A DNA stretch of 64,000 nucleotides, from IMG/VR virus record IMGVR_UViG_3300042391_001376, positions 140,905-204,904 of that record. One strand, given 5' to 3'. A model generated the notes under the pieces. It ran no database searches. It was not told the origin of the DNA and worked only from the letters and a program-made list of their open reading frames with translations. The position numbers and the translations under genes are program-made. Of the stretch, positions 1-64,000 are shown piece by piece. The first letter of the stretch is position 1. Each line of letters opens with the position of its first letter.

Positions 1-135
1 ACCACGGCCAGCCTGGAACCCAATACCCGCAGTTATCCCAGGAAGATTCTCTAACGTTCTTGCATACAGAGGAGTTTCAAGCATCTCGTCTTGGGTATAA
101 GGCTTTGGCATTCCTGTCATTGGATCAATTGGCAT
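1..135 (-). CDS. partial hypothetical protein (runs off window start), probable virion/late protein
   Basis: ATG at 135 overlaps the stop of the upstream ORF; open frame MPIDPMTGMPKPY... to the window edge. Confidence 0.6.
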   Translation of the reverse strand, partial: MPIDPMTGMPKPYTQDEMLETPLYARTLENLPGITAGIGFQAGRG

Positions 136-878
136 TAGTAACTCTTCCTTGAATTATGCATTCCGAGAACTATGTCTCCTGAAGCGTTTAATGCTTGAGC
201 TGTTGCAAGTGAAGTGCTGTATGGGCTACTTGATAGTAGTTGTCTATTATCTCTTACTCTTGACATCGCCATGCCAGGCACTACAGCAGCGCCCCCGAGG
301 CCGCCTATTGTTGCCCCGATTGCAGTTCCTATGGCTGCTTTTTTAAAACTTTTTCCATGACCATAACCCAAACCACCTATTGCTCCACCCACAGCTGCAC
401 CAATGCCTGCTGTGGCGAGATTTGCTCCTACAGTAGGATCTGGTCCATAAACACTAAAAGTATCGCTCATACCCCCACCTGAGGCCCCAACCGCTGCTCC
501 GATTGCCCCTGCTCCAGCAATCATAGTTCCTCTGCCCATGCCATACCCAGCTAATTTGCCAAGTTCTGCGCCTTTAGGTATTAACTTTGCTGCTGCCCCG
601 CCACCAATTAATCCGCCAATTGCCATAGCTCCAAGGCCAAGGCTAACAGCACCAGCTGTACCGTGAGTCGCTGCTGCTCCCAAAAATCCACTAGACATAG
701 GTCTCCCCATGAATGTTTCATCTGCATACGGATCGTTGAAGGCTGCATCTAAAACTGCTTCTTTAGCTGATGGACCTATGCCCTTTGCGACGCCGGCCAA
801 ACCAATTGCGCCCATAGCTAAGCCAGTCGTTCCGCCAAACTTACTTCCAACTTTTGCTCCAACATTTAATAAACCCAT
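135..878 (-). CDS. Gly/Ala-rich hydrophobic protein (glycine-zipper-like), probable internal virion protein
   Basis: 247-aa ORF with many GxxxG segments, tightly packed in the minus-strand operon; function is inference. Confidence 0.6.
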   Translation of the reverse strand: MGLLNVGAKVGSKFGGTTGLAMGAIGLAGVAKGIGPSAKEAVLDAAFNDPYADETFMGRPMSSGFLGAAATHGTAGAVSLGLGAMAIGGLIGGGAAAKLIPKGAELGKLAGYGMGRGTMIAGAGAIGAAVGASGGGMSDTFSVYGPDPTVGANLATAGIGAAVGGAIGGLGYGHGKSFKKAAIGTAIGATIGGLGGAAVVPGMAMSRVRDNRQLLSSSPYSTSLATAQALNASGDIVLGMHNSRKSY

Positions 879-883
879 TTAAT

Positions 884-3800
884 TTATCCTCCAAATAAAT
901 GAGCGTGTTTTTTTGAACTCATATTATGATGGCCAATTTTATTTCTATCCAAATTCCCAACAACTCCAGCAGTAACAAGCGGATCTCTTCTATATGAAGA
1001 AAGACTAGCTTGAGGTTGCATTGTTTGTCTCATCATTTCACCATTAGACACCTTTTGTGTTATTGGCTGTTGCTGTATTGTTTCGTCGTAAATTTGGTTT
1101 TCTTTATGCCTACCATACATATAGTAACCAACTCCTGCTGCAAGTATGCCGGCACCAGTCCCATAAATTGATTTTTTATTTTCTATAAAAAAGTTTAAAG
1201 CTTTATTTTCACCAAAACCAAGCCTAGATCTAGTCATAACTTTTCTAGCTTCTGCAGCCGTACCATCCTGGCTTAAAATATCTGCTGCTTTATTAAGCGA
1301 GTTAATGACACCCTTATTGGTTTCTTCCATTCTTCCGGAAACTCCAGCTGCTGCCAATGTTGCTTCATCGGCAAAAGCTGAAACCCTAACGGTATCGCCA
1401 ACTACATCTAGGTGTGATGCTCTTTCTGTTATTAGTTTATCGTTGATTAAATCCCAGCCAGCTCTTAATAAACTCTTAATTGTTCCTTCTGCCCTTGCTC
1501 CACTCTGAGTAGCATATCCTATCCCTCCTTCTTGGAAACTTGATGCCAGGACTCCCACTAAATGACCTTTATCTTTCCCAGATAAATCCATAGATGCTTG
1601 AAATTCTGCCCCTAAATTCTGAAGAGCTCTTACCTTACTAACACCTTCTTCTACTCCAACATCTGTTGCTCTTGCCGTATGTGCTGCCAAAGCGTCATCT
1701 ACAAGTTGCGCTGCTATTGCTTCATAATCTGTAGATTTTGCTTCTGAACCTAATTGCCAAAAAAGATTTATTGTATTTTGATTTTCATTATTTTTAAGTA
1801 CGCTTAAAGAAACTTTTCCTTTTTGCATTGCGTTTTCGCCAATAGTAGATTTTATTGATTCACTATTTAATACATCTTGCAAAACTTCTGTTGGCAAAAA
1901 TACTCTTGATCCAACTTCTATAGAAGACCCTGTTGAAGCCTTTAGCCCGAGGTAAGCTTCTTTTTGTGTTTGGAAATGTGATATACCTGTTTCAGATAAT
2001 ATATCCATATAAGAAGAATAATTTAGACTTTCTAACTGAGCCTTCAAAGAAGCTCTTACTTCCTCGCTTATTCCTTCTTGACTAAGTCTGTTTGCAATAG
2101 TTGTTCTAGCTAATTCTGCGTTAGCTTGTGTGCCTTCGGACATGATTGTGCTAAATACTCTACTCTTTGCGTCAAGAAAATCGTAGCCAATTCCACTTTT
2201 GCCAGCTGCTTTCGATGCATCTAGTGTTCTTACTAAGTAATCATCTAAGCTGTTAACTCCAAAACCGAGTTGAAAAGGAGCTTCTGCTGATCTTCCACCT
2301 ATGCTTATTTTTACTGCTTCAGATAGAGTTGGAGCAGAAGAGAAATTCTTATACACTTTTCCTATAGATCCAAGTATACTTTCTTTGGTTATTTCTCCAG
2401 AAGCTGACTCCCCAACAGCTTGTGTTATTCTTCTTATTTCTTGTATTCTACTTTCTTGACCATACGTAATGCCAAAGTTGGCAATCGAATTTATTGCATC
2501 TGCGTTGCCAGACCTTGCTGCGACTATAGTTCTTCTAACCTCATACGCTCCTCTGTCTGCGCTACCACCCATGTAGTCAATAACACCCTCTGGAGAATGT
2601 TGGACAAATTTAGCTTGAGTCGTATCATACCTAATGTAACCTTTTGTCACATCTTTGTCTGCAAACATTGTTACATTTTTAGTTCCTTCATCTGTTAAAA
2701 GGTAATTAAAAGTTGCTTCAGACAAATGTTGTACATCAGCTATATTTTTGGTTGGAACATTAGCGCTAGATCTATAAATTTTTCTTCTCATATTGTCGGC
2801 TATTTGCTTTGCATCTTCTGACAAAGCTTCGTATACGGAACTACTTCTTCCTCCTCCTGGCCTAGCCAATTGAAGTCTTTCCTTATCTGACGTTGTATAT
2901 CTAAAAATAAAACTTTGCAAAAGTGTGTCATTATCTGCTAAGTGAGAACCTCTTTGCATTTTGTCAAGTAACATTATTGCTGCTTCATCTCCGGCTTCTG
3001 CGTCTCTTACTATTCTAGCTGTGAGATCGGTATTTAAAGACATTGCTTCTACAGATGAATATGCTGCTCCGCCACCAACTTTTACATCAGCCATTGTTTC
3101 TGGAGAATACATAAACTGTCTATGAAGTTCAGCTACTTTAGAATCAGTTCTTGTTATGCCAGTTCTTGCAAATTCATCATCGACAGCTTTATTGACTAAA
3201 TCATTCATGTATGATCTATTATATTCTAGTGTGTCAACAAGTAAAGTTTCCCCACTTTTAATTCTAGAATGCAATCTTTCAATTGCAGCTTTTGCTTCAG
3301 AATGAGAAGAGTAACCCCCCATTTGTTTCATTGTTCCAGTTAACTTTTGAATATCAAAATTAATATTATGACCTGCAATAACTGAATTGGATTCAACTAG
3401 ATTATTGATTAATTTTACTCCTTCATCAAGAAAGTCTTTTCCACCATTTTCTGAACCAACAACTTTTCCAGAAGAAAATAAGTTTACAAAAGGATTACCT
3501 TCTCCATACATTAACCCATTGAGTTGCGGTGATTTAAAGCTTGTATTTAATCCTGCTGATATCTTTCCACTGCTTGCTATATCCGCTGTAGCCATTTGAA
3601 CTATTTGTGAATTTCTAAATATTCCAGAAGTTTCAACGTCAAACATTTTTACTGATCTACCAGCAATAACTTCTGACATATTCCTCAATACAGTTTCACC
3701 GGTTATTTCATCTATCTTAAACATCTGACTTAAAGCTCTATGTCCCATAAGATTAGAAGTTCCAACATTAAATGCTTCAAAACCAGATTTATTTGGATTT

Positions 3801-4275
3801 ACGTTAAACATTGTTCTATTCAAAACAACTTGAGCTGGATTCAATAATCCGTTCTTCTGTGTCTACGCCATATCTAAATGCATGCCTGTATCTGTTGCTT
3901 GAAGGCATTTGTATACCAGGATTGCCTATATCCCTAAACATTTTTGGTAGCCTGAGAACATCTTCTCTATATTCTCTTTCAAGCATGGTCTTTGCTTCCG
4001 CGTTTAATATGTCTAGATTTATTGCGCCACCATTCATTATAAAATCTAAATCAACACCTTGCGCTTTGCCAACATCTAAATTTTTTAAAAGTTCCGACTG
4101 ATATCTTTTCTCAAACTGAGAATATCTTTCCAAAAAATCTTTACCAGTTCCGGTAAACACTATTAGCAGATGAACTACTTATCCTGCCAAAAAAAGAACC
4201 TTTAGTTCCAGTATTGCGCAGTGCGTTAGCTAATAAGTTAGACGGGTGCGTGCTGAAGTCATTGATTATCGCCAT
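884..4275 (-). CDS. large protein with DEDDh (DnaQ-like) 3'-5' exonuclease domain and C-terminal hydrophobic segment; split by two apparent +1 frameshifts
   Basis: ExoI FDVETSG, ExoII GHNINFD and ExoIII HLADND in ORF 884..3844; upstream pieces 3816..4160 and 4141..4275 (ATG GCG ATA ATC, AGAGG upstream) join in successive +1 frames. Confidence 0.7.
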
Positions 4276-5008
4276 TTGGCGGAGCCTCTAATTCTTTACT
4301 AGATGCTTCAATATAATCATCAACTTCATATGTTCCAAGTTTTTGTCTTAACAATTTTTCTTTTTCAATTTGCACAGATTGTACCTTATATAGAATATCA
4401 GATATAGCCTGTGCGCTGTCTGCTTGCATTTGACCAGCTTTAGCTTTAGCTTCTCTGGTTGCAAGAAGTTGATTACGTAAATCTTTTCTTCTCTTATGCA
4501 ATCTATCTTCCAGCTCAACTGCCATGTGTAGTTCTTTCTTTAATATTGGACTACCCTCTTGATCAACTCCAATAATGTTTTCTTGAATAAAATGTTCTTT
4601 AGCCAATAACTTTGTCTTACGAAGATATTGCACTTCTTGATCCACAAGATCTCTAATCATTGAAACTTCAATTAAATTATCAGAATGAACATCTAGCTGT
4701 TCCATATATTCAGCAGTGAACTGTGCAACCATCGCCATTTCTATCGGACATGGTTTTCCTTTCGGAGCAAGATTTTCTTTTAATAAAGGACATGTCGCTG
4801 CAAAAATGCATTTGATAGATTCACAATTCATAGGTATTGAAGAAAACATCGTTGACCTAGTTTTTTGAGGCCTTATTAATTCAACAGCTTTTGTTCTTTC
4901 TTCATCAGTCCAATTTTCTGGAAAAAATAAATCTGGACGAAGTGATTCAAAGCTTTTTAAAAATTGTTCTTTATCATTAAACTTTTGTATATCAGCCATT
5001 AAAATCAA
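4259..5008 (-). CDS. hypothetical protein with Cys cluster and coiled-coil C-terminus
   Basis: 249-aa ORF; CxxxxCxxxxxC...PCP followed by helical charged region. Confidence 0.7.
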   Translation of the reverse strand: MILMADIQKFNDKEQFLKSFESLRPDLFFPENWTDEERTKAVELIRPQKTRSTMFSSIPMNCESIKCIFAATCPLLKENLAPKGKPCPIEMAMVAQFTAEYMEQLDVHSDNLIEVSMIRDLVDQEVQYLRKTKLLAKEHFIQENIIGVDQEGSPILKKELHMAVELEDRLHKRRKDLRNQLLATREAKAKAGQMQADSAQAISDILYKVQSVQIEKEKLLRQKLGTYEVDDYIEASSKELEAPPNGDNQ

Positions 5009-5174
5009 TCCAATCAGAGCTATAAAATTCGGAACCTTTAAAACATTCTATTAAAGCACAAACGCAATTATTACAAAAGTACTCTTTCTTAGACTCGACC
5101 GAAAGTTTTCCATATTCGACAAATCTTTCTTCAGTCATTAACTCCATGCGATAATCGCAACGAGGGCAAAACAT
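4992..5174 (-). CDS. small zinc-ribbon protein
   Basis: CPRC...CNNC, 60 aa, operon packing. Confidence 0.65.
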   Translation of the reverse strand: MFCPRCDYRMELMTEERFVEYGKLSVESKKEYFCNNCVCALIECFKGSEFYSSDWIDFNG

Positions 5175-5176
5175 AA

Positions 5177-5593
5177 TTAACTAATATCTTCTAAAAGCTT
5201 CATTAAACCTTTTTGAAGTTTTTCTTGAACTTCGCTATCTTGCATAGCGTTAACAAAAGTGCTTACTTCTCTCATTTCATCTGGAGATAAATAGGAAGAT
5301 ATTTTATATCTTGAACCTTTACAGACATCACAGTAAGGCTCTGATCTATCAACGTAGCAAACACATTTTTCTAGAATGTCAAAATACTCTAACGCATCTG
5401 CTATGTTTAACCATTTGTTCTTAAATAATTTTTTTGTTTGCTCTTTATAAGCCCTCAGCTTATATTGATCATTAGACAACAATGTTCCCATGTCTAAAGA
5501 ATTTTTCATCAATTCATTAATGCTTTTATACAAAAAATTTGCTAGTTGAAAATCACCATTAACATCTGTATAACTCTTCCAATCATTCATCAC
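5177..5593 (-). CDS. hypothetical protein with CxC...CxxC
   Basis: 138-aa ORF, operon packing. Confidence 0.7.
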   Translation of the reverse strand: MMNDWKSYTDVNGDFQLANFLYKSINELMKNSLDMGTLLSNDQYKLRAYKEQTKKLFKNKWLNIADALEYFDILEKCVCYVDRSEPYCDVCKGSRYKISSYLSPDEMREVSTFVNAMQDSEVQEKLQKGLMKLLEDIS

Positions 5594-5611
5594 ATTTCCT
5601 AACTTTTTTAC

Positions 5612-6016
5612 TTATGGGTTTCTACCTGATCCTGGCCTTGCCCTTGTCATTGGACTTGGGCCACCTCTTGATCCACTACTTCTACCATTATACATGCCCA
5701 TTGTTCCAAGGCCAATGGCTCCAGCTGCATATCTTCCCCCAACTTGTCTTTGTCTTGCAGAAACAAGCGAATCTCTAGTGGCGACTTTTCTACCCATAGC
5801 CACTCTCTCTGCCGGGGAAAGGCCACCCATGCCAACTCTAGCCCCAGTATCGGCGCCCCTTCTTGCTGCTGTACCTGGCCTCATTCTTCTGCCAACTTTA
5901 GCACCTAAACGTTCTACCCTGGCACCGCCGCGATCAACGTGTCTTGCAGCCGCTCCTGCACCTAAACCAAGTTTATCTAAAACATATGGAAGTTTTTTAC
6001 CTGGTAAAGCTGGCAT
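5612..6016 (-). CDS. basic Arg/Gly-rich small protein
   Basis: 134-aa ORF directly downstream of 6018..6224. Confidence 0.6.
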   Translation of the reverse strand: MPALPGKKLPYVLDKLGLGAGAAARHVDRGGARVERLGAKVGRRMRPGTAARRGADTGARVGMGGLSPAERVAMGRKVATRDSLVSARQRQVGGRYAAGAIGLGTMGMYNGRSSGSRGGPSPMTRARPGSGRNP

Positions 6017-6017
6017 G

Positions 6018-6224
6018 TTAGTAGTTCCTTATTCCTTTTTGTGAACCTGGCATTCTTTGCCCAGTTCCAGAACCTCTACGGCCCCTCATGGCCCCATAGC
6101 CAAAAACTGCTCCAGCTCCAATGGCCATGCTCTTCTTAGGGTTTTTTTTGATGGCTGCGCCAATTGATCGACCACTAGTTTTTGTGCGAGCAACTGCTCC
6201 AGAAAGTCTTGTTGCTTCTCCCAT
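6018..6224 (-). CDS. basic Gly-rich small protein with a hydrophobic segment
   Basis: 68 aa, AGGAG RBS upstream. Confidence 0.65.
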   Translation of the reverse strand: MGEATRLSGAVARTKTSGRSIGAAIKKNPKKSMAIGAGAVFGYGAMRGRRGSGTGQRMPGSQKGIRNY

Positions 6225-6268
6225 AGAAACTCCTAATCTAATACTTAATATTAATAGTAATGACTCAG

Positions 6269-7684
6269 TTATGTGGTTTTTACTTTTTTAGCTGGTTTAA
6301 TAACTGTAAAGTGAAAGTTGTCATCCAAATAGTCTAAAGTAAATGTTGTACCTTTAGGAACTGATGTATTGACTATAGTCTTGGCTAATGAGGTTTCTAT
6401 CTTATCTCTACGAACTTGAGCCAATCCTCTTGCCCCCTTGACAGTATCAATTCCTCTGTCAATCAAACCATTGATAACATTTTGATTATATTCAATATTA
6501 AAACCTTTTTTGTTTAATTTGTCAGAAATTATTCGCATTTCTAATTCAGCTATTCTTTCGCAGTCAGCTCTAGTTAAATGATTAAACACAACAACTTTAT
6601 CAATTCTATTTAATAATTCAGGTCTAAAGTATTTTCTTGCTGCGTCCATCGTATTTCTTTCAACCATAGACTTTAGCGGAATAGCGGATGTGGACCCCTG
6701 ATAATTTACATTCTTATTAAAACCTGTTCCAGTGCCAATCATATGATCTACTGTTTTTTCGTTACCAAGATTAGTTGTTAATATTATTATCGTATTTCTA
6801 AAGTCTACTTTTTCACCTTTGCCATCAGTAATAACTCCTTCGTCAAATACTCTTAAAAATGTATTCCAAATATCTGGATGAGCTTTTTCTACTTCATCTA
6901 TCAACACTACTGAGTTAGGATTTTTCTGGATCTGGTTAACCAACTGTCCACCCTCATCATGGCCGACATACCCTGGCGGTGAACCTATTAGCTTTTGGTT
7001 CTCATGTTTTTGTTGGAATTCACCACAATCTATTCTTACCATCGGATAATCTAATGTAAATAAATATTCATGCAACGTTCTTGCTAGATGCGTCTTACCT
7101 ACGCCTGAAGCGCCGGCAAACATAAAAACACCTAATGGTCTATTAGAATCATTTAAGCCAGCTTGAGATCTAATCAATGCTTCGCAAATGGATTCTACTG
7201 CTTCGTCTTGGCCGATAATACTATTCTTAAGATGATGTTCTAATCCAAGAAACTTTTGTTTACTTATCTTCTTGGCAGTTTGTACTGCTTTATCTTGCCC
7301 CTTAGAACTTTTCTTGTCTTTTACTTTACTGAGTATATTTTTTAGTTCTTCAAAGTTTCTATCTGTAGATAGATCATATTCTTCAGCACCAAATGAATAA
7401 GCAATAGCAACCCAGTAATCTATGTCCAAACCAGGGTTTAGCATTACACATCCCGTATACAAGGCTTCTACGCATCTTTCTGCATCTGGTCTAGACATCA
7501 ACCCCAATGCTTGGGATATTTCTGTTTTTAAATTAAAAATTACATATTGAAGAACTTTTCTTCTTCGTTCTTTTTCTGTCTTGGCATTCACTTGTGAAAC
7601 AAACGATTCTATTTCTTCTGGTTCTAATACTTTGTATTTAACGTATGCGTTAAGATCCGGAACATATATTTGGTATATCTTCAT
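6269..7684 (-). CDS. Clp-family AAA+ ATPase (ClpA/B/C second-module-only) with phage-specific N-terminal domain
   Basis: IIGQDEAV, RPLGVFMFAGASGVGKT (Walker A), KLIGSPPGYVG, LIDEVEKAHP, FRPELLNRID, GARGL. Confidence 0.92.
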   Translation of the reverse strand: MKIYQIYVPDLNAYVKYKVLEPEEIESFVSQVNAKTEKERRRKVLQYVIFNLKTEISQALGLMSRPDAERCVEALYTGCVMLNPGLDIDYWVAIAYSFGAEEYDLSTDRNFEELKNILSKVKDKKSSKGQDKAVQTAKKISKQKFLGLEHHLKNSIIGQDEAVESICEALIRSQAGLNDSNRPLGVFMFAGASGVGKTHLARTLHEYLFTLDYPMVRIDCGEFQQKHENQKLIGSPPGYVGHDEGGQLVNQIQKNPNSVVLIDEVEKAHPDIWNTFLRVFDEGVITDGKGEKVDFRNTIIILTTNLGNEKTVDHMIGTGTGFNKNVNYQGSTSAIPLKSMVERNTMDAARKYFRPELLNRIDKVVVFNHLTRADCERIAELEMRIISDKLNKKGFNIEYNQNVINGLIDRGIDTVKGARGLAQVRRDKIETSLAKTIVNTSVPKGTTFTLDYLDDNFHFTVIKPAKKVKTT

Positions 7685-7783
7685 TTTGTGCTCCGTTCAT
7701 GTTTTAAAAATTAAGATTCTATATATTAATATAATATATTATTATATATATACATATTATTTATAACATATATGTATATAGTA

Positions 7784-7804
7784 AGGGGGTAGGGGGTAGG
7801 GGGT
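7784..7804 (+). repeat. three tandem AGGGGGT repeats next to a ~70-bp almost pure A/T tract
   Basis: AGGGGGT x3 at 7784-7804, preceded by a TA-rich run at ~7715-7780. Confidence 0.85.
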
Positions 7805-7842
7805 AAAATCCCAGTCTACTATTTTTTCATCTCTACTTCAAG

Positions 7843-8004
7843 TCACTTGCCAATTTTCTTTATGTTTTCTATTTCAGGCTGTCCTTCATCACAAGGTCCC
7901 GCGTATGCCCAGTACTTAACAAGGTCAGTTACGTTATTAAATCTATTCTTAAGCAAATATACTGCTCTGTAAAAATTGTCATCTAATTCTATTTTGCGTT
8001 GCAT
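7843..8004 (-). CDS. small hypothetical protein (53 aa)
   Basis: manually translated MQRKIELDDNFYRAVYLLKNRF...; below the ORF-track cutoff. Confidence 0.5.
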   Translation of the reverse strand: MQRKIELDDNFYRAVYLLKNRFNNVTDLVKYWAYAGPCDEGQPEIENIKKIGK

Positions 8005-8069
8005 TTTGTATCCCATCTGTATATAATTTCTTGTAGTAATTATACCATCTAGATTAGGAGACCCTCACA

Positions 8070-8249
8070 ATGAGCAAAACAATAAAGCCATCATTTACTT
8101 ATCTTAAGCAGTTAACTAAGTTGCGCGAACAAGTAAGACAATCAATGCTTGGTCAAGATCCACAAACTCAAGCTGAACTTAGATTTGTTGAAGCTAAAGT
8201 TGTGGACAAGATGAAGGAAGTCCAAGCAGCTTTAGCATTGAAAGTATGA
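8070..8249 (+). CDS. small hypothetical protein (59 aa)
   Basis: AGGAG RBS, MSKTIKPSFTYLKQL..., ends just before recA. Confidence 0.6.
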   Translation: MSKTIKPSFTYLKQLTKLREQVRQSMLGQDPQTQAELRFVEAKVVDKMKEVQAALALKV

Positions 8250-8261
8250 TAGAATATCTCT

Positions 8262-9248
8262 ATGGATGAATCAAAAACTTTAGAAGTAATCATCGCTCAA
8301 TTAGAGCGTCAATTTGGTGCCGGATCCGTAATTACTCTCGGGTCTACCAATGTGCAAAAATGGCCTTGTATCCCCACCGGTGCTGCTACGCTAGATAATA
8401 TTCTCGGTATAGGCGGCTTACCTAGAGGGAGAATAGTGGAAATATATGGACCAGAGTCTTCTGGCAAATCCACCATTGCTCTTACTGTTATTACAGAAGC
8501 CCAAAAAATGGGCTTGAAGTGCGCTTATATAGATGCCGAGCATGCTTTAGACCCAATTTACATGACCGCTTTAGGCGTGGATTTAGATAAGTTAATCTTT
8601 TCTCAACCAGATTACGGCGAGCAAGCTTTAGAAATAGTTGACCGTCTTGTACGCTCAGGTGAAGTGGGAGTTGTCGTAATTGACTCTGTTGCTTCACTCA
8701 TTCCAAAAGCAGAGCTAGAAGGTGAGATGGAGTCCGCTCAGATGGGCCTACAAGCTCGTCTAATGGCCAAAGCGATGCGAAAGCTAGTTTCGGCCGCATC
8801 CGAGACAAAAACGCTCCTATTGTTTATAAATCAGTTGCGCAACAAAATTGGTGTTATGTTTGGTAATCCCGAAACCACTCCTGGTGGTATGGCTCTTAAG
8901 TATGCTGCCTCGGTACGCATTGACTTGCGTAAGAAGGAAGATCTTAAGGATAAATCTGGTGAGGCAATAGGAATCAAGGTTAAGGCTAAGATTATTAAAA
9001 ACAAAATGGCTCCTCCACTAAAAATTACAGAATTTGACATTCTTTACGGTAAGGGCGTGGATCAATTTGGCTGCTTGTTTGATCTTGCTTTGGGCCAAGG
9101 TATGTTCACTCAAAAAGGTGCTTGGGTTTATCTTGATGGTGAAAACTTTGCTCAAGGTAGAGACAACGCTGTAGAAAAATTAAAATCTAGAGAAGATCTT
9201 ATTATTAAGATTAAGTCTAACCTAGAGGTTAAATCACCCAATTTATAA
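8262..9248 (+). CDS. recA: RecA recombinase
   Basis: GGLPRGRIVEIYGPESSGKST, DAEHALDP, FINQLR, GNPETTPGG, KNKMAPP. Confidence 0.98.
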   Translation: MDESKTLEVIIAQLERQFGAGSVITLGSTNVQKWPCIPTGAATLDNILGIGGLPRGRIVEIYGPESSGKSTIALTVITEAQKMGLKCAYIDAEHALDPIYMTALGVDLDKLIFSQPDYGEQALEIVDRLVRSGEVGVVVIDSVASLIPKAELEGEMESAQMGLQARLMAKAMRKLVSAASETKTLLLFINQLRNKIGVMFGNPETTPGGMALKYAASVRIDLRKKEDLKDKSGEAIGIKVKAKIIKNKMAPPLKITEFDILYGKGVDQFGCLFDLALGQGMFTQKGAWVYLDGENFAQGRDNAVEKLKSREDLIIKIKSNLEVKSPNL

Positions 9249-9262
9249 GGTACAATTATATT

Positions 9263-10120
9263 ATGTCTATGTATAAAGAATCTTTTAGAAAAAATCCAAA
9301 TATAAAACAATTAGCTCCTAAATTGTTTATATATAAAAATTTTATAAAAGATGATTTATTAAAAAAAATAAACTCTATTTTAAAAGAACATTTAAAAGAC
9401 TCAAACATTCAACATAATCAAGATTGGTACAACTCAAGAGTTACCCCGTTAATTCCTGAGATGCATGAGGTTTGGGAAAAAGCCAGTGAGTTGCTCTACC
9501 CGGAGCTTTCTATGCATCCACAACTTTCCTTATTAAGGTCCAAGGTTGGTCAACCAGGCATGTATCATCATGCAGATGCTCCTGGGGCAGTTCATGAAGA
9601 TTGTGGTCCAGTTTGTGAAACATGTGATATATCTTCAAGGGTTTTAATTTCTCCGGATATGTGGGGCACGTGTTGCCGTCTTCATTATGGGTTAATTGTT
9701 TATTTTGGAGATTTTGAAGGTGGAGAAGTATATTATCCAAATTTTAATAATAAACTAGAATTTGTAGGAGGACTTTTACCTCTTGATAATGGTGAAGAAC
9801 TTTTGGTTAAACCAGAAAATGGAGATTTAATAATTCATGGATCACATGGAGATTATTGCCATGGAGTTAAAGAAGTCACTAGCGGGGTGCGTTTTGCGTA
9901 CTCAAACTTTGTATTACCGTCGTCTAGTAACCCTGGTACATTTTTCTGTTACAAAACTGCAGAGTACGAACAGCAAATAAAAAATATAAAAGAAGATCCA
10001 CACAATAGATGGTCGACTTGGTGCACTCCTGTAAATGGATTTATTTGGGAGGAACCCCTGGAACTTATAGAGGAAAAGAAAAAGGGGATAACCGCTGTAA
10101 GATACAGGGATATTCATTAG
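9263..10120 (+). CDS. 2OG-Fe(II) oxygenase
   Basis: HAD motif, FEGGEVYYP, HGVKEVTSGVR. Confidence 0.85.
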   Translation: MSMYKESFRKNPNIKQLAPKLFIYKNFIKDDLLKKINSILKEHLKDSNIQHNQDWYNSRVTPLIPEMHEVWEKASELLYPELSMHPQLSLLRSKVGQPGMYHHADAPGAVHEDCGPVCETCDISSRVLISPDMWGTCCRLHYGLIVYFGDFEGGEVYYPNFNNKLEFVGGLLPLDNGEELLVKPENGDLIIHGSHGDYCHGVKEVTSGVRFAYSNFVLPSSSNPGTFFCYKTAEYEQQIKNIKEDPHNRWSTWCTPVNGFIWEEPLELIEEKKKGITAVRYRDIH

Positions 10121-10124
10121 TAAA

Positions 10125-10913
10125 ATGAAGTTACATTTAATGTACGTTAATGGCTCATCTAATATAGATGGTTTGAAAAAAATTTCAGAATTAGCAAATA
10201 AATGCAACTATTATTCTGTTCTTTTAGTTTATCATTCTTTAGAAAATGATTTTTGGATAAAATGCGCAAATGTTTTAGATACAACGCATACATTTAAATA
10301 TATGATAGCAATACGAACATATGCAATAAGCCCAGAATATTTCGTTATGATGTACAGAGGCTTTAGCGAAATTCAAGAAAATAGAATAATGTTCAATATA
10401 GTATCTGGTGACATTCATGATTCTGAAACATCTGTAGATGATATTATTTTTAATAAAGAAAATTTTTATACTAGTCAAAAAAGAGTAAAGTATACACATG
10501 AATGGATTAAGAAAGTATTATCTATAATAGATAAAAAAAAGGTACCAGAAATTGTTATGTCTGGCACGTCAGATAATACTCTTGATTCAGCTTCGGTTTT
10601 TGCCGATTACAACTTGTGTATGATGGATAGTTTTGTAGATAATCCAAAAAAATTTAAAAGAAATAACAATAGAATGGTTTGCGCTGCTCTAATAATTAGA
10701 AACACTTATGAAGAAGCAGAAAAAGTTGTAGATCAAATAAAACAAAAACATCAAAAAAGATGGACGATTTTTGGGACAGAAGAACAAGTTTTAGAAAAGA
10801 TAGAATATTTGAAGAGTATTGGTGTAACTGATTTGATGATAAGAAATCATAAAGAAGATAATAAATACAATTTAGTACATGAATTTGTAGCTAAAAATAA
10901 AGGAATAATTTAA
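10125..10913 (+). CDS. luciferase-like (LLM) flavin-dependent oxidoreductase
   Basis: YMIAIR, RIMFNIVSG, IFGTEEQVLEKIEYLKSIGVTDLM pattern. Confidence 0.75.
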   Translation: MKLHLMYVNGSSNIDGLKKISELANKCNYYSVLLVYHSLENDFWIKCANVLDTTHTFKYMIAIRTYAISPEYFVMMYRGFSEIQENRIMFNIVSGDIHDSETSVDDIIFNKENFYTSQKRVKYTHEWIKKVLSIIDKKKVPEIVMSGTSDNTLDSASVFADYNLCMMDSFVDNPKKFKRNNNRMVCAALIIRNTYEEAEKVVDQIKQKHQKRWTIFGTEEQVLEKIEYLKSIGVTDLMIRNHKEDNKYNLVHEFVAKNKGII

Positions 10914-10917
10914 TAAT

Positions 10918-11607
10918 ATGAAAAAAATATATTTGATTGGCGATTGCCATGTTTCTAGAGTCTCTGAACATTATAATAAGAATAAAGCAATGCATAACTT
11001 AGTCGATGTTGTCTTTTGGGGCAAAGCGGCAAAAAAGGTTTGGGATCTTGATTTTAAGAAAATGTATGAGGAAGAAGAATTGTCTTCAGGTAAAGAGGAA
11101 CAGCTTTTCTATGGTGATGGGGTTATACCGTTTTCGGACATAAAAGATGACGGCATACTTCTTTCATGGTTTGGCTATGTTGATATAAGGACTTTTCTTT
11201 CAGGCTACGACAACGCTGATGAAGTAGCTAAAAAATATATAAAAGAAATTGTAAATAATTTTAAAAATTCTACTATAGTAATTATAGAGCCACTTCCACA
11301 GTTTACTGAAATGATGCTTAAGTATGAGGGAATTAGTCCTCATTATACGTATCAGCAAAGATTAAATCAAAATAAAAAATTCTTAGATAGTTTACACAAG
11401 TATGCGCATGATGCTGGAATAACTAATTTTATTTTTCAATCTCAGATTCTTGATGCAGTTGGGGTAAAAGAACTAACTCCAGATATGACCCATAATAAAG
11501 CCCATCATCCAGTAGATGGTCTTAAGGATGAGTATAATAGTAAAATATTAGATTTGTTTATTAAGAAAAGTTTGGAGCTATTAAATGATTGGTCTTGGAT
11601 TAGATGA
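10918..11607 (+). CDS. hypothetical protein, SGNH-hydrolase-like fold
   Basis: N-terminal IGDCH, FGYVDIR; family is inference. Confidence 0.55.
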   Translation: MKKIYLIGDCHVSRVSEHYNKNKAMHNLVDVVFWGKAAKKVWDLDFKKMYEEEELSSGKEEQLFYGDGVIPFSDIKDDGILLSWFGYVDIRTFLSGYDNADEVAKKYIKEIVNNFKNSTIVIIEPLPQFTEMMLKYEGISPHYTYQQRLNQNKKFLDSLHKYAHDAGITNFIFQSQILDAVGVKELTPDMTHNKAHHPVDGLKDEYNSKILDLFIKKSLELLNDWSWIR

Positions 11608-12146
11608 TTAGGTTAACTGATGATATTTTATTATTTACAGATCTTTTTCAGGATTTAGATCAAATATTTTTAGATCTAGATAAGTCTGAGTGGCAATTGT
11701 GGGGCAGAAACAATAATGACCCTAATCATAGAATTGGCGAATTAAACTTTATAAAAAAAAATAGTTACATATTTGAACAGATAAATTCTGCCACCCGAAT
11801 ATGTTTAGACCAGTATATGGCTGAACTCAATATAAATAATGATTTATACTATTATGATGAGGATGGGATCTATATAAGGAAATGGGACTTTCCTATGAGA
11901 GGTATGAGCGCCCACAGGGATTATGCCTATGACGGTAGCGGTAATGCAAGGCCGGTTGAGTATACGCTATGTGGATACTTAAATGAAGATTACGAGGGGG
12001 GGCTGATAGAATTCCCGGAATATGGCCTTTCGTTAAAGCCGCCGGCTGGTTCGGCTATTGTCTTTGCTGCTCATGAGTTACATCTTGTAACAGATCTGAT
12101 AGATAGACATAGATATATGTGGTCTTCTTTTGTTTACAAGAAATAA
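11604..12146 (+). CDS. 2OG-Fe(II) oxygenase
   Basis: HRD, YLNEDYEGGLIEF, H..R motifs. Confidence 0.88.
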   Translation: MIRLTDDILLFTDLFQDLDQIFLDLDKSEWQLWGRNNNDPNHRIGELNFIKKNSYIFEQINSATRICLDQYMAELNINNDLYYYDEDGIYIRKWDFPMRGMSAHRDYAYDGSGNARPVEYTLCGYLNEDYEGGLIEFPEYGLSLKPPAGSAIVFAAHELHLVTDLIDRHRYMWSSFVYKK

Positions 12147-12233
12147 CAAATCTTTGGGCTTCCCCGCAAGTTCCGCGCAAAAATTATTTTTTTTATTTTT
12201 TAACAGATTACTATAAGAGTATCATCTAGTAGA

Positions 12234-12554
12234 ATGATGTGTATGGACTTTTTCAAAAAATTGTTTGAACTTATAATCTATAATAGGGAAAACGGGGAAG
12301 AGTTAGAAGAACAGGTCTTCTTGCTTGATGATGATGACTTAGAGACTGAGAGTGTGGTCACCTTCCATCCTGATGGCAATGGTAACTTAGTATTCAACGT
12401 TTTTAGTATTGAAGTGTGGGAAATGATCGATGATATTTCCGAGCTTACCGGTAGGGATAAATTTTCTATCATAGAGGGCTTGTGCGAAGAGGATGGTATT
12501 GAATCCTGGGTTATCGATCCTAGGGAGTTTCCTAACGATTTAAATGATCTATAA
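12234..12554 (+). CDS. acidic hypothetical protein
   Basis: 106-aa ORF. Confidence 0.6.
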   Translation: MMCMDFFKKLFELIIYNRENGEELEEQVFLLDDDDLETESVVTFHPDGNGNLVFNVFSIEVWEMIDDISELTGRDKFSIIEGLCEEDGIESWVIDPREFPNDLNDL

Positions 12555-12573
12555 TAATACTTATATAAGGATA

Positions 12574-12612
12574 TAAAAAAACCCCCCGGTATATCCAGGG
12601 GGTTTTTCTTTT
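12574..12612. terminator. bidirectional intrinsic terminator
   Basis: A-run, ACCCCC stem...GGGGGT, T-run between convergent genes. Confidence 0.8.
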
Positions 12613-12626
12613 ATATACGTTAAATA

Positions 12627-12821
12627 TTAGTCATTATAGCCGTAGTTGTCGAAATCATAATCTTCAACCTCAACGTAAGCTGACTTAGCTCCATAGTATG
12701 TCTTAGAGTTAAACTGATAGAAGACATCATCTTCCACGTCTAACCCTTCATAATCCTCGAACATATCCAGTTGAATATCATCCTGTGATTTTTGTGTCAA
12801 CGTACTCTTGTTGTTATTCAT
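12627..12821 (-). CDS. small acidic hypothetical protein
   Basis: MNNNKSTLTQK..., AGGA upstream; 3' part of ORF 12627..13013. Confidence 0.55.
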   Translation of the reverse strand: MNNNKSTLTQKSQDDIQLDMFEDYEGLDVEDDVFYQFNSKTYYGAKSAYVEVEDYDFDNYGYND

Positions 12822-13153
12822 TTTCTTATCCTTTTGTACTAGGCATTGATGGTTATATGATTCTTGTACATGATATCTATATGACAACAAAGATAATAGC
12901 AAAGCATGTTTACCTTTGACAACCTCTATCACAATATATTCCAAACTTTTTTTTGCCGGCCGATTTCCTATATAGGTATAAAAATAAGGGAAAAATTTTT
13001 GGTGTAAAAACATATATAAAAAAAACTAATAGGCTAAAAATATGGAAAAAATATGGGCCAGTAGTAGTGGGTATATACACACCCTTAAGATCTTTAACGT
13101 GCCCACCCGGGTATGGGGTCTTAAGGTTAAACAATTAACAAGAGGAGAGTAAT

Positions 13154-13330
13154 ATGATTACTGTTAATAACAGCAACACACCTAGCCGTGGGCCAAGGGT
13201 ATGCACATGGGGTACAGGTAAGGAATTGTCAGTAAAGCACACACCTTTCTTTCAGGTAAATGATGAAGGAAAGACTGTATGTTGGCACATGCATGCTGAT
13301 GGCACTGAGTGCAGGGTAACTAAGGACTAA
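13154..13330 (+). CDS. small hypothetical protein, first gene of early-type region
   Basis: GAGGAG RBS, 58 aa, manually translated. Confidence 0.6.
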   Translation: MITVNNSNTPSRGPRVCTWGTGKELSVKHTPFFQVNDEGKTVCWHMHADGTECRVTKD

Positions 13331-13334
13331 GTAC

Positions 13335-13408
13335 CCCAGTAATACTGTCCATTGGTGGACACTAAACAACATGAACCATACGATAGCCATGGTATGTAAA
13401 ACATTGGG
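13335..13408 (+). ncRNA. candidate structured RNA, copy A of a two-hairpin motif
   Basis: TGTCCA-TTGG-TGGACA CTAAAC ... CATAC...GTATG TAAAAC; covaries with copy B. Confidence 0.55.
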
Positions 13409-13438
13409 CTTTATTCACTTCAAACATAGGAGATAGTC

Positions 13439-13588
13439 ATGGACCATAACAGGACATCATATGCACGTACGTACCGTAAGTACCTACTGCATTGTGTAAA
13501 GCACAACATACCAGTAAATGCAAAGACATGTGCCTATGTAAGGGCATACCTAGTAGAAACATCAATCACCAATAAGGGAGGAAAGTAA
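13439..13588 (+). CDS. small hypothetical protein (49 aa)
   Basis: AGGAG RBS, manually translated. Confidence 0.55.
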   Translation: MDHNRTSYARTYRKYLLHCVKHNIPVNAKTCAYVRAYLVETSITNKGGK

Positions 13589-13590
13589 CC

Positions 13591-13944
13591 ATGTTACCAG
13601 TAACACTAACCACGTGTGAGCAGATGGCTCAGGCGTACAACACACATGCACAGTATGCCGAGGTTATTGGCAAGTACGTGTGCCATGATGGCCAGGCAGT
13701 GTGGATACAGCTTGTTGGGTGCGGTGCATCTGATAGCCATACATTCACACATACCCATAACATCCCAGAGTACATGAATAAGATGTACAATGGAAAGATT
13801 GTCCGCCTTCTAGGTGAGCGTTCATGGGATTCACGTGCACGCATGTGGGGCTACCGCTGGACCCTTCATTCAGTAAACCTATGGGAAGAGTCAGTAAAGG
13901 CTTCTCCTGCAGGTATTAAAGCCTTGTGCGGCACTAACTGCTAA
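13591..13944 (+). CDS. hypothetical protein
   Basis: 117 aa, GGAGG RBS. Confidence 0.7.
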   Translation: MLPVTLTTCEQMAQAYNTHAQYAEVIGKYVCHDGQAVWIQLVGCGASDSHTFTHTHNIPEYMNKMYNGKIVRLLGERSWDSRARMWGYRWTLHSVNLWEESVKASPAGIKALCGTNC

Positions 13945-14020
13945 TTAAGTACATTGTCTATTGGTAGACGTTAACTTCATGACCCAACCGTTAATCAAGA
14001 GGTTGTAAATCACATGGTTA
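13942..14020 (+). ncRNA. candidate structured RNA, copy B of a two-hairpin motif
   Basis: TGTCTA-TTGG-TAGACG TTAAC ... CAACC...GGTTG TAAATC. Confidence 0.55.
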
Positions 14021-14049
14021 TTTATCCAATATCAATTAAGGAGAAAGCA

Positions 14050-14325
14050 ATGAGTAAAGCAACAAAAATGTTCGTTGTTCTTATTGTCGCAATTGCGGCT
14101 TTAATAGCATCGGGCTTGCTAATCAATAAGCCAACATACTGTTACGTAAGTTCAGTTGTTGCATACGAAGGAGATACTCTTTGGAGTATAGCCAAGGCCA
14201 ATTGCTACGGCAATAGCACCACAAATATGGTTGGTGATATCGTGGACCTCAATCCAGAATTGAAGACTCGTTATTTACGAATCGGTGAATCAATTAAGCT
14301 ACCAACAGAAAACGCAGGAAAGTAA
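14050..14325 (+). CDS. LysM-domain membrane-anchored protein
   Basis: N-terminal hydrophobic helix, GDTLWSIA...LNP...LRIGESIKLP; start moved to the ATG after AAGGAG. Confidence 0.85.
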   Translation: MSKATKMFVVLIVAIAALIASGLLINKPTYCYVSSVVAYEGDTLWSIAKANCYGNSTTNMVGDIVDLNPELKTRYLRIGESIKLPTENAGK

Positions 14326-14361
14326 ACATGTCAACAAACAACAATCCAAAAGGAGAAACGA

Positions 14362-14565
14362 ATGTCTGAAGAAAATGTACCAAAACCAAGAGTGTTCACT
14401 GCCGAAGAAATTGTAGCAAAAATACTACAAGAAAAACTAAGCAAGAAAGCACTCATCAATGAATTGGTTTTTGCATTGAACGACGCAGAGGCCAACAAGC
14501 AAGAAAAAGATGCAGACATCTACTGGAATGCAATTATGGTCTTGACGAAAGGCCGAATGCTCTAA
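14362..14565 (+). CDS. hypothetical protein
   Basis: AAGGAG RBS. Confidence 0.65.
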   Translation: MSEENVPKPRVFTAEEIVAKILQEKLSKKALINELVFALNDAEANKQEKDADIYWNAIMVLTKGRML

Positions 14566-14625
14566 GATAGATTTTTGCAATCAACAGAAAAACAGTAAGC
14601 CAAAAAACAACAAAGGAGACAAGTA

Positions 14626-15153
14626 ATGTTAGAAAACAATAATAAATTCCAGTCAAGGCTGGATTTAATCTCAAAAGCTGAAATTGTGTTACATCACATG
14701 GGAGAATGGCATGAGGTTAAAATCCAATCAAATGACAATCGGCTAACAAGTGGAGCATTGACGTATACCCAATACGAAAATGTGTGTGATGAAACAAAAT
14801 CATCATATTCATTTGTTGGCATTTCAGATGATGGTGCAATTGTTAATGGCTTTATCCATGATGGATCCAATAAAATTGGTCGTGGTTATGGAGGCCAGTC
14901 ATTTGAATTGACAATGCAAGATGGATCACACAGGGTTCTTACCGGACCATGGAGTGGAAGGCCATCAGTCCACACTGCCAATAGCGGTATTCAATACACC
15001 GAGGTTAACGTTAATAATACTTTGTATGGATTCTCGAAAGAATTCATTGAAGCCATAATTGATCGGTTTAACCTCAACGCAAGCCTTGAATTGACATGCC
15101 GAGACATGGAAATTGAATTACGAGTAACAAACAACAACCAAGGAGAAAAGTAA
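14626..15153 (+). CDS. hypothetical protein
   Basis: AAGGAG RBS; GYGG..F...G....GPWS pattern. Confidence 0.7.
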   Translation: MLENNNKFQSRLDLISKAEIVLHHMGEWHEVKIQSNDNRLTSGALTYTQYENVCDETKSSYSFVGISDDGAIVNGFIHDGSNKIGRGYGGQSFELTMQDGSHRVLTGPWSGRPSVHTANSGIQYTEVNVNNTLYGFSKEFIEAIIDRFNLNASLELTCRDMEIELRVTNNNQGEK

Positions 15154-15380
15154 TGAGTGATATATTCAAATTAGGTGTGCTTGATTTAGACAGGCAAGCA
15201 TACTTTGATTTCTGCGAAAAGAACAATGGCGGATATCTTTTAAGTTCTCGCCAGCAGAAACAGTTAGAAAAGCATCTCATAATCTGGAAATTAAACACGC
15301 ACATTCAGAAATGTGGTTCGTGTGGTTGGTGTGAGAAAAATGCAAAACAATTCCTAGAAGAAAACATAAAGGGGGAGTAA
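15153..15380 (+). CDS. hypothetical protein with CxxCxxC
   Basis: stop-start overlap, RBS. Confidence 0.65.
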   Translation: MSDIFKLGVLDLDRQAYFDFCEKNNGGYLLSSRQQKQLEKHLIIWKLNTHIQKCGSCGWCEKNAKQFLEENIKGE

Positions 15381-15631
15381 TGGCAAGGTTACATTGGAAG
15401 AACTATTCCCGTTTTGCTCGGGATTCAGAGAAAGAGGTGTGGTGTGCCTTAGGCAAACACTATGTTCACATAGCTAATGCTTGGATTACGTTTTACCCAG
15501 TAAAGCGTGTGTGGTGCACCGAATGCAAAGCAGGCAGTGAAACTAGGGTCGAGAAGAAGAAACTAGTATCTCAAGCAAAGCAAACAATGAAAGACAACCA
15601 ACTATCACTATTCAACGAGGAAGGAAAGTAA
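15380..15631 (+). CDS. hypothetical protein
   Basis: stop-start overlap, RBS. Confidence 0.65.
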   Translation: MARLHWKNYSRFARDSEKEVWCALGKHYVHIANAWITFYPVKRVWCTECKAGSETRVEKKKLVSQAKQTMKDNQLSLFNEEGK

Positions 15632-15633
15632 TC

Positions 15634-16437
15634 ATGAAGCCATTCAATCCAGGGGACAAGGTACGTTCCAAGGCAAAGCCTCATATAACAGGCACTGTAA
15701 AGTGGGTTAGGTTTGAACCCAATGGAGTATCTGTTAATAGGCAAAATTCACGTGGAAAATGGAACTATGTCCAGAAGATACCAAAGGGAGGTTATACCGT
15801 ATCTATTAACTGGGATCCAGTCCCACAACTTGGTTACTACCCAGAGCGTCCTTTGCACGGTCTACAGGGGTCTACCGCAATTGAGTTAGTGCCGCAAGAA
15901 AATGTCAATCAAGAAACAACAAACAACGAAAGGAAAGAAGCCATGTCAAATCAACCAACAACAATTCGGGAGGTAAATCCGATGAAGCAGTGCAAACACC
16001 AAGTCTGGGATTGGAAATTAATTCCAGGACAAGTAAACACAGACTACAAGGCAGTTTATTGTGAACTGTGTGGAGAGCAACTGGCTCAACTTGCACCAAA
16101 GAACAAACCAATGACAGATAAGCAGATAAAGTTTATCCGGTCTTTGTTCTTGGAAGTTAAATCAAACATGACAATTGATGAGCAGGAGTCTTTGACAACA
16201 AAGATGAAAGCACATATCGATGGGACAAATGTACTCACCACCAAGTGGGCATCAGCAGCTATTGACAAGCTTAAGGCATACAAGCCTAAGCCTGTTAAGC
16301 CTGTTCAAGTCATGGAAGAGGATGAGCCATTTGGCAAAGTTGAATGTCATGTATGTGGCACGAAATACCAGCCAGAAGAAATGGGCGGATCAGGCACTGA
16401 AGTATTCACCAACGGATGCATCGCATGTCTGTATTAA
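15634..16437 (+). CDS. multi-module hypothetical protein (SH3-like N-terminus, Zn ribbons, TxKQ helical domain); internal in-frame start at 15982
   Basis: PGDKV, CELC, MTDKQIKFI...ASAAIDKL, CHVC; GGAGGT before 15982. Confidence 0.65.
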   Translation: MKPFNPGDKVRSKAKPHITGTVKWVRFEPNGVSVNRQNSRGKWNYVQKIPKGGYTVSINWDPVPQLGYYPERPLHGLQGSTAIELVPQENVNQETTNNERKEAMSNQPTTIREVNPMKQCKHQVWDWKLIPGQVNTDYKAVYCELCGEQLAQLAPKNKPMTDKQIKFIRSLFLEVKSNMTIDEQESLTTKMKAHIDGTNVLTTKWASAAIDKLKAYKPKPVKPVQVMEEDEPFGKVECHVCGTKYQPEEMGGSGTEVFTNGCIACLY

Positions 16438-16481
16438 ATCAATCAAACAATCAACCAACAACAAATGGGGAGGTAAAACCC

Positions 16482-19157
16482 ATGGAAACACCACAACAAA
16501 AGCTCAATCGTTTAACGACAGAGCCTCAACAGAAAGGAGCAGAAGTGATTGCATTCATGCATGACTTCTTCCATACCATCACCAACGACCCAACAGAGCG
16601 TGAGTCATTGGCCTATTCAACCGTAAAGAAGACGGGCAAACCATTCAAGATGGGGACAACAGTTCGCACTGGTGAGAATGGTGCATACAACCACCATATC
16701 TGGCTTATGCCAATCAACAACAACCCTACTTGGAAGTATGGACTCTTGGAGCACAAGCTTAACAGCCGCGGTAAGAAGTTCAAGCTTAAGATGATCACAA
16801 TCAATGAGCTGAAGCAGTGGATCAGCAAGGACAACGGAGACTTAGATGCACTCATCAAAGAATCCAACTTTGCTTGGGCTAATGCAACACATGCTTTCTT
16901 CTTGAAGATGCGTGAAGACAACAACTGGTCATTGGATGATCTTGGTGTCAGCGTAATCGACATGAAGAAGACATCAAAGCGACTTCAAGAAATCACACGG
17001 TTTACTCAGGTATATCGTTCAAGGTCAATGAAGTCAGTCACCACTAAGGCTTATACGAACGAATGGCTTGAGCAATACTACTCTAGCTATGGATTGAAGT
17101 ATGATCCAGCAGATGAGGTGATGTTCGATGGACCAGCCTTCATGCGCAAATCAGCATTCATCAAAGCTTGTTTCCCTATCAAAGATGCGGAAGTAAGAGG
17201 CAAGATGATTGGTGGTGTACACGGTGACAATCGCACTTGGTTGTTCCGTATGAAAATGGAAGGCTGCATGCTTAAGGGCTTGTTGCACATTGTTGAGGAT
17301 GATGAAATCCCAGCAGACATTGTGTACCATGAATCAATGGAAAAGAAGGAATTGTCCACAACAGATGGTAATTATACATTTGTAGCGTGGCCGATGCCAA
17401 CTCTGTACGAAGTAACGATTGACGATCAATCAATGATCAATAATCCATGGTTGTACACCACTGAACACCTCAAAACTACATGCGACAGTCTTTTGTCTGA
17501 CTTCAAGAAAGAAATCGAAGTGGGCAATATGCCAGAATGGATGACTGTTAGCATGGATGACCAAGAGGATCATGGAGTAGTCAACGAAGACAATGAACTC
17601 CAAGAGTGGCAAGCAAACTACATCAAGTGGCAAAAGGCTGGGTTCTCATTGTATGACAGCTCAAACTTTATTCACATGGCGTACGGTCAGCTTGCTAATC
17701 GCATGAGTGCATCAGTTAAGCGTGGTAACATCTGGTTGCCAATGTTTAACGCATTCATGGCTCCTGTCATTACTCATGAGGCATTGCAAATCATGGGTGG
17801 ACAAGAACTGCCAGAGTCAAAGTCAAATGTTGTATGGTATGACAAGCGCTTCGGTGCAATCATCCCAGGCAACCGCTTTGTTGAGACAGCAGATCTTCAC
17901 GACACATGGGACCAAGATGGTGACATGGCCAGGTTCATCCGCATTAAGTTGTGGAGCTCTTCGCCAGTTGTAACTCTCTATGGGTTGTCACACCAGGAAT
18001 TCAGGGATGGATTTGTTATCCCAGCTGACCTGGAAGTACCAACCACACCAGAAGAAGCAATCGACATGGTTGTCATCATTCGTTCACCAAACGGACCTGG
18101 TGGTTATTCAATCGAGCGTTACGATGCAGAGACAATGCCATTTATGCGTGTAAACGAGGACATGGTACAGGTAATTGACCTTAGCAAAGCAACATTGCCG
18201 ATGAGCACACTGCTTAAAGACACTATTGTTGACACTAAGCTCAATGAAATCCTGAACTCAACACAGTACACCAAGAGGGGATTCACACGGGATAACGCCA
18301 AGGACATGATTGATGCACAACTGCACAACCCTGGGTTTGGTTCATTCTCAAACTTCATGATGGTGCATGCAAGTGTGTTCGGTCCAAGCTACCCAACCTA
18401 CATGCCAGCTAGTGGTAATGACATTATCGATGCAAGCTCTCAGACAGCAAACATTGAGGCATTCCGCTTTATCAGTGGCAGCGTATCAACCATGTGGCAA
18501 TCATTGATCGATGATATGGTCAAACAAGATATCAAGATTGACAGCTACATGATGAGTCGTATCCCTGATCGGTTCAAGCATGAGTTGGAAGGTAATGTCT
18601 ATGATGGACCATTGGCAGAGCTCAGTGAGCACTACATCAAGGTACTCAAGGATGTACGCGAAGAGAAGAAGAACACCATCTATCTCCGCATGCGTTCTGA
18701 GTTAATTCCTCAACTGCAACAGTTAATCCCTACACTGTCAGATCAAACACAGGCTGTCTGTGAAGCATTCAACACCAAGTATATCCACATGTTGCGTGCA
18801 TTTGACGAGCGTAAGGCAGAAGCTAAGGCAGAAGAGACAAAGTGGTCAAGCCGCTACTTCAAGGCATGGAACGCTGTGTATTCTTCAACCGAGTTGGAAG
18901 CCATTGTCAAGATGATGGTCGATGAGATTGAAACGTCCAAGTCACCAACCAAGATGGCTGTTGCTATCTATCGCTGGATGACTGATCCAAAGATGAGCTA
19001 CGAGAGGGTGTATCACGAAGGTCGTGGCGAATACATCAAGGCCAATGCTCATCTGCGTTATGGTCTAGTTGACCGTGTAATGTTCCAAGCCGGCAAGCGT
19101 GGGCAGAAATCAATGATGGATCTGCTTATCCAGGGGCTCAAGGATCTGGGCCTCTAG
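16482..19157 (+). CDS. putative single-subunit two-barrel RNA polymerase, YonO/eukaryotic RdRP-like (paralog 1)
   Basis: KTSKRL, FDG, R...LKG, SMEK, DQDGD (17910-17924), IIRSP, FGSFSN; start set by GGAGGT RBS. Confidence 0.75.
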   Translation: METPQQKLNRLTTEPQQKGAEVIAFMHDFFHTITNDPTERESLAYSTVKKTGKPFKMGTTVRTGENGAYNHHIWLMPINNNPTWKYGLLEHKLNSRGKKFKLKMITINELKQWISKDNGDLDALIKESNFAWANATHAFFLKMREDNNWSLDDLGVSVIDMKKTSKRLQEITRFTQVYRSRSMKSVTTKAYTNEWLEQYYSSYGLKYDPADEVMFDGPAFMRKSAFIKACFPIKDAEVRGKMIGGVHGDNRTWLFRMKMEGCMLKGLLHIVEDDEIPADIVYHESMEKKELSTTDGNYTFVAWPMPTLYEVTIDDQSMINNPWLYTTEHLKTTCDSLLSDFKKEIEVGNMPEWMTVSMDDQEDHGVVNEDNELQEWQANYIKWQKAGFSLYDSSNFIHMAYGQLANRMSASVKRGNIWLPMFNAFMAPVITHEALQIMGGQELPESKSNVVWYDKRFGAIIPGNRFVETADLHDTWDQDGDMARFIRIKLWSSSPVVTLYGLSHQEFRDGFVIPADLEVPTTPEEAIDMVVIIRSPNGPGGYSIERYDAETMPFMRVNEDMVQVIDLSKATLPMSTLLKDTIVDTKLNEILNSTQYTKRGFTRDNAKDMIDAQLHNPGFGSFSNFMMVHASVFGPSYPTYMPASGNDIIDASSQTANIEAFRFISGSVSTMWQSLIDDMVKQDIKIDSYMMSRIPDRFKHELEGNVYDGPLAELSEHYIKVLKDVREEKKNTIYLRMRSELIPQLQQLIPTLSDQTQAVCEAFNTKYIHMLRAFDERKAEAKAEETKWSSRYFKAWNAVYSSTELEAIVKMMVDEIETSKSPTKMAVAIYRWMTDPKMSYERVYHEGRGEYIKANAHLRYGLVDRVMFQAGKRGQKSMMDLLIQGLKDLGL

Positions 19158-19293
19158 GATAAGTATTATCTTAATGTTATATTCTAAACAAGCACCGTGC
19201 TCTGCCTAGTCCCCAAGACTTGGTTCCACTTTGATTCTAAACACGGTTCAAGAGATTTTCCGCGGTCTGGCCCCCATCACGGGTCTGGCCGTT

Positions 19294-19304
19294 GAATAAG
19301 TCGG
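19294..19304 (+). promoter_or_regulatory. GAATAAGTCGG motif copy 1 (candidate phage RNAP promoter)
   Basis: repeated six times in 19.3-28.9 kb, all on the + strand. Confidence 0.55.
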
Positions 19305-19386
19305 GGTCTTTCGGGACTTCGCCTACTGGTAACATCGGGTTGCTGGTAGTTTATGTGACTACGGTCACAGAAAGGGGTTGGGTCTA

Positions 19387-19914
19387 ATGACTCTTCTCAT
19401 CACTAAGGTTGGTGCACCTACAACGCACACACATAACTTGAAGGACGGCTCAGGCTCGTTCAGCAAGACCGAAATTCCTGTAACCCTACAGGCTAAGTTC
19501 GGTGAGGAAGCAGGCTTTCAGATTGGTGTGAACTACACTGTCTGGATGGACGCTGCTCGTGCAAGCAAAGTCGTCGCGATTGCTCAGGCATTCATTGATG
19601 GCACAGCCACTGACAGTAACGGTGAACTGTATCACCCAAGTTGCCGTCTTGCTGTACTCAACGACAGCGAGTGCTTTACTGCGGGCGAACTGCGGACGAA
19701 AGACTTGACCAACAAGTTTGGTGGCACATACACTGTGACCAACCAGACCATTTGGTTGAAGGACGACACGGCTTTGACTTATGACATTGCCGAGTTGGCT
19801 GTTTCCCCTCAGCGTGGCAATATCGATGACCTCGATATCCTCGTTGACTTCCGTGGTGCTGGTTTGGTTGCGCCAGTTGTTACATCCACTGCTACTGCTG
19901 AAGTGCCTTTCTGA
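19387..19914 (+). CDS. hypothetical protein ending in ATAEVPF (SSB-tail-like)
   Basis: ATG after GAAAGGGG; codon usage typical of high expression; followed by a terminator. Confidence 0.75.
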   Translation: MTLLITKVGAPTTHTHNLKDGSGSFSKTEIPVTLQAKFGEEAGFQIGVNYTVWMDAARASKVVAIAQAFIDGTATDSNGELYHPSCRLAVLNDSECFTAGELRTKDLTNKFGGTYTVTNQTIWLKDDTALTYDIAELAVSPQRGNIDDLDILVDFRGAGLVAPVVTSTATAEVPF

Positions 19915-19935
19915 CACTTTAGTTTTAGCCCGTTT

Positions 19936-19990
19936 TGTCAGTCAGGTCGGTATGCCCCCCCGCATATCGGCTTGACTGACATTTTTTTTT
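19936..19990 (+). terminator. intrinsic terminator
   Basis: 20-bp stem TGTCAGTCAGGTCGGTATGC/GCATATCGGCTTGACTGACA plus T9. Confidence 0.9.
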
Positions 19991-20036
19991 GCAACTAGTT
20001 CCCTAATCTTTTTTTTGTTCCTAGTGTCCTAATCCT

Positions 20037-20050
20037 TAGGAATAAGTCGG
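20037..20050 (+). promoter_or_regulatory. TAGGAATAAGTCGG motif copy 2
   Basis: intergenic, just after a terminator and before an RBS. Confidence 0.6.
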
Positions 20051-20250
20051 AGAAAAGGAGAATAGCATGAGTGAACCTTACATTTGCGGAACAGCAGCAC
20101 CTGATCCTTGCGAATTTGAAAGCGTAGAGCATCATGACGCTACTTGTCAAGAATGTCTATCTTGGTTTCCAACATGGACAGCGGCTCAACAAGCAGCTAA
20201 AGCAGCAAGAGATCTGTGTAAATAATCATAGGACACATATAAAAGCCTAT

Positions 20251-20402
20251 GTACTGGTAGCCTGTAAACCAATGGATGTCGAATCAGGCTGAGTAGTCAA
20301 CACTTATATATACATACGGTCGTTCTACCGATGTAAAGTTGATAATGAACAGTCGAGTTACAGCGACTTTTAAACATTTAGGGTAACCTAGGCCACTGGT
20401 AC
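20251..20402 (+). ncRNA. candidate multibranch structured RNA, possibly related to copies A/B
   Basis: closing stem GTACTGGT/ACTGGTAC; AGCCTG/CAGGCT; stem-TAAA-ATGAAC-stem-TAAAC. Confidence 0.4.
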
Positions 20403-20490
20403 AAGGGCGACATTATTGTACTGTCTGACATATGCAGGAATAGCGTTGTATCAATATGTTATATTATTCATCTCAATTGAAAGGATTGTT

Positions 20491-20769
20491 ATGGGAATTC
20501 AAGATGACTCATTTGATGTTAATCTTATTGCGACCAAAGAAGGTCTAATAAAGATTAGCCAGATGACTTTGCTAGAAACGGTCAAGGAAATGAACCGCCG
20601 TACAGACTCATTGCTTGAGATCTGTGAATCACACCAAATACTTATTGAGCAGTTGTCCGATAAAGTTATTTCTTTACAGGACGCACTTGATAATCTCAAG
20701 CCTTGCCAATGCTGTGGAAACAACCCATGCCTCGAATCACTCGATGCAACTAAACATGGAGACTACTAA
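20491..20769 (+). CDS. hypothetical coiled-coil protein
   Basis: AAGGA RBS before the ATG at 20491. Confidence 0.6.
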   Translation: MGIQDDSFDVNLIATKEGLIKISQMTLLETVKEMNRRTDSLLEICESHQILIEQLSDKVISLQDALDNLKPCQCCGNNPCLESLDATKHGDY

Positions 20770-21011
20770 TGGATCTCATCTTACCTTTAGGCATTCTAAT
20801 CCTCATATCAGCAGTCTTCGTTCGCGGGATTGTGCGATATGTTGCCGGCAACCCATGGAAGTTACATCGTTGCATGAACCACCAGTTCTACTTTGAAGAA
20901 ATAGATTGTCGTGGAATATATTGTGGCGTATGTCACAAGGACATAGACATTGAGTATTATTCTAAAGGAATAAGTCGGGAGGGAATAACCCATGAAAATA
21001 CAAATGATTGA
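20769..21011 (+). CDS. membrane-anchored hypothetical protein
   Basis: hydrophobic N-terminus, CxxH/CxxC. Confidence 0.6.
   Translation: MDLILPLGILILISAVFVRGIVRYVAGNPWKLHRCMNHQFYFEEIDCRGIYCGVCHKDIDIEYYSKGISREGITHENTND
20966..20978 (+). promoter_or_regulatory. AGGAATAAGTCGG motif copy 3
   Basis: exact core repeat. Confidence 0.55.
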
Positions 21012-21179
21012 TGACATACCACGCAAAGGTTTGTGTGCCATATGTCACAAGACCAAACTCACAGTAACAGTATCAATCAAATCCAAAGGAAGTCCTATAA
21101 TCACCACTGAAGATTGGTGCTTAGAAGATTTCCACACACTACAAGATAAAACACTCACACTACACTGAAAGGTAGAACC

Positions 21180-21473
21180 ATGATATCAAAATATGAAACA
21201 AAAGATGAAAACTGGGAATCCTATGGTTTTCTTAATGTACTAACCGAATATCACACACGCCCTCAAGGTATGATCAGTTCAATGCGAGCTGAAAAATACA
21301 ACGATGGTAATGTTCATATTGAATTCAACATTCAAAGCCCAAGTGGTACACCAGATTCATCTGACTTCCTAACCTACACTATGCTAGAAATCAATTCATT
21401 TGAACGCGCTAAAGCTATTGTAGATATGTATGCAACCATGTTAGACTCTTACATTCTAAAGATGTCAGCATGA
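21180..21473 (+). CDS. hypothetical protein
   Basis: 97 aa, AAGG RBS. Confidence 0.65.
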   Translation: MISKYETKDENWESYGFLNVLTEYHTRPQGMISSMRAEKYNDGNVHIEFNIQSPSGTPDSSDFLTYTMLEINSFERAKAIVDMYATMLDSYILKMSA

Positions 21474-21668
21474 AAACATTCGGACTAATCTCAATATCAT
21501 TTGCTGCGGGTAGCATCTCAATGATGATGTGGATTCGCAAAATATTCAATAAAACAATGAAAGGAACCTTGTGAAAAAACTTGCAATCATCACTACAACA
21601 ATAGCATTCGTTATTGCCGGCTTAGCATTATACATCAAAAAGATGACATTGTTCAAAGGAGAATAAAC

Positions 21669-21902
21669 ATGAAGCATAAAATACTACTAACATTTGCAAT
21701 TCTTACTTTAGCTATTCCAGTTTCTACTGCAAACGCTAAAGGTGGAGGAAGTCATTGTGTAAAAATATTTAATCAATCAACTAAAATTTGGGGCTGGAAT
21801 TGTGAAGGTAAACCTAAATTCTTTATATGTGGTAAAGCCTACAGATGCATGTCATTACCACCAGGAACTAAAATTTACGCTACAGGCCAAATTTACCCTT
21901 AA
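21669..21902 (+). CDS. small secreted Cys-containing protein
   Basis: signal peptide ending ANA, AAGGAG RBS. Confidence 0.65.
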   Translation: MKHKILLTFAILTLAIPVSTANAKGGGSHCVKIFNQSTKIWGWNCEGKPKFFICGKAYRCMSLPPGTKIYATGQIYP

Positions 21903-21915
21903 AAGGAGAATAAGC

Positions 21916-22182
21916 ATGAACTATAAGAAACTATTCTGGGGCTACATGGCATTTAGTGCTATCACTGGCTTCTTTATTGGCATTGTGCGCGGCATTGAGC
22001 AAGAAAAGATCAAGCGTCGCTTACGCAATAACCCATTGTCTGCCAGTAAAGCATTTCAAGAAGTGTACGGACACTACAACAATGATGACCTAGACTTTCC
22101 TGAATGGGTCAACACTGATGAAGACGCTAGATTCAATAGCATTGTAGGCCGTCTAAACCATCCAACGAACCGACAGAAGTAG
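21916..22182 (+). CDS. membrane-anchored hypothetical protein
   Basis: AAGGAG RBS, N-terminal TM helix. Confidence 0.65.
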   Translation: MNYKKLFWGYMAFSAITGFFIGIVRGIEQEKIKRRLRNNPLSASKAFQEVYGHYNNDDLDFPEWVNTDEDARFNSIVGRLNHPTNRQK

Positions 22183-22193
22183 GAATAAGTCGG
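22180..22193 (+). promoter_or_regulatory. TAGGAATAAGTCGG motif copy 4
   Basis: exact repeat at a gene end. Confidence 0.6.
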
Positions 22194-22287
22194 GATATTT
22201 TCGGAGGGGGGTGACCGTTGTTTGATTGGCTATTCGATATTATCCAAGATATATTAGATTCAATATTCAACTAAGGAGAAAAACATT

Positions 22288-22467
22288 ATGTTAGGTAAAT
22301 TTCTAGGCAAAGTTACTGGCAAATCAGTGGAAGTAGTTACTGCTACGCCAGATTTTCTAAAGACGAACACTAAAGCGACTATGGAAGCACTCAAGAGTGC
22401 AAAAGATGGATTCGTAACTGATTTCAAGGCTGAATACAACAAGCCTGAAGTAACTAACGAGGACTAA
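22288..22467 (+). CDS. small hypothetical protein (59 aa)
   Basis: AAGGAG RBS, manually translated MLGKFLGKVTG... Confidence 0.6.
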   Translation: MLGKFLGKVTGKSVEVVTATPDFLKTNTKATMEALKSAKDGFVTDFKAEYNKPEVTNED

Positions 22468-22546
22468 TACAAAGATTTGGGCTAGTCCCAAAATAAGCAA
22501 TAAACACATATCATATCCACATAATAAACACATAAGGAATAAACAC

Positions 22547-23590
22547 ATGTCATTACTCGAAAAATTCGGTTACAAGAAAGACGAGTTCGCAATCGCTTTG
22601 GAAAACCCAGAGTTGTTTGCATCAAACTCAACTACCACTAAAATTACTGTTGGTACACCAGCCAAGATTGCTGGTTCTATCAATGGCGTTGCTGTTCCAA
22701 CCACCATTCTAGTAAAGAATGCTAACTGGAGCCGTCTCACCGTGCGTGACCATGTTATCCGTCGTCAGGACGCAGAGCCACGCATCAGCCAAGTATTCGG
22801 TGGTGTATTCAATAACTTCCAAGCAGACATCACGCTTGAAGTTGATGGTACTGAAATGTCATTGTATGAACTCATGAAGCAGTTCTGCATCGAATCGTTC
22901 GGTACATCCCTTACAGATGACCAAGTAAACAAGATGTTGGAGAGCAACCTTTCGCTCAACGGCATTCGTAACGGTGGCCCTCTGATGTTCCAGCAAATGG
23001 GTGCAAATCCTGCTGGTATCGCACACGCAGTAGAAGCGTTCCGTACAGCTGGAGCAATTGACGATATGAAGTCTGTTGCATCAAGCAAATCATTCAATAC
23101 AGCTTATAAGATTCCTGGCGATGGTGCTGGTCTTGAAGTTGTATCGTTTGAACTTGGTACATCTGACCGTTCACTCTCAAAGACAGGACAAGGCTTCATT
23201 GACATCGTCAGTGCAGTGACTGAGAACTTTGAGCGTGTAAAGAATCACAAGTCTGTTGCTAAAGTATTGCAGGACAAGTTGAACGCAAGCATCGGTTCAA
23301 TGAGCCAAGAAGCAATCAAGAAAGCACAGGCAGAAATCAAGATTGAACTTGACATGGCTAAAGACTATGCTAACTGCTGGTCTGGTGCTGCTCGTCAAAC
23401 CAAGATTGACAATGGTCGCAAGATCGTTGAGAACAAGTACAATGCAGTAAACGCCCCATGTGGTCGTTGGTCTGCAGTAGTTGCTGGTCAAACCATCGAC
23501 TTTGATGTATGGTCAAACTCGACAAAAGCACCAGTACAAACCGCAGAACAGCAGATCAGCGATATCGCAACCGCTGAGGTACCGTTCTAA
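22547..23590 (+). CDS. hypothetical protein ending in ATAEVPF (SSB-tail-like)
   Basis: 347 aa, AAGGA RBS, followed by a hairpin. Confidence 0.8.
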   Translation: MSLLEKFGYKKDEFAIALENPELFASNSTTTKITVGTPAKIAGSINGVAVPTTILVKNANWSRLTVRDHVIRRQDAEPRISQVFGGVFNNFQADITLEVDGTEMSLYELMKQFCIESFGTSLTDDQVNKMLESNLSLNGIRNGGPLMFQQMGANPAGIAHAVEAFRTAGAIDDMKSVASSKSFNTAYKIPGDGAGLEVVSFELGTSDRSLSKTGQGFIDIVSAVTENFERVKNHKSVAKVLQDKLNASIGSMSQEAIKKAQAEIKIELDMAKDYANCWSGAARQTKIDNGRKIVENKYNAVNAPCGRWSAVVAGQTIDFDVWSNSTKAPVQTAEQQISDIATAEVPF

Positions 23591-23602
23591 GGTTATCTAA
23601 AT

Positions 23603-23652
23603 TTGGTGGGGTTGGCCTGACTGATCGCGGGTCAACCCTACTAATAAACTTT
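23603..23652 (+). terminator. probable terminator or stabilising hairpin
   Basis: TTGGTGGGGTTGGCCTG/CGGGTCAACCCTACTAA stem. Confidence 0.6.
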
Positions 23653-23760
23653 TAGTGGGTAGTAAGTGTGCACATTCCCGATGAATGCTGCGAACCAACC
23701 ATTTGCTACCCACTATTTAAGTATAATAAAAAAAATTTTATTAACTCAAAAAGGATTAAC

Positions 23761-24024
23761 ATGAGCACCCCACTTGAAATGCTAAATATCCAGCGTTGGA
23801 TGAAGGACGCCGCATGCAAAGGAAACACTGAAGGTGACTGGTTCCCAGAACAACCAGGCAGGACCCCAGCTATCAAAATAGCAATAGACATCTGTAAGCA
23901 ATGCGCGGTAAAACAAGAATGCTATGATTATGCTATAAACCGCCCAGAACTACAAGGCATCTGGGGTGGAGTAACAGCACGCAAACGTGGGAACCTACGA
24001 TCCAAAGGAAAGAAAAGTGAATGA
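23761..24024 (+). CDS. whiB: WhiB-family Fe-S transcription factor
   Basis: W...AACKG...WFP...CxxCxVxxxC...GIWGG. Confidence 0.92.
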   Translation: MSTPLEMLNIQRWMKDAACKGNTEGDWFPEQPGRTPAIKIAIDICKQCAVKQECYDYAINRPELQGIWGGVTARKRGNLRSKGKKSE

Positions 24025-24394
24025 ATACCCAACAAATTATCCTAAGCATGGCTTTCACATGTGTCATGGGTGCGGGTCTATGGCTCCGCATCATACTCAA
24101 GAAAACTTTCCAGATAATGGATGGGCATTTAATCTCAATCACTTCGGATACTATGCCGGCTTCACAGATCCAATCGGAGAACCAGAACAACTAGTCAGAC
24201 TATGTCACGACTGCGTAATAAAGTTCCTAGACGCCTTCCCACTACTCAGTGTACTAGTAGGCAAAGGATGCCACAGCCAATCAGGCCCCAATGAAAAACC
24301 ATGCTGTCAATATGCATGGAAAGCAGAATGGATAGGCAACAGTGCCATAACCTATTTAGCTTCAGAAGATGGCCAACAATGGATCATCCAATAA
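24017..24394 (+). CDS. Cys/His-rich hypothetical protein
   Basis: GTG start after AAGGA; CHGC, GYYAGFTD, LCHDC. Confidence 0.65.
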   Translation: MNEYPTNYPKHGFHMCHGCGSMAPHHTQENFPDNGWAFNLNHFGYYAGFTDPIGEPEQLVRLCHDCVIKFLDAFPLLSVLVGKGCHSQSGPNEKPCCQYAWKAEWIGNSAITYLASEDGQQWIIQ

Positions 24395-24556
24395 CACTCT
24401 CTATTACTCCCTATATAACAATACTACTCCCCAAACCTTTTTTCTTGGGGGGCCGAGCGAAGCGAGGCCTCCCTTACCCTAGTAGACTTCCGCAAGGAAG
24501 CTCATAAAAAAATTCGAGGTAGTCCTCAGACCGCCGAGAAAAAAAGAGTACAGATG

Positions 24557-24586
24557 TTGCAAGTGAGTACACGAGACTGCTATACT
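24557..24586 (+). promoter_or_regulatory. sigma-70-type promoter with extended -10
   Basis: TTGCAA-N18-TATACT with TG. Confidence 0.65.
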
Positions 24587-24623
24587 GATATCCTAGGAAA
24601 TAAACACTAAAAGGAGATTATGT

Positions 24624-24839
24624 ATGCCTCGGCAGCATCAATCTAAAGCTGTTCGGAAAGTTCTTGCAGAACTAACCAGACTAGGCTTTAACGTTGAACA
24701 AAAGAAATCAGGTGTCTATCGGATCACTCCACCCCCAGGGGTAGATGGTCCACTGTATACGACACATGGCACGGAATCAGCATTGCATCCGATGCGCCGT
24801 GACTTTAAAAAATATTATAACATAGATATCAACGTTTAA
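24624..24839 (+). CDS. HicA-like small RNA-binding/toxin-fold protein
   Basis: helix-GF-strand-KKSG-strand...T.HGT pattern; family is inference. Confidence 0.5.
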   Translation: MPRQHQSKAVRKVLAELTRLGFNVEQKKSGVYRITPPPGVDGPLYTTHGTESALHPMRRDFKKYYNIDINV

Positions 24840-25186
24840 AGTGTTTGCTTCCATGGGAGAGCTCATCTCGTATCTCTACTAGGTGGTGGTAGCTATACTT
24901 GGGTGGGTGGGCTCTCCCGCCCCCCTACACTATAAGTATTAAATTAAGTTTAATAATAAGATTAAGCTTACACTACCTCTACCACACACACACAAAACCT
25001 AGACCCAACCCAACAAAAATGTTAGACAAACCAATAAATGGAACCCTCTCGCCCCAGCACCCATTATAACTTATATAACTCAGTATAAATCGATATAAAC
25101 ATATAGATACACATGTGTACACACATCTATTCCGTATACAGTACACTTGTGTACACAATAAAGAATTCTCCCTCTGAATTCTGATA

Positions 25187-25200
25187 TAGGAATAAGACAG
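25187..25200 (+). promoter_or_regulatory. TAGGAATAAGACAG motif copy 5
   Basis: variant of the repeated motif, intergenic. Confidence 0.45.
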
Positions 25201-25277
25201 ATCAACAATGCCTAGTCCGTATAGGATAGTATTAGAATAGTATTAGAATAAACAATGTATCGTGAAAGGATACTTAT

Positions 25278-25709
25278 ATGCTCTTTATGATGATGATATG
25301 GTTAGCTGTAGCTTCTACCGTAGTAGAAATGATGTTCGCGGCAAGGATCCCAGCCTGGCGTAAGAACGCACACAAATACAAATGGGTTAACATGGCACTA
25401 TCCTTACTCTTATCATTCGTCCTAGGTGTAATGTTCGGTGCAGCCGGACTAATCGCCTTAGGTGCAGCCATGATATCCACCGTCCTATCCATCCCAGGCT
25501 ATGCTATCCTACACTGGAATTATGATTCCAAGGAAGCACAAAAGCATGGTGGCAATATGACGCATTACCTTCGCGGCAAATGGATACAAGCATTCAAAGA
25601 CCTAGCAAAGGTTATTTACGGAATTATTAGAATAATCACATTCCCCATCTGGGCAACCAGAGCAGTAATAAATAAACTTAACTCAGTCAAACAACGTAGG
25701 ACGGCATAG
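25278..25709 (+). CDS. integral membrane protein
   Basis: several hydrophobic helices. Confidence 0.75.
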   Translation: MLFMMMIWLAVASTVVEMMFAARIPAWRKNAHKYKWVNMALSLLLSFVLGVMFGAAGLIALGAAMISTVLSIPGYAILHWNYDSKEAQKHGGNMTHYLRGKWIQAFKDLAKVIYGIIRIITFPIWATRAVINKLNSVKQRRTA

Positions 25710-25768
25710 ACATCCTGTCAGCGAAAGCAATATAACAAAAAATTACAAAAAAATTTCGCGCCGAACGG

Positions 25769-25841
25769 GCCTTGGTAGCTCAGGGGATAGAGCAACGGAC
25801 TTCTAATCCGCAGGTCGTAGGTTCAATTCCTACCCAAGGCG
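25769..25841 (+). tRNA. tRNA-Arg(TCT)
   Basis: GCCTTGG/CCAAGGC acceptor, CT-TCT-AA loop, GGTTCAATTCC. Confidence 0.95.
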
Positions 25842-25886
25842 CCCACTCAAAATCAAAGAAGTGACAACCAAAGCAAAGGACATGTA

Positions 25887-26252
25887 ATGGCCAAATACTC
25901 TATGACATGGGAAGACCACTACTTTATCTTCTACAAGATGAACCGCAACAGAACCATAACTTCTGTCGGTACACCAAAGGAAATAACCCTTTGTAATAAC
26001 AAATACAACGAAGCATTCTACGGCGTTCGAGCCGGCAAATACGGTATTTTTATACCGTCAGACGCAGAACGCTGGGGAGTCTTCAGTTTTATCAATAACA
26101 TATGGACACCACAATTTGGTGACCTTATACCTAAAGAATATGAACGCCAACTGTACACTCTGGACCAAGGACGCTTTGCGCTCCTCAGAAGAAGTACAGT
26201 GAATATTAATTTCTCAATAACCACCAAAACAAACACAAAGGCTAAATCATGA
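25887..26252 (+). CDS. hypothetical protein
   Basis: 121 aa, AAGGA RBS. Confidence 0.65.
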   Translation: MAKYSMTWEDHYFIFYKMNRNRTITSVGTPKEITLCNNKYNEAFYGVRAGKYGIFIPSDAERWGVFSFINNIWTPQFGDLIPKEYERQLYTLDQGRFALLRRSTVNINFSITTKTNTKAKS

Positions 26253-26893
26253 GTACCGTCCGAATCAACCTCCCAAATGACATCACTATTGAAGCAACAC
26301 CCGACCAAGCAGTTGCTATCCTAGCCAAGCTGTCTACCCCTAACGCAGAGACTGAAGATCAGCGTATTAACAGAATTAAAGCTCAGAATGCGGCAATTAA
26401 GCCTAAGCTTGAAGCCGAACTAAAAGAGCTTGAAGCCAAGATTGTCAAAGACAAGAAGGCTCCAGCTAATAAAACAATCATTGCTGACCTTCCAGTATCA
26501 TCACAAATCAGTCGTCCACAGCGTGAAGTATTGGACTCAATATTCTTCTACGCCCCAAGCAGAACAAAGTCTAAAGGCAAAGCAGCTTATGTGGCGGCCA
26601 TCTTAATGGATCGCGAAATACACAGCATGCAAGAGCTTAAGCGTCTTTCTAATGCGCCAACAAGCACCGTCACATTTGCTATACGCCGTCTACGCGAAGC
26701 TGGTAGCACCGTTGAAGTTAGCTCGCAAGTAATGAGTAAGAATACTTTAGTACAGCTTACTCGTCTTGCTAAACCTAAGTTTAAAGTTAACAGAACACTT
26801 ACGCGTACTAAAACAAAGACACAGAATTCCTCTGCGTCAGCAAAGAATTCACCAATCATAATCCCTAAAGGATTCACAGAACTAACCGTGTAA
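26249..26893 (+). CDS. basic protein with probable winged-helix domain
   Basis: HSMQELKRLS...TVTFAIRRLREAG. Confidence 0.6.
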   Translation: MSTVRINLPNDITIEATPDQAVAILAKLSTPNAETEDQRINRIKAQNAAIKPKLEAELKELEAKIVKDKKAPANKTIIADLPVSSQISRPQREVLDSIFFYAPSRTKSKGKAAYVAAILMDREIHSMQELKRLSNAPTSTVTFAIRRLREAGSTVEVSSQVMSKNTLVQLTRLAKPKFKVNRTLTRTKTKTQNSSASAKNSPIIIPKGFTELTV

Positions 26894-26906
26894 ACGGTTA
26901 ACAAGT

Positions 26907-27029
26907 TGTCAGTACTGGGCTATGTAATCAAGGTTGTTCATGGTCTGATTGCACAGGGTCCCTTTCAACTTAAACTTCCTGAGAGTTTAAGTCCGCTCCG
27001 CTTCCCCAGGCGTGAGCCCCAGTCTGGCA
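26907..27029 (+). ncRNA. candidate four-way-junction structured RNA
   Basis: closing TGTCAG.ACTGGG/CCCAGTCTGGCA with three internal hairpins. Confidence 0.45.
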
Positions 27030-27047
27030 TTTATTTAAAGGAATATT

Positions 27048-27509
27048 ATGACCATAACACAAACAGAAATACCAGCACATATAGAGCAATTACTTGATGT
27101 ACACAATACATTATGGGATGCTCTCTCAGACTCCTATGCCGGTTTAAAATTAGACTATAAAGGCAGTAAGTATGATATATATAAGCCAGAACATAATGGC
27201 TTTACATCTACTGTTCTATCTAATGACAACGGCAAAAACTTTTTGTGGATTACACAAAATTTAAACAAGTCATCTTACGGTTCATTCGAAATTAAAAGAG
27301 CTCGCTCTCAAGGAGACGATAAACGTATCACTTGGATAGTTGATAACAGCAATGATAAATTTTATTATTGCGCTCTTATTAAAACTTGTGTTTATTTTGA
27401 TGGCAAAAAAGATATTCTTGTCGAAAGATATATCAACGATAACACAGAAGTTGTTTATTGTACCAATCCAACTTATGCAAGTTACGTTACACACAAATCA
27501 AAATATTAA
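27048..27509 (+). CDS. hypothetical protein
   Basis: 153 aa, AAGGA RBS. Confidence 0.7.
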   Translation: MTITQTEIPAHIEQLLDVHNTLWDALSDSYAGLKLDYKGSKYDIYKPEHNGFTSTVLSNDNGKNFLWITQNLNKSSYGSFEIKRARSQGDDKRITWIVDNSNDKFYYCALIKTCVYFDGKKDILVERYINDNTEVVYCTNPTYASYVTHKSKY

Positions 27510-27584
27510 CTCAAAAATGTTGGACACCTTAATTTATACACCTTAGGTGTTCACGCATACATTATATATATATTTCTTGTAATG

Positions 27585-27613
27585 TTGCATTCTAATAAAT
27601 TAAGTGTTATACT
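27585..27613 (+). promoter_or_regulatory. sigma-70-type promoter with extended -10
   Basis: TTGCAT-N17-TATACT with TG. Confidence 0.65.
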
Positions 27614-27699
27614 ATATTTCTAGTAAAAATAAGATATTATTTATATACCTATATATACCTTTCATAACTCAAATTAACTCACATTAAGGACATATTATC

Positions 27700-27903
27700 A
27701 TGGCTAAGCCTTCAAAAACACCCCTCATTCAAGAATTCATTTCAATGAATAATGGAAAGACATTTTCCACAAAAGAGATGTGCAAAGAAATCGGAGTAAG
27801 TCTTCCTACTCTTCTTGCATTCATCAAAAACAATCCAGACACCTTTAGCTCAATGAGCTATGGCGTCTACAAGATCGAAGTAAACATACAGGCTACATAC
27901 TAA
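27700..27903 (+). CDS. small HTH DNA-binding protein
   Basis: FSTKEMCKEIGVSLPTL. Confidence 0.7.
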   Translation: MAKPSKTPLIQEFISMNNGKTFSTKEMCKEIGVSLPTLLAFIKNNPDTFSSMSYGVYKIEVNIQATY

Positions 27904-28040
27904 AACATATATACAAATAAAGAATGAAACTTAACTTTTATTCTTTATACAGGTACTATTCATCTATCGTTAATAAACGATAGCGCAGGTAAGTTAACAC
28001 TTACCCATCCCCTAAACAAGGATATGTATTGAATAGATAC

Positions 28041-28069
28041 TTGTTACACCACCATATATGTGATAGAAT
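28041..28069 (+). promoter_or_regulatory. sigma-70-type promoter
   Basis: TTGTTA-N17-TAGAAT with TG. Confidence 0.55.
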
Positions 28070-28075
28070 AATACC

Positions 28076-28171
28076 AATGCCCGTAACCAGCGGGCAGGGG
28101 AATAATCCCTAACGTAACAGAGAAATACTGTGAAGTCGGAGATGGCTAACCTTGCCACTGTGACGGGCATT
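28076..28171 (+). ncRNA. candidate structured leader/sRNA upstream of the lytic transglycosylase
   Basis: long closing stem AATGCCCGT...ACGGGCATT with internal hairpins, starting at the predicted TSS. Confidence 0.5.
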
Positions 28172-28269
28172 TCGTATATGTCCGCACATCTTCGGTTTCG
28201 CAACCTGCGCCGTACTAATGGTTTCCATTTCGGAAATCAGACAAAGACGAAAAGGAGCGAACACGGAAT

Positions 28270-28866
28270 ATGCAGAATAAATATAACAAATCAATTATAG
28301 GTGTTATAGCTATATTTTTAGCTTTAACAACTGGAGCCAATGCGCTACTTGCGCAAAAAGTTCCTGACATGGAACCTCCCAGTACCCCTTGGGTACTTAG
28401 ACACATTCCCGACATAATTGAAAGTAAAACAGCACAAGAACCAATTGCCTTTAAACATGGTGATGTATCATGGTTGGCAGACCTAGCTATTAAAGTAGGC
28501 TGGCCCAAGAAAACAATACCTCGCTTAGAGCACATTGTTCTTCGCGAATCAGGCGGTTGTCCTAACCGCATTGGTGGATCCATAGTTGATAAGAACTGTA
28601 ATATTATTGGACACACAGGTGCTACCAATAAATCCGACTCAGGATTATTACAGATCAACGGTGTTAACTGGGATCCTAAAAGACCAGGAACACAAATTGC
28701 TTGTGCTCGACTTAGGATATGTACACAGGAAGCTATATTAGATCCTGTCAACAATCTTAAAGTGGGACTTCTTCTTTATGAAGAAGCTGGTTGGGGACCT
28801 TGGGACCCATGTCAGTGGGGCCCAGAGTACGCAAGCAGATGCAAAACAATGCCTAAAATGCCTTGA
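28270..28866 (+). CDS. secreted lytic transglycosylase (SLT/lysozyme-like)
   Basis: signal peptide; RESGG catalytic Glu, DSGLLQIN, DPVNNL, GWGPW. Confidence 0.88.
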   Translation: MQNKYNKSIIGVIAIFLALTTGANALLAQKVPDMEPPSTPWVLRHIPDIIESKTAQEPIAFKHGDVSWLADLAIKVGWPKKTIPRLEHIVLRESGGCPNRIGGSIVDKNCNIIGHTGATNKSDSGLLQINGVNWDPKRPGTQIACARLRICTQEAILDPVNNLKVGLLLYEEAGWGPWDPCQWGPEYASRCKTMPKMP

Positions 28867-28888
28867 TGATAATAATCATTTAGGTTTA

Positions 28889-28902
28889 TAGGAATAAGAC
28901 GG
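28889..28902 (+). promoter_or_regulatory. TAGGAATAAGACGG motif copy 6
   Basis: intergenic, upstream of polymerase paralog 2. Confidence 0.55.
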
Positions 28903-28925
28903 GGGGCCGAAAGGCCCCCCTTTTT
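28901..28925 (+). terminator. GC hairpin with GAAA loop and T-run
   Basis: GGGGGGCC-GAAA-GGCCCCCC-TTTTT. Confidence 0.75.
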
Positions 28926-28992
28926 AGTTAACCCAAAAAACATCTTTTTTTGCTAATTCAAAAGTATAGCAAAAACTTAAACTGAAAGGTAC

Positions 28993-31626
28993 ATGAACAT
29001 GCCAATATATCAGCCTGCCGTCCGTTTACAAACAATGCACAACGGACCATTGCGAAGCATTAACGATTATCAATTTGGATTCTATGATGTCGGCTTCGGT
29101 CGGCAAGCTCTTCAATATCTTCACGAAGTAGAAGGTCTTGAAAATCCAATATTTAGAATGGCTACTATGCCAATTCCTTCCAATAAGATTGAAGCAAAGA
29201 TTGCAGAAGCATACATCCGTAATCCTAACATCTGCTATTCAATAGTAGATAAAAATAAGATCGTATTAGTACATATCAACGGCAACGATGGTTGGCTTGA
29301 TGTATACAAGAAACTTGGTTATGAAATCCTTAGTGGCGACAAGACAGCTAAGCGACTCAAAACCTTCCACCGTGCAGCATTGTTAAATGCTCACTTCACT
29401 AAAGATGAAATCAATGTCCAGATCGTAGATCCAGATGAATATTCATCTTGGTCATTTGAAGATCCATCCTTTCAAGAATGGGCTACAAAAGAATACCCTA
29501 ATATCGACGTTACAGATCCTAAGGTCATCGAGCGTTTGCTTGATGGCGGTTTCGTAATCTCTCGTAAGTTTATTCAGCGTGCAGCTGAAAACTTACCAGT
29601 ATACGAACCACACAAAACTTTAGATACTAAAGAATATTATTACGACTGGCGTGTTCGTAAGAACTTTATTAAAGATATGATGGAATGCTCTATATTCAAT
29701 ACTCGTATTGTATTCGAAGAGGGTTTCCTCAAGGGCAATGCCATCGTATCTGACAACATGCCAGAAGGTGTAGATATTATCACTACACGCACAAATATAA
29801 AGAACGAAATCAAGTATCACAATGGCTTTCAGTTTCTAGCTGAGCCAGTGGGATCGTATGATTCTGTTCTTACTGACACCCAAACTGTTATTAATCTTCC
29901 TAAACTATTCCCTAACGCTGATCTAGAGTATTGGCTTGACGAAGAATACAAAAAGATCTTTGATCTTGCTGTATCCGACAAGCTACTCACTAACTGGCGT
30001 GCAGTTTACAAGCGTCAGTTCCGCAAAATCCACGAAGCAGAAGACGAAGAAGCATATGCCCGCATGAACTATGTGGGCTATCGTTGGCGTAAGCTTGGCA
30101 TGAAAATCACTGATTCACCATGGTTGTTTGAAACCTTGGCGATCAGTCATGCCCGACCATTTGCCGATTCATCTAAGCCTCGTATACCAGTTCCATGCGC
30201 AATAAGTGAACAGGTTATTCCTGAGTCACTTTCTCGTATGGCTGGCTATGACATCGAAGTAGACCAAGGCAAGATACGACGTATCGAAGAACTTGGTGTA
30301 CACGTAGTTAGTGACCTTGACTGGCTAGAAATGTATGAGAGCCATGGCGGTCACGACGAGGACGACTACTTCAAGCTGTTCTATCGCACCATGCGTGGTG
30401 GCGAATACGACGGCAAGAAGGTAGTTATCATCTGCCGTTCACCCAATGACCTTGGTGAGTATTCAATCTTTGAATACACCGAAGGTGATTGGTCTCCAGT
30501 ATGGCACAACGCTGCTGGTATCCCAACAGAATTTCCAGAAATAAGCGGACGTGACTGGCCAAAGCGTTTAAGTAAAGCTATCTTTGATGGCGACATTACT
30601 TATTCAGGTTTGCCATCTAAATCACTACCTAAAACTAAGCCTGAACAGGCACCCTATACACCTGACGACGTCATTCGAGATATGAATATCGCAATGGCTG
30701 GCGGTCAAATCGGTGGATATGTAAATGCTTGCATGCTTTATTCTTCGGTGATTCACCGTCACCGTCCAATTCAATTGTGCACTTTAGAGACTGCTCTCGA
30801 CAAATGCATTAACCCAGATTCTATAGAAGATGTTATAGCAATTGACAACGAAGCTAAAGCTATTGTTCGTCAAGTTATCGAAAGCAAAACCCCAATCGAT
30901 CAATTCGTTTGGAGTACTCGTGGTTCAGCCCGTTTACTTGAAGAAGATGATGATCTTCTGATAGATGAAAACGGCAAGCTAACCATGATGTCTAAATTAT
31001 GCTATGATAAATTTGCAGAACACACTGCTCGCGTTCGTGAATGGGCACAAAATAATGCCCGTCCATCCGATCCACGCATAGCAGAATTGGGCAATAGCCA
31101 ATTGCAAATGTTCTATCATGCACTACCAATTGTCAACCAGTTCCGCTCAGGCATATGGTCAATTAATACATCTGAAGCAACAGCTGAAAATGGATCTATT
31201 GTACGCAACTCTTGGGAATATTTATATTCCAAACAAGTTGACATCATCAATTCATTTGAACTTGAATCTGATCGTCACGACTTCGTACTTGCACTATATT
31301 CTGTCTGTCTTAATGTGCCAACCAAAGGTGGCAAAATTACAGACCATTATATGATGAACAGATTTGTTTATCCATATCTAGAATCCGCTTTGCAGTATTA
31401 TGGTTTGGGCAAATCTGTCAACTTCCTGATGCAAGAAGATGGTGATGTTAAGATTCTCGAAACATTAGTTACCGAATGGAAGTTTACCGATCCTGAAGGC
31501 AACTCAACTTTATTCAATGATCCAATTGAATTTCAACAAGCTCAGTCTGTTTATTCTAAAGTTCAATTTGTTACAAATTCTGCTTCGTTACTTTCTTCGG
31601 AAGTACGAACTACTTCAAAGTATTAA
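28993..31626 (+). CDS. putative YonO/RdRP-like two-barrel RNA polymerase (paralog 2, variant DEDD loop)
   Basis: KTAKRL, LDGGFVIS, R...FLKG, NIK, RIPVP, GGHDEDDYF (acidic loop 30355-30366), ICRSP, IGGYVN; colinear with 16482..19157. Confidence 0.7.
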   Translation: MNMPIYQPAVRLQTMHNGPLRSINDYQFGFYDVGFGRQALQYLHEVEGLENPIFRMATMPIPSNKIEAKIAEAYIRNPNICYSIVDKNKIVLVHINGNDGWLDVYKKLGYEILSGDKTAKRLKTFHRAALLNAHFTKDEINVQIVDPDEYSSWSFEDPSFQEWATKEYPNIDVTDPKVIERLLDGGFVISRKFIQRAAENLPVYEPHKTLDTKEYYYDWRVRKNFIKDMMECSIFNTRIVFEEGFLKGNAIVSDNMPEGVDIITTRTNIKNEIKYHNGFQFLAEPVGSYDSVLTDTQTVINLPKLFPNADLEYWLDEEYKKIFDLAVSDKLLTNWRAVYKRQFRKIHEAEDEEAYARMNYVGYRWRKLGMKITDSPWLFETLAISHARPFADSSKPRIPVPCAISEQVIPESLSRMAGYDIEVDQGKIRRIEELGVHVVSDLDWLEMYESHGGHDEDDYFKLFYRTMRGGEYDGKKVVIICRSPNDLGEYSIFEYTEGDWSPVWHNAAGIPTEFPEISGRDWPKRLSKAIFDGDITYSGLPSKSLPKTKPEQAPYTPDDVIRDMNIAMAGGQIGGYVNACMLYSSVIHRHRPIQLCTLETALDKCINPDSIEDVIAIDNEAKAIVRQVIESKTPIDQFVWSTRGSARLLEEDDDLLIDENGKLTMMSKLCYDKFAEHTARVREWAQNNARPSDPRIAELGNSQLQMFYHALPIVNQFRSGIWSINTSEATAENGSIVRNSWEYLYSKQVDIINSFELESDRHDFVLALYSVCLNVPTKGGKITDHYMMNRFVYPYLESALQYYGLGKSVNFLMQEDGDVKILETLVTEWKFTDPEGNSTLFNDPIEFQQAQSVYSKVQFVTNSASLLSSEVRTTSKY

Positions 31627-31635
31627 GGAGACAAC

Positions 31636-31866
31636 ATGAAAATATCATCTAAACTTGGCAAGTACACAGGTAAATTCTGTCGTTTTATGAAACGAAGAGA
31701 AACACGCGCAGCGTGGCTAACAGCAGAATGGGCCGCAAGTACTTTAGCATTTGCTACAACAGTTTATGCATTGCTTGTAATTGGTTCCCCTTTACTAGCA
31801 TTGCTCTTTTTAGCTATTTACGCTTACGGTAGTTACGCATTGTTTTCAATAATGCTATCTAAATAG
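31636..31866 (+). CDS. small membrane protein
   Basis: two hydrophobic helices, AAGGAG RBS. Confidence 0.65.
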   Translation: MKISSKLGKYTGKFCRFMKRRETRAAWLTAEWAASTLAFATTVYALLVIGSPLLALLFLAIYAYGSYALFSIMLSK

Positions 31867-31877
31867 ATTGGATTTAT

Positions 31878-32480
31878 ATGTCTGATATTAAATATTCTAA
31901 CTTAGAAATGTTCTGCAAAGAACCACAACAAGAAATAATTAACATAAAGAAATCATTCGAAGAACACGTATCACTTGTCCCCGATACAAAGTTTAGACCT
32001 AAACTTATGTTGTTTGATTTCTTTGGAACTAAGAAATTTGGTATATCTTCTAAACAATATGATACCGAAAAAGATTTCTATATTTCAATTTCAGAAATGC
32101 TTTATGCCTACTCTGGCTTTAATGCTGGTTCATGTCTTTTGGTATTAGATTCTAATTCTAAAATAAATGATCATTCTTCTGGCGCTTTAGTTGTTTACTT
32201 TGCGTCAGACGATGCAGCTGCAAGCATCAAACTCTATTACCATCAAACTGAGTCTAACTCAATTGAATGGATTGAATCTGAAGATGAACATGAAGTGATA
32301 GATTTAAAATCTAAAGATTCACCAAATAGAATAGTTGAACTATTATTTGTTCACACTCATCTCGATAGAGAACCATTCACTCAATCTGAATTACTTTCCT
32401 ACTATTCATTGAAAGGTTATAACTTTAGATCTTTTAAAGATTTAAAAACTTTTTATATAGACTATAGTTTTAAAAACTAA
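31878..32480 (+). CDS. hypothetical protein
   Basis: 200-aa ORF. Confidence 0.7.
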   Translation: MSDIKYSNLEMFCKEPQQEIINIKKSFEEHVSLVPDTKFRPKLMLFDFFGTKKFGISSKQYDTEKDFYISISEMLYAYSGFNAGSCLLVLDSNSKINDHSSGALVVYFASDDAAASIKLYYHQTESNSIEWIESEDEHEVIDLKSKDSPNRIVELLFVHTHLDREPFTQSELLSYYSLKGYNFRSFKDLKTFYIDYSFKN

Positions 32481-32651
32481 TTATGAAACATAAAGAATAT
32501 AAAAATAACGCAAAACAAAACAACAAAAAAATCTGTTCTATTTCAAACAAGTCTGTATTAATTTCTACTATAATTAATGAAGACGAAAGTGATGAAGTAG
32601 ACCAGTTAATGGCAACTCACAAAACATTTCATTGGACGGAGTCTTACTAAA

Positions 32652-34331
32652 ATGACTTTAACTTTAAGACCTTATCAGATAGAAGCACTTGAATCTATTC
32701 AAAATCATCTAGACAAAGGTATAGTTAAACAACTTGTCGTTCTCCCAACTGGAGCCGGCAAGACTGTAATTTTTAGTAATATTCCTCAGACCATAAAAGA
32801 CAGTTTACCTATGCTAGTTTTAGCTCACCGTGGTGAGTTATTAACCCAAGCTAAAGATAAAATTCTTTGGTCTAATCCTCAACTGGATGTTCAGATTGAA
32901 AAAGCTGAAGATACAGCTGATCTATGCGATGTTGTAGTAGCATCTGTACCCACTTTGGGTAGAGCTGATTCTCAAAGAATATTAAAATATCCTAAAGACT
33001 ATTTTAAAACTATTATCATTGATGAAGCACACCACGCTGCTGCTGAAACATACCGTAGAATACTTGATTACTTTACTCCTAAATTTCTATTGGGTGTTAC
33101 AGCAACTCCTCAGAGATCTGACTCTGTTAGATTAACTGATGTATTTGATGAAATCACCTACTATAAAACTATTCAAGACTTGATCCAAGAAGGATACTTA
33201 TGTAGACTTGTTGGCTATAGAATAAAGACCGACACTGACATTTCAGAAGTGGAGACTTCGCATGGCGACTACATGGCATCCCAGTTGGAAGATACTATCA
33301 ATACTCCTACTCGTAACGCTATTGTTGTTAAATCTTATTTTGAGTTTGCGCAGAACAAAAAAGCAGTCGTATTCGCATCCGGTGTTAAGCACGCCAGAGA
33401 CTTGGCCGCATCCTTTGCGCAAAAGCAGATACCTGTACGAGTAATACTTGGAGACACTCCAGATGATGAACGAAAACAAGCACTTGCTGACTTTGCATCT
33501 GGTACTATCAAGGTAATAGTTAACGTTGGCGTACTAACAGAAGGGTTCGATGAGCCTTCTATCGGTGCGATTATACTTGCCCGACCAACACGTTCTTCCC
33601 TACTGTATACACAAATAGTAGGTCGTGGTACTAGACTTTACGAAGGTAAAGACAACTGCATTATCATAGATATTGCTGACACCACTAAAGGCAAGAAGCC
33701 TTTGGGATTACCAACTTTGTTGGGAATGCCACCTGAATTCGACCTGAAGGGTCAAGACCTAGTTGATGTAGCAGAAAAATATAAAGAGCTTGAAGACTAC
33801 TGTCCTGGTGAAGCTGTTCGTGTTTTATCTTTAGATGATATAGAACTAGCTTACAAACGTATCGATCTCTTTATGCCACCACCACCTAACGAAATAGTTC
33901 AAACCTATTCTCGTTTTGTTTGGGCCGAAGTAGCCGAAAATGATTTTCATTTAGGTATCAATCAGGATGAATCTATTAGAATTCATGTTGATGCTTTAGG
34001 CAGATGGACTACCACTCTAAAACAAAAAATAAAAGACGGTTCTAAAGATACTGTGCTTGGTCATCCAGAAGATATGCGTGAAGCATTTGTTCGTACCGAT
34101 AGGTGGATTACAAGTAACAGATCTTATAACCTAAATCTTTTAGATAATACTGCTGCTTGGAGATCTGATTCTCCAACAGATAAACAACACAAGATGCTTA
34201 AGCGCATGGGTATCCCAATCACTGCTGATATGACTAAAGGAACTGCTAGTCAGATTATATCTAAATACTATGAAGCTAATCCCAAGCCTAAATGGCTTGA
34301 AAACAAAATAGCTTCTAAAAAATGGAATTAA
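32652..34331 (+). CDS. superfamily II DEAH helicase (RadD/Irc3-like)
   Basis: LRPYQ, PTGAGKT, DEAHH, TATP, LTEGFDEP, QIVGRGTR. Confidence 0.95.
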   Translation: MTLTLRPYQIEALESIQNHLDKGIVKQLVVLPTGAGKTVIFSNIPQTIKDSLPMLVLAHRGELLTQAKDKILWSNPQLDVQIEKAEDTADLCDVVVASVPTLGRADSQRILKYPKDYFKTIIIDEAHHAAAETYRRILDYFTPKFLLGVTATPQRSDSVRLTDVFDEITYYKTIQDLIQEGYLCRLVGYRIKTDTDISEVETSHGDYMASQLEDTINTPTRNAIVVKSYFEFAQNKKAVVFASGVKHARDLAASFAQKQIPVRVILGDTPDDERKQALADFASGTIKVIVNVGVLTEGFDEPSIGAIILARPTRSSLLYTQIVGRGTRLYEGKDNCIIIDIADTTKGKKPLGLPTLLGMPPEFDLKGQDLVDVAEKYKELEDYCPGEAVRVLSLDDIELAYKRIDLFMPPPPNEIVQTYSRFVWAEVAENDFHLGINQDESIRIHVDALGRWTTTLKQKIKDGSKDTVLGHPEDMREAFVRTDRWITSNRSYNLNLLDNTAAWRSDSPTDKQHKMLKRMGIPITADMTKGTASQIISKYYEANPKPKWLENKIASKKWN

Positions 34332-34345
34332 CCTGATATACTTTC

Positions 34346-34807
34346 ATGGTGAATAGATTTGATATTAAACATCCTCAAATAACTCCTGAAAAATATATCT
34401 TAAATAAATCAGATAAAAGATATAATTATTTAAAAGGATTATACATCCCATCTGATCCTGTAGAAACTCCTAAAATAATATACGCTGATCCTAACGATGC
34501 TTTAGAAGAATACATATCTTATGATAGCAAGCTTGATATAATTCCATTACATAGCCGCTATCATATGTACGTTGATTTACTATATTATGTTGATCCCGAT
34601 AGTATTAATATTATTGCAACAAAAATATATAGATTAGCTTTTGCTAATAACATTGGAAGAAACAGTACAGAAATAATACATGGACCTGTAATGATTTACG
34701 GAACTTCAATTGATTCACTTAATTCTAAATATAAAAATTGTTCTGTTCCTTACGAAGTAATAGAACAAGCATTTAGATTATATGACAACTATTGTTACGA
34801 AATTTAA
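34346..34807 (+). CDS. hypothetical protein
   Basis: 153-aa ORF; N..AT...IHGPVMIYG. Confidence 0.65.
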   Translation: MVNRFDIKHPQITPEKYILNKSDKRYNYLKGLYIPSDPVETPKIIYADPNDALEEYISYDSKLDIIPLHSRYHMYVDLLYYVDPDSINIIATKIYRLAFANNIGRNSTEIIHGPVMIYGTSIDSLNSKYKNCSVPYEVIEQAFRLYDNYCYEI

Positions 34808-34863
34808 GTTACAGCAAAACCTCGGGGATAGACACAAACCCATACAATAAATAAGGAAACAAT

Positions 34864-35064
34864 ATGTTAAGTGTAGTTATAGGTAACGACATCAAAGATG
34901 TAGAAAAATTAAATACTGCTATTGATAAACTACAACAACTTAATAACGACAATCAAACAGATGAAGTTATTGATTGGTTAAAGGGTATACATAGCATCTT
35001 GACTGATAAAAATTTTGGTCAAGAAATGTATGACACGTCTGAATTACTAGACGAAACATTATAA
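34864..35064 (+). CDS. hypothetical protein
   Basis: AAGGA RBS. Confidence 0.6.
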   Translation: MLSVVIGNDIKDVEKLNTAIDKLQQLNNDNQTDEVIDWLKGIHSILTDKNFGQEMYDTSELLDETL

Positions 35065-35072
35065 CCGGTTAT

Positions 35073-35158
35073 GCCCAGGTGGCGGAACCGGTAGACGCAA
35101 GGGGCTTAAACCCCCTCGATTAGAAATGATCGTACGGGTTCGATCCCCGTCTTGGGCA
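35073..35158 (+). tRNA. tRNA-Leu(TAA)
   Basis: GCCCAGG/CTTGGGC, AGGGG-CTTAAAC-CCCCT, long variable arm. Confidence 0.95.
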
Positions 35159-35178
35159 CAAAAGAACAAAGGAACTCT

Positions 35179-36618
35179 ATGCGGAATAAGAGCCACTATC
35201 TAAAACTGTTGTTAACAACAGCATTAATGTTAACAGTTCTTGTTAACTCAAAAACTAATACAGCTAATGCTGGCGATGTTGCACCAGCTGTTTCAACTGT
35301 TAAGTTTTATCGTAAACTGACCAACTATTATTTGCCCAATTTATCATCTGCAGTCCCAAGAATGGGTGCAGATATAGCTTACAATAATAACTTCAGAGGA
35401 CAAGATTCCTTTATAGTTATTCTTGATACTGGCATTGAAGCTGTCCACTCATTCTTTGGTGGCAGAGTAGCACTTGAAGCTTGCTTCGCCGTCAAATGCC
35501 CCAATGGTCAAATATCTATGGTTGGTTCTGGTGCAGCAGCCCCAATTCATTGGCACGGTACCCATGTTGCAGGCATTGCCGCTGGACTTAACTCATCTAT
35601 TAGAGGTATAGCACCAAGCGCAAAGATCATTGCAGTAAATGTTTTTGCTGCAGATGGTTCTGCTTCAGACTCTGATCTTATTCGCGCATTACAATGGGTT
35701 GATTCTATATCTGATCAATATAATATTGCGGCTGTCAACATGTCTCTTGGTACACCAGGAACATTTAAATCTTCATGCAACTCTTATATACCAGATTTAA
35801 CTTCAATTATTTCTACATTGAAGTCTAAAAATATTGCTACTGTAGTTTCAGCCGGCAACGAAGGCCAGCGTGGAATGAGTTCCCCAGCATGCATTACAGA
35901 CACTGTCAGTGTTGCCGCAACTTACACTGCTGGAGACGGCAGTGACAGAGTTACTAGCTTTAGCAACGTTAATGAATTAACTGATTTATCAGCTCCTGGA
36001 TACAACATAGTGTCTTCCAAACTTATGGGTGCATATGGTGCATCTTCAGGAACATCTATGTCAGCACCTATGGTTGCTGGCGCATTTGCAGTATACCGTT
36101 CTAAGTTTGGCGTACAATCAGTAGATAAAGTAGTATCTGACTTTCAATCTACTGGAATCAACGCAGTAGATGATTACACCAAAATTGTTACAAAAAGAAT
36201 AGATTTTAGATCCCTGTTTTCAACACCTGGATCTACACCCCCACCACCCACCACAACTATTCCCTCACCAACTACAACAACTCCATCACCTACTACCACC
36301 GTACTTGATGAAGATGATGAATCAGAAGACTATTTAAATATTCCTTACATTATAACTTTGAAAAAGTTTGCAACTAGACTATCTTATATTCGATTAGACT
36401 TTACATACAGATATACAAATATACCTGTGTCTAATTTTATTTTAAGGTGCAGATATGCAGACAATAAAATTGTTGATAAAGTTATTAGCAATAGAAACAG
36501 AACAACTAATTCTTACTTTATATCAATATCTTCATTAAATATTCGCTCATGTAGAATGGCCGCAGTATCAACAGATGGTACTGTCGGTCAATTCTCCAAA
36601 TACATATTGGTGAAATAA
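35179..36618 (+). CDS. secreted S8 (subtilisin-like) serine protease
   Basis: LDTG, HGTHVAG, SAGN, GTSMSAP; signal peptide; P/T linker; start moved downstream of the tRNA. Confidence 0.95.
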   Translation: MRNKSHYLKLLLTTALMLTVLVNSKTNTANAGDVAPAVSTVKFYRKLTNYYLPNLSSAVPRMGADIAYNNNFRGQDSFIVILDTGIEAVHSFFGGRVALEACFAVKCPNGQISMVGSGAAAPIHWHGTHVAGIAAGLNSSIRGIAPSAKIIAVNVFAADGSASDSDLIRALQWVDSISDQYNIAAVNMSLGTPGTFKSSCNSYIPDLTSIISTLKSKNIATVVSAGNEGQRGMSSPACITDTVSVAATYTAGDGSDRVTSFSNVNELTDLSAPGYNIVSSKLMGAYGASSGTSMSAPMVAGAFAVYRSKFGVQSVDKVVSDFQSTGINAVDDYTKIVTKRIDFRSLFSTPGSTPPPPTTTIPSPTTTTPSPTTTVLDEDDESEDYLNIPYIITLKKFATRLSYIRLDFTYRYTNIPVSNFILRCRYADNKIVDKVISNRNRTTNSYFISISSLNIRSCRMAAVSTDGTVGQFSKYILVK

Positions 36619-36689
36619 TTATGTATATACTTCCATTAATTGGCATATTAATTATACTTGTTGTACTTTTAACTTAAAAACGGAGTTCT

Positions 36690-37004
36690 ATGAACTGGCA
36701 AGACAGAGCTTATTGCAAAGGGTTTACCCATATATTTTATGGTAAACTTGCTGAAAGACCACAAGCTACAGCTCGTAGAGAAGCAATTGCATATTCTATT
36801 TGCGCAAAATGTCCAGTCTTTAACGAATGCAGACAACATGCTAGAGCTCATGGCGAGCTAGGATATTGGGCTGGAGAAAATGAATATGATAGATATTTGT
36901 TAGGTTTTAAACCAATAGTTTCATTTGGTGCTTTTTTAAGATCTGCTCAGATTTATTTAGAAAGAAAACAAAAATTAATTAAAAAGGAAAATAAAACATC
37001 ATGA
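36690..37004 (+). CDS. whiB: WhiB-family transcription factor
   Basis: WQDRAYCKG...CAKCPVFNEC...GYWAG. Confidence 0.9.
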   Translation: MNWQDRAYCKGFTHIFYGKLAERPQATARREAIAYSICAKCPVFNECRQHARAHGELGYWAGENEYDRYLLGFKPIVSFGAFLRSAQIYLERKQKLIKKENKTS

Positions 37005-37243
37005 CTAAGAACAAAAAAATTGATTCTAAAATTAATGATATCAAAGATCATTTAGCAACGGCTATTTACACTAGAAGAACTAGTCTCGGATATACACAAC
37101 AACAGCTTGCTGATGTTTGTGCTATAGACCGCAAAACAATTAATCGTATTGAAAATGGACATTTTTCCCCAAACCTTGATACATTAGTGCGGATCTTTGA
37201 TATACTAGACATCAAATCAAAATCAGTGTTTGAAGCTAAGTAG
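37001..37243 (+). CDS. XRE-family HTH regulator
   Basis: TQQQLAD...RKTINRIENGHFSP. Confidence 0.9.
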   Translation: MTKNKKIDSKINDIKDHLATAIYTRRTSLGYTQQQLADVCAIDRKTINRIENGHFSPNLDTLVRIFDILDIKSKSVFEAK

Positions 37244-37361
37244 TAAAACATTATGAATTGGTTTGACTGGCTTAGAATTGCACTTGTTATTCCAGCTACT
37301 TTAGCTGTTATTGGATTAATTTTAGTGTTAGTTGATGACATTAAACAAAACAAATAAATAT

Positions 37362-37420
37362 TAATAGGGGATCCGTTAGCGTATAGCTCGGCTTAAACGA
37401 CACTGTGGTGTGCCCTATTA
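37362..37420 (+). ncRNA. candidate three-way-junction RNA immediately 5' of tRNA-Asn
   Basis: TAATAGGG/CCCTATTA closing stem, two inner hairpins, CTTAAAC linker. Confidence 0.45.
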
Positions 37421-37423
37421 TAT

Positions 37424-37499
37424 TGGCGAGTAGCTCAGTTGGCAGAGCAAGGGACTGTTAATCCCTGGGTCGTAGGTTCGAGCCCTACCTCGCCAGCCA
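37424..37499 (+). tRNA. tRNA-Asn(GTT)
   Basis: TGGCGAG/CTCGCCA, CT-GTT-AA, encoded CCA. Confidence 0.95.
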
Positions 37500-37670
37500 T
37501 GATACAACTTATAAAACAAATAATTTTACCTGGACCATTTGATCCAGACTTAAGACTACCAATTATTATTATTATATCAATGATTTTTTATATGAGAAAT
37601 TATATAAAAAGAAATTGGGATTACATTCAAGATGAACTTGATAGTGATTGGGAATAACATTTAATAGATT

Positions 37671-37743
37671 GCGCTTTTAGCTCAGTCGGTAGAGCACCGG
37701 ACTTTTAATCCGTTGGTCCTGGGTTCGAACCCCAGAGAGCGCA
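37671..37743 (+). tRNA. tRNA-Lys(TTT)
   Basis: GCGCTTT/AGAGCGC, CT-TTT-AA, GGTTCGAAC. Confidence 0.95.
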
Positions 37744-37808
37744 CAAGTGCTCGAAATAAAAACATACTGTGATATGTCTTTTGGCACAAGAACTACAAAA
37801 GGAACAAT

Positions 37809-38522
37809 ATGAAAAACAAAATTAAATTATCTTTAGTTACATCTTTATTAATACTAGGATCTTTATCTTTTCCAACAGCTTTACTTGCTAATAATCAGGA
37901 GCCTATATTGATTCAAATATATGATACTGATATTGGCACTGAAGCTTTTGAGCAGTTGGTTAATTACGGCAATGGCGGTCATGCTGCATTAGGTGCTATA
38001 CTTGGGGATGCCCAAAATATGCAACAGAACCCAGGTATCGGCCTTGGCATTGGTTCAGGTGGCCTCGGTTATAGGCCTTCTGTTACTATCGCCGTATGGA
38101 CTGATGCAGTCTTTGACAAATCTCTTGGATTGGCTACTATTAAAAGTTACTTTAATGTACCTAGCAGTCCAGTAACTACCAACGGTGATTGTGCTATAGC
38201 TTGCGATGGAACAGTTCAACAACCTGAACCTGTCCAACAAATAGTGGAGACTGTTGTTCAACAACCTGTTTTAATTCAACAGCCAGAACCGCAAGAACAA
38301 GCATCAGCACCACAAATATTATTAGATAATACACCACAGCATATAGAGCCCACAGTATCTCTTGAACCACTTTCTTCATATACTACTCCAGCTGTTTTGA
38401 CTCTTCAATCATCTATTAGTAACAAAGTTGTTTCTGATAAAAAAGTTATTAACAAAAAGAAAATTATCACCAAGAAAGTAGCACGACATGCCACCAGTAA
38501 AGCAGTTAAAAGACACCCGTAG
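37809..38522 (+). CDS. secreted protein with Q/P-rich linker and basic tail
   Basis: signal peptide, QQPE repeats. Confidence 0.7.
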   Translation: MKNKIKLSLVTSLLILGSLSFPTALLANNQEPILIQIYDTDIGTEAFEQLVNYGNGGHAALGAILGDAQNMQQNPGIGLGIGSGGLGYRPSVTIAVWTDAVFDKSLGLATIKSYFNVPSSPVTTNGDCAIACDGTVQQPEPVQQIVETVVQQPVLIQQPEPQEQASAPQILLDNTPQHIEPTVSLEPLSSYTTPAVLTLQSSISNKVVSDKKVINKKKIITKKVARHATSKAVKRHP

Positions 38523-38820
38523 TCCAGAAGAAATTGCCATCCAATCCGCAATGACTTCACACTATACTATTTTGGTTCCAGGCTATAAAGCTAAAAATGT
38601 ACGCATTAAAAATCCACTTACTGGTAAAGACCCACTCTTTAGCGTAGAAGATCCACAATTCTTTGAGTTGTTTTATGATCTTGCTCAAAAAGGTCTTAAA
38701 GAAAAAATGATGCGCGAGATTGAAACATTTGCTGCCAATCTAGATCCTGATTGGCAAGCTGTTTATTCTGCTCTTGAAGGTTACTTCAAAGCAAAAGAAT
38801 CTTCTAATGAGATTGCTTAA
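38488..38820 (+). CDS. hypothetical protein
   Basis: 110-aa ORF. Confidence 0.65.
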   Translation: MPPVKQLKDTRSPEEIAIQSAMTSHYTILVPGYKAKNVRIKNPLTGKDPLFSVEDPQFFELFYDLAQKGLKEKMMREIETFAANLDPDWQAVYSALEGYFKAKESSNEIA

Positions 38821-38966
38821 ATCTTTAGTTACACGTAATATCCAACATGCTAGAACAAGACGATCTGAAATTTTAGAAAATGATATTTCAACTATTCGTT
38901 ATTGGGATGGATACATAAGTGCTTTAGAATCCATAGTGCACGTTTTACCTGAAGACACCGAAACAC

Positions 38967-39320
38967 ATGAACAACAAGAAAAAATACATGGACACCAAAC
39001 AGATTAAATCAGGAAGTTCTACGCTTCTAATCCTAAATTACTTAGGTATGCGAAAGCGTATGGATAAACCTTGGGCAACAGATTTAAATATAGCTCAGTT
39101 TTTTTCACATAAGTTACAAAAAAGAACTAAGCAGGGCGCGGATGCTAGACAGGCTTTAGATAATTTGCTTAAAGCAGATTATGTTGTCAAAAAAAAAATT
39201 AAAGGTATTGATTATTATTCTATTACAGAATTAGGTTGTCGCATACCTTATATAGTTGCAAACCGTCTAGCTAGCAGCCCTACTTATCAACACAGAACTA
39301 AACATCACAACGATGATTAA
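38967..39320 (+). CDS. probable winged-helix protein
   Basis: ALDNLLKADYV...YYSITELG. Confidence 0.6.
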   Translation: MNNKKKYMDTKQIKSGSSTLLILNYLGMRKRMDKPWATDLNIAQFFSHKLQKRTKQGADARQALDNLLKADYVVKKKIKGIDYYSITELGCRIPYIVANRLASSPTYQHRTKHHNDD

Positions 39321-39481
39321 TTAAATCTGCGTGGTTCTTTGATCGCATCCCAATACATTTGTCCTACGCGATCTTCGTAACTTCTAGGTGTATTGTGATA
39401 TTCGTAGTTGTTTACTGCTTTCATTGTAAATTTATGAAATGTAAATGCTATTGCTGTTAAAATTATTAGTGTGATTATCAT
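39317..39481 (-). CDS. small membrane protein (54 aa), lone minus-strand gene
   Basis: manually translated MIITLIILTAIAFTFHKF... Confidence 0.5.
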   Translation of the reverse strand: MIITLIILTAIAFTFHKFTMKAVNNYEYHNTPRSYEDRVGQMYWDAIKEPRRFN

Positions 39482-39557
39482 GTTCTACATAGTATCATGC
39501 TATCACGTTAAGTGAACCCACTAACTTGTAGTATCTCTAAAATAGATAGGTCCCATC

Positions 39558-40097
39558 ATGCATGAAGAAGTATTAGCTTGTTCGTATTCTAAATGTGATG
39601 TTTATCTTTTGAAGCCCGGCAAAGCTCAATGTTCTTATGAGGGCACTGATGAATGCAAGGCTGAAACAGAATATTTACAGAACACTATTGATAAAACTAA
39701 AGTTCTTAAAACAGATAAAGAATCTTTTAACGAAATCAAAAAATTGGAAGATGACATTAAACTTTGGAAGAAAATTGCAGATGATTGGAGACAAGCAGCT
39801 ATTGCACTAGCAACAGACGCAGGTGATCCTTACATGGCTATAGACTGTTATGAAGATATTAGCAGTGGACTATACGATACAGTCCGCGAAAGAATGTATG
39901 TTAGTCCATCAACTAAACAAAGAGCTTTTGATGGCATTCATGATTATGCAACTTTGATTTGTACAAAAGCAGGCGAAGCTCAAGAACTTAGAGTTGCAGC
40001 AGAAGATGTTAGTGATGCTGAGAATACCTATTATTGGGAAGGCTATGAAGCAGCATTAGACTTTGCTATTGACTCATTGCCAAATTATAACAATTAA
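39558..40097 (+). CDS. hypothetical protein
   Basis: 179-aa ORF. Confidence 0.7.
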   Translation: MHEEVLACSYSKCDVYLLKPGKAQCSYEGTDECKAETEYLQNTIDKTKVLKTDKESFNEIKKLEDDIKLWKKIADDWRQAAIALATDAGDPYMAIDCYEDISSGLYDTVRERMYVSPSTKQRAFDGIHDYATLICTKAGEAQELRVAAEDVSDAENTYYWEGYEAALDFAIDSLPNYNN

Positions 40098-40102
40098 TTA
40101 TG

Positions 40103-40175
<73 letters not shown>

Positions 40176-40177
40176 CT

Positions 40178-40399
40178 ATGAAAAAAATACTTATATTATT
40201 TATATTAATAACAACACTTTCTAGTTGTGCTACTTCTAGCTACGATAACTATTATCAAGAAGAACCTTATCCAGGTTATAGTGATGGTTATGATCAAGAC
40301 TGTTCAGACATTGGTCAAGAAGTTCCAGTCCCATATGATGATCCAGATGGTCTTGATGCTGATGGCGATGGCTGGGGTTGTGAAAGTTACGGAGGCTAA
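40178..40399 (+). CDS. lipoprotein with Excalibur-type Ca-binding motif
   Basis: lipobox LSSC; DCSD...LDADGDGWGCE. Confidence 0.8.
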   Translation: MKKILILFILITTLSSCATSSYDNYYQEEPYPGYSDGYDQDCSDIGQEVPVPYDDPDGLDADGDGWGCESYGG

Positions 40400-40578
40400 T
40401 TATGAAAACAGAATCTGAACAACAACCATATATTAAACAAATGCCTAAGGGTGAATGTACTTATTGCGACCTAGAGTATGATAAGCCTACTGGCTTCTTT
40501 CCGCCTCACACAGCGTCTCCTAGGTGCCAATCAGGGCATCACAGTCACTGTACCTGCGATACTTGTTTTTAGGACTTT

Positions 40579-40848
40579 ATGAAAAAATATATTATAATAC
40601 CAATATTAACTTTAGTGTTAGCCTCTTGTTCTATTGGTGAGCCCTGGTCACAGCAGCGCACTGAGAAATTAAGAGAAGAGTTTTGCGTTGATCTTATGGA
40701 AGAACAACCATACTCTGGAAGTTGTGATTGTTTTGTCGCAGCAACACTAAAGAACTTTAAAACATTTACATCTTATGCTAGAGCAAGTGGTCCATCAGAA
40801 CAATACCGCAAAGACCTTGAGTGGTGCGGTTATTTACTAAAACCATAA
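40579..40848 (+). CDS. lipoprotein
   Basis: lipobox LASC. Confidence 0.7.
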   Translation: MKKYIIIPILTLVLASCSIGEPWSQQRTEKLREEFCVDLMEEQPYSGSCDCFVAATLKNFKTFTSYARASGPSEQYRKDLEWCGYLLKP

Positions 40849-40869
40849 TTACAAATAGGAGTAAACTTT

Positions 40870-41190
40870 ATGATTAATCAATCTATGAAACATTGGTCAA
40901 AAGAAGAAAGAAAAAGTTTTAATCAAACACTTGATCAAATTGCCAATCAACTTGGTTACGCTTTAAAGTATTCTGCAGATGGCCCAGTTTTTGAAATAGG
41001 TACAATGGAACAGCTTCAAGAGACTGTTACCTTTTTTGAAGAACAGGACGCTATGTGCGGTTGCAAAAAAGCTAGTAGTCTTGTTATCGTTCCAATATCA
41101 GAATTACATTGGAGCACAAGACGTAGTTTGGTAAAAGAAAAACTTGAACGTAGAGCTCTTATGGATGCAGTAGACAGTCAAAATAATTAA
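40870..41190 (+). CDS. hypothetical protein
   Basis: AGGAG RBS. Confidence 0.65.
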   Translation: MINQSMKHWSKEERKSFNQTLDQIANQLGYALKYSADGPVFEIGTMEQLQETVTFFEEQDAMCGCKKASSLVIVPISELHWSTRRSLVKEKLERRALMDAVDSQNN

Positions 41191-41216
41191 ACCTTTAAAT
41201 ATAAAAAAGGAACAAC

Positions 41217-41441
41217 ATGCAAACAATAACATTGCCTTTAAACCCAGCCAATTACTTTGGCACATTGCCAGCAGTAACTAATCTATCTGTTGGTGATATA
41301 CTTTATATTGGCCCAAGAGACTTAGTCGAAGAAATGACAATTCAATCTTTTGAAAGAGATGATGTTAATTTTATTATTAATACCGACAAAGCCGTACTTG
41401 TAGCCACAAGAACTACACGCGTTAACAGAAAAGATATTTAG
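41217..41441 (+). CDS. hypothetical protein
   Basis: AAGGA RBS. Confidence 0.6.
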   Translation: MQTITLPLNPANYFGTLPAVTNLSVGDILYIGPRDLVEEMTIQSFERDDVNFIINTDKAVLVATRTTRVNRKDI

Positions 41442-41442
41442 C

Positions 41443-41898
41443 ATGGGTATGGATGTTTACGGAACAGAACCTATTGACCCAAAGGGTGAATACTTCCGCA
41501 ATAATGTTTGGTGGTGGCGTCCACTTTGGGACTACTGTTTAACTCATCATCCAGATCCTGCAGCAAAAGTGGAAAATGGACACTCCAATGATGGAGATGG
41601 ACTCAACGCTACAGATGCCACAAAACTTGGTACACTTTTAAAACAGGATATACTTTCCGGTAAAGTGGATTCATATGAAGAAAAATACAAACAGGAACTT
41701 GAATCATTACCTATGGGCAAATGTGAACATTGTTCCGGTACTGGAATACGCAATGACGAATATGTTCAGGGCACTTGTAACGCTTGCAAAGGCGAAGGCA
41801 AAGTAAAGCATTGGGCAACCAGTTATCCTTTTAGTAAAGAAAATATTCAAGAGTTTTCTGAATTCTTAATTAATTCTGGTGGCTTTAGCATTTGTTAA
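41443..41898 (+). CDS. hypothetical protein with DnaJ-type zinc finger
   Basis: CEHCSGTG and CNACKGEG. Confidence 0.75.
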   Translation: MGMDVYGTEPIDPKGEYFRNNVWWWRPLWDYCLTHHPDPAAKVENGHSNDGDGLNATDATKLGTLLKQDILSGKVDSYEEKYKQELESLPMGKCEHCSGTGIRNDEYVQGTCNACKGEGKVKHWATSYPFSKENIQEFSEFLINSGGFSIC

Positions 41899-41904
41899 AC
41901 CATC

Positions 41905-41976
41905 GCCCGTTTAGCTCAGTGGTAGAGCTCTGCACTTGTAATGCAGTGGTCCTCGGTTCAATCCCGAGAGCGGGCT
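41905..41976 (+). tRNA. tRNA-Thr(TGT)
   Basis: GCCCGTT/AGCGGGC, CTGCA-CTTGTAA-TGCAG. Confidence 0.95.
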
Positions 41977-41978
41977 CT

Positions 41979-42069
41979 AAGACAGTAGCGTGTCCTACTT
42001 AATCGTGGGCGAACCCAATGATGCAATAAGCACGTGAGACCCATATTCTCTTGGCATCACTGCTGTCTT
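41979..42069 (+). ncRNA. candidate pseudoknotted RNA, copy 1
   Basis: AAGACAGTAG/CTGCTGTCTT; CGTGT/GCACG crossing TGATGC/GCATCA. Confidence 0.6.
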
Positions 42070-42078
42070 TTATCTTCA

Positions 42079-42163
42079 TGATAGTAGCGCATTTCAATGT
42101 TGGTAATGATAGAATATAATGCGTACTACAACTTCCCGTTGTGGAACTCTATCACTACTATCA
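42079..42163 (+). ncRNA. candidate pseudoknotted RNA, copy 2
   Basis: TGATAGTAG/CTACTATCA; CGCATT/AATGCG crossing TGATAGA/TCTATCA. Confidence 0.6.
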
Positions 42164-42220
42164 CCTTTTACAGAAAGATAATTAAATGTCAACTAACCGA
42201 ATAGGTAGCCGCTAATATAC

Positions 42221-42296
42221 AGGGCGGTATACCCTCACTCTTATAAAGTGTTGAAAGGTTAGTTGGTCCACGTGGGTTCAATCCCCACCCGCCCTA
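42221..42296 (+). tRNA. non-canonical tRNA-like RNA with TAT (Ile) anticodon, no D-arm, 20-nt variable region
   Basis: AGGGCGG/CCGCCCT acceptor, CACT-CTTATAA-AGTG, GTGGG-TTCAATC-CCCAC. Confidence 0.8.
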
Positions 42297-42312
42297 CTAG
42301 TCAGGCATCAAA

Positions 42313-42645
42313 ATGTTAATAGAACGAAAGCCCTGGATGCAGGAATCTTCTTGTAATGAAGAAGATACAATTGTATTTTTCCCTAACAGATATACTGAAG
42401 CTACAGTGGCTAAGCCATTTTCTCTATGCGACACATGTTTAGTTAAAGCCGACTGTCTTTACGAGGCAATGATTACTGATTCTGTTGGCATATGGGGCGG
42501 AACAACCGAATACCAACGACTCATGCTTTTATCTAAATTATTTAATGATAACTCAAAAAATGTTAACATGAAAGCAATTATTAAGATAATAGAAAACAAC
42601 TACTACTCAATACCAATTTCATCTAGATATGAACAAAAATATTAA
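42313..42645 (+). CDS. whiB: WhiB-family transcription factor
   Basis: W...SSC...FFP...CDTCLVKADC...GIWGG. Confidence 0.9.
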   Translation: MLIERKPWMQESSCNEEDTIVFFPNRYTEATVAKPFSLCDTCLVKADCLYEAMITDSVGIWGGTTEYQRLMLLSKLFNDNSKNVNMKAIIKIIENNYYSIPISSRYEQKY

Positions 42646-42686
42646 TTCTAAAAAAAGCCTTATAGATCAAAAGAGTAGGTAGCATA

Positions 42687-43430
42687 ATGACAAACGAAGC
42701 TTTCTCCAACGATGATGACCTGTTTTCTTACGACCCTTCGCAAGAACCAGTAATTGATAAATCAGATTTTTCTGCTAGTGCCTCAGGCAAAGTTAATTCT
42801 GACATATTAGAAGACATATCTAAACGGATAGATGGCGCAAAGGATGATGATATCCTTGGATCTTTTAGTATGAAAATAAGATTTGCTCAATCCTTCATTG
42901 AATCATATACTTATTTCATTCAAACTAGTAACACCTTTTTCCATAGAGCTGTACACCAAACTTTAGATCAATTAACTTCTGGTAGATTCTCTATGATATA
43001 CATGTTTAATCATTTAGAGCATAACTTGTTGCGCCGGCTAAATGTTAAGTATATCTTAGAGAATACTTTTTTAGATACCGGTGAACCATCTTCTGAAGAT
43101 TTTCAAACATTTCTTAAAAGAGTTGGTTTAGATTTAGATGAAACTTTTATTGGTTGCTATATTCAAAGTAATATAGATATCAACAATCATGTCATTAATA
43201 ACGAACGGTCTTTGTACATGGAACTAGCAGAACGCTTAGACTTAAACCCACACCACGTCATTGCTAATTCAAATCCAACACTAGACGATTTGGTAGGGTC
43301 TCTTCCAACTTCTGTAGACAGATATCATCAAGAAATGTATGAAGCCATGTTCGCTTCATTAGCTGATTCTGGGTATACAGATAAACTTTCTGATCTTTAT
43401 TCTGACAAAGTTAGGCTATCTCAAATATGA
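42687..43430 (+). CDS. hypothetical protein
   Basis: 247-aa ORF. Confidence 0.7.
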   Translation: MTNEAFSNDDDLFSYDPSQEPVIDKSDFSASASGKVNSDILEDISKRIDGAKDDDILGSFSMKIRFAQSFIESYTYFIQTSNTFFHRAVHQTLDQLTSGRFSMIYMFNHLEHNLLRRLNVKYILENTFLDTGEPSSEDFQTFLKRVGLDLDETFIGCYIQSNIDINNHVINNERSLYMELAERLDLNPHHVIANSNPTLDDLVGSLPTSVDRYHQEMYEAMFASLADSGYTDKLSDLYSDKVRLSQI

Positions 43431-43885
43431 GCAAAAAGCATTTAAAACAATTTTTACTGTCCGTGGCTACAGCTTCTGCTGTTGCTGCAATAAACTATAC
43501 TATATTTCATAGTCATTTTGTTTTTGTAGTATTAATGGTTTTAATTGCTCACGAACTTGGTCACTATATAACAGCAAGAATGAATGGCGCTAAAGCAGAT
43601 CTTCCATACTTTATCCCATTTCCAATAATTTCTATTGGCATAACACATATTAAGAATATGAAGTTTCTTTCTAAATCTACTAGAAAGAAAATATTGGCTT
43701 ATGGTCCCATAACTGGATTCATTACAGCTTTTTATTTTTTATTATTATCACTTCTCTTTTCATCACTCCCATCAGCTCCACTTTTATTTATTTGTTTTTC
43801 TGAATTGGTATTTAATTATTTTGGTTCTGATGGTAAAAAATATCGTCAAATAAAAGAACAGGAATTATCTTTATGTATTTCATAA
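43427..43885 (+). CDS. M50/site-2-type intramembrane metalloprotease-like protein
   Basis: HELGH in a TM helix, YGP, GSDG. Confidence 0.78.
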   Translation: MSKKHLKQFLLSVATASAVAAINYTIFHSHFVFVVLMVLIAHELGHYITARMNGAKADLPYFIPFPIISIGITHIKNMKFLSKSTRKKILAYGPITGFITAFYFLLLSLLFSSLPSAPLLFICFSELVFNYFGSDGKKYRQIKEQELSLCIS

Positions 43886-44278
43886 TTGCACCATTGGTGT
43901 TAATAGGTTTAGCTGCAAAGCTAATAAACAATAAAATAGATAAACAAAAACAAAATAATGACTCATTGTTATTTAACAGTGAGCTTTCCAAATTCATGCA
44001 ACAGATAACCAAAGAGGCAGATACCAGTGACACCGACAGAAACAATATACGACAATTCACCAAAAAACCAAAGCGCAATCAATTCTAAAAAAATACAATC
44101 TTATTTAGATGATTGTTGTTTTGATATGCAAGTAAACCCAAACAGCACACTATCTGGAACAGAAGCATATATCATAAAAATGATATCTAAAATTGCTGTT
44201 GGTTCTGCGACTGTGTGGTGGTCGGTTATTGAACTTAGACAATTTATTAAAAATCGCAAATCCTTGTAAGGAGAAATA

Positions 44279-44662
44279 ATGAGCTCAGAAGATTATAAAA
44301 AGTTAGATAAAATTAAAAAATTTAACTTTTCTTTTGATATGGTAACAAAAAGTAAAGCTGAGCTCCAAGAACAACGCGATGCAGTAAAGGAAAGAATAGA
44401 CAAGATCGTTAACCATTTTACGATAGACGATGTACCTATTCTTTCCTACATACTGCATGTAACTACTTCTCGTGTAGAATTAAAGAAGCTAGCTAAAGCT
44501 ATAGACAGACTCGCTGATTTAGCTGATGTCAATACTGCCTTAAGTAATAAGCTTAAAGTTATCGAAGCTGCAGAGTCAGACCCAAATTGGTTTGCTCTAG
44601 CTTTTGGTGACTTTGACCAAGAAATTGATCTTGATCTAGAAAAATTTTTTACCCAAGAATAG
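44279..44662 (+). CDS. hypothetical protein
   Basis: AAGGAG RBS. Confidence 0.65.
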   Translation: MSSEDYKKLDKIKKFNFSFDMVTKSKAELQEQRDAVKERIDKIVNHFTIDDVPILSYILHVTTSRVELKKLAKAIDRLADLADVNTALSNKLKVIEAAESDPNWFALAFGDFDQEIDLDLEKFFTQE

Positions 44663-44680
44663 CCTAAGGAATATAATATC

Positions 44681-46324
44681 ATGGATAAAGTTTCTTACAG
44701 TTTTGTAAAAGAAGACAGCAATCTTATCTTTCGGTCTAAAGTAAATTCATTTAATCTTGACCACGTTACAGATAAAGATATAACTTCATTTTTTACATCT
44801 TTTTCTAATTATGCTTACTTTGATACTGGCTTGCTTCCTGTTGATGGAACTGGCTTATTAGGTATCAGACGCGCAGGAGACCACACTCAAGTTATATACC
44901 AGTATAAGCCTGGTATGTATTATGTTAATTGGGGTGCATATGAAAGAGACTCTGATTACACTAAGTATTATTTAGCTCAACCTTACAGGATTGTTGTTAT
45001 AGACTTTCTTAGCGACAACCTTTTAGGTGCTAGAACATTTTATACTGTAGAGCCGGCTATCCATTCTGCTGTTCAGCTTTACCATGTAAACTTACCAAAC
45101 ATTAATTGCAGAGGTTACCGAGGCAACGGTGTTGGTTGGATTTGCCTATACCATAATGAAGATTGGTCTACTCTTCCATTTAATGAAAGATTGAACAGAG
45201 CTCTTGAGCGTTGTTCTGGCGTTGAAGTATATAACGATGCCAACATGAGTGAAACAGACGGCCCACGCTTTTACCAAGAAAGAGAAATGCCTTTGTATAC
45301 TTGGTCCCCAAGTAAGTGGGAAAAAAAATCTACTGAAGAAGGTTGGGAATGGACTTTAGATTCATCTAATTGGATACCAATTCATGTTGAAAGCAGAGAC
45401 AGCCAAGGGCAACACAAAGAAGGCGGCATTCCCCTTACTTTAGTAGACGCAATTATTGGCAACTATAGTTCATACTATGGAGATACTTATTTGCCAAAAC
45501 CAGTAAACGCTTTGACTCGTTCAGATCTTGAAATTAATCCAATACAAGTTACTGATTGGTTTGTTAAATCTTATAATTCATCTAAAACTACATTTTCTGG
45601 GTTAGACCCATATTCTGCTAGTTCACAAATCAGAGAACAAAATTCTGTAGCTGTACCTAATTTGTTTGATGAAGACGAAGAAGAAATTGATGAAGACAGC
45701 GAAGACTACATAGCCTGTACAATGACAGGTGAAGCTACACCAATCGAAGATTGTTCAAAAGATCATTCTTATTACAATGTTAATACAGGCAAATGCATGA
45801 AGATTTGTTCTGAATGCATAAGCAGTCACGAGATGGTTTACGCAGAAAACACCATGCAGTTTTATGTCCCTGATCATATGGGCGACAGCCTTTATTATGA
45901 TACACACCACGATCAGTATTACGACACTAATGCCATAAAGACTCCTTGGGGCAACTGCTCTAATTGCGGAGGTATTCACATTTCTCCATTCCCAGATAAA
46001 CAATTATTCTTAATTTGGGAAAATCAACAAGAAGAACATTCTTCACTTTGTGCTTTCTGTATAGGTGGAGAAAATGTTGCTGATTGTATTAATTGTGGCG
46101 TCAATGTACCAAGTCACACTTCTCAACATTTTGATCCAACAACAGTAAAGTATGATCCTTCCACACAATACTACCATTGTGCGGTGTGTGTTGAAATCCT
46201 TCAATCAGCCAATTCTGAAGACGTAGCAGAATCAAACCAAGCTGAAGCTAAAAATTTATTACAACTATTGTCAGAACTTACAGATGGTACTTTAATTATA
46301 TCTTCTGATGAAGAACCGTTCTAA
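44681..46324 (+). CDS. prokaryotic E2 family D-like conjugating enzyme fused to CxxC-rich C-terminal region; ends SDEEPF
   Basis: DTGLLP, YLAQPYRIV, LYHVNLPNI...GWICL; adjacent to JAB/E1/Ubl. Confidence 0.72.
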   Translation: MDKVSYSFVKEDSNLIFRSKVNSFNLDHVTDKDITSFFTSFSNYAYFDTGLLPVDGTGLLGIRRAGDHTQVIYQYKPGMYYVNWGAYERDSDYTKYYLAQPYRIVVIDFLSDNLLGARTFYTVEPAIHSAVQLYHVNLPNINCRGYRGNGVGWICLYHNEDWSTLPFNERLNRALERCSGVEVYNDANMSETDGPRFYQEREMPLYTWSPSKWEKKSTEEGWEWTLDSSNWIPIHVESRDSQGQHKEGGIPLTLVDAIIGNYSSYYGDTYLPKPVNALTRSDLEINPIQVTDWFVKSYNSSKTTFSGLDPYSASSQIREQNSVAVPNLFDEDEEEIDEDSEDYIACTMTGEATPIEDCSKDHSYYNVNTGKCMKICSECISSHEMVYAENTMQFYVPDHMGDSLYYDTHHDQYYDTNAIKTPWGNCSNCGGIHISPFPDKQLFLIWENQQEEHSSLCAFCIGGENVADCINCGVNVPSHTSQHFDPTTVKYDPSTQYYHCAVCVEILQSANSEDVAESNQAEAKNLLQLLSELTDGTLIISSDEEPF

Positions 46325-46363
46325 TCAAAAACAACGAATACAATATAACATTAGGGAGAACAT

Positions 46364-48103
46364 ATGTCTCAGCAAGTTGAACAAACTAGCAAGATAACTC
46401 TTGATCAACTCCAATACTTTTGGATGCCATCAGGTTTGCCTTGCTTCGTCGCAGACAGGGATAGTATTTGCGACATAGTAGAAGATTTTGGTTTTAATAT
46501 TTATTATCTTCTAGCTAATAAAAAAACTGTTAAAACCATTCCGAACAACAGTGTTAAAACCACGACCACAACTGGTTATTCAAGTGGCGCTACAACATAC
46601 AACTATCCGAGTGCTCAGCCAACACAAGTTATAACATATAACTCTTCTTTGTTTAAAGTTATAAATAATTTTGTTGGTAGAGTTATAGAGCTTTCCGACG
46701 ATGAACTTCCAGAAACATTCTTTGTAGCTGAAGAAACATGCGAGTACAATATGCCCGCTATGCCGCATGTTCTTGTTGACAAAATGGATCAATTCTTTAG
46801 ACTTGTTTATTCTCAACATGGCACTGAATCAATTGTCTTGTTGACATATGATATGACTAAGACTGGTCCAGAAGGTTGGGGAGTTTTAGTTCCTGAACAG
46901 TCAAACACCGCAGCACATTGTAAGTATGATGCAGACAGCATTGCTCTTATTAAGCCAGAAGATGTTTTGATTGTCGGATCTGTTCATAGTCACCCAGAAA
47001 TGTCGGCTTATGCTTCTGGCACAGACCACGCTGACCAGGCTGATTTTGATGGTCTTCACATTACTTACGGTTGGCAGAAGTCTCAAAACAATGGTGCTAC
47101 TCAGTACCACTTAGAGCTTCAAATGGCAGGAACTGCTTACACCTTAAAGCCTGAAGATGTTTTTGAGGATTATACTTTTCAAAAAGAACCAGACCCAGAC
47201 GTAGTTGAATGGTCAGGTAAAGTAAAAAAAGCGCTCCCCCCTATAGCGGGGGGTACAACACCGCTGGCTTCGGCGCAGGCACAGTATCAACAACAAGCAC
47301 AAAAAATGACCTCATTACAAAATGGGACAACACCTATGGTGGGTGGAACACTTACTAGCAGGAATCTTAGCTGGCAACAAATGGTAGAAGGCTTAGAGCC
47401 TCAAGCTATTGTAATTGTAGAAGTAGATCTTCAACTTTCTAGAACTTCAATTTGTCCAAGTTGTGATTTTGATTTAGATACACCAGATGTAAATGCTGGA
47501 TATTGTTGCTCATGCGACGTTCCAGTTATATCATCTACACATGGTATCATGCAGATTGCTGCTCAGTTTGCTAAATATTGTGAACAAAGAAATTTAGATT
47601 ATCTTAAAACTATTCCTTATCTTTATGGTCAATCTGAAAAAGATGAAGTCTTTTTAATGAAGCTAAATCTTCAAGAAGAACTTACCGATATTCATACATA
47701 TGATTATGTTTATGAAAAAGATTCCGATTATGTTTATCTTCCTGAAGAAGACCCATATGATTCTATCTACGATATAAACGGAACAAGAACTGTCTGTTGC
47801 AATATTCCTATGGAGGATTTTGTATCTGATTGTTCGTGCAATCCAGCTATATTATTTGAAGATTTAACAAATTTTGAAGAACATATTAGGGATACAGAAA
47901 TGTACGCTGAAGGAACTTCATGTTTGGAATGCGTGCATTATTATAATGCTACCTGTCCAGCATTTCGTTCTGCTTTAACTACTTATGTTAAGCAGGGGTT
48001 TACACTAAATCTTGATCAACACAGAAACACGATAATTCCTTGCGAAAACTATCATTCTGTATATAGTTCATTTGAATCAACAGGAGCAAAAAATGGCAAC
48101 TAA
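46364..48103 (+). CDS. JAB/MPN+ metallo-isopeptidase with Cys-rich C-terminal extension
   Basis: TES...VPEQ...GSVHSHP...ASGTD..D (JAMM motif). Confidence 0.88.
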   Translation: MSQQVEQTSKITLDQLQYFWMPSGLPCFVADRDSICDIVEDFGFNIYYLLANKKTVKTIPNNSVKTTTTTGYSSGATTYNYPSAQPTQVITYNSSLFKVINNFVGRVIELSDDELPETFFVAEETCEYNMPAMPHVLVDKMDQFFRLVYSQHGTESIVLLTYDMTKTGPEGWGVLVPEQSNTAAHCKYDADSIALIKPEDVLIVGSVHSHPEMSAYASGTDHADQADFDGLHITYGWQKSQNNGATQYHLELQMAGTAYTLKPEDVFEDYTFQKEPDPDVVEWSGKVKKALPPIAGGTTPLASAQAQYQQQAQKMTSLQNGTTPMVGGTLTSRNLSWQQMVEGLEPQAIVIVEVDLQLSRTSICPSCDFDLDTPDVNAGYCCSCDVPVISSTHGIMQIAAQFAKYCEQRNLDYLKTIPYLYGQSEKDEVFLMKLNLQEELTDIHTYDYVYEKDSDYVYLPEEDPYDSIYDINGTRTVCCNIPMEDFVSDCSCNPAILFEDLTNFEEHIRDTEMYAEGTSCLECVHYYNATCPAFRSALTTYVKQGFTLNLDQHRNTIIPCENYHSVYSSFESTGAKNGN

Positions 48104-48851
48104 AAGATTTGTAGTTATTGGAGCAGGAGGCGTAGGCACTTGGCTTACCGCTGGCCTAGTAAGACTTCTTGAATGGAAGTTTCCTGGTTCTGGTTTAATT
48201 ATAGTAGATGGAGATAACTATGAAGAAAAAAATAAAGAACGTCAAGAGTTCGCTAAAATTGGCAACAAAGCTGTTGTCAAAGCGCACGAACTTACGCCTC
48301 AATTCCAGAAAACAACAATTATACCGGTTCCGAAGTGGGTTGTCAGTGACACCTTCAAAGGAGTCAGTGCAGACGAAGACTCTCCGAAGATTAAAGCGTC
48401 GGATCTCATATCTGAAGGAGATGTTGTTTTTGCAGTTGTCGATAACTTCGCTGCGCGTAAGATTATTTTTGATGCAGCTGCGAGGTTAAACAACGTAGAT
48501 GTATTTACTGGTGGCAATGACGACGCTTTGTTTGGTTCTATATATCATTACCAAAAAAGAAACGGCGTTGCAATAACCGAACATCCTTCAACATTCCATC
48601 CTGAATATGAAAATGCTCCAGATAAAAATCCTGGTGAACTATCATGCCAGGAGAGATCAGAAATAGAAGGTGGTACTCAACTACTAGCCACTAATATGGC
48701 AGTAGCTGCACTAATCCTTGGTCGCGTACAAAAAACAATTGTACTAGACCAAAGCCCCGAAGAAACTGAAATATATTTTGATTTAGGCGTAGGCAAAGCT
48801 GAGCCTTACAATCGGATGGTATCTCATGTTTCTGAATATATTACAGCATAA
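48093..48851 (+). CDS. ThiF/E1-like Ubl-activating adenylyltransferase
   Basis: VVIGAGGVG, DGD...NKERQ, VVDNFAAR, ELSC, Q...TN. Confidence 0.92.
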   Translation: MATKRFVVIGAGGVGTWLTAGLVRLLEWKFPGSGLIIVDGDNYEEKNKERQEFAKIGNKAVVKAHELTPQFQKTTIIPVPKWVVSDTFKGVSADEDSPKIKASDLISEGDVVFAVVDNFAARKIIFDAAARLNNVDVFTGGNDDALFGSIYHYQKRNGVAITEHPSTFHPEYENAPDKNPGELSCQERSEIEGGTQLLATNMAVAALILGRVQKTIVLDQSPEETEIYFDLGVGKAEPYNRMVSHVSEYITA

Positions 48852-48870
48852 ACAATAACAAGGAGCAATC

Positions 48871-49122
48871 ATGGAAAACAATATGTCAGGTGCATCAGCA
48901 TCACAAGCAACGGGAATGGCAAATCTTAGATTTGGCGTTTACAATCAACCTACTAACGTAGCTGGTAAATCAGTACAACAGACTCGTGAACAGTTCTCAA
49001 AAATTTGGGGTATCCCAACAGACGCAGTTGCCTACAAGGGCAAAGAGAAACTCGACGAGAACTATGTTATCCAACCAGGTGACAACGTAGAATTCCACCG
49101 TCGTGCTGGAGAAAAGGGCTGA
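48871..49122 (+). CDS. ubiquitin-like (beta-grasp) protein with C-terminal Gly
   Basis: 83 aa ending PGDNVEFHRRAGEKG; directly after E1. Confidence 0.85.
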   Translation: MENNMSGASASQATGMANLRFGVYNQPTNVAGKSVQQTREQFSKIWGIPTDAVAYKGKEKLDENYVIQPGDNVEFHRRAGEKG

Positions 49123-49140
49123 TACATTCAGTCTCAGGTT

Positions 49141-49190
49141 TGTGGGAAGGCTCTATACATTCCGCGTAAGAGTCTTCCCACATTTTTTTT
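49141..49190 (+). terminator. intrinsic terminator after the Ubl gene
   Basis: TGTGGGAAGGCTCT/AGAGTCTTCCCACA plus T8. Confidence 0.85.
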
Positions 49191-49222
49191 AAAAGGCTAG
49201 AGTCTATCTATTAGGGGACATA

Positions 49223-50827
49223 ATGTTATTTGATGAAATAAAACTAGGCTATCCAGCTTTATGGCTTAAGACCACTGAATTTTCCAGGGCCGCCGAAAGC
49301 TTAATCTCTTATAATTTTAGAGATTTTTATACTATTGATTTTGAATCTGCTTTTTCTCAGTATGTTGATGGCTCATGGAAGACTGTTCTTATTGAAACAC
49401 TTAATCCAGAAACAAATGAAAGAGTTGCACAGTCAACTTTTGATCCTTCTGTTTCTTTGGATTATCTTATTAATTTAAAGTCTGAAAAACCTGTTACTTT
49501 TATTCTTTCTATTATTGGTAAGCCAGATATGACATTGCCTCCATACATGTCATTTATTGCTTCTTTGAACAGTAAGTACAGAAAGAATTTCTGGGCCGAT
49601 GATGCCAACGCTGGAGCAATACAGATTATATTCTTATCTTCTACTGACGCACCAGAAGAATACGCTCACATGTTTAAGAATGTTGAATTTTCTTATCCAA
49701 ATGCTGAAGAACTATTCACTGTTGTAAACCATATTGACAATGCTTCTGCAGGGCGATTTATAAAACAAGATTCAGTTAAAGATATTGTTCGTTCTGGTTT
49801 AGGTCTTGCTGAAGATCAGTTTGTAGATCTTTGTTTGCGTTCCATTTTGCATCACAACGAAGTTAACCCAAAGTACATATATGATCAAAAGATGGCTAAG
49901 ATTAAACAAGCCGGCATTCTTGAAATCATTAAGCCAACTATATCTTTTGCTAACATTGGTGGCTTAGATAATATTAAAGATATTATTCAAAGAACTAAAC
50001 TTCTTTGGGATAACAGAGAGCAAGCAAAATCTTTTGGCGTTGTACCAATCAGAAGAGTTCTTATGGTGGGCGTTCCAGGCACTGGCAAGTCAGCTATCTG
50101 CCAAGCAACTGCTCATGAACTAGGTCTTGACTTAGCTCGTACTGGAATTAGCCAAGTTATGAATTCTTTTGTTGGCCAGTCAGAGCAGAACATGCGAGCA
50201 GTTTTTCAACAGATTAAGATGATGACTCCACTTTGTGTTTGGATCGACGAGTTTGGTCGAGATCTTTCAGGTGGTGCTTCTTCTGCTTCTGTAGATGCGG
50301 GCACTACTGATCGCGTACACGGCGAATTCTTAACTGGTCTTCAAGAACTTCCAGAAGATACATTTCTTATGTGTGCAGCTAATCAAATAGAGAACCTTCG
50401 TCCCGAGATGCTTCGCGCAGATCGTTTCGATAAAATTGTTTTTGTTGGTCTTCCATCTCTTGAGGAAAGAAAAGATATCTTTAAGATATGCTTGAAGACA
50501 ATTGAAACAGATCACCAATTTGATCTAGATGCCCTAGCTGAAAAAGCAGAATACTTTACTGGCGCAGAAATAACTGCATTGATCAAAGAAGTTAAGTTCT
50601 TTGTAGTTTCATCTGAACTTAGATCTATAAATACTAATGATATTATATCTTATATTCCAAACGTTCGTAATATACTTTGGAACAAGAACAGAGACATGAT
50701 CAAGGGTATGTACCAATACGCCCTTGAACAGTGGGACTGGGCTTCGACACAACAACAAAAAGATGCTAAACTAATATTAGCAGGAAGAAAGTCTAATTCT
50801 GAATCAGAGTTAGCTTGGAAGATTTAA
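49223..50827 (+). CDS. classical-clade AAA ATPase (Ycf46-like)
   Basis: IGGLDNIK, GVPGTGKS, FVGQSE pore loop, WIDE, RADRFD. Confidence 0.92.
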   Translation: MLFDEIKLGYPALWLKTTEFSRAAESLISYNFRDFYTIDFESAFSQYVDGSWKTVLIETLNPETNERVAQSTFDPSVSLDYLINLKSEKPVTFILSIIGKPDMTLPPYMSFIASLNSKYRKNFWADDANAGAIQIIFLSSTDAPEEYAHMFKNVEFSYPNAEELFTVVNHIDNASAGRFIKQDSVKDIVRSGLGLAEDQFVDLCLRSILHHNEVNPKYIYDQKMAKIKQAGILEIIKPTISFANIGGLDNIKDIIQRTKLLWDNREQAKSFGVVPIRRVLMVGVPGTGKSAICQATAHELGLDLARTGISQVMNSFVGQSEQNMRAVFQQIKMMTPLCVWIDEFGRDLSGGASSASVDAGTTDRVHGEFLTGLQELPEDTFLMCAANQIENLRPEMLRADRFDKIVFVGLPSLEERKDIFKICLKTIETDHQFDLDALAEKAEYFTGAEITALIKEVKFFVVSSELRSINTNDIISYIPNVRNILWNKNRDMIKGMYQYALEQWDWASTQQQKDAKLILAGRKSNSESELAWKI

Positions 50828-50829
50828 GG

Positions 50830-51483
50830 ATGCACATGTCAGATCAAATAGATTTTTCTAATATTGAAGAAGTATTAAACAGTATAGAAATGGATAAAGA
50901 TATCCCGTCGAACCATTCTATATCTGACGCTAAGCAGTATGATCAGGACCTTTATAAAAAATGGTTTCGTTCTAAAACTCAGAGCGGTTTTCTTTCAATT
51001 AAACCTTGGTACCAAGGACTTAAATTTAAAATAGATATTGGCAAGACTTCGCCTGATGGCAAGTTACTCGGTAGCACTATGGTTTTTGTTGACGCAATTG
51101 ATTTTGCCGCATATCTTGATTCTATCATTAATGGAACAGCTAAAATTAATTTTCCTACTAATGAAAAGAATGGCAGCCCCACCGATGAATCTTTTGTTTC
51201 TTATGGCGGAGGATTAATAGATTCTAAGCCAATATCTAGAATATTTAAATCTCATTATTGGCAGAATTCAGACAAGTCTTATGACAGCAATGCTTTCACC
51301 TGGAAGTGCGGCCACTTTGCTGCACGCAAAACAGAGAGCGGAGCCTTCATCCCCAACATGTCTTCACCAGTTTCTGTTGATTCTATCAAAGTAACTAGAC
51401 AAGATATTGTTAGTATAGCTTTTATATTGAAGCTATCACTTACATCCCACGTTACAAACAACCCAGATTGGTATAATATCTAA
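50830..51483 (+). CDS. hypothetical protein
   Basis: ORF 50815..51483; start moved to the first ATG. Confidence 0.7.
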   Translation: MHMSDQIDFSNIEEVLNSIEMDKDIPSNHSISDAKQYDQDLYKKWFRSKTQSGFLSIKPWYQGLKFKIDIGKTSPDGKLLGSTMVFVDAIDFAAYLDSIINGTAKINFPTNEKNGSPTDESFVSYGGGLIDSKPISRIFKSHYWQNSDKSYDSNAFTWKCGHFAARKTESGAFIPNMSSPVSVDSIKVTRQDIVSIAFILKLSLTSHVTNNPDWYNI

Positions 51484-51485
51484 TT

Positions 51486-51875
51486 ATGGAAACGCCTATT
51501 GAACAACCAGATGCTAGTTTAATTACTGGTTTACTTTCTACCTTGATGGAAGAAGTTTATAAAAAAATTTATGACGATATTGAAAATCAATTTAAGGATA
51601 TCATCAAGAAGATAGAAGCCTACGAAGATCAGGTCGCTACAATAGTTTATGCTTACGGCGAACAAGCAGTAGTGATGGAAGCTTTAGCAACTCAGTTGAA
51701 CTATGCTTCACCTGAAGCACAAAAAGCTTTTACCGATTCGCTTTCGGAACAAAGAAAAAAGATGGTGGAGACATTAAATGAAGGATCTAAAGGATTTGTG
51801 GCCGATAAAGATCCAGGACTTGCCAGAGCCATTAACAACGTGGTTAAGGAAAAGTTATCTAACACAGATAAATAA
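51486..51875 (+). CDS. helical hypothetical protein
   Basis: 129-aa ORF. Confidence 0.7.
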   Translation: METPIEQPDASLITGLLSTLMEEVYKKIYDDIENQFKDIIKKIEAYEDQVATIVYAYGEQAVVMEALATQLNYASPEAQKAFTDSLSEQRKKMVETLNEGSKGFVADKDPGLARAINNVVKEKLSNTDK

Positions 51876-52064
51876 TAATGAATGCGTTTTGTTTGTAGAT
51901 AAACAGAACTATTTATTATTACAGAATATAGCTTATCTGTCTCAAATTTATCCAATTGTTAAATCTATTTGTCCTGAATTTAAATCTCTTCATATGGTTG
52001 AAAGTTCACTCTTAACCTATCTTCGACAATCAAAAATAGAACTATACTCTATAGAGGTCAACTA

Positions 52065-52724
52065 ATGTTAATAACTGATTTTAAGTCTCATTCTTCTTTT
52101 AATGCTTTCTGGAATGAAGCAATGCCGAACCTTCATGGTAGTAAGCGGCTAACTTTTGATTTATATATCCTGTGGAAATTTAACCGGATAGATATTATTA
52201 AAGCTCACATCGAAAATGATGTTAGCATTACAAATTATGTAGAACAATATTCTGCTTCACACAAAGAAGAATATGATCAGTTTGTAAGTAACTACAATTA
52301 CTTTTATTCTGAAAGAGAATTCTATGTTTATCCATATAGTTCTACTAAATTTATTAATCACATGTTTAAAAATGTTCTTCCATCAGCAAAAGACAACTTG
52401 TTCAATGTGTTATTTGATAATTCATTATTCATAAAAGATAAATTTGAGCCTTCCACTACTGGCTTCAAAGGTTGCATTATTGCCAAATATACACCCGACG
52501 ACGCAGCACTAGTCTCTATACATAACAACGTATTCGAAGCGACCCCTTTCGACTCTATAGGGCATGCTAAGAAGATAGTAGAGTGTTTAGATAGTTTGGC
52601 AAAAGACAATGAAGCTTACCGTACTTATATAGCAGAGTTGGAAACAGCTGTTCTTCACTTGAACAAGCAAATAGACTTGCAACAAAAACAGGGACTTAAC
52701 GGTTATCTTTTAAGTTGGCATTAA
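52065..52724 (+). CDS. hypothetical protein
   Basis: GAGG RBS, 219 aa. Confidence 0.7.
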   Translation: MLITDFKSHSSFNAFWNEAMPNLHGSKRLTFDLYILWKFNRIDIIKAHIENDVSITNYVEQYSASHKEEYDQFVSNYNYFYSEREFYVYPYSSTKFINHMFKNVLPSAKDNLFNVLFDNSLFIKDKFEPSTTGFKGCIIAKYTPDDAALVSIHNNVFEATPFDSIGHAKKIVECLDSLAKDNEAYRTYIAELETAVLHLNKQIDLQQKQGLNGYLLSWH

Positions 52725-52757
52725 TATTATAAACATCTAATATATTTAAAGGATTTT

Positions 52758-53633
52758 ATGTATAAAATAAAATTAAGTGAAATAGGTTCAAAGTTTTCAA
52801 CAGTAAAAATGGACAGTGAGCACACTGTAAATTTTTACATTAATAATTATAATAAAATTCCTGTTAATAAAGTAGTTTATGATTTTTTTAATAGCGGTGA
52901 ATTGTACATTAATTATCCTGCACACTTAGGTGAAATCACTGCTTTGAGCGAAACTATCCAAACTATATATTCTAACTATATTATGAAAGATAGTTTCATG
53001 AAACAGTTAGATCCGGACAAAAGTCAAATTCCTCATTGGACCGAAAGATATGTAGACGATAAATTAAATGGTTGGATGCTAGATTTAACTCTTATATTTA
53101 AAGTTTCTCCTTCATCAGTTCCTGTTCCAGTATGCAAGAATTTTACCGGGATGACCAAAGATGGTTCTATACATATTTCTTCTGGTTATCTTTTTGCCAA
53201 CAAACCATCTACCGTAGACACTAATTGTTCTAGTCCCAAGGTTTATGTAAACAAGCTTACCCCTCATCATTGCGTTTACTCTAATCCTTCTAATTCAACT
53301 TACGGTTTTTCTTCTTGTCCTTTTTATGAATATGATTATGAACTCATTAAATCCGTAGAGGTTAATTCAAACACTTCTAAGGCTCAAAGTTTTGAAATTA
53401 GATATATTAAATTATCTAATGGTTTTGCAACTTACCAATTGTTTGACAAAACAAACAGTCAAATAAATTATGTTGTTCATGAAAAAGATACTCAAGAATT
53501 AAGAGATAGTATAATTTCAGTTATGGATGAAGTTATGTCTTCTTATGATCATTATATTCTTAAGCCAAATCAAAAACACGAAGAATCTTTAAATTCTTTT
53601 GAAAAAAAAAGCTATATTCTATCTTTAGTTTGA
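52758..53633 (+). CDS. hypothetical protein with four spaced Cys
   Basis: 291-aa ORF. Confidence 0.7.
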   Translation: MYKIKLSEIGSKFSTVKMDSEHTVNFYINNYNKIPVNKVVYDFFNSGELYINYPAHLGEITALSETIQTIYSNYIMKDSFMKQLDPDKSQIPHWTERYVDDKLNGWMLDLTLIFKVSPSSVPVPVCKNFTGMTKDGSIHISSGYLFANKPSTVDTNCSSPKVYVNKLTPHHCVYSNPSNSTYGFSSCPFYEYDYELIKSVEVNSNTSKAQSFEIRYIKLSNGFATYQLFDKTNSQINYVVHEKDTQELRDSIISVMDEVMSSYDHYILKPNQKHEESLNSFEKKSYILSLV

Positions 53634-53642
53634 GGCCCAATT

Positions 53643-55097
53643 ATGCAACATATCTTTGATTCTAACAGTGACCACACGAGGATCTATACAATTGAATCCT
53701 CCCAACCCTATGCCTATTCAGAGTTTACTGATTGGATTAGACACTACGACTCTGCTAGGTATGTTCCTCCATATTTAGAAAAAGTTGCTTTCCAAGAAAT
53801 GATACAGATTCCAACTCCTAGACTTTACAGCATAAAAAAAGTTCGTTCTTTTGAACGATATAAAGATTTTGTTTACCCAATGGCAGTAAGGTATATTTCC
53901 CAAAATAATACCTATGTTATAGAACGTCCTCCTTTTGAATTAGAAGTTGATTTTCGCATGGGTGGCGCTCATTCAGGGCATCCTAAAATGCCAGCTGTTA
54001 AAATCTGGATTCCTTGGACAGTTATGATATTCAAGGCTAACTCATTTGTTACTGGATCTTTTTCTGATGTTCAGCTTTTTCTAAACAGTGGGCCAATTGA
54101 ATCTCTTGATGACCAACTTATTCCTTGTCTTTACCCTAATTCTTATAGCAATTCTAAGATATGTTTTTCTGCTTCCTTAAGTGACTTTAATGATGTTTTA
54201 GATCTTGAAGAATTTGAAAAAGGAAACATTGGTTATATCTATAATTACATATTTAATAATTATATGATGGGTGGATGGAATGCTGATCTTGAACAGAACT
54301 TAGTGCGCATTCGTTACATGAAGAATAATAAAGATTATCCTATAACAAACTTGTTTCTTAACCCTAGTTCTGATAAAGATTTTTATTCTAAGCTATCTTC
54401 TGTTTTTTCTAAAGAATTTTTTTCTAAAATTAAAAGATTTTATAAAGAAGACTTTGAATTAAATAGGTCTAGAATTAGTAGAGAAAAACTCTACACTAGA
54501 AACTTTGGTATATTTTCTGCTTTTACTTTAGAACAAAAAATTAATTTTATCAAAGAAATTCAAACTTACAATTCTTTAAATAAAATAGATGGTTATAAAC
54601 TTTCAAATTTAATTGAAGAACATGAGCATAGAAGTCATTGTGAAACTTCCGCTTCTGGCGTAAGTTCAATACTTAAACTAACTGATTCTTCTATACAGTA
54701 CACCTATAAAAGTAATGTATTTGATTTTTATTTTGTAAGAAATAGAACTATGATATCTAGACATGAATCAATTTTTCAACAAATTCCTCCTCAACAGCTT
54801 ACTTTAATTCAGCGTCAGCTTATAGACTTTATGGCTAATAGAAGTGAGAATGAACAAATTGCTTTTGTTTACGATTTGACCGATAACACTTATGAAGTAA
54901 TTATTAATTATAATGATAGAGAATTTATTTCTGAAATATATAACACTATACTTGCGCATTGCAAAGAACGCCTTGAAGAAACACAAGAAAGATCTAGATT
55001 TAGAACCTGGTTTAATACAGTAGATGAATCATTTTTGGCAAGATCTATAGACCACCTTTGCAAGCCAAAACAAAATATTGAACAGGATGTTGTATGA
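53643..55097 (+). CDS. prokaryotic E2 family D-like protein (paralog 2)
   Basis: VIERPP, IWIPWTVMIF, LYPNSYSNSKICF, WNADL. Confidence 0.7.
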   Translation: MQHIFDSNSDHTRIYTIESSQPYAYSEFTDWIRHYDSARYVPPYLEKVAFQEMIQIPTPRLYSIKKVRSFERYKDFVYPMAVRYISQNNTYVIERPPFELEVDFRMGGAHSGHPKMPAVKIWIPWTVMIFKANSFVTGSFSDVQLFLNSGPIESLDDQLIPCLYPNSYSNSKICFSASLSDFNDVLDLEEFEKGNIGYIYNYIFNNYMMGGWNADLEQNLVRIRYMKNNKDYPITNLFLNPSSDKDFYSKLSSVFSKEFFSKIKRFYKEDFELNRSRISREKLYTRNFGIFSAFTLEQKINFIKEIQTYNSLNKIDGYKLSNLIEEHEHRSHCETSASGVSSILKLTDSSIQYTYKSNVFDFYFVRNRTMISRHESIFQQIPPQQLTLIQRQLIDFMANRSENEQIAFVYDLTDNTYEVIINYNDREFISEIYNTILAHCKERLEETQERSRFRTWFNTVDESFLARSIDHLCKPKQNIEQDVV

Positions 55098-56272
55098 ACG
55101 ATAAAGGTTACAGACTCACAATAGCAGACTTTAATTTAGAAGATTCTAATTATCGGACACACAATGCCGCCAGTCTTCAGACTCATATAAACATTACTAA
55201 TCCTTTTTTGTTTGATGCCGAGAGAAACAATACCATGCTTCTTGTTGGCGACACCGCAAAAAGAACTATAGGTGAATATTTTTCTGTTTTTAATCCTGTA
55301 AAAACTAACTCTACAGATACAGGTATATTGCCTCCTGGAGTCAAAATAATCGGAACTAATTATTTAGTTTTTGAAAAACCTCCTACATTTAAAAATATAT
55401 TTTATGTTCCTGCATCTAGATCTGATGTCCCAGATGATTGTGAAGATCTTGAACAGGTTTATCGTATTCCAATACCTTGGCAATTATATTTTGTTAAGTT
55501 TAATCCTAACATGTATACCTATGAAGTAAGAATGTTCTTCATGAAGAGCAGCTTATCTTCTACTGACCAAGAGTTATTTCTTCCACCTATTCCAAACTTT
55601 TATACTGACGGTTTACTTTGTTCCCCAACAATGTCAAACATGGAGGATGTTGATAGATATCCTAAGAATCATGCAGGCATAATACAGTCTGCTTATGACT
55701 GGGTTTGGAATTCTGGCACGAACCATGATTTGACAGAAGCTTGTTTACATCTTTCTATGCAGTTGCCGCGGAACCAAACAGTGCTAAAGAACATCCCTGA
55801 GCAAGTATATCAATTAAATTTTCCCACTAGCAATATGTCCATAAACAGATACAGTGCTTCTCCAGGGCAGGTTAAACTTATCCTAAGTGTTTGGGAAAAA
55901 TTTTCTTTATCCGATGTTTGCGAAATGTCATGGCCGAATGTGTCTGGTCCTACTCGCACTTTTGATTATCGAACTGACAGTGTCCGTGACCAGAGCGCTT
56001 ATTACGATAATTTAGCAGATTACCTTTCTGGCCATTATGACCCTGAAGATATAGAAGCAGTTATGGAAAATGACGATTATGACCATAGCGACTATGTCTC
56101 ATATTTATTAGACAATGGTTTAATCAGCATCCCTTCTGGAAGACCGTGGGATATAACTTATACTTATTCTTCTTTACTCCCTCATCTTATTGCAACACTC
56201 GGTGCTGAATTAAATACCGCTGATTGCAGCTTTGAGCGCGAAATTCAAGTAATGACCACAAATAATGTGTGA
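55094..56272 (+). CDS. prokaryotic E2 family D-like protein (paralog 3)
   Basis: DTGILPPG, VFEKPP, YRIPIPWQLYF, PPIPNFYTDGLLC, WNSGTNHDL. Confidence 0.8.
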   Translation: MNDKGYRLTIADFNLEDSNYRTHNAASLQTHINITNPFLFDAERNNTMLLVGDTAKRTIGEYFSVFNPVKTNSTDTGILPPGVKIIGTNYLVFEKPPTFKNIFYVPASRSDVPDDCEDLEQVYRIPIPWQLYFVKFNPNMYTYEVRMFFMKSSLSSTDQELFLPPIPNFYTDGLLCSPTMSNMEDVDRYPKNHAGIIQSAYDWVWNSGTNHDLTEACLHLSMQLPRNQTVLKNIPEQVYQLNFPTSNMSINRYSASPGQVKLILSVWEKFSLSDVCEMSWPNVSGPTRTFDYRTDSVRDQSAYYDNLADYLSGHYDPEDIEAVMENDDYDHSDYVSYLLDNGLISIPSGRPWDITYTYSSLLPHLIATLGAELNTADCSFEREIQVMTTNNV

Positions 56273-56281
56273 CCATTAAGG

Positions 56282-56310
56282 TTGATTTTTTATCAAATAA
56301 ATGATATTAT
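56282..56310 (+). promoter_or_regulatory. sigma-70-type promoter
   Basis: TTGATT-N17-TATTAT with TG. Confidence 0.55.
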
Positions 56311-56345
56311 ATTATCATATATAAACTTAAATAAAGGTAGATAAA

Positions 56346-56642
56346 ATGTCCCGTAATTCTATCACTGAACCAATCTTTAACAGGTCCGAAGTAGCCCAAA
56401 TACTTAATGTTTCTACTCTTACAATTTCTAATAGAGAAAAAAACAATAAGTACCCTAGTCCTAAAAGAGACTTAAACAACTATAGAGTTTACAGCTTGAA
56501 TGATGTTTTTAATCTTCAACTTATAACTTACAACCACATTGATCCAAAGCCAATCATATCAATCATGTATGACAAAGGGTTTGAAGATGTAAAACAGCTT
56601 GGTAAGATGATAGATTCAGCTTTATCTAGAAGGACGCAATAA
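56346..56642 (+). CDS. MerR-like HTH DNA-binding protein
   Basis: SEVAQILNVSTLTISNRE...PKRDLNNYRVYS. Confidence 0.85.
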   Translation: MSRNSITEPIFNRSEVAQILNVSTLTISNREKNNKYPSPKRDLNNYRVYSLNDVFNLQLITYNHIDPKPIISIMYDKGFEDVKQLGKMIDSALSRRTQ

Positions 56643-56643
56643 C

Positions 56644-56886
56644 ATGCAGGACGAAGACGATAACACAAAGGTAGACGGATTAATTGATCAGGTAGATGAG
56701 TACGTATCTACTGATAAAGTTCTTGACTTAAAGAGTGGAATATACAATTTGTTTGTTTCGCTTTTTAACGACTACACGATTGACTTTGGTCCTGTTAAGG
56801 CTGTAGAATTATCAACGCAGTTTCTTGACGAAATATCAACTAACTTTAAACAAATCCTAAATAACAATACAGAAAGCAAGGAATAG
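56644..56886 (+). CDS. hypothetical protein
   Basis: operon packing. Confidence 0.6.
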   Translation: MQDEDDNTKVDGLIDQVDEYVSTDKVLDLKSGIYNLFVSLFNDYTIDFGPVKAVELSTQFLDEISTNFKQILNNNTESKE

Positions 56887-56888
56887 CT

Positions 56889-57320
56889 ATGATAGACCCA
56901 CGCAACTTAATTAACCTTACCGGAGGAGTTGTTACCGATGTTGAATTGGTTAACGACAAAATTGCAAAGTTTCGTTTAGCGGTAGATTACGCTGGATCAG
57001 AAAAAGGTTCAGATAATACATCAGGATATTTTGATGTGGTGTATTACCTCAAAGATGCCAATGGTTTTATTGGCAAGAACGCAACCTTTATCCATGGTCA
57101 AGTAAAGGCTGATAAAATTAAGAAGGGCGCAAAGCTTCAAATTGTTGGACGCTTAGTGCAAGAAAGATGGAAGCAAGACGATCAAAATAAGAATCGTGTT
57201 GTTGTAGTTGCAGAGCATATTTCTTATGCAACAACTGCTGGAGCCCAAGGAGCTAAAACAGCTTCCGCTGGAACATCGTCTGACACAGAAACGCAAAGCT
57301 CTGTACCAGACAGCTTCTAA
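56889..57320 (+). CDS. ssb: single-stranded DNA-binding protein
   Basis: NLINLTG, FRLAVD, KKG...VGRL...W, tail VPDSF. Confidence 0.9.
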   Translation: MIDPRNLINLTGGVVTDVELVNDKIAKFRLAVDYAGSEKGSDNTSGYFDVVYYLKDANGFIGKNATFIHGQVKADKIKKGAKLQIVGRLVQERWKQDDQNKNRVVVVAEHISYATTAGAQGAKTASAGTSSDTETQSSVPDSF

Positions 57321-58069
57321 TGGAAGAATTTAGTGAAGAGTTATTAAACTCTTTAATAGAGGAAGCCCTGAACGAAAAGGGGGAGAGTCTATTAAGACCA
57401 GCTTCTGGGATGTACCTATCCTTTGGAGAAACAGATCTGCTTGCTTTAACACATCAATATATGTCAAAGCATTTGCCGCAGTCTGAACTTAATAGTATTT
57501 TTCAAGAGTTTCGTTCAGAGCTTCTTTCTAGAAAAGTTGCGATAACTCCCAAAGAAGTACATACCGTTACTCGTAACTGCAGGAAATGCGCCATACCATC
57601 CACTGCCGAATTGCCCAAATGGAACGTAGTCAATCCAGATGTAGTAATCGTTGCAGAATCTCCTTCTATAGAACCTGACGCCATAAATTTAATGGTAGAA
57701 TCTATTAAGGAAGCCGGCTTTAAATCAAATGACTTATGCTTAACGTATGTTAATAGATGTCCTAAGTTTGGTAAGTATGATAGCAAAGAAATAATTAATT
57801 GTTCTCCATATTTACATACTGAAATACAATCTTTGAATCCTAAGCTCATAGTTACTATGGGCGGGCTTGCTTGTTCGGTTATATTTGGAACTGAGATTAA
57901 AATAAAAGATTACCGTGGTAGTGTGACATGGCTAGGCTATTGGCCCGTGCTGCCAACATATTCTCCTGGATATGTTTTAAAATCAGGTGCTAATGCAGTG
58001 GAGCAGTTCCGCTCTGATATGATTCAAGCTTATCAATTTATACATCAATCTAAGAAAGAAGTTGTATGA
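57320..58069 (+). CDS. uracil-DNA glycosylase family 4-like protein
   Basis: CRKC, VAESP, NRCP, CSPYL..EI, TYSP. Confidence 0.85.
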   Translation: MEEFSEELLNSLIEEALNEKGESLLRPASGMYLSFGETDLLALTHQYMSKHLPQSELNSIFQEFRSELLSRKVAITPKEVHTVTRNCRKCAIPSTAELPKWNVVNPDVVIVAESPSIEPDAINLMVESIKEAGFKSNDLCLTYVNRCPKFGKYDSKEIINCSPYLHTEIQSLNPKLIVTMGGLACSVIFGTEIKIKDYRGSVTWLGYWPVLPTYSPGYVLKSGANAVEQFRSDMIQAYQFIHQSKKEVV

Positions 58070-58467
58070 TGAAAGAAACAATATTTACTCACTCTCTTAT
58101 ATCTGACCTTGACGCTAAACAGTTTACTAAATTTGAAGAACTAGTTACAAAAGATGTTAAGTCTACTTCTACCTCAGAAGAGTTAGAAATATTAAAATCA
58201 AATTTAGATCTTTGGCTTTATTCATTGTCTTCAATTAGAAGAAATGTTGAATACCATTTGTCTTCAAGATCTGCTGCCCGCAAAGCTAAGATTAACGAAA
58301 TGCTTCAAAGCCAGGAACCTAAAGAAGCTATAAATGCTTTTAAGAATACTGAAGCTGAGTGGAGAGTTAACGCAATAAAGTTTCTTTCGACTATAGAGAA
58401 GAAAACTCTTTATGTAAAGATGATTGTAAAAGAGCAGAAACAATTAGAGAGAATAGAATACATTTAA
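58066..58467 (+). CDS. hypothetical protein
   Basis: 133-aa ORF. Confidence 0.7.
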   Translation: MMKETIFTHSLISDLDAKQFTKFEELVTKDVKSTSTSEELEILKSNLDLWLYSLSSIRRNVEYHLSSRSAARKAKINEMLQSQEPKEAINAFKNTEAEWRVNAIKFLSTIEKKTLYVKMIVKEQKQLERIEYI

Positions 58468-58468
58468 G

Positions 58469-58918
58469 ATGCAGGCCATTATCCATTGCCCAGAAATTCT
58501 TCATTCTGTTGAATCTACTTTGGATGAACAAAGTTCTTTTGGTCTTGTAGAAAACTTCTACCATGTTTTTCCGTTGTTTTACCACTATTCAGCTAGTGAA
58601 TATGGCCTTAAAGAAACTCTTGACTTAGCAACAACTTTTTCTGCGCTGCATGCTAGAGTCAAGGTTCAGGTTAATGGCTTTGACCAAACGATAAATTCTT
58701 CTATACCATTAGATATTTTAAGATATAAGATGTTGGAAGATGGCTCATATCATACGATAAGCCGTGCAAAAGGTTTTTATAAACCAGGCTACATAGTAGA
58801 AGGTGCTTTGTGGTCTAACGGTTTTTACCATTTGACCAGAGAAGAAGAATCTACCCAAATACTAGATCTACATTTCTATATCGACCAGTACACCAAAACG
58901 ATGCATAGGTACATATGA
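58469..58918 (+). CDS. hypothetical protein
   Basis: 149-aa ORF. Confidence 0.65.
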   Translation: MQAIIHCPEILHSVESTLDEQSSFGLVENFYHVFPLFYHYSASEYGLKETLDLATTFSALHARVKVQVNGFDQTINSSIPLDILRYKMLEDGSYHTISRAKGFYKPGYIVEGALWSNGFYHLTREEESTQILDLHFYIDQYTKTMHRYI

Positions 58919-59190
58919 CAATTAAATCTTATTTCTTTCGCGACAGTTCTTTTATTATAAATGTTTCTTGGGATGAAGACTCTGATTTTTTATATATAAA
59001 ATTTAATTCTGGAACCACTTGGGTATATTATGATGTTTCTGAAGAAACATATAATCGTTTGATTAGATCTGTTTCTGTTGGTGAGTACTTTAATAAAAAT
59101 ATAAGAAATAAATATTCGTCTGCAAGAATTAATTATCCAATTGAAAATGGTAATATCGATGTCCAGAAAAAAGAACAAGAAGCATCGTAA
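58915..59190 (+). CDS. KTSC-domain protein
   Basis: SSFI..V.WD...LYIKFNSG..WVY..V...SVGEYFNKNIR. Confidence 0.9.
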   Translation: MTIKSYFFRDSSFIINVSWDEDSDFLYIKFNSGTTWVYYDVSEETYNRLIRSVSVGEYFNKNIRNKYSSARINYPIENGNIDVQKKEQEAS

Positions 59191-59322
59191 TAACAAAAAT
59201 TACGCTTATTACGAAAAAATGTGGAAACCAGCTAATTCAAATGATATAAACAGAATAGCTGTTCAGGTTTTTGGGTCACTTTATTTTTCGCAACAATATG
59301 AAAATGATGATATAATAAATAC

Positions 59323-59937
59323 ATGACAACTATTGTTGGTTTACAAGGCGATAATTTTGCTGTTGTCTATGTTGATTCACGCATATCGTCTAGTGATTCC
59401 GGTGGATATATCTCCCAAATTTCAACTCTAAAAGAGGGATGCGGTAAAGTTGCGGTTAATGGCAAATACCTTTTGGGTGCCGCAGGAGATGTTAGAGCTA
59501 TCAACATTCTTCACCATGTATTCCAACCACCAACACCACCGCCAAATATGCGAGGCAAGCGTTTAGATCAATTCTTTACAGCTAAGTTTATTCCCGCATT
59601 AAGAGAATGTTTTGAACAACAGGGTTACGCAATACCTGATATTAAAGAAGACAAAGAGCACATGGCCGAACAGGCTTCTACAATACTTGTAGTTATACAT
59701 GGAATAATTTATGTCGTTGATGGAGATTACTCCTGGACCTCTGATTCTTCTGGCATGTATGCTCTTGGTTCTGGTTCATCTTATGCCTTAGGAGCATTGC
59801 AGGCTTTAGCTACTAATAGAAAGCTTACTATACCTCAAGCTAAAAAATTAGCCTTAAAAGCTTTATCTACAGCGGCAAAGTTCGATCCATATACAGGTCC
59901 GCCTTTTCATTGCCATATACAGGAACAAGGTAAATAG
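59323..59937 (+). CDS. Ntn-hydrolase threonine protease (proteasome beta/HslV-like)
   Basis: N-terminal M-TTIVG, DSR, K, GAAG, LGSGSSYALGAL, DPYTG. Confidence 0.9.
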   Translation: MTTIVGLQGDNFAVVYVDSRISSSDSGGYISQISTLKEGCGKVAVNGKYLLGAAGDVRAINILHHVFQPPTPPPNMRGKRLDQFFTAKFIPALRECFEQQGYAIPDIKEDKEHMAEQASTILVVIHGIIYVVDGDYSWTSDSSGMYALGSGSSYALGALQALATNRKLTIPQAKKLALKALSTAAKFDPYTGPPFHCHIQEQGK

Positions 59938-59944
59938 TTAGTTT

Positions 59945-59974
59945 TTGACTTTTTGTTGCTTACCTATATATAAT
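59945..59974 (+). promoter_or_regulatory. sigma-70-type promoter
   Basis: TTGACT-N18-TATAAT. Confidence 0.6.
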
Positions 59975-60018
59975 ATCCAAAGTACAGAGTTTGGCAATTA
60001 GAAATAAGGGAGCATATA

Positions 60019-60372
60019 ATGCCTAAAGAAAGTTTAGTTTGCGAAGAGTGCCAGTCATCATGGCGAAGAGAACAAACAAGAGGACGTAAACCCCGCTTAT
60101 GCCCTAACTGTCTATCTGCCCCTCAGACAGCTTCTAAGCCCTCTAGAATCGTCATAGAAGACCAGTCCCTACGAAAGCCTACCATCAAGGTTTTAGACAC
60201 AAGTATTAAGACACCTGTCAAATACAAAGGTAAGAACTCCTGGTTCTGCCCAGATTGCAAATCAACCTTCCAAACATTTGTTGGCCTAATGGAAGAACCC
60301 ATGCACTGGTGCAAGAACAATGCCAGAAACTACATCCCTTTCGTCCTTAGTCGGCAGGACGCGCAAGCATAA
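60019..60372 (+). CDS. zinc-finger protein
   Basis: CEEC...RGRKPRLCPNC, CPDC. Confidence 0.75.
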   Translation: MPKESLVCEECQSSWRREQTRGRKPRLCPNCLSAPQTASKPSRIVIEDQSLRKPTIKVLDTSIKTPVKYKGKNSWFCPDCKSTFQTFVGLMEEPMHWCKNNARNYIPFVLSRQDAQA

Positions 60373-60571
60373 TTAATATATTATATTTTCACTACTCTTT
60401 TCATCTCACAAAGGACACTCCGTGCAGACTATGATTAATAAAGATAACTTTAAAAAAATTATTTCTAAAGTTACAGACTTAAAATTTCTTATATCTTTAT
60501 TTCAAGAAATATTATTTTTATTATTCAAATTAGTCTACGGGAACAAGCCTTTGTTCACTATATAAAATAAT

Positions 60572-60805
60572 ATGGAACAGAACAACGAGGAAATCGTGAA
60601 ACTTAAAGAAACACTCTCAGAACTTCAAGCGAAGTACGAGGGAATGAAAATGCAAAAGTCAGCAGAAACCTTTTTAAGAAACAAAGATTCTGACTTAATG
60701 GACGACATGATGGAACTTATAGATCAGTTTGCTACAGGCAACGTAGATCTCAAATTCTACCAAAGAATCCAAAGAGCATATTCAAGATCAGTCAAGGAAA
60801 GATAA
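60572..60805 (+). CDS. hypothetical coiled-coil protein
   Basis: 77-aa ORF. Confidence 0.6.
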   Translation: MEQNNEEIVKLKETLSELQAKYEGMKMQKSAETFLRNKDSDLMDDMMELIDQFATGNVDLKFYQRIQRAYSRSVKER

Positions 60806-61184
60806 AGACTCATGACAGTCCCGGGACAACGCAACAACCCCTGTGCCTGCTCTGGACCCATCCCCCAAAAACCATTCTGCGGTGACCGCGGAGTAGAAGA
60901 CGACGATTAAATTAAATCTTTTAACAATGTCTTTTGTTAACTCAAAAAAATGTTTTTTAAATAGTGCCTTAGATCGCGGACCACATGCTATACTGTATAT
61001 ACGAAGTCAGATGCTCTCCGAGGGTGAGGCCAACTTTTGTTGGTCTCATCCTTTGGGTTACTGGATAAAAATATGGCCTACAGCGAAACAAGTACCTAAA
61101 AAAGATTCGTACTAAGTTTTCTTATTATCCATGATGATAGTATAATACACAACAAAACAATCGATAAATTTTATTGGGGCAATA

Positions 61185-61556
61185 ATGGGAATGTTTGATT
61201 ATCTAGATGTAAATTATGATTTACCTTTACCCGAGAACGCTACAAGCGAACATATAGTTTTTATTAAAAACGCAATTGCTGCGGACAACTTTCAAACTAA
61301 AGATTTTGAATGCATGTTAGATGTTTACTACCTTGATAAAGACGGATTCATGTATTTAAAAAATATTAATAACCATGAAGAATACTACGTTCATCAGCAC
61401 GTTAGGTGCTATACTTATATTAAGATTCCTTCCGAGGATGCTAGGTACTGGCTAGAATACGACCTTAAATTTACTGATGGAAAACTTCAACAAACTACTG
61501 TTGTTGAGTGGAGAAAGATGATACTATTTGAGCCAATAGAAATAGATAAAGAATAG
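61185..61556 (+). CDS. phage hypothetical protein
   Basis: MGMFD...FQTKD...F.DGKL pattern. Confidence 0.75.
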   Translation: MGMFDYLDVNYDLPLPENATSEHIVFIKNAIAADNFQTKDFECMLDVYYLDKDGFMYLKNINNHEEYYVHQHVRCYTYIKIPSEDARYWLEYDLKFTDGKLQQTTVVEWRKMILFEPIEIDKE

Positions 61557-61563
61557 GAATAAA

Positions 61564-61815
61564 ATGACTGAATATACTAAAATTTATATAGAAATTTATG
61601 AGGCCCTGAAAGCTGACTTAATACCTAATGAAAATTTAGATGTTGCTGCCCGAAAAATTACACGAGCAATTTGGGATATAAAACTATCAACTGCTTACAA
61701 TCTCGATTTTTCAAATACGATGGTAGCAATTCAAGATATTGTTAACAACGGTTTTCAGAAGAAAAGCAGAAAAAAACAGAATCTCAATACTAATACGTAT
61801 TGGTTTTTAAATTAA
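61564..61815 (+). CDS. hypothetical protein
   Basis: AGGA RBS. Confidence 0.6.
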   Translation: MTEYTKIYIEIYEALKADLIPNENLDVAARKITRAIWDIKLSTAYNLDFSNTMVAIQDIVNNGFQKKSRKKQNLNTNTYWFLN

Positions 61816-61819
61816 ATTT

Positions 61820-61892
61820 GCGGTTGTAACTTAACAGTAGAGTACATGAGTTTCCGATCCATGGTGTGAGGGTGCAATTCCCTTCAACCGCT
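61820..61892 (+). tRNA. atypical tRNA-Gly(TCC)
   Basis: GCGGTTG/CAACCGC plus T73, TT-TCC-GA loop, T-loop TGCAATT, D-loop without GG. Confidence 0.8.
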
Positions 61893-61904
61893 CCTTTAGA
61901 AAGA

Positions 61905-62303
61905 ATGTATATGAAAGAAATTTTAATTTCATTAAAAGAAAAAAACTTAAATAAAGTTGATTACAAAAAACAGTATCAAAGAACATGGTTGCAAATTCGC
62001 AGAACTCAATGGATTAAAGAAAATGGTCCGTGTAAAGTTTGTGGTTCTTGGGAAGGTCTAGAAGTAGACCATATTGATCCTGATAAAAAAGAATTTAGAA
62101 TAGCTACAATTTGGAGCCGCAGAAAAGAAGTAAGAGAAAAAGAATTGGCTAAGTGCCAAGTCCTATGTAAGACACATCATATTGAGAAAACCTCAAAAGA
62201 AAATAGTTTACTTGGACACGGTAGCCCAGAAAGATATAAAGATAAAAATTGCAAATGCGCCTCATGTGCAGCGGCAAAGAAAAAAGCTTCTTTTAAATCT
62301 TAG
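61905..62303 (+). CDS. HNH endonuclease
   Basis: CKVCG...LEVDHIDP...CQVLCKTHH..KT. Confidence 0.9.
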   Translation: MYMKEILISLKEKNLNKVDYKKQYQRTWLQIRRTQWIKENGPCKVCGSWEGLEVDHIDPDKKEFRIATIWSRRKEVREKELAKCQVLCKTHHIEKTSKENSLLGHGSPERYKDKNCKCASCAAAKKKASFKS

Positions 62304-62357
62304 TTTTTCCCTCAGATTATTACTATAGCCAAATGTTAATAATCTAGGAGGTGTACC

Positions 62358-62561
62358 ATGGCCGGCAAAAAACCAGCTAAAGTTAATTCGTTAGGAAACG
62401 TAAAACAAGCTGAACAGATTGGTAAGATAATTAAATATATTGGTGCCGCTAAGGGCGTCTTTCATATCTGCCCCACCTGCAATAGTAAAGTTAACAGAGG
62501 CCTTGTATATGAGCACGGCAACATAACTTATTGCACTAGAAATTGCATACCAAAAGCTTAA
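62358..62561 (+). CDS. small zinc-binding protein
   Basis: GGAGG RBS, CPTC...YCTRNC. Confidence 0.7.
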   Translation: MAGKKPAKVNSLGNVKQAEQIGKIIKYIGAAKGVFHICPTCNSKVNRGLVYEHGNITYCTRNCIPKA

Positions 62562-62577
62562 GTGCTACTATAGCAGT

Positions 62578-62967
62578 ATGCAAAATTACTGGCTTTCTGA
62601 CGTTAACTATCAAAAATCATTAGTTAAAAATATTAACGAGATGAAAAATGAGCCCATGCAGGGCACAGTAGCCCCAGCTGAGAGAGAATTCGCTGATTCT
62701 TTATTGGCAATCGTAAAAAAATATGGTAAGCTTTCAAATAACGACGGTAACGGCATTTGGGTTGGGTACGTTCCTGAAGCAGAAAATGAGAATTACGAGA
62801 TTGGGGTACGTTGCGAGAATTGTATTCTTCATGAATCAGCATCTGTTTGTAAAATTGTTAAACAAAGAATTCAACCTGGAGGGTACTGCAGATTAGCCGC
62901 TATACCCGATGGAGTTGTGGGATCATCTAAGGACGATGATGATGACGATGATTCAGATGAAGAATAG
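62578..62967 (+). CDS. HiPIP-like four-Cys protein with acidic tail
   Basis: CENC...C.IV...I.PGGYC. Confidence 0.55.
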   Translation: MQNYWLSDVNYQKSLVKNINEMKNEPMQGTVAPAEREFADSLLAIVKKYGKLSNNDGNGIWVGYVPEAENENYEIGVRCENCILHESASVCKIVKQRIQPGGYCRLAAIPDGVVGSSKDDDDDDDSDEE

Positions 62968-62982
62968 GTTTACAAATAAACA

Positions 62983-63228
62983 ATGAAAGTTTGGATTGAC
63001 CAAGACCTATGTACTGGAGATGGACTATGCGCAGAGATAGCACCAGATGTATTCCACATGATGCCAGATGGTCTTGCGTATGTAAAAGAAGGGGACAAGA
63101 TTTATGCGGCCGCTGTGGGGAACCCAGAAGGCGCAGCTGGAATGGCATATTTCGCAGACGATAGGCTTGCAGATGTAATTGAAGCAGCCGAAGAATGCCC
63201 TGGTGAGTGCATTTTTATAGAACCATAA
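62983..63228 (+). CDS. ferredoxin (single cluster, 3Fe-4S/4Fe-4S type)
   Basis: IDQDLCTGDGLCAEIAPDVF...AAEECPGECI. Confidence 0.93.
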   Translation: MKVWIDQDLCTGDGLCAEIAPDVFHMMPDGLAYVKEGDKIYAAAVGNPEGAAGMAYFADDRLADVIEAAEECPGECIFIEP

Positions 63229-63443
63229 AGGAATATAGTATGAATCAAGAAAATTTTTATGACTCTGAAAAACCAGAAGAATATGTCTATGATCCTGAAC
63301 TTATTGACTATGATTTATTCTTTAAAGATTTGTGGAAAAAAGAAGACGACTTTTTAAAGTCTGTGGGCGTCGAGCCAACTAGCTAGTAACTGGTGTATCT
63401 CGTATAGGCAATTACTATAATCCCAGCAAACAGGAGGGATTAT

Positions 63444-63701
63444 ATGGAACAAATTAAAAATATTATAATGCGCATTGTTGCGACTTTCGCAGCTTCGGGC
63501 TTAGGCGTAATTGGTGCTGGCACAATAGCCGGTGTGCCACTCTGGAAAGCCATTTTCATGGCAGGTATTGCTGGCGTAGCAACTGTAGTAGAAGGTTTAT
63601 CTAGGGCGTTTCTTGATGACGGTAAATTATCTGTTGCAGAAATAAATGAAGTCTTTAATGGAGTAGACAAAAAAGTTAGAAAAGCAGCAGATGCCAAATG
63701 A
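63444..63701 (+). CDS. small membrane protein, possible holin
   Basis: two hydrophobic helices, charged C-terminus, AGGAGG RBS. Confidence 0.6.
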   Translation: MEQIKNIIMRIVATFAASGLGVIGAGTIAGVPLWKAIFMAGIAGVATVVEGLSRAFLDDGKLSVAEINEVFNGVDKKVRKAADAK

Positions 63702-63907
63702 AGAAAGTGCTTTTAGCATTTGGAATACTTATTTTATCTGCATGTGGCTACGATGGAAATTACAGATACTCTTGTCAGGACCCAGAAAACTGGGAAGCAG
63801 AAGAGTGCAATCCGCCATTATGCAGAGTAGATGGAAACTGCACAGAAACTTTACTTGGATTCAATCCAAACGAAACAACAACAACACAGGAGATAGTCGC
63901 CCCATGA
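63698..63907 (+). CDS. small lipoprotein
   Basis: lipobox LSAC, Cys/Pro-rich. Confidence 0.7.
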   Translation: MKKVLLAFGILILSACGYDGNYRYSCQDPENWEAEECNPPLCRVDGNCTETLLGFNPNETTTTQEIVAP

Positions 63908-64000
63908 AAAAACGTTTAACACCAGCAGAACTTGATGCTCGACTTAAGTTTGTGGTTGGTTGCGTTATGGCAACCGTTTTAACCCTTACAACTATTGGAG
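63904..64000 (+). CDS. partial membrane protein (runs off window end)
   Basis: ATGA overlap, AGGAG RBS, MKKRLTPAELDARLKFVVG... Confidence 0.6.
   Translation, partial: MKKRLTPAELDARLKFVVGCVMATVLTLTTIG

What the first reader, a model, noticed from the sequence alone, without database searches (positions are those of the whole stretch)
19387..23590. Two apparently unrelated proteins end in the identical ATAEVPF; the first E2 ends in DEEPF (SSB-tail mimicry)
The tails are encoded by different synonymous codons (gct act gct gaa gtg cct ttc vs gca acc gct gag gta ccg ttc), so the peptide rather than the DNA is conserved. Both genes lie downstream of a motif copy and end in a strong hairpin. Established: bacterial SSBs recruit partners through an acidic ...PF C-terminus (DDIPF in E. 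coli, DDEPPF in mycobacteria). The phage's own SSB ends in PDSF. Inference: a shared docking tag for the phage RNAP or for host SSB-binding proteins; the E2 tail could aim Ubl conjugation at SSB-interacting replication, repair or defence proteins.
Basis: partly seen in the sequence, partly recalled or inferred. Interest (0 to 1): 0.72.

Follow-up and report, generated by a model that had tools for sequence, protein, structure and literature searches.

The report
Shared SSB-like PF tail tag
Three unrelated proteins of a large freshwater phage all end in the same "…PF" peptide that bacterial DNA-coating protein SSB uses to recruit partners. The tag is kept, and changes in step, across related phages, so it is very likely a shared docking address, though what it docks onto is unknown.

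Summary
Gene A (19387-19914, 175 aa) and gene B (22547-23590, 347 aa) align only in their last residues, ATAEVPF, and those are written with different synonymous codons. A third protein, C (44681-46324, E2-like), ends in DEEPF. These are the only three genes of the 205-kb genome that end in PF.

- PF is invariant in the A family and nearly so in the B family.
- PF ends 83 of the 120 best C homologues, although their C-terminal halves differ.
- In 10 of 11 lineages A and B carry the same residue before PF (V, E, D, A or K).

A looks like an OB-fold SSB, though the evidence is weak. B belongs to an unannotated phage family whose distant members carry textbook SSB-type tails: a low-complexity linker plus an acidic tip such as DDDDEEEPF or GDEEPPF.

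My reading is that this is an SSB-type C-terminal docking tag. It sits on two probable ssDNA-handling proteins and on an E2-like enzyme, so it is not simple mimicry by bystander proteins. The phage's canonical SSB uses a different invariant tail, SVPDSF.

The receptor is unknown. One docking job, against the phage's RadD-like helicase, gave no answer. I rate this a new variant of a known kind.

The parts
19387..19914 (+). Gene A: 175-aa protein, predicted OB-like beta-barrel core (residues 1-157) plus a disordered tail (159-175) ending ATAEVPF
   Evidence: ORF and sequence. AlphaFold model, pLDDT 65.6, tail pLDDT below 50. Fold hits are almost all SSB or OB ssDNA binders. Homologues.
19891..19911 (+). 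Tail codons of A (ATAEVPF)
   Evidence: PF is invariant in 20 of 20 aligned homologues.
19936..19990 (+). Intrinsic terminator after A: 20-bp stem followed by a T9 run
   Evidence: -33.5 kcal/mol, z -7.35. The hairpin is kept in related genomes.
19294..19304 (+). GAATAAGTCGG motif copy, 93 nt upstream of A's ATG. It lies inside a conserved leader of about 180 nt.
   Evidence: A metatranscriptome contig starts at 19331.
22183..22193 (+). GAATAAGTCGG motif copy upstream of the small ORF 22288-22467 and of gene B
   Evidence: Metatranscriptome contigs start at 22216, 22216 and 22248.
22547..23590 (+). Gene B: 347-aa protein of an unannotated phage family. The core fold has no recognisable relative. 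It ends ATAEVPF.
   Evidence: ORF. Model, pLDDT 80.6. No fold match. Family. It is the best-covered stretch in four lake metatranscriptomes.
23567..23587 (+). Tail codons of B (ATAEVPF)
23603..23644 (+). 17-bp hairpin after B, with no T run
   Evidence: -28 kcal/mol, z -7.08. Kept with compensatory changes in L005, G002 and L076. RNA coverage stops here.
44681..46324 (+). Gene C: 547-aa protein with a conserved N-terminal E2-like domain, a variable Cys-rich C-terminal half, and the tail SSDEEPF
   Evidence: Neighbours are JAB (46364-48103), ThiF/E1 (48072-48851) and an AAA ATPase (49223-50827).
56889..57320 (+). Canonical phage SSB (PF00436), which carries a different tail, SVPDSF, that is invariant in relatives
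32652..34331 (+). RadD-like SF2 helicase, a candidate receptor for the tail. This is inference only.
   Evidence: E. coli RadD binds the SSB C-terminus (PMC10238739). The docking job gave no answer.
16416..19157 (+). 913-aa protein that always lies directly upstream of A. It has an invariant HDTWDQDGD motif and may be a two-barrel RNA polymerase.
   Evidence: No family or PDB match.

Best explanation
The C-terminal ...xPF is a short linear docking motif of the same type as the bacterial SSB C-terminal tip. It consists of a flexible linker, some acidic residues, and a final Pro-Phe whose side chain and free carboxylate fit a hydrophobic pocket with a basic rim.

In this clade of roughly 200-kb freshwater phages, probably actinophages, three unrelated proteins carry it:
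- A, a small OB-fold, SSB-like protein.
- B, an abundant 347-aa protein of an uncharacterised family. The family's ancestral tail is a full SSB-type linker plus an acidic tip, so B is most likely a second ssDNA-coating or replisome-hub protein with a new core.
- C, an E2-like enzyme encoded beside a JAB peptidase, an E1 and an AAA ATPase.

A and B present the same address and so compete for, or hand over to, the same partner pocket. That is why their tails change together. C is brought to the same kind of pocket by a more acidic version. The partner is a genome-maintenance protein, either phage-encoded (for example the RadD-like helicase or RecA) or one of the host's SSB-interacting proteins.

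Shown here: the motif, its conservation, its covariation, and the tail architecture. Inferred: ssDNA binding by A and B, and the identity of the receptor.
For: 1. Only the tail is shared between A and B. Chance expectation is 6.7e-5.

- A family: PF in 20 of 20 proteins. Among 26 loci the only variants are one PY and two PFG.
- B close family: F is invariant and P is present in 36 of 38.
- C family: 83 of the best 120 end in PF and 102 end in F. This holds although lengths run from 342 to 691 aa and the C-terminal halves differ.

3. Census of six whole genomes: apart from small spurious ORFs, only A (or a protein in A's place), B and C end in PF.

4. Covariation:
- The residue before PF is the same in A and B in 10 of 11 lineages where A is a recognisable homologue.
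- It is the same in 11 of 13 lineages when the two position-equivalents are included: V/V, E/E x3, D/D x2, A/A x2, K/K x3.
- Random pairing would give 2.7 matches (permutation p < 5e-6; p = 0.002 after collapsing to one pair per state).
- Whole 8-mers shift together: ATAxxPF in one clade, [VI][DE]T[TS]xxPF in the other.
- Synonymous codons usually differ, so this is not recent gene conversion.

5. SSB-type architecture. A profile search of 1.84 billion representatives found 118 B relatives.
- Of the 98-99 full-length ones (two scripts differ by one), 41 end in PF and 59 end in F.
- The last ten residues hold 3.4 acidic and 0.26 basic residues on average.
- Residues -45 to -10 are 78% S/T/A/P/G/Q/N/V/D/E.
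- Example tails: DDDDDDDAPF, DDDDEEEPF, IDDDEEPF, GDEEPPF.
- For comparison, the mycobacterial SSB tip is FGGGDDEPPF and needs its final Phe (PMC7847540). The E. coli tip is DDDIPF (PMC5872125).

6. A's fold. Foldseek on PDB and on Swiss-Prot AFDB lists almost only bacterial SSBs. VIA-align lists OB ssDNA binders (RPA, TEBP, CST, PriB, SSB). The Atlas lists PF00436 clusters. The tail, residues 159-175, is disordered.

7. Genomic context is replication and recombination, not virion structure: RecA at 8262-9248, a RadD-like helicase, and WhiB.

8. B is the best-covered stretch in four lake metatranscriptomes, as expected of an abundant early or middle protein.
Against: - No receptor was identified. 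The one docking job (RadD-like helicase with B's tail) returned no answer.
- The window's own tails are only weakly acidic, with one Glu. Tails in the sister clade (VDTTKAPF, TTQKPF) have a basic or neutral residue before PF. Classical SSB tips rely on acidic residues.
- The fold evidence for A is weak: Foldseek E about 0.01, TM 0.2-0.4, Z about 5, and a model pLDDT of 65.6.
- B has no detectable OB fold or any other known DNA-binding fold.
- The phage already has a canonical SSB with its own conserved tail, so a need for two more SSB-like proteins is not obvious.
- Covariation counts are few and phylogenetically structured.
- RNA coverage comes from assembled contigs of RNA libraries, which may contain DNA.
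Confidence: 0.55

Rival explanations
1. Host take-over by true mimicry. The tails copy the host SSB tip so that abundant phage proteins, and the E2-like enzyme, occupy the SSB-binding pockets of host replication, repair or defence proteins. This would starve host SSB of partners or mark those partners for Ubl conjugation. It differs from the best explanation in that the receptor is host-encoded and the effect is inhibitory.
For: - High-GC members of the B family end in ...DEEPPF or ...DDEEPF. These are close to the actinobacterial SSB tip DDEPPF (PMC7847540, PMC3575820).
- The phage's own canonical SSB avoids this tail and keeps SVPDSF.
- C's tail is hyper-acidic, like an SSB tip.
- WhiB genes point to actinobacterial hosts (PMC10914622).
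Against: - The host and its SSB tail are unknown.
- The residue before PF varies V/E/D/A/K between closely related phages, and it varies in step in A and B. A co-evolving phage receptor explains that more easily than a conserved host pocket does.
- Nothing here tests inhibition.
Confidence: 0.15
2. The tag docks on a phage RNA polymerase. A and B would be transcription cofactors, in the way the N4 SSBs serve N4 RNA polymerases, and the tail would bind the polymerase.
For: - Gene A always lies directly downstream of an 830-1145-aa protein with an invariant HDTWDQDGD motif. That matches the DxDGD metal site of two-barrel RNA polymerases.
- A and B sit behind copies of a phage-specific upstream motif.
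- From my own knowledge, N4 SSB activates transcription through its C-terminus.
Against: - The polymerase assignment rests on one motif. There is no Pfam, PHROG or PDB match.
- Synteny alone is weak evidence of binding.
- The C family with the same tail is far more widespread than this gene pair.
Confidence: 0.1
3. The tag is read by an AAA+ unfoldase, as a degron or an activator. The PF terminus would be recognised by the phage's ClpB/ClpC-type ATPase (6269-7684, minus strand), by its Cdc48-like AAA protein (49223-50827), or by host ClpX. This would time the removal of A, B and C, or activate the ATPase.
For: - The mycobacterial SSB tail activates ClpX in a manner that depends on the terminal Phe (PMC7847540).
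- The phage encodes a ClpB/ClpC D2-type ATPase.
- An AAA ATPase sits in the same cluster as C.
Against: - The linker-plus-acidic-tip architecture and A's OB-like core point to SSB-type hubs rather than to substrates.
- No known Clp degron resembles xPF, to my knowledge.
- Nothing was tested.
Confidence: 0.1
4. The shared tail has no function of its own. It is either chance, or a piece of DNA copied from one gene to the other.
For: A single recombination event could have placed one tail on the other gene long ago. The shared [VI][DE]T[TS]...PF pattern of the A and B tails is compatible with one origin.
Against: - Chance expectation is 6.7e-5.
- PF is kept over sequence divergence down to 37-42% identity in both families, and in a third family.
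- Synonymous sites differ.
- The residue before PF changes in step at least five times.
Confidence: 0.02

Closest known systems
Bacterial SSB C-terminal tip (SSB-Ct; E. coli MDFDDDIPF, mycobacterial GGDDEPPF), a hub for about 17 SSB-interacting proteins
   Same: - The motif sits at the extreme C-terminus behind a disordered, low-complexity linker.
- It ends in Pro-Phe, and acidic residues precede it in most family members.
- The carrier is, or looks like, an ssDNA-binding protein (A).
- The Phe is the best-conserved residue.
Sources: PMC10018359, PMC5872125, PMC7847540, PMC10238739.
   Different: - It is carried by proteins that fail the SSB family model (A) or have an unrelated core (B, C).
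- In this phage the acidic run is almost gone (ATAEVPF).
- The residue before PF is variable and co-varies between two proteins of one genome.
- The phage's bona fide SSB uses another tail (SVPDSF).
Phage T7 gp2.5 (SSB) and gp4 (helicase-primase): two unrelated proteins with acidic C-terminal tails ending in Phe that contact the T7 DNA polymerase
   Same: - Two unrelated phage replication proteins share a C-terminal acidic tail ending in Phe, and the tail addresses a common partner.
- The terminal Phe is essential.
Sources: PMC12339929 and the references it cites. That paper aligns the gp2.5 tail onto the gp4-tail peptide DTDF bound to gp5. That both tails use one site is partly from my own knowledge.
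   Different: - The T7 tails end in DF, not PF.
- Covariation between the two T7 tails is not documented, to my knowledge.
- Here a third carrier is an E2-like enzyme.
- The receptor here is unknown.
EEVD-COOH tails of Hsp70 and Hsp90, read by TPR co-chaperones (from my own knowledge)
   Same: Unrelated abundant proteins end in the same short peptide, which serves as a common docking address.
   Different: The motif, the reader domain and the biology are all different. This is an analogy of logic only.
Prokaryotic E2-like enzymes (Pfam Prok-E2_D) in E1/E2/JAB gene clusters
   Same: - C has an invariant H-x-N...C...G-W-I-C-L core.
- It sits beside ThiF/E1 and JAB genes.
- Its nearest language-model cluster contains Prok-E2_D members.
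   Different: - There is no hmmscan hit to any E2 family, no PADLOC hit, and no PDB profile hit.
- C carries an SSB-like acidic PF tail. I have not seen that described for E2-like proteins.

Membership tests
SSB-Ct type C-terminal docking motif | Located at the extreme C-terminus with a free carboxylate on a terminal Phe | tested here: met
   A, B and C all end in F followed by a stop codon. F is kept in 20 of 20 A, 38 of 38 close B, and 102 of 120 C homologues.
SSB-Ct type C-terminal docking motif | Penultimate Pro | tested here: met
   P is kept in 20 of 20 A and 36 of 38 B close homologues. PF ends 83 of 120 C homologues and 41 of the 98-99 full-length distant B representatives.
SSB-Ct type C-terminal docking motif | Run of acidic residues before the tip | tested here: inconclusive
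   The run is strong in the B superfamily (3.4 acidic residues in the last 10) and in the C family (3.2). It is weak in this window's A and B (one Glu) and absent in some sister-clade tails (TTQKPF, TTVAPF).
SSB-Ct type C-terminal docking motif | Preceded by an intrinsically disordered, low-complexity linker | tested here: met
   A residues 159-175 have pLDDT below 50. B-superfamily residues -45 to -10 are 78% small or polar residues and vary in length.
SSB-Ct type C-terminal docking motif | Binds a hydrophobic pocket with a basic rim on partner proteins | not testable with these tools
   One docking job (RadD-like helicase 1-350 with B 324-347) returned 'no answer'. That counts neither for nor against binding.
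Bacterial-type SSB (Pfam PF00436), for protein A | Match to the family profile | tested here: not met
   There is no Pfam or PHROG hit at E <= 0.01. A PDB profile search found nothing relevant. The genome's only PF00436 match is 56889-57320.
Bacterial-type SSB (Pfam PF00436), for protein A | OB fold (five-stranded barrel with a helix between strands 3 and 4) | tested here: inconclusive
   The model has the strand-strand-strand-helix-strand order. SSB and OB proteins dominate four searches, but with weak scores: E about 0.01, TM 0.2-0.4, Z about 5.
Bacterial-type SSB (Pfam PF00436), for protein A | Binds ssDNA | not testable with these tools
   This needs a gel-shift or fluorescence assay.
E2 / Prok-E2_D ubiquitin-conjugating-like enzymes, for protein C | Match to an E2 family profile | tested here: not met
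   Pfam at E <= 1 gives nothing for residues 1-345. PADLOC gives nothing. A PDB profile search gives nothing. The only lead is an Atlas feature neighbour in which 13% of members carry Prok-E2_D.
E2 / Prok-E2_D ubiquitin-conjugating-like enzymes, for protein C | Conserved catalytic Cys downstream of an H-x-N motif | tested here: inconclusive
   H135, N137, C143 and C155 are invariant in 34 homologues. The spacing differs from classical UBC domains, and no structure was predicted.
E2 / Prok-E2_D ubiquitin-conjugating-like enzymes, for protein C | Encoded with E1 (ThiF) and JAB genes | tested here: met
   JAB at 46364-48103 (weak, E 5e-5) and ThiF at 48072-48851 (E 6e-13). A PADLOC E1-E2 model hits the ThiF protein.

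The most novel reading that the evidence does not exclude
B is the founder of a new fold class of phage ssDNA-binding or replisome-hub proteins that independently carries the SSB linker-and-tip. A phage E2-like Ubl-conjugating enzyme is physically recruited by the same SSB-type tail to SSB-interaction pockets or to ssDNA-protein hubs. Ubl conjugation would then be aimed at replication, repair or defence proteins. Each phage lineage would tune a private variant of the address (V, E, D, A or K before PF) that its A and B proteins share.
Probability: 0.2. Interest if true: 0.85.

Novelty: new variant of a known kind. Interest (0 to 1): 0.62.

Why it matters
SSB tails are the best-understood example of one short peptide organising a whole genome-maintenance network. 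Finding the same type of tail on three unrelated proteins would show that phages reuse and diversify this address code. The three carriers are a divergent OB protein, a widespread but unannotated phage family, and an E2-like enzyme.

The finding gives three practical leads:
- A functional handle on two ORFan families. B alone has 118 clusters at 50% identity and appears to be well expressed in lakes.
- A simple search rule for hub proteins in uncultured phages: a linker followed by an acidic ...PF at the C-terminus.
- A concrete, testable link between phage Ubl-conjugation clusters and DNA metabolism.

The in-step change of the residue before PF in A and B is a natural experiment on docking specificity.

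Tried and rejected
- Cultured-phage relatives. Megablast of the region and tblastn of A, B and two distant B relatives against 50,697 phage records found nothing.
- Fold of B. No relative was found in PDB by Foldseek, VIA wide or VIA second look, nor in BFVD, AFDB clusters or the Atlas. The only hits were one uncharacterised homologue and a generic helical hairpin at residues 205-300. Weak 'Bet' hits had TM about 0.1 and were ignored.
- Families for B. Pfam and PHROG scans of 38 close and 10 distant B members gave only noise. One source's label, 'stress-induced morphogen', probably stems from a sub-threshold BolA hit (E 0.12).
- Language-model search. No usable hit for B and only unnamed clusters for A.
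- Context of distant B members. Contigs were too short, or full of ORFans; SRAP, RNase H, Macro, WhiB and M50 genes lie nearby, which is not decisive. A broad B alignment was too divergent for a locus scan.
- Host identification through the phage RecA. The nearest matches are MAG contigs of unrelated phyla at 69-73% identity, probably mis-binned phage DNA, and otherwise about 50%. This gave no host and therefore no host SSB tail.
- Complex prediction of the RadD-like helicase (1-350) with B's last 24 residues. The verdict was 'no answer' (score 0.01). It is not evidence either way.
- Rfam on 19100-24100 found nothing.
- PDB search of the 913-aa protein found nothing.
- A literature search for EEPF-type tails returned only unrelated acronyms.
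- Clamp-binding motif (QLxLF type). Rejected by inspection, because the tails have no Gln or Leu pattern.
- Capsid-targeting or structural role. Judged unlikely because the neighbourhood is replication and regulation, not virion genes.

Full report
**Setting**

The window is the last 64 kb of a single 204,904-bp viral contig with 37% G+C, estimated 97% complete. No cultured phage resembles the region. The neighbourhood holds:
- a bacterial-type RecA (8262-9248);
- 2OG-Fe oxygenases;
- a RadD-like SF2 helicase (32652-34331);
- a subtilase;
- a ClpB/ClpC-type ATPase;
- two WhiB genes (23668-24024 and 42313-42645);
- a JAB / ThiF / AAA cluster.

WhiB is the marker used to call freshwater actinophages (PMC10914622). 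The relatives all come from lake and river metagenomes. The host is therefore probably a freshwater actinobacterium, but that is an inference.

**The observation**

Gene A (19387-19914, 175 aa) and gene B (22547-23590, 347 aa) both end in ATAEVPF, and five of the seven codons differ at synonymous sites. BLASTP aligns nothing but the tail. Neither protein has a Pfam or PHROG family.

I tested chance on a greedy set of 226 genes:
- 6.7e-5 gene pairs are expected to share their last seven residues. One pair does, and the next-longest shared suffix is three residues.
- 0.40 genes are expected to end in PF. Three do: A, B and the 547-aa protein C (44681-46324...SSDEEPF).

- The phage's canonical SSB (PF00436, 56889-57320) ends in ...SSVPDSF.
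- Strong hairpins follow both genes: -33.5 kcal/mol with a T9 run after A, and -28 kcal/mol without a T run after B.
- An upstream motif, GAATAAGTCGG, has four exact same-strand copies between 19.3 and 22.2 kb, against 0.78 expected. One copy lies 93 nt before A. Another lies 364 nt before B, ahead of a small ORF.

They are.
- *A family.* All 19 database homologues (42-94% identity) end in PF, preceded by EV, DE, VE, VD, GD, ED or EE. Among 26 loci, one ends in PY and two end in PFG.
- *B family.* Of 38 aligned proteins (37-86% identity to the window's copy), F is invariant and P is present in 36.
- *C family.* There are 464 homologues. Of the best 120, 83 end in PF and 102 end in F. This holds although their lengths range from 342 to 691 aa and the C-terminal halves are not alignable. 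Many tails are hyper-acidic, for example EDEDHNEDDEGPF.

I also fetched five related IMG/VR genomes in full and listed every ORF of 50 aa or more that ends in PF. Apart from a few short spurious ORFs, the list consists only of A (or a protein in A's position), B and C.

**Covariation**

Synteny is fixed: a large protein, then A, then a few small genes, then B, then WhiB. That let me pair the tails within genomes.
- In lineages where A is a recognisable homologue, the residue before PF is the same in A and B in 10 of 11: V/V; E/E three times; D/D twice; A/A; K/K three times. The one mismatch is Q/K.
- Two genomes (G003, G005) carry a protein of about 200 aa in A's place that has no detectable sequence similarity to A. 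Adding them gives 11 of 13.
- Random pairing would give 2.7 matches. The permutation p is below 5e-6, or 0.002 after collapsing to one pair per state.
- These lineages are related, so the number of independent events is smaller than the count. Even so, five different residues are involved.
- The similarity extends further back. One clade has (A/S)TAxxPF in both proteins and the other has [VI][DE]T[TS]xxPF in both. The [VIL][DE]T[TS] element occurs in the last 32 residues of 19 of 98 B-superfamily representatives, against 0.0077 per 32 residues elsewhere in the same proteins.
- Identical residues are usually written with different codons, for example GTG/GTA, GAG/GAA, GAT/GAC, GCT/GCC, AAG/AAA and CCT/CCG. 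So the peptide is being selected, not a recently copied stretch of DNA.

**What the carriers are**

*Protein A.* The AlphaFold model (pLDDT 65.6) is a beta-barrel with a helix after the early strands, and residues 159-175 are disordered. Four searches converge on SSB or OB-fold ssDNA binders:
- Foldseek on PDB: nearly all of the top 50 hits are bacterial SSBs.
- Foldseek on Swiss-Prot AFDB: the top 30 are all SSBs.
- VIA-align against 48,161 chains: RPA, TEBP, CST, Teb1, PriB and SSB.
- The Atlas: PF00436 and DUF3127 clusters.

All scores are weak (E about 0.01, TM 0.2-0.4, Z about 5). I rate 'OB-fold ssDNA binder' at roughly 0.7.

*Protein B.* The model is better (pLDDT 80.6) but has no structural relative beyond a helical hairpin. 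What is informative is its wider family. A profile search of 1.84 billion representatives found 118 clusters. Their C-termini look exactly like SSB tails:
- a variable, low-complexity linker (78% small or polar residues);
- an acidic tip (3.4 acidic against 0.26 basic residues in the last ten);
- ending most often in EPF or DPF, for example DDDDDDDAPF, DDDDEEEPF, IDDDEEPF and GDEEPPF.

For comparison, the mycobacterial SSB tip is FGGGDDEPPF. Its terminal Phe is required to activate partners (PMC7847540). The E. coli tip is DDDIPF (PMC5872125), and it recruits at least 17 proteins (PMC10018359). So the weakly acidic ATAEVPF of this phage is a derived form of a canonical acidic ...EEPF tail.

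B is also the best-covered stretch in four lake metatranscriptomes. Coverage stops at its hairpin. The caveats are that these are assembled contigs and that DNA carry-over is possible.

*Protein C.* It has a very conserved N-terminal domain (62% mean column identity) with invariant H135, N137, C143 and C155. It lies beside JAB, ThiF/E1 and AAA genes. Its nearest language-model cluster contains Prok-E2_D members. However, no profile search supports an E2 fold. 'E2-like' is therefore plausible but not shown.

**Mechanism**

The best-supported reading is that xPF is an SSB-Ct-type docking tag. In this reading A and B are ssDNA-handling hub proteins that present the same address to a common pocket, and so their tails drift together. 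C is delivered to the same class of pocket.

The closest precedent for two unrelated phage proteins sharing such a tail is T7 gp2.5 and gp4. Their acidic Phe-terminated tails contact the T7 DNA polymerase (PMC12339929 and references in it).

The phage's canonical SSB keeps a different tail, SVPDSF, which is invariant in five genomes at 63-94% identity. This suggests two separate address codes in one phage.

The receptor is not identified. A natural candidate is the phage's RadD homologue (E 1.4e-35 to E. coli RadD over residues 1-343). E. coli RadD binds the SSB tip in a pocket framed by R21, R49 and R145 (PMC10238739). The phage protein has D21/K22 and K49 at the first two positions. The single docking job returned no answer and counts neither way.

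The rivals, ranked in the report sections, are:
- inhibitory mimicry aimed at host SSB partners;
- docking on the putative phage RNA polymerase encoded just upstream of A, which has an invariant HDTWDQDGD motif;
- recognition by an AAA+ unfoldase.

**Verdict**

The SSB-tail idea is supported in type. I reframe it, though: the carriers are probably SSB-like hub proteins themselves, together with an E2-like enzyme that shares the address.

This is a new variant of a known kind of system. Its interest lies in three things: the covarying private address, the unannotated B family, and the E2-like carrier.

Noticed in passing
window 19294, 20040, 20968, 22183 (+); 28892 with one mismatch: GAATAAGTCGG occurs four times exactly on one strand within 3 kb, against 0.78 expected. 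Each copy lies ahead of a gene. Metatranscriptome contigs start about 25-35 nt downstream of several copies, so it is a candidate phage promoter or transcript-start marker. More distant relatives have AAAATAGGGG plus a hairpin in the same places, upstream of both A and B.
   Followed up: partly
window 19150-19386: There is a long leader of about 180 nt ahead of gene A. It has blocks conserved across relatives (ATTCTAAA, TTCTGCGG..GGCCCCCATCACGGGTCTGGCCGT, GAATAAGTCGGGG) and a small stem-loop at 19323-19349. It might be an autoregulatory element, like the T4 gene 32 leader. Rfam has no match.
   Followed up: partly
window 16416-19157: This 913-aa ORFan lies directly upstream of A in every relative. 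It has an invariant HDTWDQDGD motif, which resembles the DxDGD metal site of two-barrel RNA polymerases (YonO or QDE-1 type). It has no Pfam, PHROG or PDB sequence match.
   Followed up: partly
window 56889-57320: The canonical SSB (PF00436) has its own low-complexity linker and a tail, SVPDSF. That tail is identical in five genomes although the proteins are only 63-94% identical. It looks like a second, separate C-terminal address code.
   Followed up: partly
window 42313-51500: A cluster of WhiB, an M50-like peptidase fragment, the PF-tailed E2-like protein, a 579-aa protein with a weak JAB match, a ThiF/E1 protein, and a Cdc48-type AAA ATPase. This looks like a phage-borne Ubl-conjugation-like module.
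   Followed up: partly
window 23668-24024 and 42313-42645: Two WhiB-type genes. The first lies directly after B in all relatives. They point to an actinobacterial host despite the 37% G+C.
   Followed up: partly
G003:151647-152252 and G005:119777-120385 (loci L049/L050, L058/L059): In two related genomes the slot between the large protein and B holds a protein of about 200 aa with no detectable sequence similarity to A. It nevertheless ends in ...SSDAPF or ...DGDAPF. It is either an unrecognisably diverged A, or a replacement that acquired the same tail.
   Followed up: partly
L013:7108-7653, L120:2696-3349, L081:1374-1931: Variants of A's tail: two lineages end in ...KPFG, with one extra Gly after the Phe, and one ends in ...EPY. 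An extra residue would bury the Phe carboxylate, which is odd for an SSB-type tip.
   Followed up: no
L128, L131, L133/L134 (distant B homologues, 25-31% identity): The most distant B relatives found in metagenome contigs do not end in PF. Their ends are ...LNDF, ...GFNEE and ...NNPFEL, the last with an internal PF.
   Followed up: no
window 8262-9248; loci L141, L142: The phage RecA is a full bacterial-type RecA. Its closest matches (69-73% identity) lie on contigs binned into an Acidibacter MAG and a Cyclobacteriaceae MAG. These are probably phage contigs that were mis-binned.
   Followed up: no
window 22476-22492: A small palindrome, TTTGGG-CTAGT-CCCAAA, lies 55 nt before B's ATG and is conserved in the closest relatives. 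Its folding energy is weak (-5.6 kcal/mol), so it could be a protein-binding site rather than an RNA structure.
   Followed up: partly

What the first reader, a model, noticed from the sequence alone, without database searches (positions are those of the whole stretch)
30340..30450. Paralog 2 has a shortened metal-binding loop (GGHDEDDYF instead of DxDGD)
The Gly between the second and third Asp is missing, while three acidic ligands and the flanking GG and YF remain. It may be an active variant, an enzyme with altered chemistry, or a catalytically dead partner of paralog 1.
Basis: partly seen in the sequence, partly recalled or inferred. Interest (0 to 1): 0.6.

Follow-up and report, generated by a model that had tools for sequence, protein, structure and literature searches.

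The report
Phage RNA polymerases with a DxDD site
The gene is a predicted single-chain "two-barrel" RNA polymerase of a lake-water jumbo phage. Its one-residue-shorter metal-binding loop (DxDD instead of DxDGD) is the conserved norm of a large unannotated phage enzyme family, and the neighbouring DxDGD copy is the derived exception.

Summary
Window 28993-31626 (+) encodes an 877-aa protein with G452-G-H-D455-E-D457-D458-Y-F at 30346-30372. Its paralog at 16416-19157 has HDTWDQDGD.

The interpretation needs inverting.
- **Fold:** AlphaFold models of both proteins (pLDDT 87 and 85) match only two-barrel RNA polymerases: plant RDR2 (Z 12), QDE-1 (Z about 10), phage P23-45-type gp64/gp62 and gp96, and crAss gp66.
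- **Conservation:** D-x-D-D is invariant in 121 orthologues (47-98% identity). It is also present in all 131 motif-covering representatives out of 409 family clusters.
- **Second copy:** more distant related jumbo phages carry DxDD in their second copy too.
- **Third copy:** a 1635-aa member in this genome's structural gene block also has DxDD.
- **Tree:** rooted with that third lineage, the DxDGD clade sits nested among DxDD lineages. Its Gly is therefore a secondary insertion, and it came with GG→DT and E489→G changes.
- **Reads:** contigs from four independent lake metagenome runs show no indel in the gene.

Sequencing error and gene decay are refuted, and a dead enzyme is unlikely. The best reading is an active polymerase with a contracted Asp triad. 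Neither Pfam, PHROGs nor the searched literature describes this family. Activity, template and metal geometry remain untested.

The parts
28993..31626 (+). Gene of paralog 2 (P0002, 877 aa): predicted single-chain two-barrel polymerase, 'p2-type' lineage.
   Evidence: ORF. AF2 model pLDDT 87.1, pTM 0.84. Foldseek PDB: QDE-1 E 2e-9, RDR2 E 1e-8. VIA-align: RDR2 Z 12.2, QDE-1 Z 9.8-9.9, P74 gp62 Z 9.3; the first unrelated chain has Z 4.7. 187 homologues, all unnamed.
30346..30372 (+). Putative catalytic loop G452-G-H-D455-E-D457-D458-Y-F460, carrying the DxDD triad. It lies between helix 441-450 and strand 459-468.
   Evidence: Sequence. G452, G453, D455, D457, D458 and F460 are invariant in A1. 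D455, D457 and D458 are invariant in 128 superfamily rows. Block pLDDT is 91. The register G-x-D-x-D matches QDE-1 G1005/D1007/D1009 as described in PMC9508822; this equivalence is inferred, not superposed.
30436..30459 (+). R482-S-P-N-D-L-G-E489 motif on the hairpin that follows the catalytic loop. R482 and P484 are invariant across the family. E489 co-varies with the loop type.
   Evidence: DxDD goes with E in 262 of 283 sequences; DxDGD goes with G in 84 of 85. That is one clade and hence one event.
29341..29355 (+). K117-T-A-K120-R121 basic motif, a candidate for the basic residues supplied by the first barrel region.
   Evidence: K120 is invariant; K117 and R121 are kept in at least 90% of 128 rows. 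The giant paralog family mirrors them with K221, K224 and R225. The role is inferred.
29542..29547 (+). D184-G185, a candidate for the fourth, first-barrel acidic residue (QDE-1 D709 equivalent).
   Evidence: G185 is invariant and D184 is kept in 126 of 128 rows. The giant family mirrors them with D384-G385. The QDE-1 role comes from PMC9508822. The equivalence is inferred.
29731..29802 (+). Stretch from K247-G248 to K270: conserved lysines in the beta-rich region 234-285.
   Evidence: K247 is kept in 125 of 128 rows and K270 in 124 of 128. The giant family mirrors them with K469 and K500. Secondary structure.
16416..19157 (+). Gene of paralog 1 (P0001, 913 aa; the start could also be M23 at 16482): same fold, 'p1-type' lineage, derived DxDGD clade.
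   Evidence: AF2 model pLDDT 85.4, pTM 0.82. VIA-align: RDR2 Z 12.0, QDE-1 Z 10.6, P32 gp64 Z 10.1, gp96 Z 8.5. The 99%-identical orthologue P0123 is 891 aa.
17898..17924 (+). Paralog 1 loop H495-D-T-W-D499-Q-D501-G-D503, the canonical DxDGD.
   Evidence: 60 of 65 relatives have D[QS]DGD. The two most distant ones, P0185 and P0186, have GGWDQDD.
18081..18104 (+). Paralog 1 motif R556-S-P-N-G-P-G-G563. The Glu of the DxDD enzymes is replaced here by Gly.

Best explanation
Paralog 2 is most likely a catalytically active, single-chain two-barrel (double-psi beta-barrel) nucleotide polymerase, probably a DNA-dependent RNA polymerase that transcribes phage genes. The phage is an uncultured 205-kb lake-water jumbo phage.

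Its metal site is a contracted aspartate triad, G-G-x-D-x-D-D. The first two Asp stand in the same register to the upstream Gly as QDE-1's G1005-x-D1007-x-D1009, whose two Asp bind both catalytic cations. The third Asp, which in QDE-1 binds only cation A, follows directly without the usual Gly.

This DxDD loop is the normal and, within this family, ancestral state. The family is large and unannotated, and three lineages of it occur in this genome:
- the 'p2-type' (this gene);
- the 'p1-type' (paralog 1);
- a 1635-aa member in the structural gene block, a candidate virion-borne enzyme.

Paralog 1 belongs to one nested clade that secondarily inserted a Gly, which regenerated the canonical DxDGD. 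The same clade changed GG to DT before the loop and lost a conserved Glu (E489 to G) on the adjacent hairpin.

Shown: the sequence facts, the conservation, the predicted fold, the copy number per genome and the tree topology. Inferred: residue equivalence to QDE-1, catalytic activity, DNA template, and the division of labour among the three enzymes.
For: **Fold.** Models of both paralogs are confident. Their only strong PDB matches are two-barrel RNA polymerases: 19 and 18 top entries, Z up to 12, followed by a drop to Z of about 5.

**Conservation.**
- DxDD is invariant in 121 orthologues.
- The family profile finds 409 clusters at E<=1e-3. All 131 of the best 150 that cover the motif have DxDD.
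- Asp codons vary synonymously.

**Related genomes.**
- All complete or DTR records searched, except the possibly chimeric G010, hold two members 10-16 kb apart.
- In G004, G006/G015, G007, G008 and G009 both members are DxDD.

**Third member.**
- P0370 has LGGFDLDD plus RQPSGPEE.
- hhalign gives probability 97.8%, E 8e-13.
- 112 of 113 of its homologues keep DxDD.

**Tree.** The DxDGD rows form one clade (99-100 SH-aLRT) nested five nodes inside the p1-type clade when the tree is rooted with the giant lineage.

**No other RNA polymerase.** No hit for PF00623, PF00562, PF05183 or sigma70_r2. PF00940 also gave none, but its control did not ring.

**Replication.** A DnaE-type polymerase is present, so the two-barrel genes are not needed as the replicase.

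**Reads.** Four independent runs show no indel.

**Literature.** The Asp triad is catalytic in QDE-1 and YonO (PMC9508822; PMC5467207).
Against: - No activity data exist for any DxDD enzyme, and none was found in the searched literature.
- The link to known polymerases is structural only. Pfam, PHROGs and PDB sequence or profile searches find nothing.
- I could not obtain model coordinates. The position of D455/D457/D458 relative to QDE-1 D1007/D1009/D1011 and the Mg2+ geometry are therefore not verified.
- No RNA run holds the gene, so expression is not shown.
- Template type (DNA or RNA) and product are unknown.
- The trees used a quick search under LG+G4, and some internal forks on the path have support of only 63-70.
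Confidence: 0.7

Rival explanations
1. The enzyme is active but has a different role or chemistry. One of the two-barrel paralogs might act as the replicative primase for the phage's DnaE-type polymerase. Alternatively it might be an RNA-dependent enzyme like QDE-1 or the RDRs, with the contracted loop tuning metal or substrate use.
For: - No Toprim_2, Toprim_4 or Prim-Pol primase domain was found in eight related genomes, although all eight encode DnaE.
- The closest solved structures are RNA-dependent or dual-template enzymes.
- Three paralogs per genome leave room for specialisation.
Against: - Only three primase families were tested, and host DnaG could serve.
- Characterised phage members of this clade (YonO, P23-45 gp64 and gp96, crAss gp66) are DNA-dependent transcriptases.
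- No other RNA polymerase or sigma factor was found, so transcription is the unmet need.
Confidence: 0.15
2. Paralog 2 is a catalytically dead pseudo-enzyme that serves as a structural or regulatory partner of the DxDGD paralog 1.
For: - The two genes always co-occur about 10-16 kb apart on the same strand.
- QDE-1 works as a dimer (PMC9508822).
- The loop departs from the signature regarded as universal.
Against: - All family-invariant residues are intact in paralog 2.
- The three Asp are invariant through synonymous codon turnover.
- In five related genomes both copies are DxDD and no DxDGD copy is present.
- DxDD is the majority state across 409 clusters.
- No binding test was run.
Confidence: 0.05
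3. The conserved D-x-D-D is not the metal site at all. The fold match misleads, and the family has some other function.
For: - There is no sequence-level link to any characterised polymerase.
- The whole-chain alignments to PDB entries have rmsd of 5-7.5 Å.
Against: - The top 18-19 structural matches are exclusively two-barrel polymerases, for two independently modelled paralogs.
- The only invariant acidic cluster lies on a helix-loop-strand element, as expected for the second barrel.
- In one clade the loop is the exact canonical DxDGD.
- Conserved basic motifs and a DG acid lie upstream at a spacing similar to QDE-1 D709-D1007: 271 and 261 residues against 298.
Confidence: 0.05
4. The missing Gly is a sequencing or assembly error, or a sign of a decaying gene.
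For: None found.
Against: - The frame is intact for 877 aa.
- Contigs from four independent runs show no indel.
- 121 orthologues and hundreds of relatives share the same loop length.
Confidence: 0.01

Closest known systems
Eukaryotic RNAi polymerases: Neurospora QDE-1 (2J7N, 7Y7P-T) and plant RDR2 (7W82, 7EU1)
   Same: - They are the best structural matches over about 560-610 aligned residues (Z 9.8-12.2).
- Both barrels lie in a single chain.
- The Asp loop is preceded by Gly in the same G-x-D-x-D register.
   Different: - There is no detectable sequence similarity; Pfam RdRP PF05183 is not matched.
- The third Asp follows the second directly (DxDD) instead of DxDGD.
- These proteins come from a dsDNA phage, so DNA-templated transcription is the more likely role.
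Thermus phage P23-45-type gp64 (solved as P32 gp64 and P74 gp62) non-virion RNAP and P23-45 gp96 tape-measure-fused virion RNAP (8F72, 8F5M, 8H2M/N)
   Same: - They are phage single-chain two-barrel RNAPs with structural Z of 7.3-10.1.
- That phage also carries paralogous polymerases that arose by duplication. One is embedded in a giant virion protein (PMC10770324).
   Different: - The Thermus enzymes carry DxDxD or DFDGD.
- There is no sequence-level similarity.
- Here there are three lineages per genome, and virion association of the giant one is only inferred from gene position.
Bacillus SPbeta prophage YonO
   Same: It is a roughly 100-kDa single-chain phage RNAP of the RdRP-like clade. 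Its Asp triad has been shown to be catalytic (PMC5467207).
   Different: YonO keeps the canonical triad. It was not compared directly here.
crAss-like phage phi14:2 gp66 virion RNAP (6VR4)
   Same: It is a two-barrel fold inside a giant virion-packaged protein, which is an analogy for the 1635-aa third paralog.
   Different: The structural match is weak (Z 4.8-5.0). The loop there is described as DxDxD in the literature I recall; this was not checked here.
Virion and non-virion multisubunit RNAP sets of phiKZ and AR9 jumbo phages
   Same: They are jumbo phages that carry several of their own two-barrel RNAPs for different temporal gene classes (PMC7598289, PMC7824862).
   Different: Those enzymes are split beta/beta' multisubunit assemblies. 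Here PF00623 and PF00562 are absent and each enzyme is a single chain.

Membership tests
Two-barrel (DPBB) polymerase superfamily, single-chain RdRP/YonO/gp64-like clade | Overall fold with two barrels in one chain, superposable on solved members | tested here: met
   The predicted models of P0002 and P0001 match RDR2 (Z 12.2 and 12.0), QDE-1 (9.9 and 10.6), gp62/gp64 (9.3 and 10.1) and gp96 (7.3 and 8.5). Unrelated chains start at Z 4.7-5.5. These are predicted structures, not solved ones.
Two-barrel (DPBB) polymerase superfamily, single-chain RdRP/YonO/gp64-like clade | DxDxD (DbDGD) aspartate triad in the second barrel | tested here: not met
   P0002 has D455-E-D457-D458. Three Asp are present, but the spacing is one residue short. 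P0001 meets the feature with D499-Q-D-G-D503.
Two-barrel (DPBB) polymerase superfamily, single-chain RdRP/YonO/gp64-like clade | Conserved basic residues and one acidic residue contributed by the first barrel | tested here: inconclusive
   K117, K120, R121, D184, G185, K247 and K270 are invariant or nearly so, and they recur in all three lineages. Residue-level superposition on QDE-1 (D709) could not be done.
Two-barrel (DPBB) polymerase superfamily, single-chain RdRP/YonO/gp64-like clade | Template-dependent, metal-dependent NTP polymerisation | not testable with these tools
   This needs a biochemical assay.
Pfam RdRP (PF05183, eukaryotic-type RNA-dependent RNA polymerase) | Match to the family HMM above the gathering score | tested here: not met
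   There was no Pfam hit at E<=1 for P0002 and none to PF05183 for P0001. There was no PF05183 hit in the whole genome.
Multisubunit RNAP beta'/beta (PF00623, PF00562) | Match to the family HMMs | tested here: not met
   The controls rang in 14 of 14 genomes.
T7-like single-subunit RNAP (PF00940) | Match to the family HMM | tested here: not met
   The Pfam-A scan of both proteins found none. The genome-wide search also found none, but its control did not ring.
P23-45 gp64-like phage non-virion RNAP | Detectable sequence homology to gp64/gp62 | tested here: not met
   phmmer and profile searches of PDB sequences found no polymerase at E<=10. Only the fold is shared.
YonO-like prophage RNAP | Sequence or profile homology to YonO | not tested
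   No YonO sequence was fetched. YonO-type proteins ring PF05183 weakly in the B. subtilis control, whereas these proteins do not.

The most novel reading that the evidence does not exclude
A whole, so far unannotated family of phage two-barrel RNA polymerases (at least 409 clusters at 50% identity) catalyses RNA synthesis with a contracted DxDD triad. This would break the DxDxD spacing treated as universal for this superfamily. The lake jumbo phages that carry it may run a host-independent, three-polymerase programme: a giant, probably virion-borne DxDD enzyme plus two soluble paralogs, one of which may double as the primase for the phage's DnaE. One clade re-evolved DxDGD together with compensating changes, giving a natural before-and-after pair for studying the geometry of the site.
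Probability: 0.35. Interest if true: 0.78.

Novelty: new variant of a known kind. Interest (0 to 1): 0.62.

Why it matters
The DxDxD or DbDGD triad is the one signature shared by every two-barrel polymerase family. It is also what people search for when looking for hidden RNA polymerases in phage genomes (PMC10770324).

A large family in which DxDD is the invariant rule would have several consequences:
- It would show that the third metal ligand tolerates a different backbone spacing.
- It would explain why these enzymes are missing from Pfam and PHROGs annotation.
- It would add a transcription apparatus to a widespread group of freshwater jumbo phages that otherwise appear to have none.

The nested DxDGD clade, with its coupled GG→DT and E→G changes, offers a ready-made comparative system for studying metal-site geometry.

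Tried and rejected
**Searches that found nothing**
- Pfam and PHROGs scans of P0001, P0002 and P0370 gave no relevant family.
- PDB sequence search with single proteins and with the superfamily profile A2 gave only chance helical hits.
- tblastn of both paralogs against 50,697 INPHARED phage records gave no match.
- Cluster look-up for names returned only 'hypothetical protein'.
- ESM Atlas searches by features and by shape gave weak leads only: an RdRP-bearing cluster at score 0.84 and one unnamed cluster at TM 0.44.
- Literature searches for DxDD in two-barrel polymerases found no paper.

**Idea rejected**
- I considered that paralog 1 is split by a frameshift from an upstream ORF, because some orthologues are about 1110-1130 aa. 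tblastn of P0124 matches only its residues 210-1117 in the window. The extra N-terminal domain is simply absent here.

**Technical failures and weak results**
- MAFFT inside treekit timed out. I replaced it with hmmalign.
- hhalign of A1 against A5 gave only 44% probability. The more diverse A4 gave 97.8%.
- Context look-ups for the distant members P0220 and P0240 returned only short contigs.

**Not done**
- Model coordinates are not exposed, so there was no superposition and no Mg2+ geometry.
- No complex prediction was run, because I make no binding claim.
- No RNA run holds the gene, so expression was not assessed.

- No other genetic code was used.
- Read laying was given 2,634 letters.
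Full report
**1. Observation**

The + strand ORF 28993-31626 encodes 877 residues (P0002). Residues 450-460 read S-H-G-G-H-D-E-D-D-Y-F, with G452 at nt 30346 and F460 ending at 30372.

The 'paralog 1' it refers to is ORF 16416-19157 (913 aa, P0001). Its loop is H-D-T-W-D-Q-D-G-D, again followed by RSPN.

BLASTP aligns the two proteins at 22% identity over about 298 residues (E 7e-6), with the loops in register. HMM and MAFFT alignments put a single gap at the Gly.

The observation therefore stands. The one exception is that the GG and YF flanks are not shared with paralog 1.

**2. Not an error and not decay**

- The word-index search found 187 homologues of P0002. The best 120 are 47-98% identical and 830-877 aa long.
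- Together with the query, all 121 have G-G-[HMN]-D-x-D-D-[YF]-F. D455, D457 and D458 are invariant, while position 456 varies (E/Q/A/H/G).
- Among 31 distinct DNA versions of the motif in IMG/VR loci, each Asp codon alternates between GAC and GAT.
- The exact gene is held by at least 20 lake-water or freshwater metagenome runs.
- Contigs of four runs from four studies cover the site. They show strain SNPs elsewhere, but no indel in the gene and no change between 30258 and 30519.

**3. What the protein is**

Pfam, PHROGs, PDB sequence search and INPHARED phage records find nothing.

An AlphaFold2 model built on the 121-sequence alignment is confident (pLDDT 87.1, pTM 0.84).
- Foldseek against the PDB returns QDE-1 (E 2e-9), plant RDR2, then Thermus-phage gp64/gp62 RNAP.
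- VIA-align gives RDR2 Z 12.2, QDE-1 Z 9.8-9.9, P74 gp62 Z 9.3, P23-45 gp96 Z 7.3 and crAss gp66 Z 5.0. The next, unrelated, entry has Z 4.7.

Paralog 1, modelled independently (pLDDT 85.4), gives the same list: RDR2 12.0, QDE-1 10.6, P32 gp64 10.1 and gp96 8.5.

Both are therefore predicted single-chain two-barrel polymerases of the RdRP/phage clade defined in PMC10770324.

In BFVD, the orthologue and a p1-type relative are 'uncharacterized protein [uncultured Caudovirales phage]'.

**4. The loop in its family**

A profile of the orthologues, searched against 1.84 billion cluster representatives, finds 409 clusters at E<=1e-3. Of the best 150, 131 cover the motif and all 131 have D-x-D-D, mostly preceded by HGG. 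Position x is L/Q/G/M/H/F/A/E.

In a 128-row superfamily alignment the invariant columns are K120, G185, D455, D457, D458, R482 and P484. K117, R121, D184, K247, G248, K270, Q297, G452, G574 and D603 are kept in at least 90% of rows. P0001 keeps all of these except G452.

Relatives of paralog 1 have D[QS]DGD in 60 of 65 cases. The two most distant ones have GGWDQDD.

**5. Related genomes**

The window is the last 64 kb of a 204,904-bp IMG/VR record with 97% completeness.

Forty-five related viral loci were fetched. A family profile was then run over 18 whole records.
- Every complete or DTR record except G010 holds exactly two members on the same strand, 10-16 kb apart.
- Records with a single member are incomplete, or are cut close to the gene.
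- The p2 orthologue always has HGGxDxDD.
- The p1 counterpart has HDTWDQDGD only in G000, G001, G002/G016 and G012.
- In G004, G006/G015, G007, G008 and G009 the p1 counterpart is also DxDD.

**6. A third member**

A sensitive local search of all ORFs in the genome found a 1635-aa protein (genome 75866-80773, minus strand; P0370, locus L103). It lies among giant ORFs in the structural block and matches the family from the DG motif to the RxP motif.
- It reads LGGFDLDD and RQPSGPEE.
- hhalign of the family profile gives 95% probability against the single sequence. Against an alignment of its homologues it gives 97.8%, E 8e-13, over 304 columns.
- 112 of 113 homologues (24-100% identity) keep DxDD.
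- Its invariant residues mirror those of P0002 one for one.

**7. Direction of change**

An IQ-TREE run used 76 sequences under LG+G4 with a quick search, leaving out the motif columns.
- It splits the family into a p1-type clade and a p2-type clade (support 100).
- It recovers all DxDGD rows as one clade (support 100), nested next to the DxDD rows P0185, P0186, P0330 and P0335.

Adding nine giant-lineage sequences as an outgroup puts the root between the p1-type and p2-type clades (supports 99 and 95). The DxDGD clade then lies five nodes deep, and every sister group on the path is DxDD. Two of those forks have support of only 63-70.

DxDD is thus ancestral within this family, and the Gly of paralog 1 is a secondary insertion. 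It came together with GG→DT before the loop and E489→G in the RSPNxxGE hairpin. DxDD goes with E in 262 of 283 sequences, and DxDGD with G in 84 of 85. This is one clade and hence one event.

**8. How it probably works**

In QDE-1, cation A is held by D1007, D1009 and D1011, and cation B by D1007 and D1009. D709 of the first barrel contributes through water, and the carbonyl of G1005 holds a third cation (PMC9508822).

The register G453-x-D455-x-D457 equals G1005-x-D1007-x-D1009. The two Asp that bind both metals therefore keep their spacing, and only the cation-A-specific third Asp moves up by one residue. D184-G185 lies 271 residues upstream (298 in QDE-1) and is the candidate first-barrel acid. 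These equivalences are inferred, because I could not obtain coordinates.

On the enzyme's role:
- The genome has no multisubunit RNAP, Pfam RdRP or sigma-factor match.
- The T7-like search also found nothing, but its control did not ring.
- The genome does have a DnaE-type replicase.
- Characterised phage relatives are DNA-dependent transcriptases.

I therefore take these proteins to be the phage's own transcription enzymes. The giant member is a candidate virion-borne early enzyme, by analogy with P23-45 gp96 and crAss gp66. The two soluble paralogs would serve later gene classes. This division of labour is speculative.

**9. Rivals**

- **Dead partner.** This is contradicted by full conservation of the catalytic constellation and by genomes in which both soluble paralogs are DxDD.
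- **Altered role.** It remains open. No Toprim or Prim-Pol primase was found in eight genomes, so a priming function for one paralog cannot be excluded. The nearest solved structures also use RNA templates.
- **Error or decay.** This is refuted.

**10. Novelty**

The fold and the general mechanism are known. New, as far as the databases and the paper library here show, are three things:
- the contracted triad as the rule of a large family;
- the family's presence in two or three copies per genome in freshwater jumbo phages;
- the secondary re-creation of DxDGD.

I rate it a new variant of a known kind, with interest 0.62.

Noticed in passing
L103 (G000:C1:75866-80773, minus strand; outside the window, about 60 kb before its start): A third, highly diverged family member: a 1635-aa protein (P0370) among giant ORFs of the structural block, carrying LGGFDLDD and RQPSGPEE. 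It has a conserved C-terminal region that includes a hydrophobic stretch. It is a candidate virion-packaged polymerase. Weak hits of the same kind fall inside ORFs of 1475-2073 aa in G004, G010 and G011.
   Followed up: yes
window 6254-6260 (-), 7778-7784 (-), 12208-12214 (+), 62320-62326 (+), 63412-63418 (+), and further sites across the genome: The 7-mer TTACTAT(A/T) occurs 54 times in the genome. Fourteen copies lie within 100 nt upstream of minus-block gene starts, and nine of those begin 36-44 nt before the start codon. It is a candidate phage-specific promoter. No comparable motif was seen for the plus block.
   Followed up: partly
window 16416-16482, and relatives P0124, P0126 and P0133: Paralog-1 orthologues in related phages carry about 210 extra N-terminal residues: a NADAR domain in P0133 (PF08719, E 1e-22) and a weak 2OG-Fe(II) oxygenase match in P0124. 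The window copy lacks this domain and shows no frameshift. Its start is ambiguous: ATG at 16416 overlaps the upstream ORF by 22 nt, and the 99%-identical P0123 starts 22 residues later.
   Followed up: partly
whole genome G000 and seven related records: All eight genomes encode a DnaE-type Pol III alpha (G000:20932-24255, minus strand). None shows a PolA match. In G000 alone, PolB and sigma70_r2 were also searched and not found. No Toprim_2, Toprim_4 or Prim-Pol primase domain was found in any of the eight. How replication is primed is unexplained.
   Followed up: partly
window 30457-30459 (E489) against 18102-18104 (G563): The Glu in RSPNxxGE is kept in 262 of 283 DxDD sequences and is replaced by Gly in 84 of 85 DxDGD sequences. 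The GG→DT change before the loop goes with it. This suggests a functional link between the hairpin and the metal loop.
   Followed up: partly
window about 7753-7778 (genome 148657-148682), in the gap where gene orientation switches from the minus to the plus block: Three tandem copies of ACCCCCT lie next to a TTACTATATA element and a long AT-rich stretch (context printed). This may be a regulatory or origin region.
   Followed up: no
G010 (IMGVR_UViG_3300042868_009074, 267,766 bp; loci L023/L077 and L033/L093): This record holds two different p2-type genes that group with different phages in the tree, and no clear p1-type gene. It may be a chimeric assembly or a join of two related phages.
   Followed up: no
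window 6269-7684 (-), 8262-9248 (+), 32652-34331 (+), 35152-36618 (+), 49223-50827 (+): The neighbouring genes include a ClpB-like AAA_2 ATPase, a full-length RecA, a ResIII/SNF2-type helicase directly downstream of paralog 2, a subtilase and an AAA+ ATPase.
   Followed up: no

What the first reader, a model, noticed from the sequence alone, without database searches (positions are those of the whole stretch)
41979..42163. Tandem pair of covarying pseudoknot RNAs between tRNA-Thr and the odd tRNA
Two ~90-nt units share the anchors AGTAGCG, AATGAT, AATA, CGT and ATCACT and the same topology: a closing helix enclosing two crossing helices. Helix sequences differ in a compensatory way (CGTGT/GCACG vs CGCATT/AATGCG; TGATGC/GCATCA vs TGATAGA/TCTATCA). 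Unit 1 starts 2 nt after the tRNA discriminator. I do not recognise the family. It could be a processing ribozyme, a nuclease-resistant RNA or a decoy/antitoxin RNA.
Basis: seen in the sequence. Interest (0 to 1): 0.75.

Follow-up and report, generated by a model that had tools for sequence, protein, structure and literature searches.

The report
Paired pseudoknot RNAs after phage tRNA-Thr
Two related ~90-base folded RNAs of a previously undescribed family sit directly behind a tRNA-Thr gene in a lake-water phage and recur in about 20 related phage contigs with base-pair-preserving changes, so the structure is real, but what it does is still inferred.

Summary
Window 41979-42069 (unit 1) and 42079-42163 (unit 2) each form a 9-10 bp closing helix P1. 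P1 runs on its 5' strand into helix a and on its 3' strand into helix b. Helices a and b cross, forming a pseudoknot.

I collected 15 distinct unit-1 and 13 distinct unit-2 sequences from lake metagenome and viral contigs. 97-99.7% of the proposed pairs are kept. Seven P1/b pairs change on both sides, and helix a has two more between the units. The hairpin between a' and b' is replaced by at least five unrelated stems. About 230 chance matches to the same sequence anchors never form the three helices.

Rfam 15 gives no hit. No copy was found in GenBank phages by blastn, or in 185,579 prokaryotic species genomes by an anchor-pattern scan.

The units belong to a conserved cassette: tRNA-Thr(UGU), CU, unit 1, about 8 nt, unit 2, a small ORF (vestigial here), then an atypical tRNA-Ile-like gene.

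Metatranscriptome contigs cover unit 2 through the odd tRNA but not unit 1.

My best reading (about 0.35) is that these are excised, nuclease-resistant processing and stability modules of a phage tRNA operon, laid out like T4 species 1/2 RNAs. A new self-cleaving ribozyme, a ligand-binding aptamer or a decoy RNA are not excluded.

The parts
41905..41977 (+). tRNA-Thr(UGU); discriminator U41976, followed by CUA rather than CCA
   Evidence: ARAGORN; Rfam tRNA 68.4 bits. It lies immediately upstream of unit 1 in every contig that has a unit 1.
41979..42069 (+). Unit 1, complete fold bounded by closing helix P1 (41979-41988 with 42060-42069)
   Evidence: Among 15 distinct homologues 99.5% of cells are paired, and three P1 pairs change on both sides.
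41989..42034 (+). Unit 1 helix a (41989-41993 with 42030-42034). It encloses variable hairpin v (41996-41998 with 42005-42007), the GG/CC mini-hairpin (42008-42009 with 42014-42015), the 5' strand of helix b and the AAUAA linker (42025-42029).
   Evidence: Hairpin v takes different stem and loop forms in L180, L181 and L004.
42019..42059 (+). Unit 1 helix b (42019-42024 with 42054-42059). It crosses helix a and encloses hairpin h (42036-42039 with 42047-42050, loop CCCAUAU).
   Evidence: the sixth pair occurs as U.G, C-G and U-A..
42070..42078 (+). A/U-rich single-stranded linker between the units; candidate endonuclease site
   Evidence: Its sequence varies among relatives. Three metatranscriptome contigs start at about 42066, 42072 and 42087.
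42079..42165 (+). Unit 2: P1 42079-42087 with 42155-42163; helix a 42088-42093 with 42118-42123; helix b 42107-42113 with 42148-42154; hairpin h 42126-42132 with 42138-42144; invariant CC tail 42164-42165
   Evidence: Among 13 distinct homologues 99.7% of cells are paired. Helix a changes from U-A to C-G in the L190 type. Hairpin h is replaced by at least five unrelated stems.
42186..42215 (+). Nine-codon remnant (MSTNRIGSR*) of the 44-47 aa basic ORF that relatives carry between unit 2 and the odd tRNA
42221..42299 (+). Atypical tRNA-Ile-like gene (anticodon loop CUUAUAA, no normal D arm) that closes the cassette

Best explanation
**What it is (high confidence, above 0.9).** Units 1 and 2 are diverged paralogues of one new phage non-coding RNA fold, read from the + strand. 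A 9-10 bp clamp helix P1 closes each unit. The inner end of P1 continues without a spacer into helix a on the 5' strand and into helix b on the 3' strand. Helices a and b cross as an H-type pseudoknot. Their far ends are tied by a conserved 4-5 nt A/U linker. Conserved AA and U bases sit at the three-helix junction. Variable hairpins occupy the loops.

The units belong to a mobile cassette of lake-water, probably actinobacterial, phages: tRNA-Thr(UGU), CU, unit 1, about 8 nt, unit 2, CC, a small basic ORF (vestigial here), then a tRNA-Ile-like gene.

**How it most likely works (inferred, about 0.35).** The cassette is transcribed as part of a long + strand operon.
1. An RNase Z-type cut after the CCA-less tRNA-Thr leaves unit 1 with only a 2-nt 5' overhang in front of P1.
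2. A second cut falls in the A/U-rich linker between the units.
3. RNase P cuts at the odd tRNA.

This releases or exposes compact, clamp-closed pseudoknot domains. They resist 5'-end-dependent and 3'-exonucleolytic decay. They therefore set the processing sites and protect the adjoining RNA: the tRNA-Thr 3' end, and the unit 2, leader and odd pre-tRNA stretch with the small-ORF mRNA. The units themselves accumulate as small stable RNAs, as T4 species 1 and 2 RNAs do behind tRNA-Arg.
For: **Structure**
- Anchors and helices are present at the stated coordinates.
- 15 + 13 distinct homologues exist.
- Pairs are kept in 99.5% (unit 1), 99.7% (unit 2) and 96.9% (joint P1+b) of cells, against 24-72% when partners are slid. 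Covariation score is 0.377 against 0.177 in shuffles, with 0 of 500 shuffles reaching it.
- Both-side changes between the paralogues occur in helices a and b.
- Hairpin h is swapped for unrelated stems.
- The model built from unit 2 alone finds all 15 unit-1 copies full length, at E from 0.0075 to 0.35 in 160 kb.

**Strand**
- Many G.U cells would be A.C mismatches on the other strand.
- All neighbouring genes lie on the + strand.
- No promoter or terminator match lies between tRNA-Thr and the WhiB gene on the + strand.

**Cassette**
- tRNA-Thr ends exactly 2 nt before P1 in all 15 unit-1 variants. These carry three different tRNA-Thr sequences and at least four different upstream contexts.
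- The outer four P1 pairs never vary.
- The other six tRNAs in the window have no comparably structured trailer.

**RNA evidence**
- Metatranscriptome contigs cover 42066-42294, 42087-42261 and 42190-42299. None covers unit 1 or the upstream CDS.

**Precedent**
- T4 has tRNA-Arg, 1 nt, rnaD, 6 nt, rnaC, annotated as small stable RNAs.
- That 5'-terminal stem-loops within a few nt of the 5' end protect against RNase E and RNase J is established knowledge. It was not tested here.
Against: - A simple hairpin would be enough to block nucleases. The near-invariant junction and loop bases (UGUUGGKAA, AAUAU/AAUAA) point to a more specific job such as catalysis or binding of a ligand or protein.
- In one lineage (L009/L011/L209) unit 2 stands alone behind a CDS, with no tRNA-Thr.
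- Unit 2 has decayed in L184 and L204 while unit 1 is intact, so neither unit is indispensable.
- The RNA evidence is from assembled contigs at 2-5x depth. It does not map true RNA ends.
- The host and its RNases are unknown.
- All sequences come from one fairly narrow clade, so the number of independent compensatory events is modest.
Confidence: 0.35

Rival explanations
1. Trans-acting binding RNA. After excision, each unit is a stable decoy or sponge that binds a host or phage protein, for example a nuclease or a defence or translation factor, through its conserved junction and loops.
For: - Loop and junction bases are almost invariant, while the peripheral hairpins h and v are free to change.
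- Either unit can persist without the other, and without the small ORF.
- The family was found only in phage or metagenome contigs. None of the 58 anchor-pattern hits in prokaryotic genomes is a true copy.
- Two diverged paralogues could have two specificities.
Against: - No partner was identified. Neither phage genome encodes a Ro/TROVE, CCA-adding or RtcB protein. No ToxN match was found either, but that search's control rang nowhere.
- The strict 2-nt spacing to tRNA-Thr and the invariant outer P1 pairs are not explained by this reading.
Confidence: 0.25
2. A new class of self-cleaving ribozyme. It would cut the polycistronic transcript at or near its own 5' end, freeing the tRNA-Thr 3' end and separating the units. 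This would be functionally like the HDV-like theta ribozymes that accompany phage tRNAs.
For: - It directly abuts a phage tRNA 3' end at fixed distance.
- It has a compact pseudoknotted core of about 90 nt with conserved unpaired junction bases, and the P1 end and flanks are invariant.
- The units occur in tandem.
- RNA contigs begin near the unit 1 / unit 2 boundary.
- There is precedent for a proposed tRNA 3'-trailer processing role for theta ribozymes (PMC10879173).
Against: - No match to any ribozyme family in Rfam, even at E<=10.
- The strand order is incompatible with the HDV fold.
- Unit 2 occurs without a tRNA in one lineage.
- The distribution is very narrow, and there is no biochemical evidence.
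Confidence: 0.15
3. Tandem ligand-binding aptamers, acting as a riboswitch or a small-molecule sponge. They would control the downstream small ORF or odd-tRNA maturation, or sequester a signalling nucleotide.
For: - P1-closed junction plus pseudoknot with a conserved core and variable periphery is typical aptamer architecture.
- In many relatives a Shine-Dalgarno sequence and a conserved 44-47 aa ORF start about 20 nt after unit 2.
- Tandem aptamers are known for other riboswitch classes (general knowledge).
Against: - There is no expression platform: no terminator, and no pairing with the Shine-Dalgarno sequence.
- The ORF is reduced to 9 codons in the window and in six other unit-2 variants whose units are intact.
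- Unit 1 is followed by unit 2, not by a gene.
- There is no Rfam riboswitch hit.
Confidence: 0.08
4. tRNA-like mimic. Unit 2 presents an acceptor-like end: helix starting at G, purine, then CC. It would be handled by RNase P and the CCA-adding enzyme as a tRNA surrogate.
For: - An invariant R-CC directly follows P1 in all 13 unit-2 variants, while the following bases vary. L157 encodes ACCA.
- U precedes the first G-C pair.
- T4 rnaD likewise ends in ACC(A), and T4 rnaC has a T arm.
Against: - Unit 1 has no CC tail.
- The tRNA model and ARAGORN do not see the units.
- The phage's own tRNAs are followed by CUA, not CCA.
- The CC may instead pair with the conserved loop GG. Unit 1 has a local GG/CC hairpin at the equivalent place.
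Confidence: 0.05
5. A DNA-level repeat (origin, recombination site) or a chance similarity with no RNA function.
For: The minus strands also fold below their shuffles (z = -2.9 and -2.0).
Against: - Strand-specific G.U pairs and compensatory changes are present.
- Chance anchor matches never form the helices.
- The hairpin shape is kept while its sequence is replaced.
Confidence: 0.02

Closest known systems
Bacteriophage T4 small stable RNAs rnaD (species 2) and rnaC (species 1)
   Same: Both are a tandem pair of non-tRNA RNAs encoded 1-6 nt behind a tRNA in a phage tRNA cluster, on the same strand and of unknown function. The layout tRNA, 1-2 nt, RNA, 6-8 nt, RNA is nearly identical.
   Different: There is no detectable homology: model R1 does not hit them. 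The T4 RNAs are longer (119 and 139 nt). rnaC ends in a canonical T arm, and neither shows the P1/a/b pseudoknot in the sequences or nested MFE folds I read. The host and phage lineage are different.
HDV-like theta ribozymes next to phage tRNAs (PMC10879173)
   Same: Both are small pseudoknotted RNAs associated with phage tRNA genes, and a role in tRNA 3'-trailer processing has been proposed for theta ribozymes.
   Different: The strand order differs. Only 4-5 nt lie between b 5' and a 3', where HDV needs the P3 hairpin, and an extra closing helix P1 encloses everything. No HDV-family hit appears at E<=10. Self-cleavage is untested.
Type III toxin-antitoxin RNA antitoxins (ToxI, CptI, TenpI) and phage pseudo-ToxI decoys
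   Same: Both are tandem RNA units that fold as pseudoknots, and phages can carry such decoys (general knowledge).
   Different: Type III antitoxins are near-identical repeats of about 34-45 nt placed in front of a toxin gene. Here there are two units of about 90 nt with mean column identity 62% in the joint alignment A8 and no toxin gene downstream. A ToxN family search found nothing in two phage genomes, but its control was silent.
Exoribonuclease-resistant RNAs (xrRNA) and 5'-terminal stabiliser stem-loops
   Same: Both are compact, clamp-closed pseudoknotted folds. xrRNAs often occur in tandem. Here the fold would start 2 nt from the 5' end created by tRNA 3' processing.
   Different: There is no Rfam xrRNA hit. 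The xrRNA ring topology, in which the 5' end pairs into a three-way junction, is not present. Nuclease resistance is untested.

Membership tests
HDV-like / theta ribozyme | Nested double pseudoknot with strand order P1-P2-P3-P3'-P1'-P4-P4'-P2' | tested here: not met
   The order here is P1c-a-(v)-b-a'-h-b'-P1c'. Only 4-5 nt lie between b 5' and a 3', so there is no P3 hairpin.
HDV-like / theta ribozyme | Match to HDV-family covariance models | tested here: not met
   No hit at E<=10 on the window, or at E<=5 on three relatives.
HDV-like / theta ribozyme | Sits next to a phage tRNA gene | tested here: met
   It lies 2 nt after the tRNA-Thr discriminator in all 15 unit-1 variants.
HDV-like / theta ribozyme | Self-cleavage at its 5' end | not testable with these tools
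   This needs an in vitro transcription and cleavage assay.
Type III antitoxin RNA (ToxI-like) | Array of near-identical short (about 34-45 nt) direct repeats | tested here: not met
   There are two units of about 90 nt. Mean column identity is 62% in the joint alignment of both unit types, and the helices have different sequences.
Type III antitoxin RNA (ToxI-like) | Toxin endoribonuclease gene immediately downstream | tested here: not met
   Downstream lie the odd tRNA and a WhiB-like gene. A ToxN search of G000 and G001 was empty, but its control rang nowhere, so that part is inconclusive.
T4 rnaC/rnaD-type small stable RNAs | Tandem non-tRNA genes directly behind a tRNA in a phage tRNA cluster | tested here: met
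   One search compared.
T4 rnaC/rnaD-type small stable RNAs | Sequence or structure homology to rnaC/rnaD | tested here: not met
   R1, run without filters, gives no hit on rnaC or rnaD. Their folds differ.
T4 rnaC/rnaD-type small stable RNAs | Accumulates as a discrete processed stable RNA | tested here: inconclusive
   Metatranscriptome contigs cover unit 2 to the odd tRNA at 2-5x. Unit 1 is not seen, and true RNA ends are not mapped.
tRNA / tRNA-like structure | Cloverleaf recognised by tRNA models | tested here: not met
   ARAGORN and Rfam RF00005 report only tRNA-Thr. The odd tRNA gets only a weak tmRNA tRNA-like-domain hit. Nothing is reported on the units.
Any riboswitch, ribozyme, xrRNA or sRNA family in Rfam 15 | Covariance-model match | tested here: not met
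   no family overlaps the units apart from one chance-level hit on the minus strand (eeev_FSE, 13 bits against a gathering score of 80, E=8.4).

The most novel reading that the evidence does not exclude
The fold is a new catalytic or ligand-binding RNA class. One possibility is a self-cleaving ribozyme that matures phage tRNA transcripts without host 3'-processing nucleases. The other is a tandem aptamer that a phage uses to sense or soak up a small molecule, for example a defence signalling nucleotide.
Probability: 0.2. Interest if true: 0.85.

Novelty: new variant of a known kind. Interest (0 to 1): 0.6.

Why it matters
Phage tRNA clusters have been known since T4 to carry extra small stable RNAs whose function is still unknown. 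This is a second, unrelated and structurally well-defined example, from uncultured freshwater phages.

It offers a compact pseudoknot fold and natural "experiments": two paralogues, single-unit lineages, decayed copies, and cassettes with and without the small ORF. These make the question testable.

If the fold is catalytic or ligand-binding, it would add a new ribozyme or aptamer class linked to tRNA maturation. If it is a stability or processing module, it shows how phages build host-independent punctuation into tRNA operons.

Tried and rejected
- **Rfam.** Searched at gathering and permissive thresholds on the window and on three relatives. Nothing was found on the units.
- **GenBank phages.** blastn found only the tRNA-Thr and odd-tRNA parts.
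- **A looser anchor pattern on viral contigs.** This served as a negative control but yielded no new members.
- **Prokaryotic genomes.** The strict pattern gave 58 hits, all chance.
- **HDV-like fold.** Rejected on strand order.
- **tRNA-like parse of unit 2.** A D-arm-like CAUU/AAUG pairing was considered. It is rejected because the L190-type change keeps helix a and breaks that alternative.
- **Alternative unit 1 helix from the MFE fold (AUCGU/AUGAU).** Not conserved in relatives.
- **Loop-loop pairing GUGGG with CCCAU in unit 1.** Not supported, because a C-to-A change in L180, L190 and L204 is uncompensated.
- **7-nt complementarity between unit 1 hairpin h and the unit 2 linker.** Expected by chance (my estimate is about 0.4), and each unit occurs without the other.
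- **T4 rnaC/rnaD homology.** No model hit. The AGUAGCG motif that occurs twice in rnaC is probably coincidence.
- **Partner-gene searches.** No TROVE/Ro, CCA-adding enzyme or RtcB; ToxN was also empty, but its control was silent.
- **Small downstream ORF.** No Pfam or PHROG family.
- **The catalogue of about 10,000 viral candidate structured RNAs (PMC10690425).** It could not be checked, because its supplementary files are not held. The family could be an unnamed entry there.
- **Joint MAFFT alignment.** It misaligns the a 3' strand by 2 nt, so helix a between the units was counted by script instead.

Full report
**Where it is.** The window is the last 64 kb of a 204,904-bp IMG/VR virus record, estimated 97% complete. 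The DNA recurs in many lake-water metagenomes. A WhiB-like gene lies directly downstream, which points to an actinobacterial host. All genes around the finding are on the + strand. The local order is:
- a CDS with a DnaJ-type zinc-finger motif, 41443-41898;
- tRNA-Thr(UGU), 41905-41977;
- unit 1;
- unit 2;
- an atypical tRNA-like gene, 42221-42299;
- the WhiB-like gene, 42313-42645.

No ORF of 40 aa or more crosses the units on either strand.

**Checking the observation.** The combined anchor pattern occurs twice in the window, against 0.01 expected.

Each unit has a closing helix P1. Two helices start with zero spacer at its inner end. Helix a continues the 5' strand and helix b continues the 3' strand. 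The 5' strand of b lies inside the loop of a, so a and b form an H-type pseudoknot under a clamp. A hairpin h lies between a' and b'. Unit 1 has two extra small hairpins between a and b.

Nested sub-structures with a or with b are within 1-2 kcal/mol of each other. Each of a and b is worth -4.6 to -6.5 kcal/mol as an isolated duplex. MFE z-scores are -3.07 and -2.90.

**Homologues.** An anchor-pattern scan found the element in three viral contigs and in 21 of 77 metagenome loci. The remaining 56 metagenome matches, about 115 viral matches to a looser pattern and all 58 matches in 185,579 prokaryotic species genomes are chance hits. True copies score 9/9, 5/5 and 6/6 pairs for P1, a and b. No chance match has all three helices intact, and P1 in them is mostly 3-6 of 9. 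These chance matches act as an empirical control showing that the helices are not a by-product of the anchors.

After removing duplicates there are 15 distinct unit-1 and 13 distinct unit-2 sequences.

**Covariation.**

| Alignment | Cells paired | Both-side changes |
|---|---|---|
| Unit 1 alone | 99.5% | three P1 pairs |
| Unit 2 alone | 99.7% | one helix a pair (U-A to C-G) |
| Both units, P1 and b only | 96.9% (24-72% when partners are slid) | seven pairs |

- Within unit 1, the sixth pair of helix b occurs as U.G, C-G and U-A.
- In the joint alignment the covariation score is 0.377, against 0.177 in shuffles, and 0 of 500 shuffles reach it.
- Helix a could not be counted in the joint alignment because MAFFT shifts its 3' strand by 2 nt. 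A register-anchored script shows that its pairs 3 and 4 differ on both sides between the units, as do pairs 5 and 6 of helix b.
- Hairpin h keeps its position but has at least five unrelated stem sequences among unit-2 variants.
- The first extra hairpin of unit 1 likewise changes stem and loop.
- Many pairs are G.U, which would be A.C on the other strand. The RNA is therefore read from the + strand.
- A covariance model built from three unit-2 sequences only recovers every unit 1 at full length, ranked directly after the unit-2 hits, at E from 0.0075 to 0.35 in 160 kb. This supports common descent of the two units.

One caveat applies. All sequences come from a fairly narrow phage clade, and the paralogue differences each count as one event. 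The number of independent compensatory events is therefore modest, roughly a dozen across P1, a and b, plus the swapped hairpins.

**Context in relatives.** The units are part of a cassette. tRNA-Thr(UGU) ends exactly two bases before P1 in all 15 unit-1 variants. These variants carry three different tRNA-Thr sequences and at least four different upstream neighbourhoods. Unit 2 follows after about 8 variable A/U-rich bases. An invariant CC follows P1 of unit 2.

Next comes a Shine-Dalgarno sequence and a conserved 44-47 aa basic ORF. It is 22 aa in L155 and reduced to nine codons here, at 42186-42215. The ORF matches no known family.

The cassette ends with the atypical tRNA. That odd tRNA also occurs in many other phages that have no units.

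There are informative exceptions:
- L009, L011 and L209 have unit 2 alone behind a CDS.
- L184 and L204 have an intact unit 1 and a decayed unit 2.
- L003 and L005 lack tRNA-Thr and the units, and have a normal tRNA-Ile(UAU) at the odd tRNA's place.

Each unit therefore works on its own, and neither depends on the small ORF.

None of the other six tRNAs in the window has a comparably structured trailer. No promoter- or terminator-like site lies between tRNA-Thr and the WhiB gene on the + strand.

**Expression.** In four metatranscriptome runs, assembled contigs cover 42066-42294 (a 222-nt contig), 42076-42131, 42087-42261 and 42190-42299. No contig covers unit 1 (depth 0 across 42016-42059) or the upstream CDS. 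tRNA-Thr matches in those runs have foreign flanks, so they come from other organisms.

DNA contamination would be expected to show unit 1 as well. The signal therefore looks RNA-derived. It is consistent with a processed species running from unit 2 to the odd tRNA, with a 5' end near the inter-unit linker. Depth is only 2-5x, and contigs do not give true RNA ends, so this evidence is suggestive only.

**What it is not.**
- Rfam 15 has no match, even at E<=10.
- It is not HDV-like. Only 4-5 nt separate b 5' from a 3', where the HDV fold needs P3, and an extra clamp encloses everything.
- It is not a type III antitoxin array. The units are long and divergent, and no toxin gene follows.
- tRNA models do not see it.
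- T4's rnaD and rnaC share the layout (tRNA-Arg, 1 nt, rnaD, 6 nt, rnaC) but not the sequence or fold.
- The phage genomes encode no Ro/TROVE, CCA-adding or RtcB protein. The ToxN search was also empty, but its control was silent.

**Mechanism.** These points are shown:
- a conserved, strand-specific, clamp-closed pseudoknot fold present as two paralogues;
- fixed fusion to the 3' end of a CCA-less tRNA;
- membership of a tRNA cassette;
- presence in RNA libraries.

These points are inferred. An RNase Z-type cut after the discriminator would leave unit 1 with a 2-nt 5' overhang. That is the geometry known to protect RNAs from 5'-end-dependent RNase E and RNase J attack. The A/U-rich linker is a plausible endonuclease site. 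RNase P would cut at the odd tRNA.

Under this model the units punctuate and stabilise the operon's products and accumulate as small stable RNAs. I give this reading about 0.35.

The strongly conserved junction and loop bases argue for something more specific. I therefore keep three rivals open: a trans-acting binding or decoy RNA (0.25), a new self-cleaving ribozyme (0.15) and an aptamer (0.08).

One further detail may matter. The invariant CC tail of unit 2 and the conserved loop GG may pair with each other. Unit 1 has a local GG/CC hairpin at the equivalent place and no CC tail. Alternatively, R-CC mimics a tRNA acceptor end for RNase P. Neither alternative could be tested here.

**Novelty and score.** This is a new RNA family with no database match. 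It belongs to a known but unexplained category, the extra structured RNAs of phage tRNA clusters. I could not check whether it is an unnamed entry in the catalogue of about 10,000 viral candidate structured RNAs. Interest is 0.6. The structure is solid and the system is testable. The score would rise sharply if catalysis or ligand binding were shown.

Noticed in passing
window 42221-42299: The 'odd tRNA' is a real, widespread family, with 18 distinct versions in the loci fetched. Its acceptor and T stems covary around an invariant core. The anticodon loop is CU[U/G]AUAA, giving UAU or GAU (both Ile). It has no normal D arm. A D-loop-like UAGUUGGU segment lies between the anticodon arm and the T arm. 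ARAGORN misses it here. It is also present in Streptomyces phages such as EGole, just after a nucleotidyltransferase gene, where it is annotated tRNA-Leu.
   Followed up: partly
window 42186-42215; L209:2865-3008 and others: A nine-codon ORF (MSTNRIGSR*) is the remnant of a conserved 44-47 aa basic protein (M.KP.VFKDYGQESFTLAQIKAYRKQD...NRIRTK*). Relatives encode it between unit 2 and the odd tRNA. It has no Pfam or PHROG family.
   Followed up: partly
window 42198-42220; L020 upstream of 4302: A leader motif CGAAUA[C/G]G.. just 5' of the odd tRNA is conserved even in phages with neither the small ORF nor the units. In several versions the leader can pair with the 5' acceptor strand (for example CCCUGU with ACAGGG).
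   Followed up: no
window 41977-41979 and 42297-42299; L005 2983-2985: tRNA-Thr, the odd tRNA and a relative's tRNA-Ile are each followed by CUA instead of CCA.
   Followed up: no
window 46364-50827: Adjacent genes carry a weak JAB-domain match (below Pfam's cut-off), a ThiF/E1-like domain and an AAA+ ATPase domain. This may be a ubiquitin-like conjugation or deconjugation module in a phage.
   Followed up: no
L184:890-955; L204 downstream of 4631 (- strand): These are decayed copies of unit 2 next to an intact unit 1, showing that unit 2 has been lost in some lineages.
   Followed up: partly
L285:1409-1547 (- strand; T4 rnaC): T4 species 1 RNA contains the heptamer AGUAGCG twice, the same heptamer that opens both units here. 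No model-level similarity was found, so this is probably coincidence.
   Followed up: partly
L008:4783-5099: A viral contig fetched through a weak partial WhiB match (residues 39-69) encodes a tmRNA with tag AESRSAFALAA, next to tRNA-Asn.
   Followed up: no
window 35073-35159 and 35152-36618: The listed TTG start of the subtilase-family ORF overlaps the 3' end of tRNA-Leu. The real start is probably further downstream.
   Followed up: no
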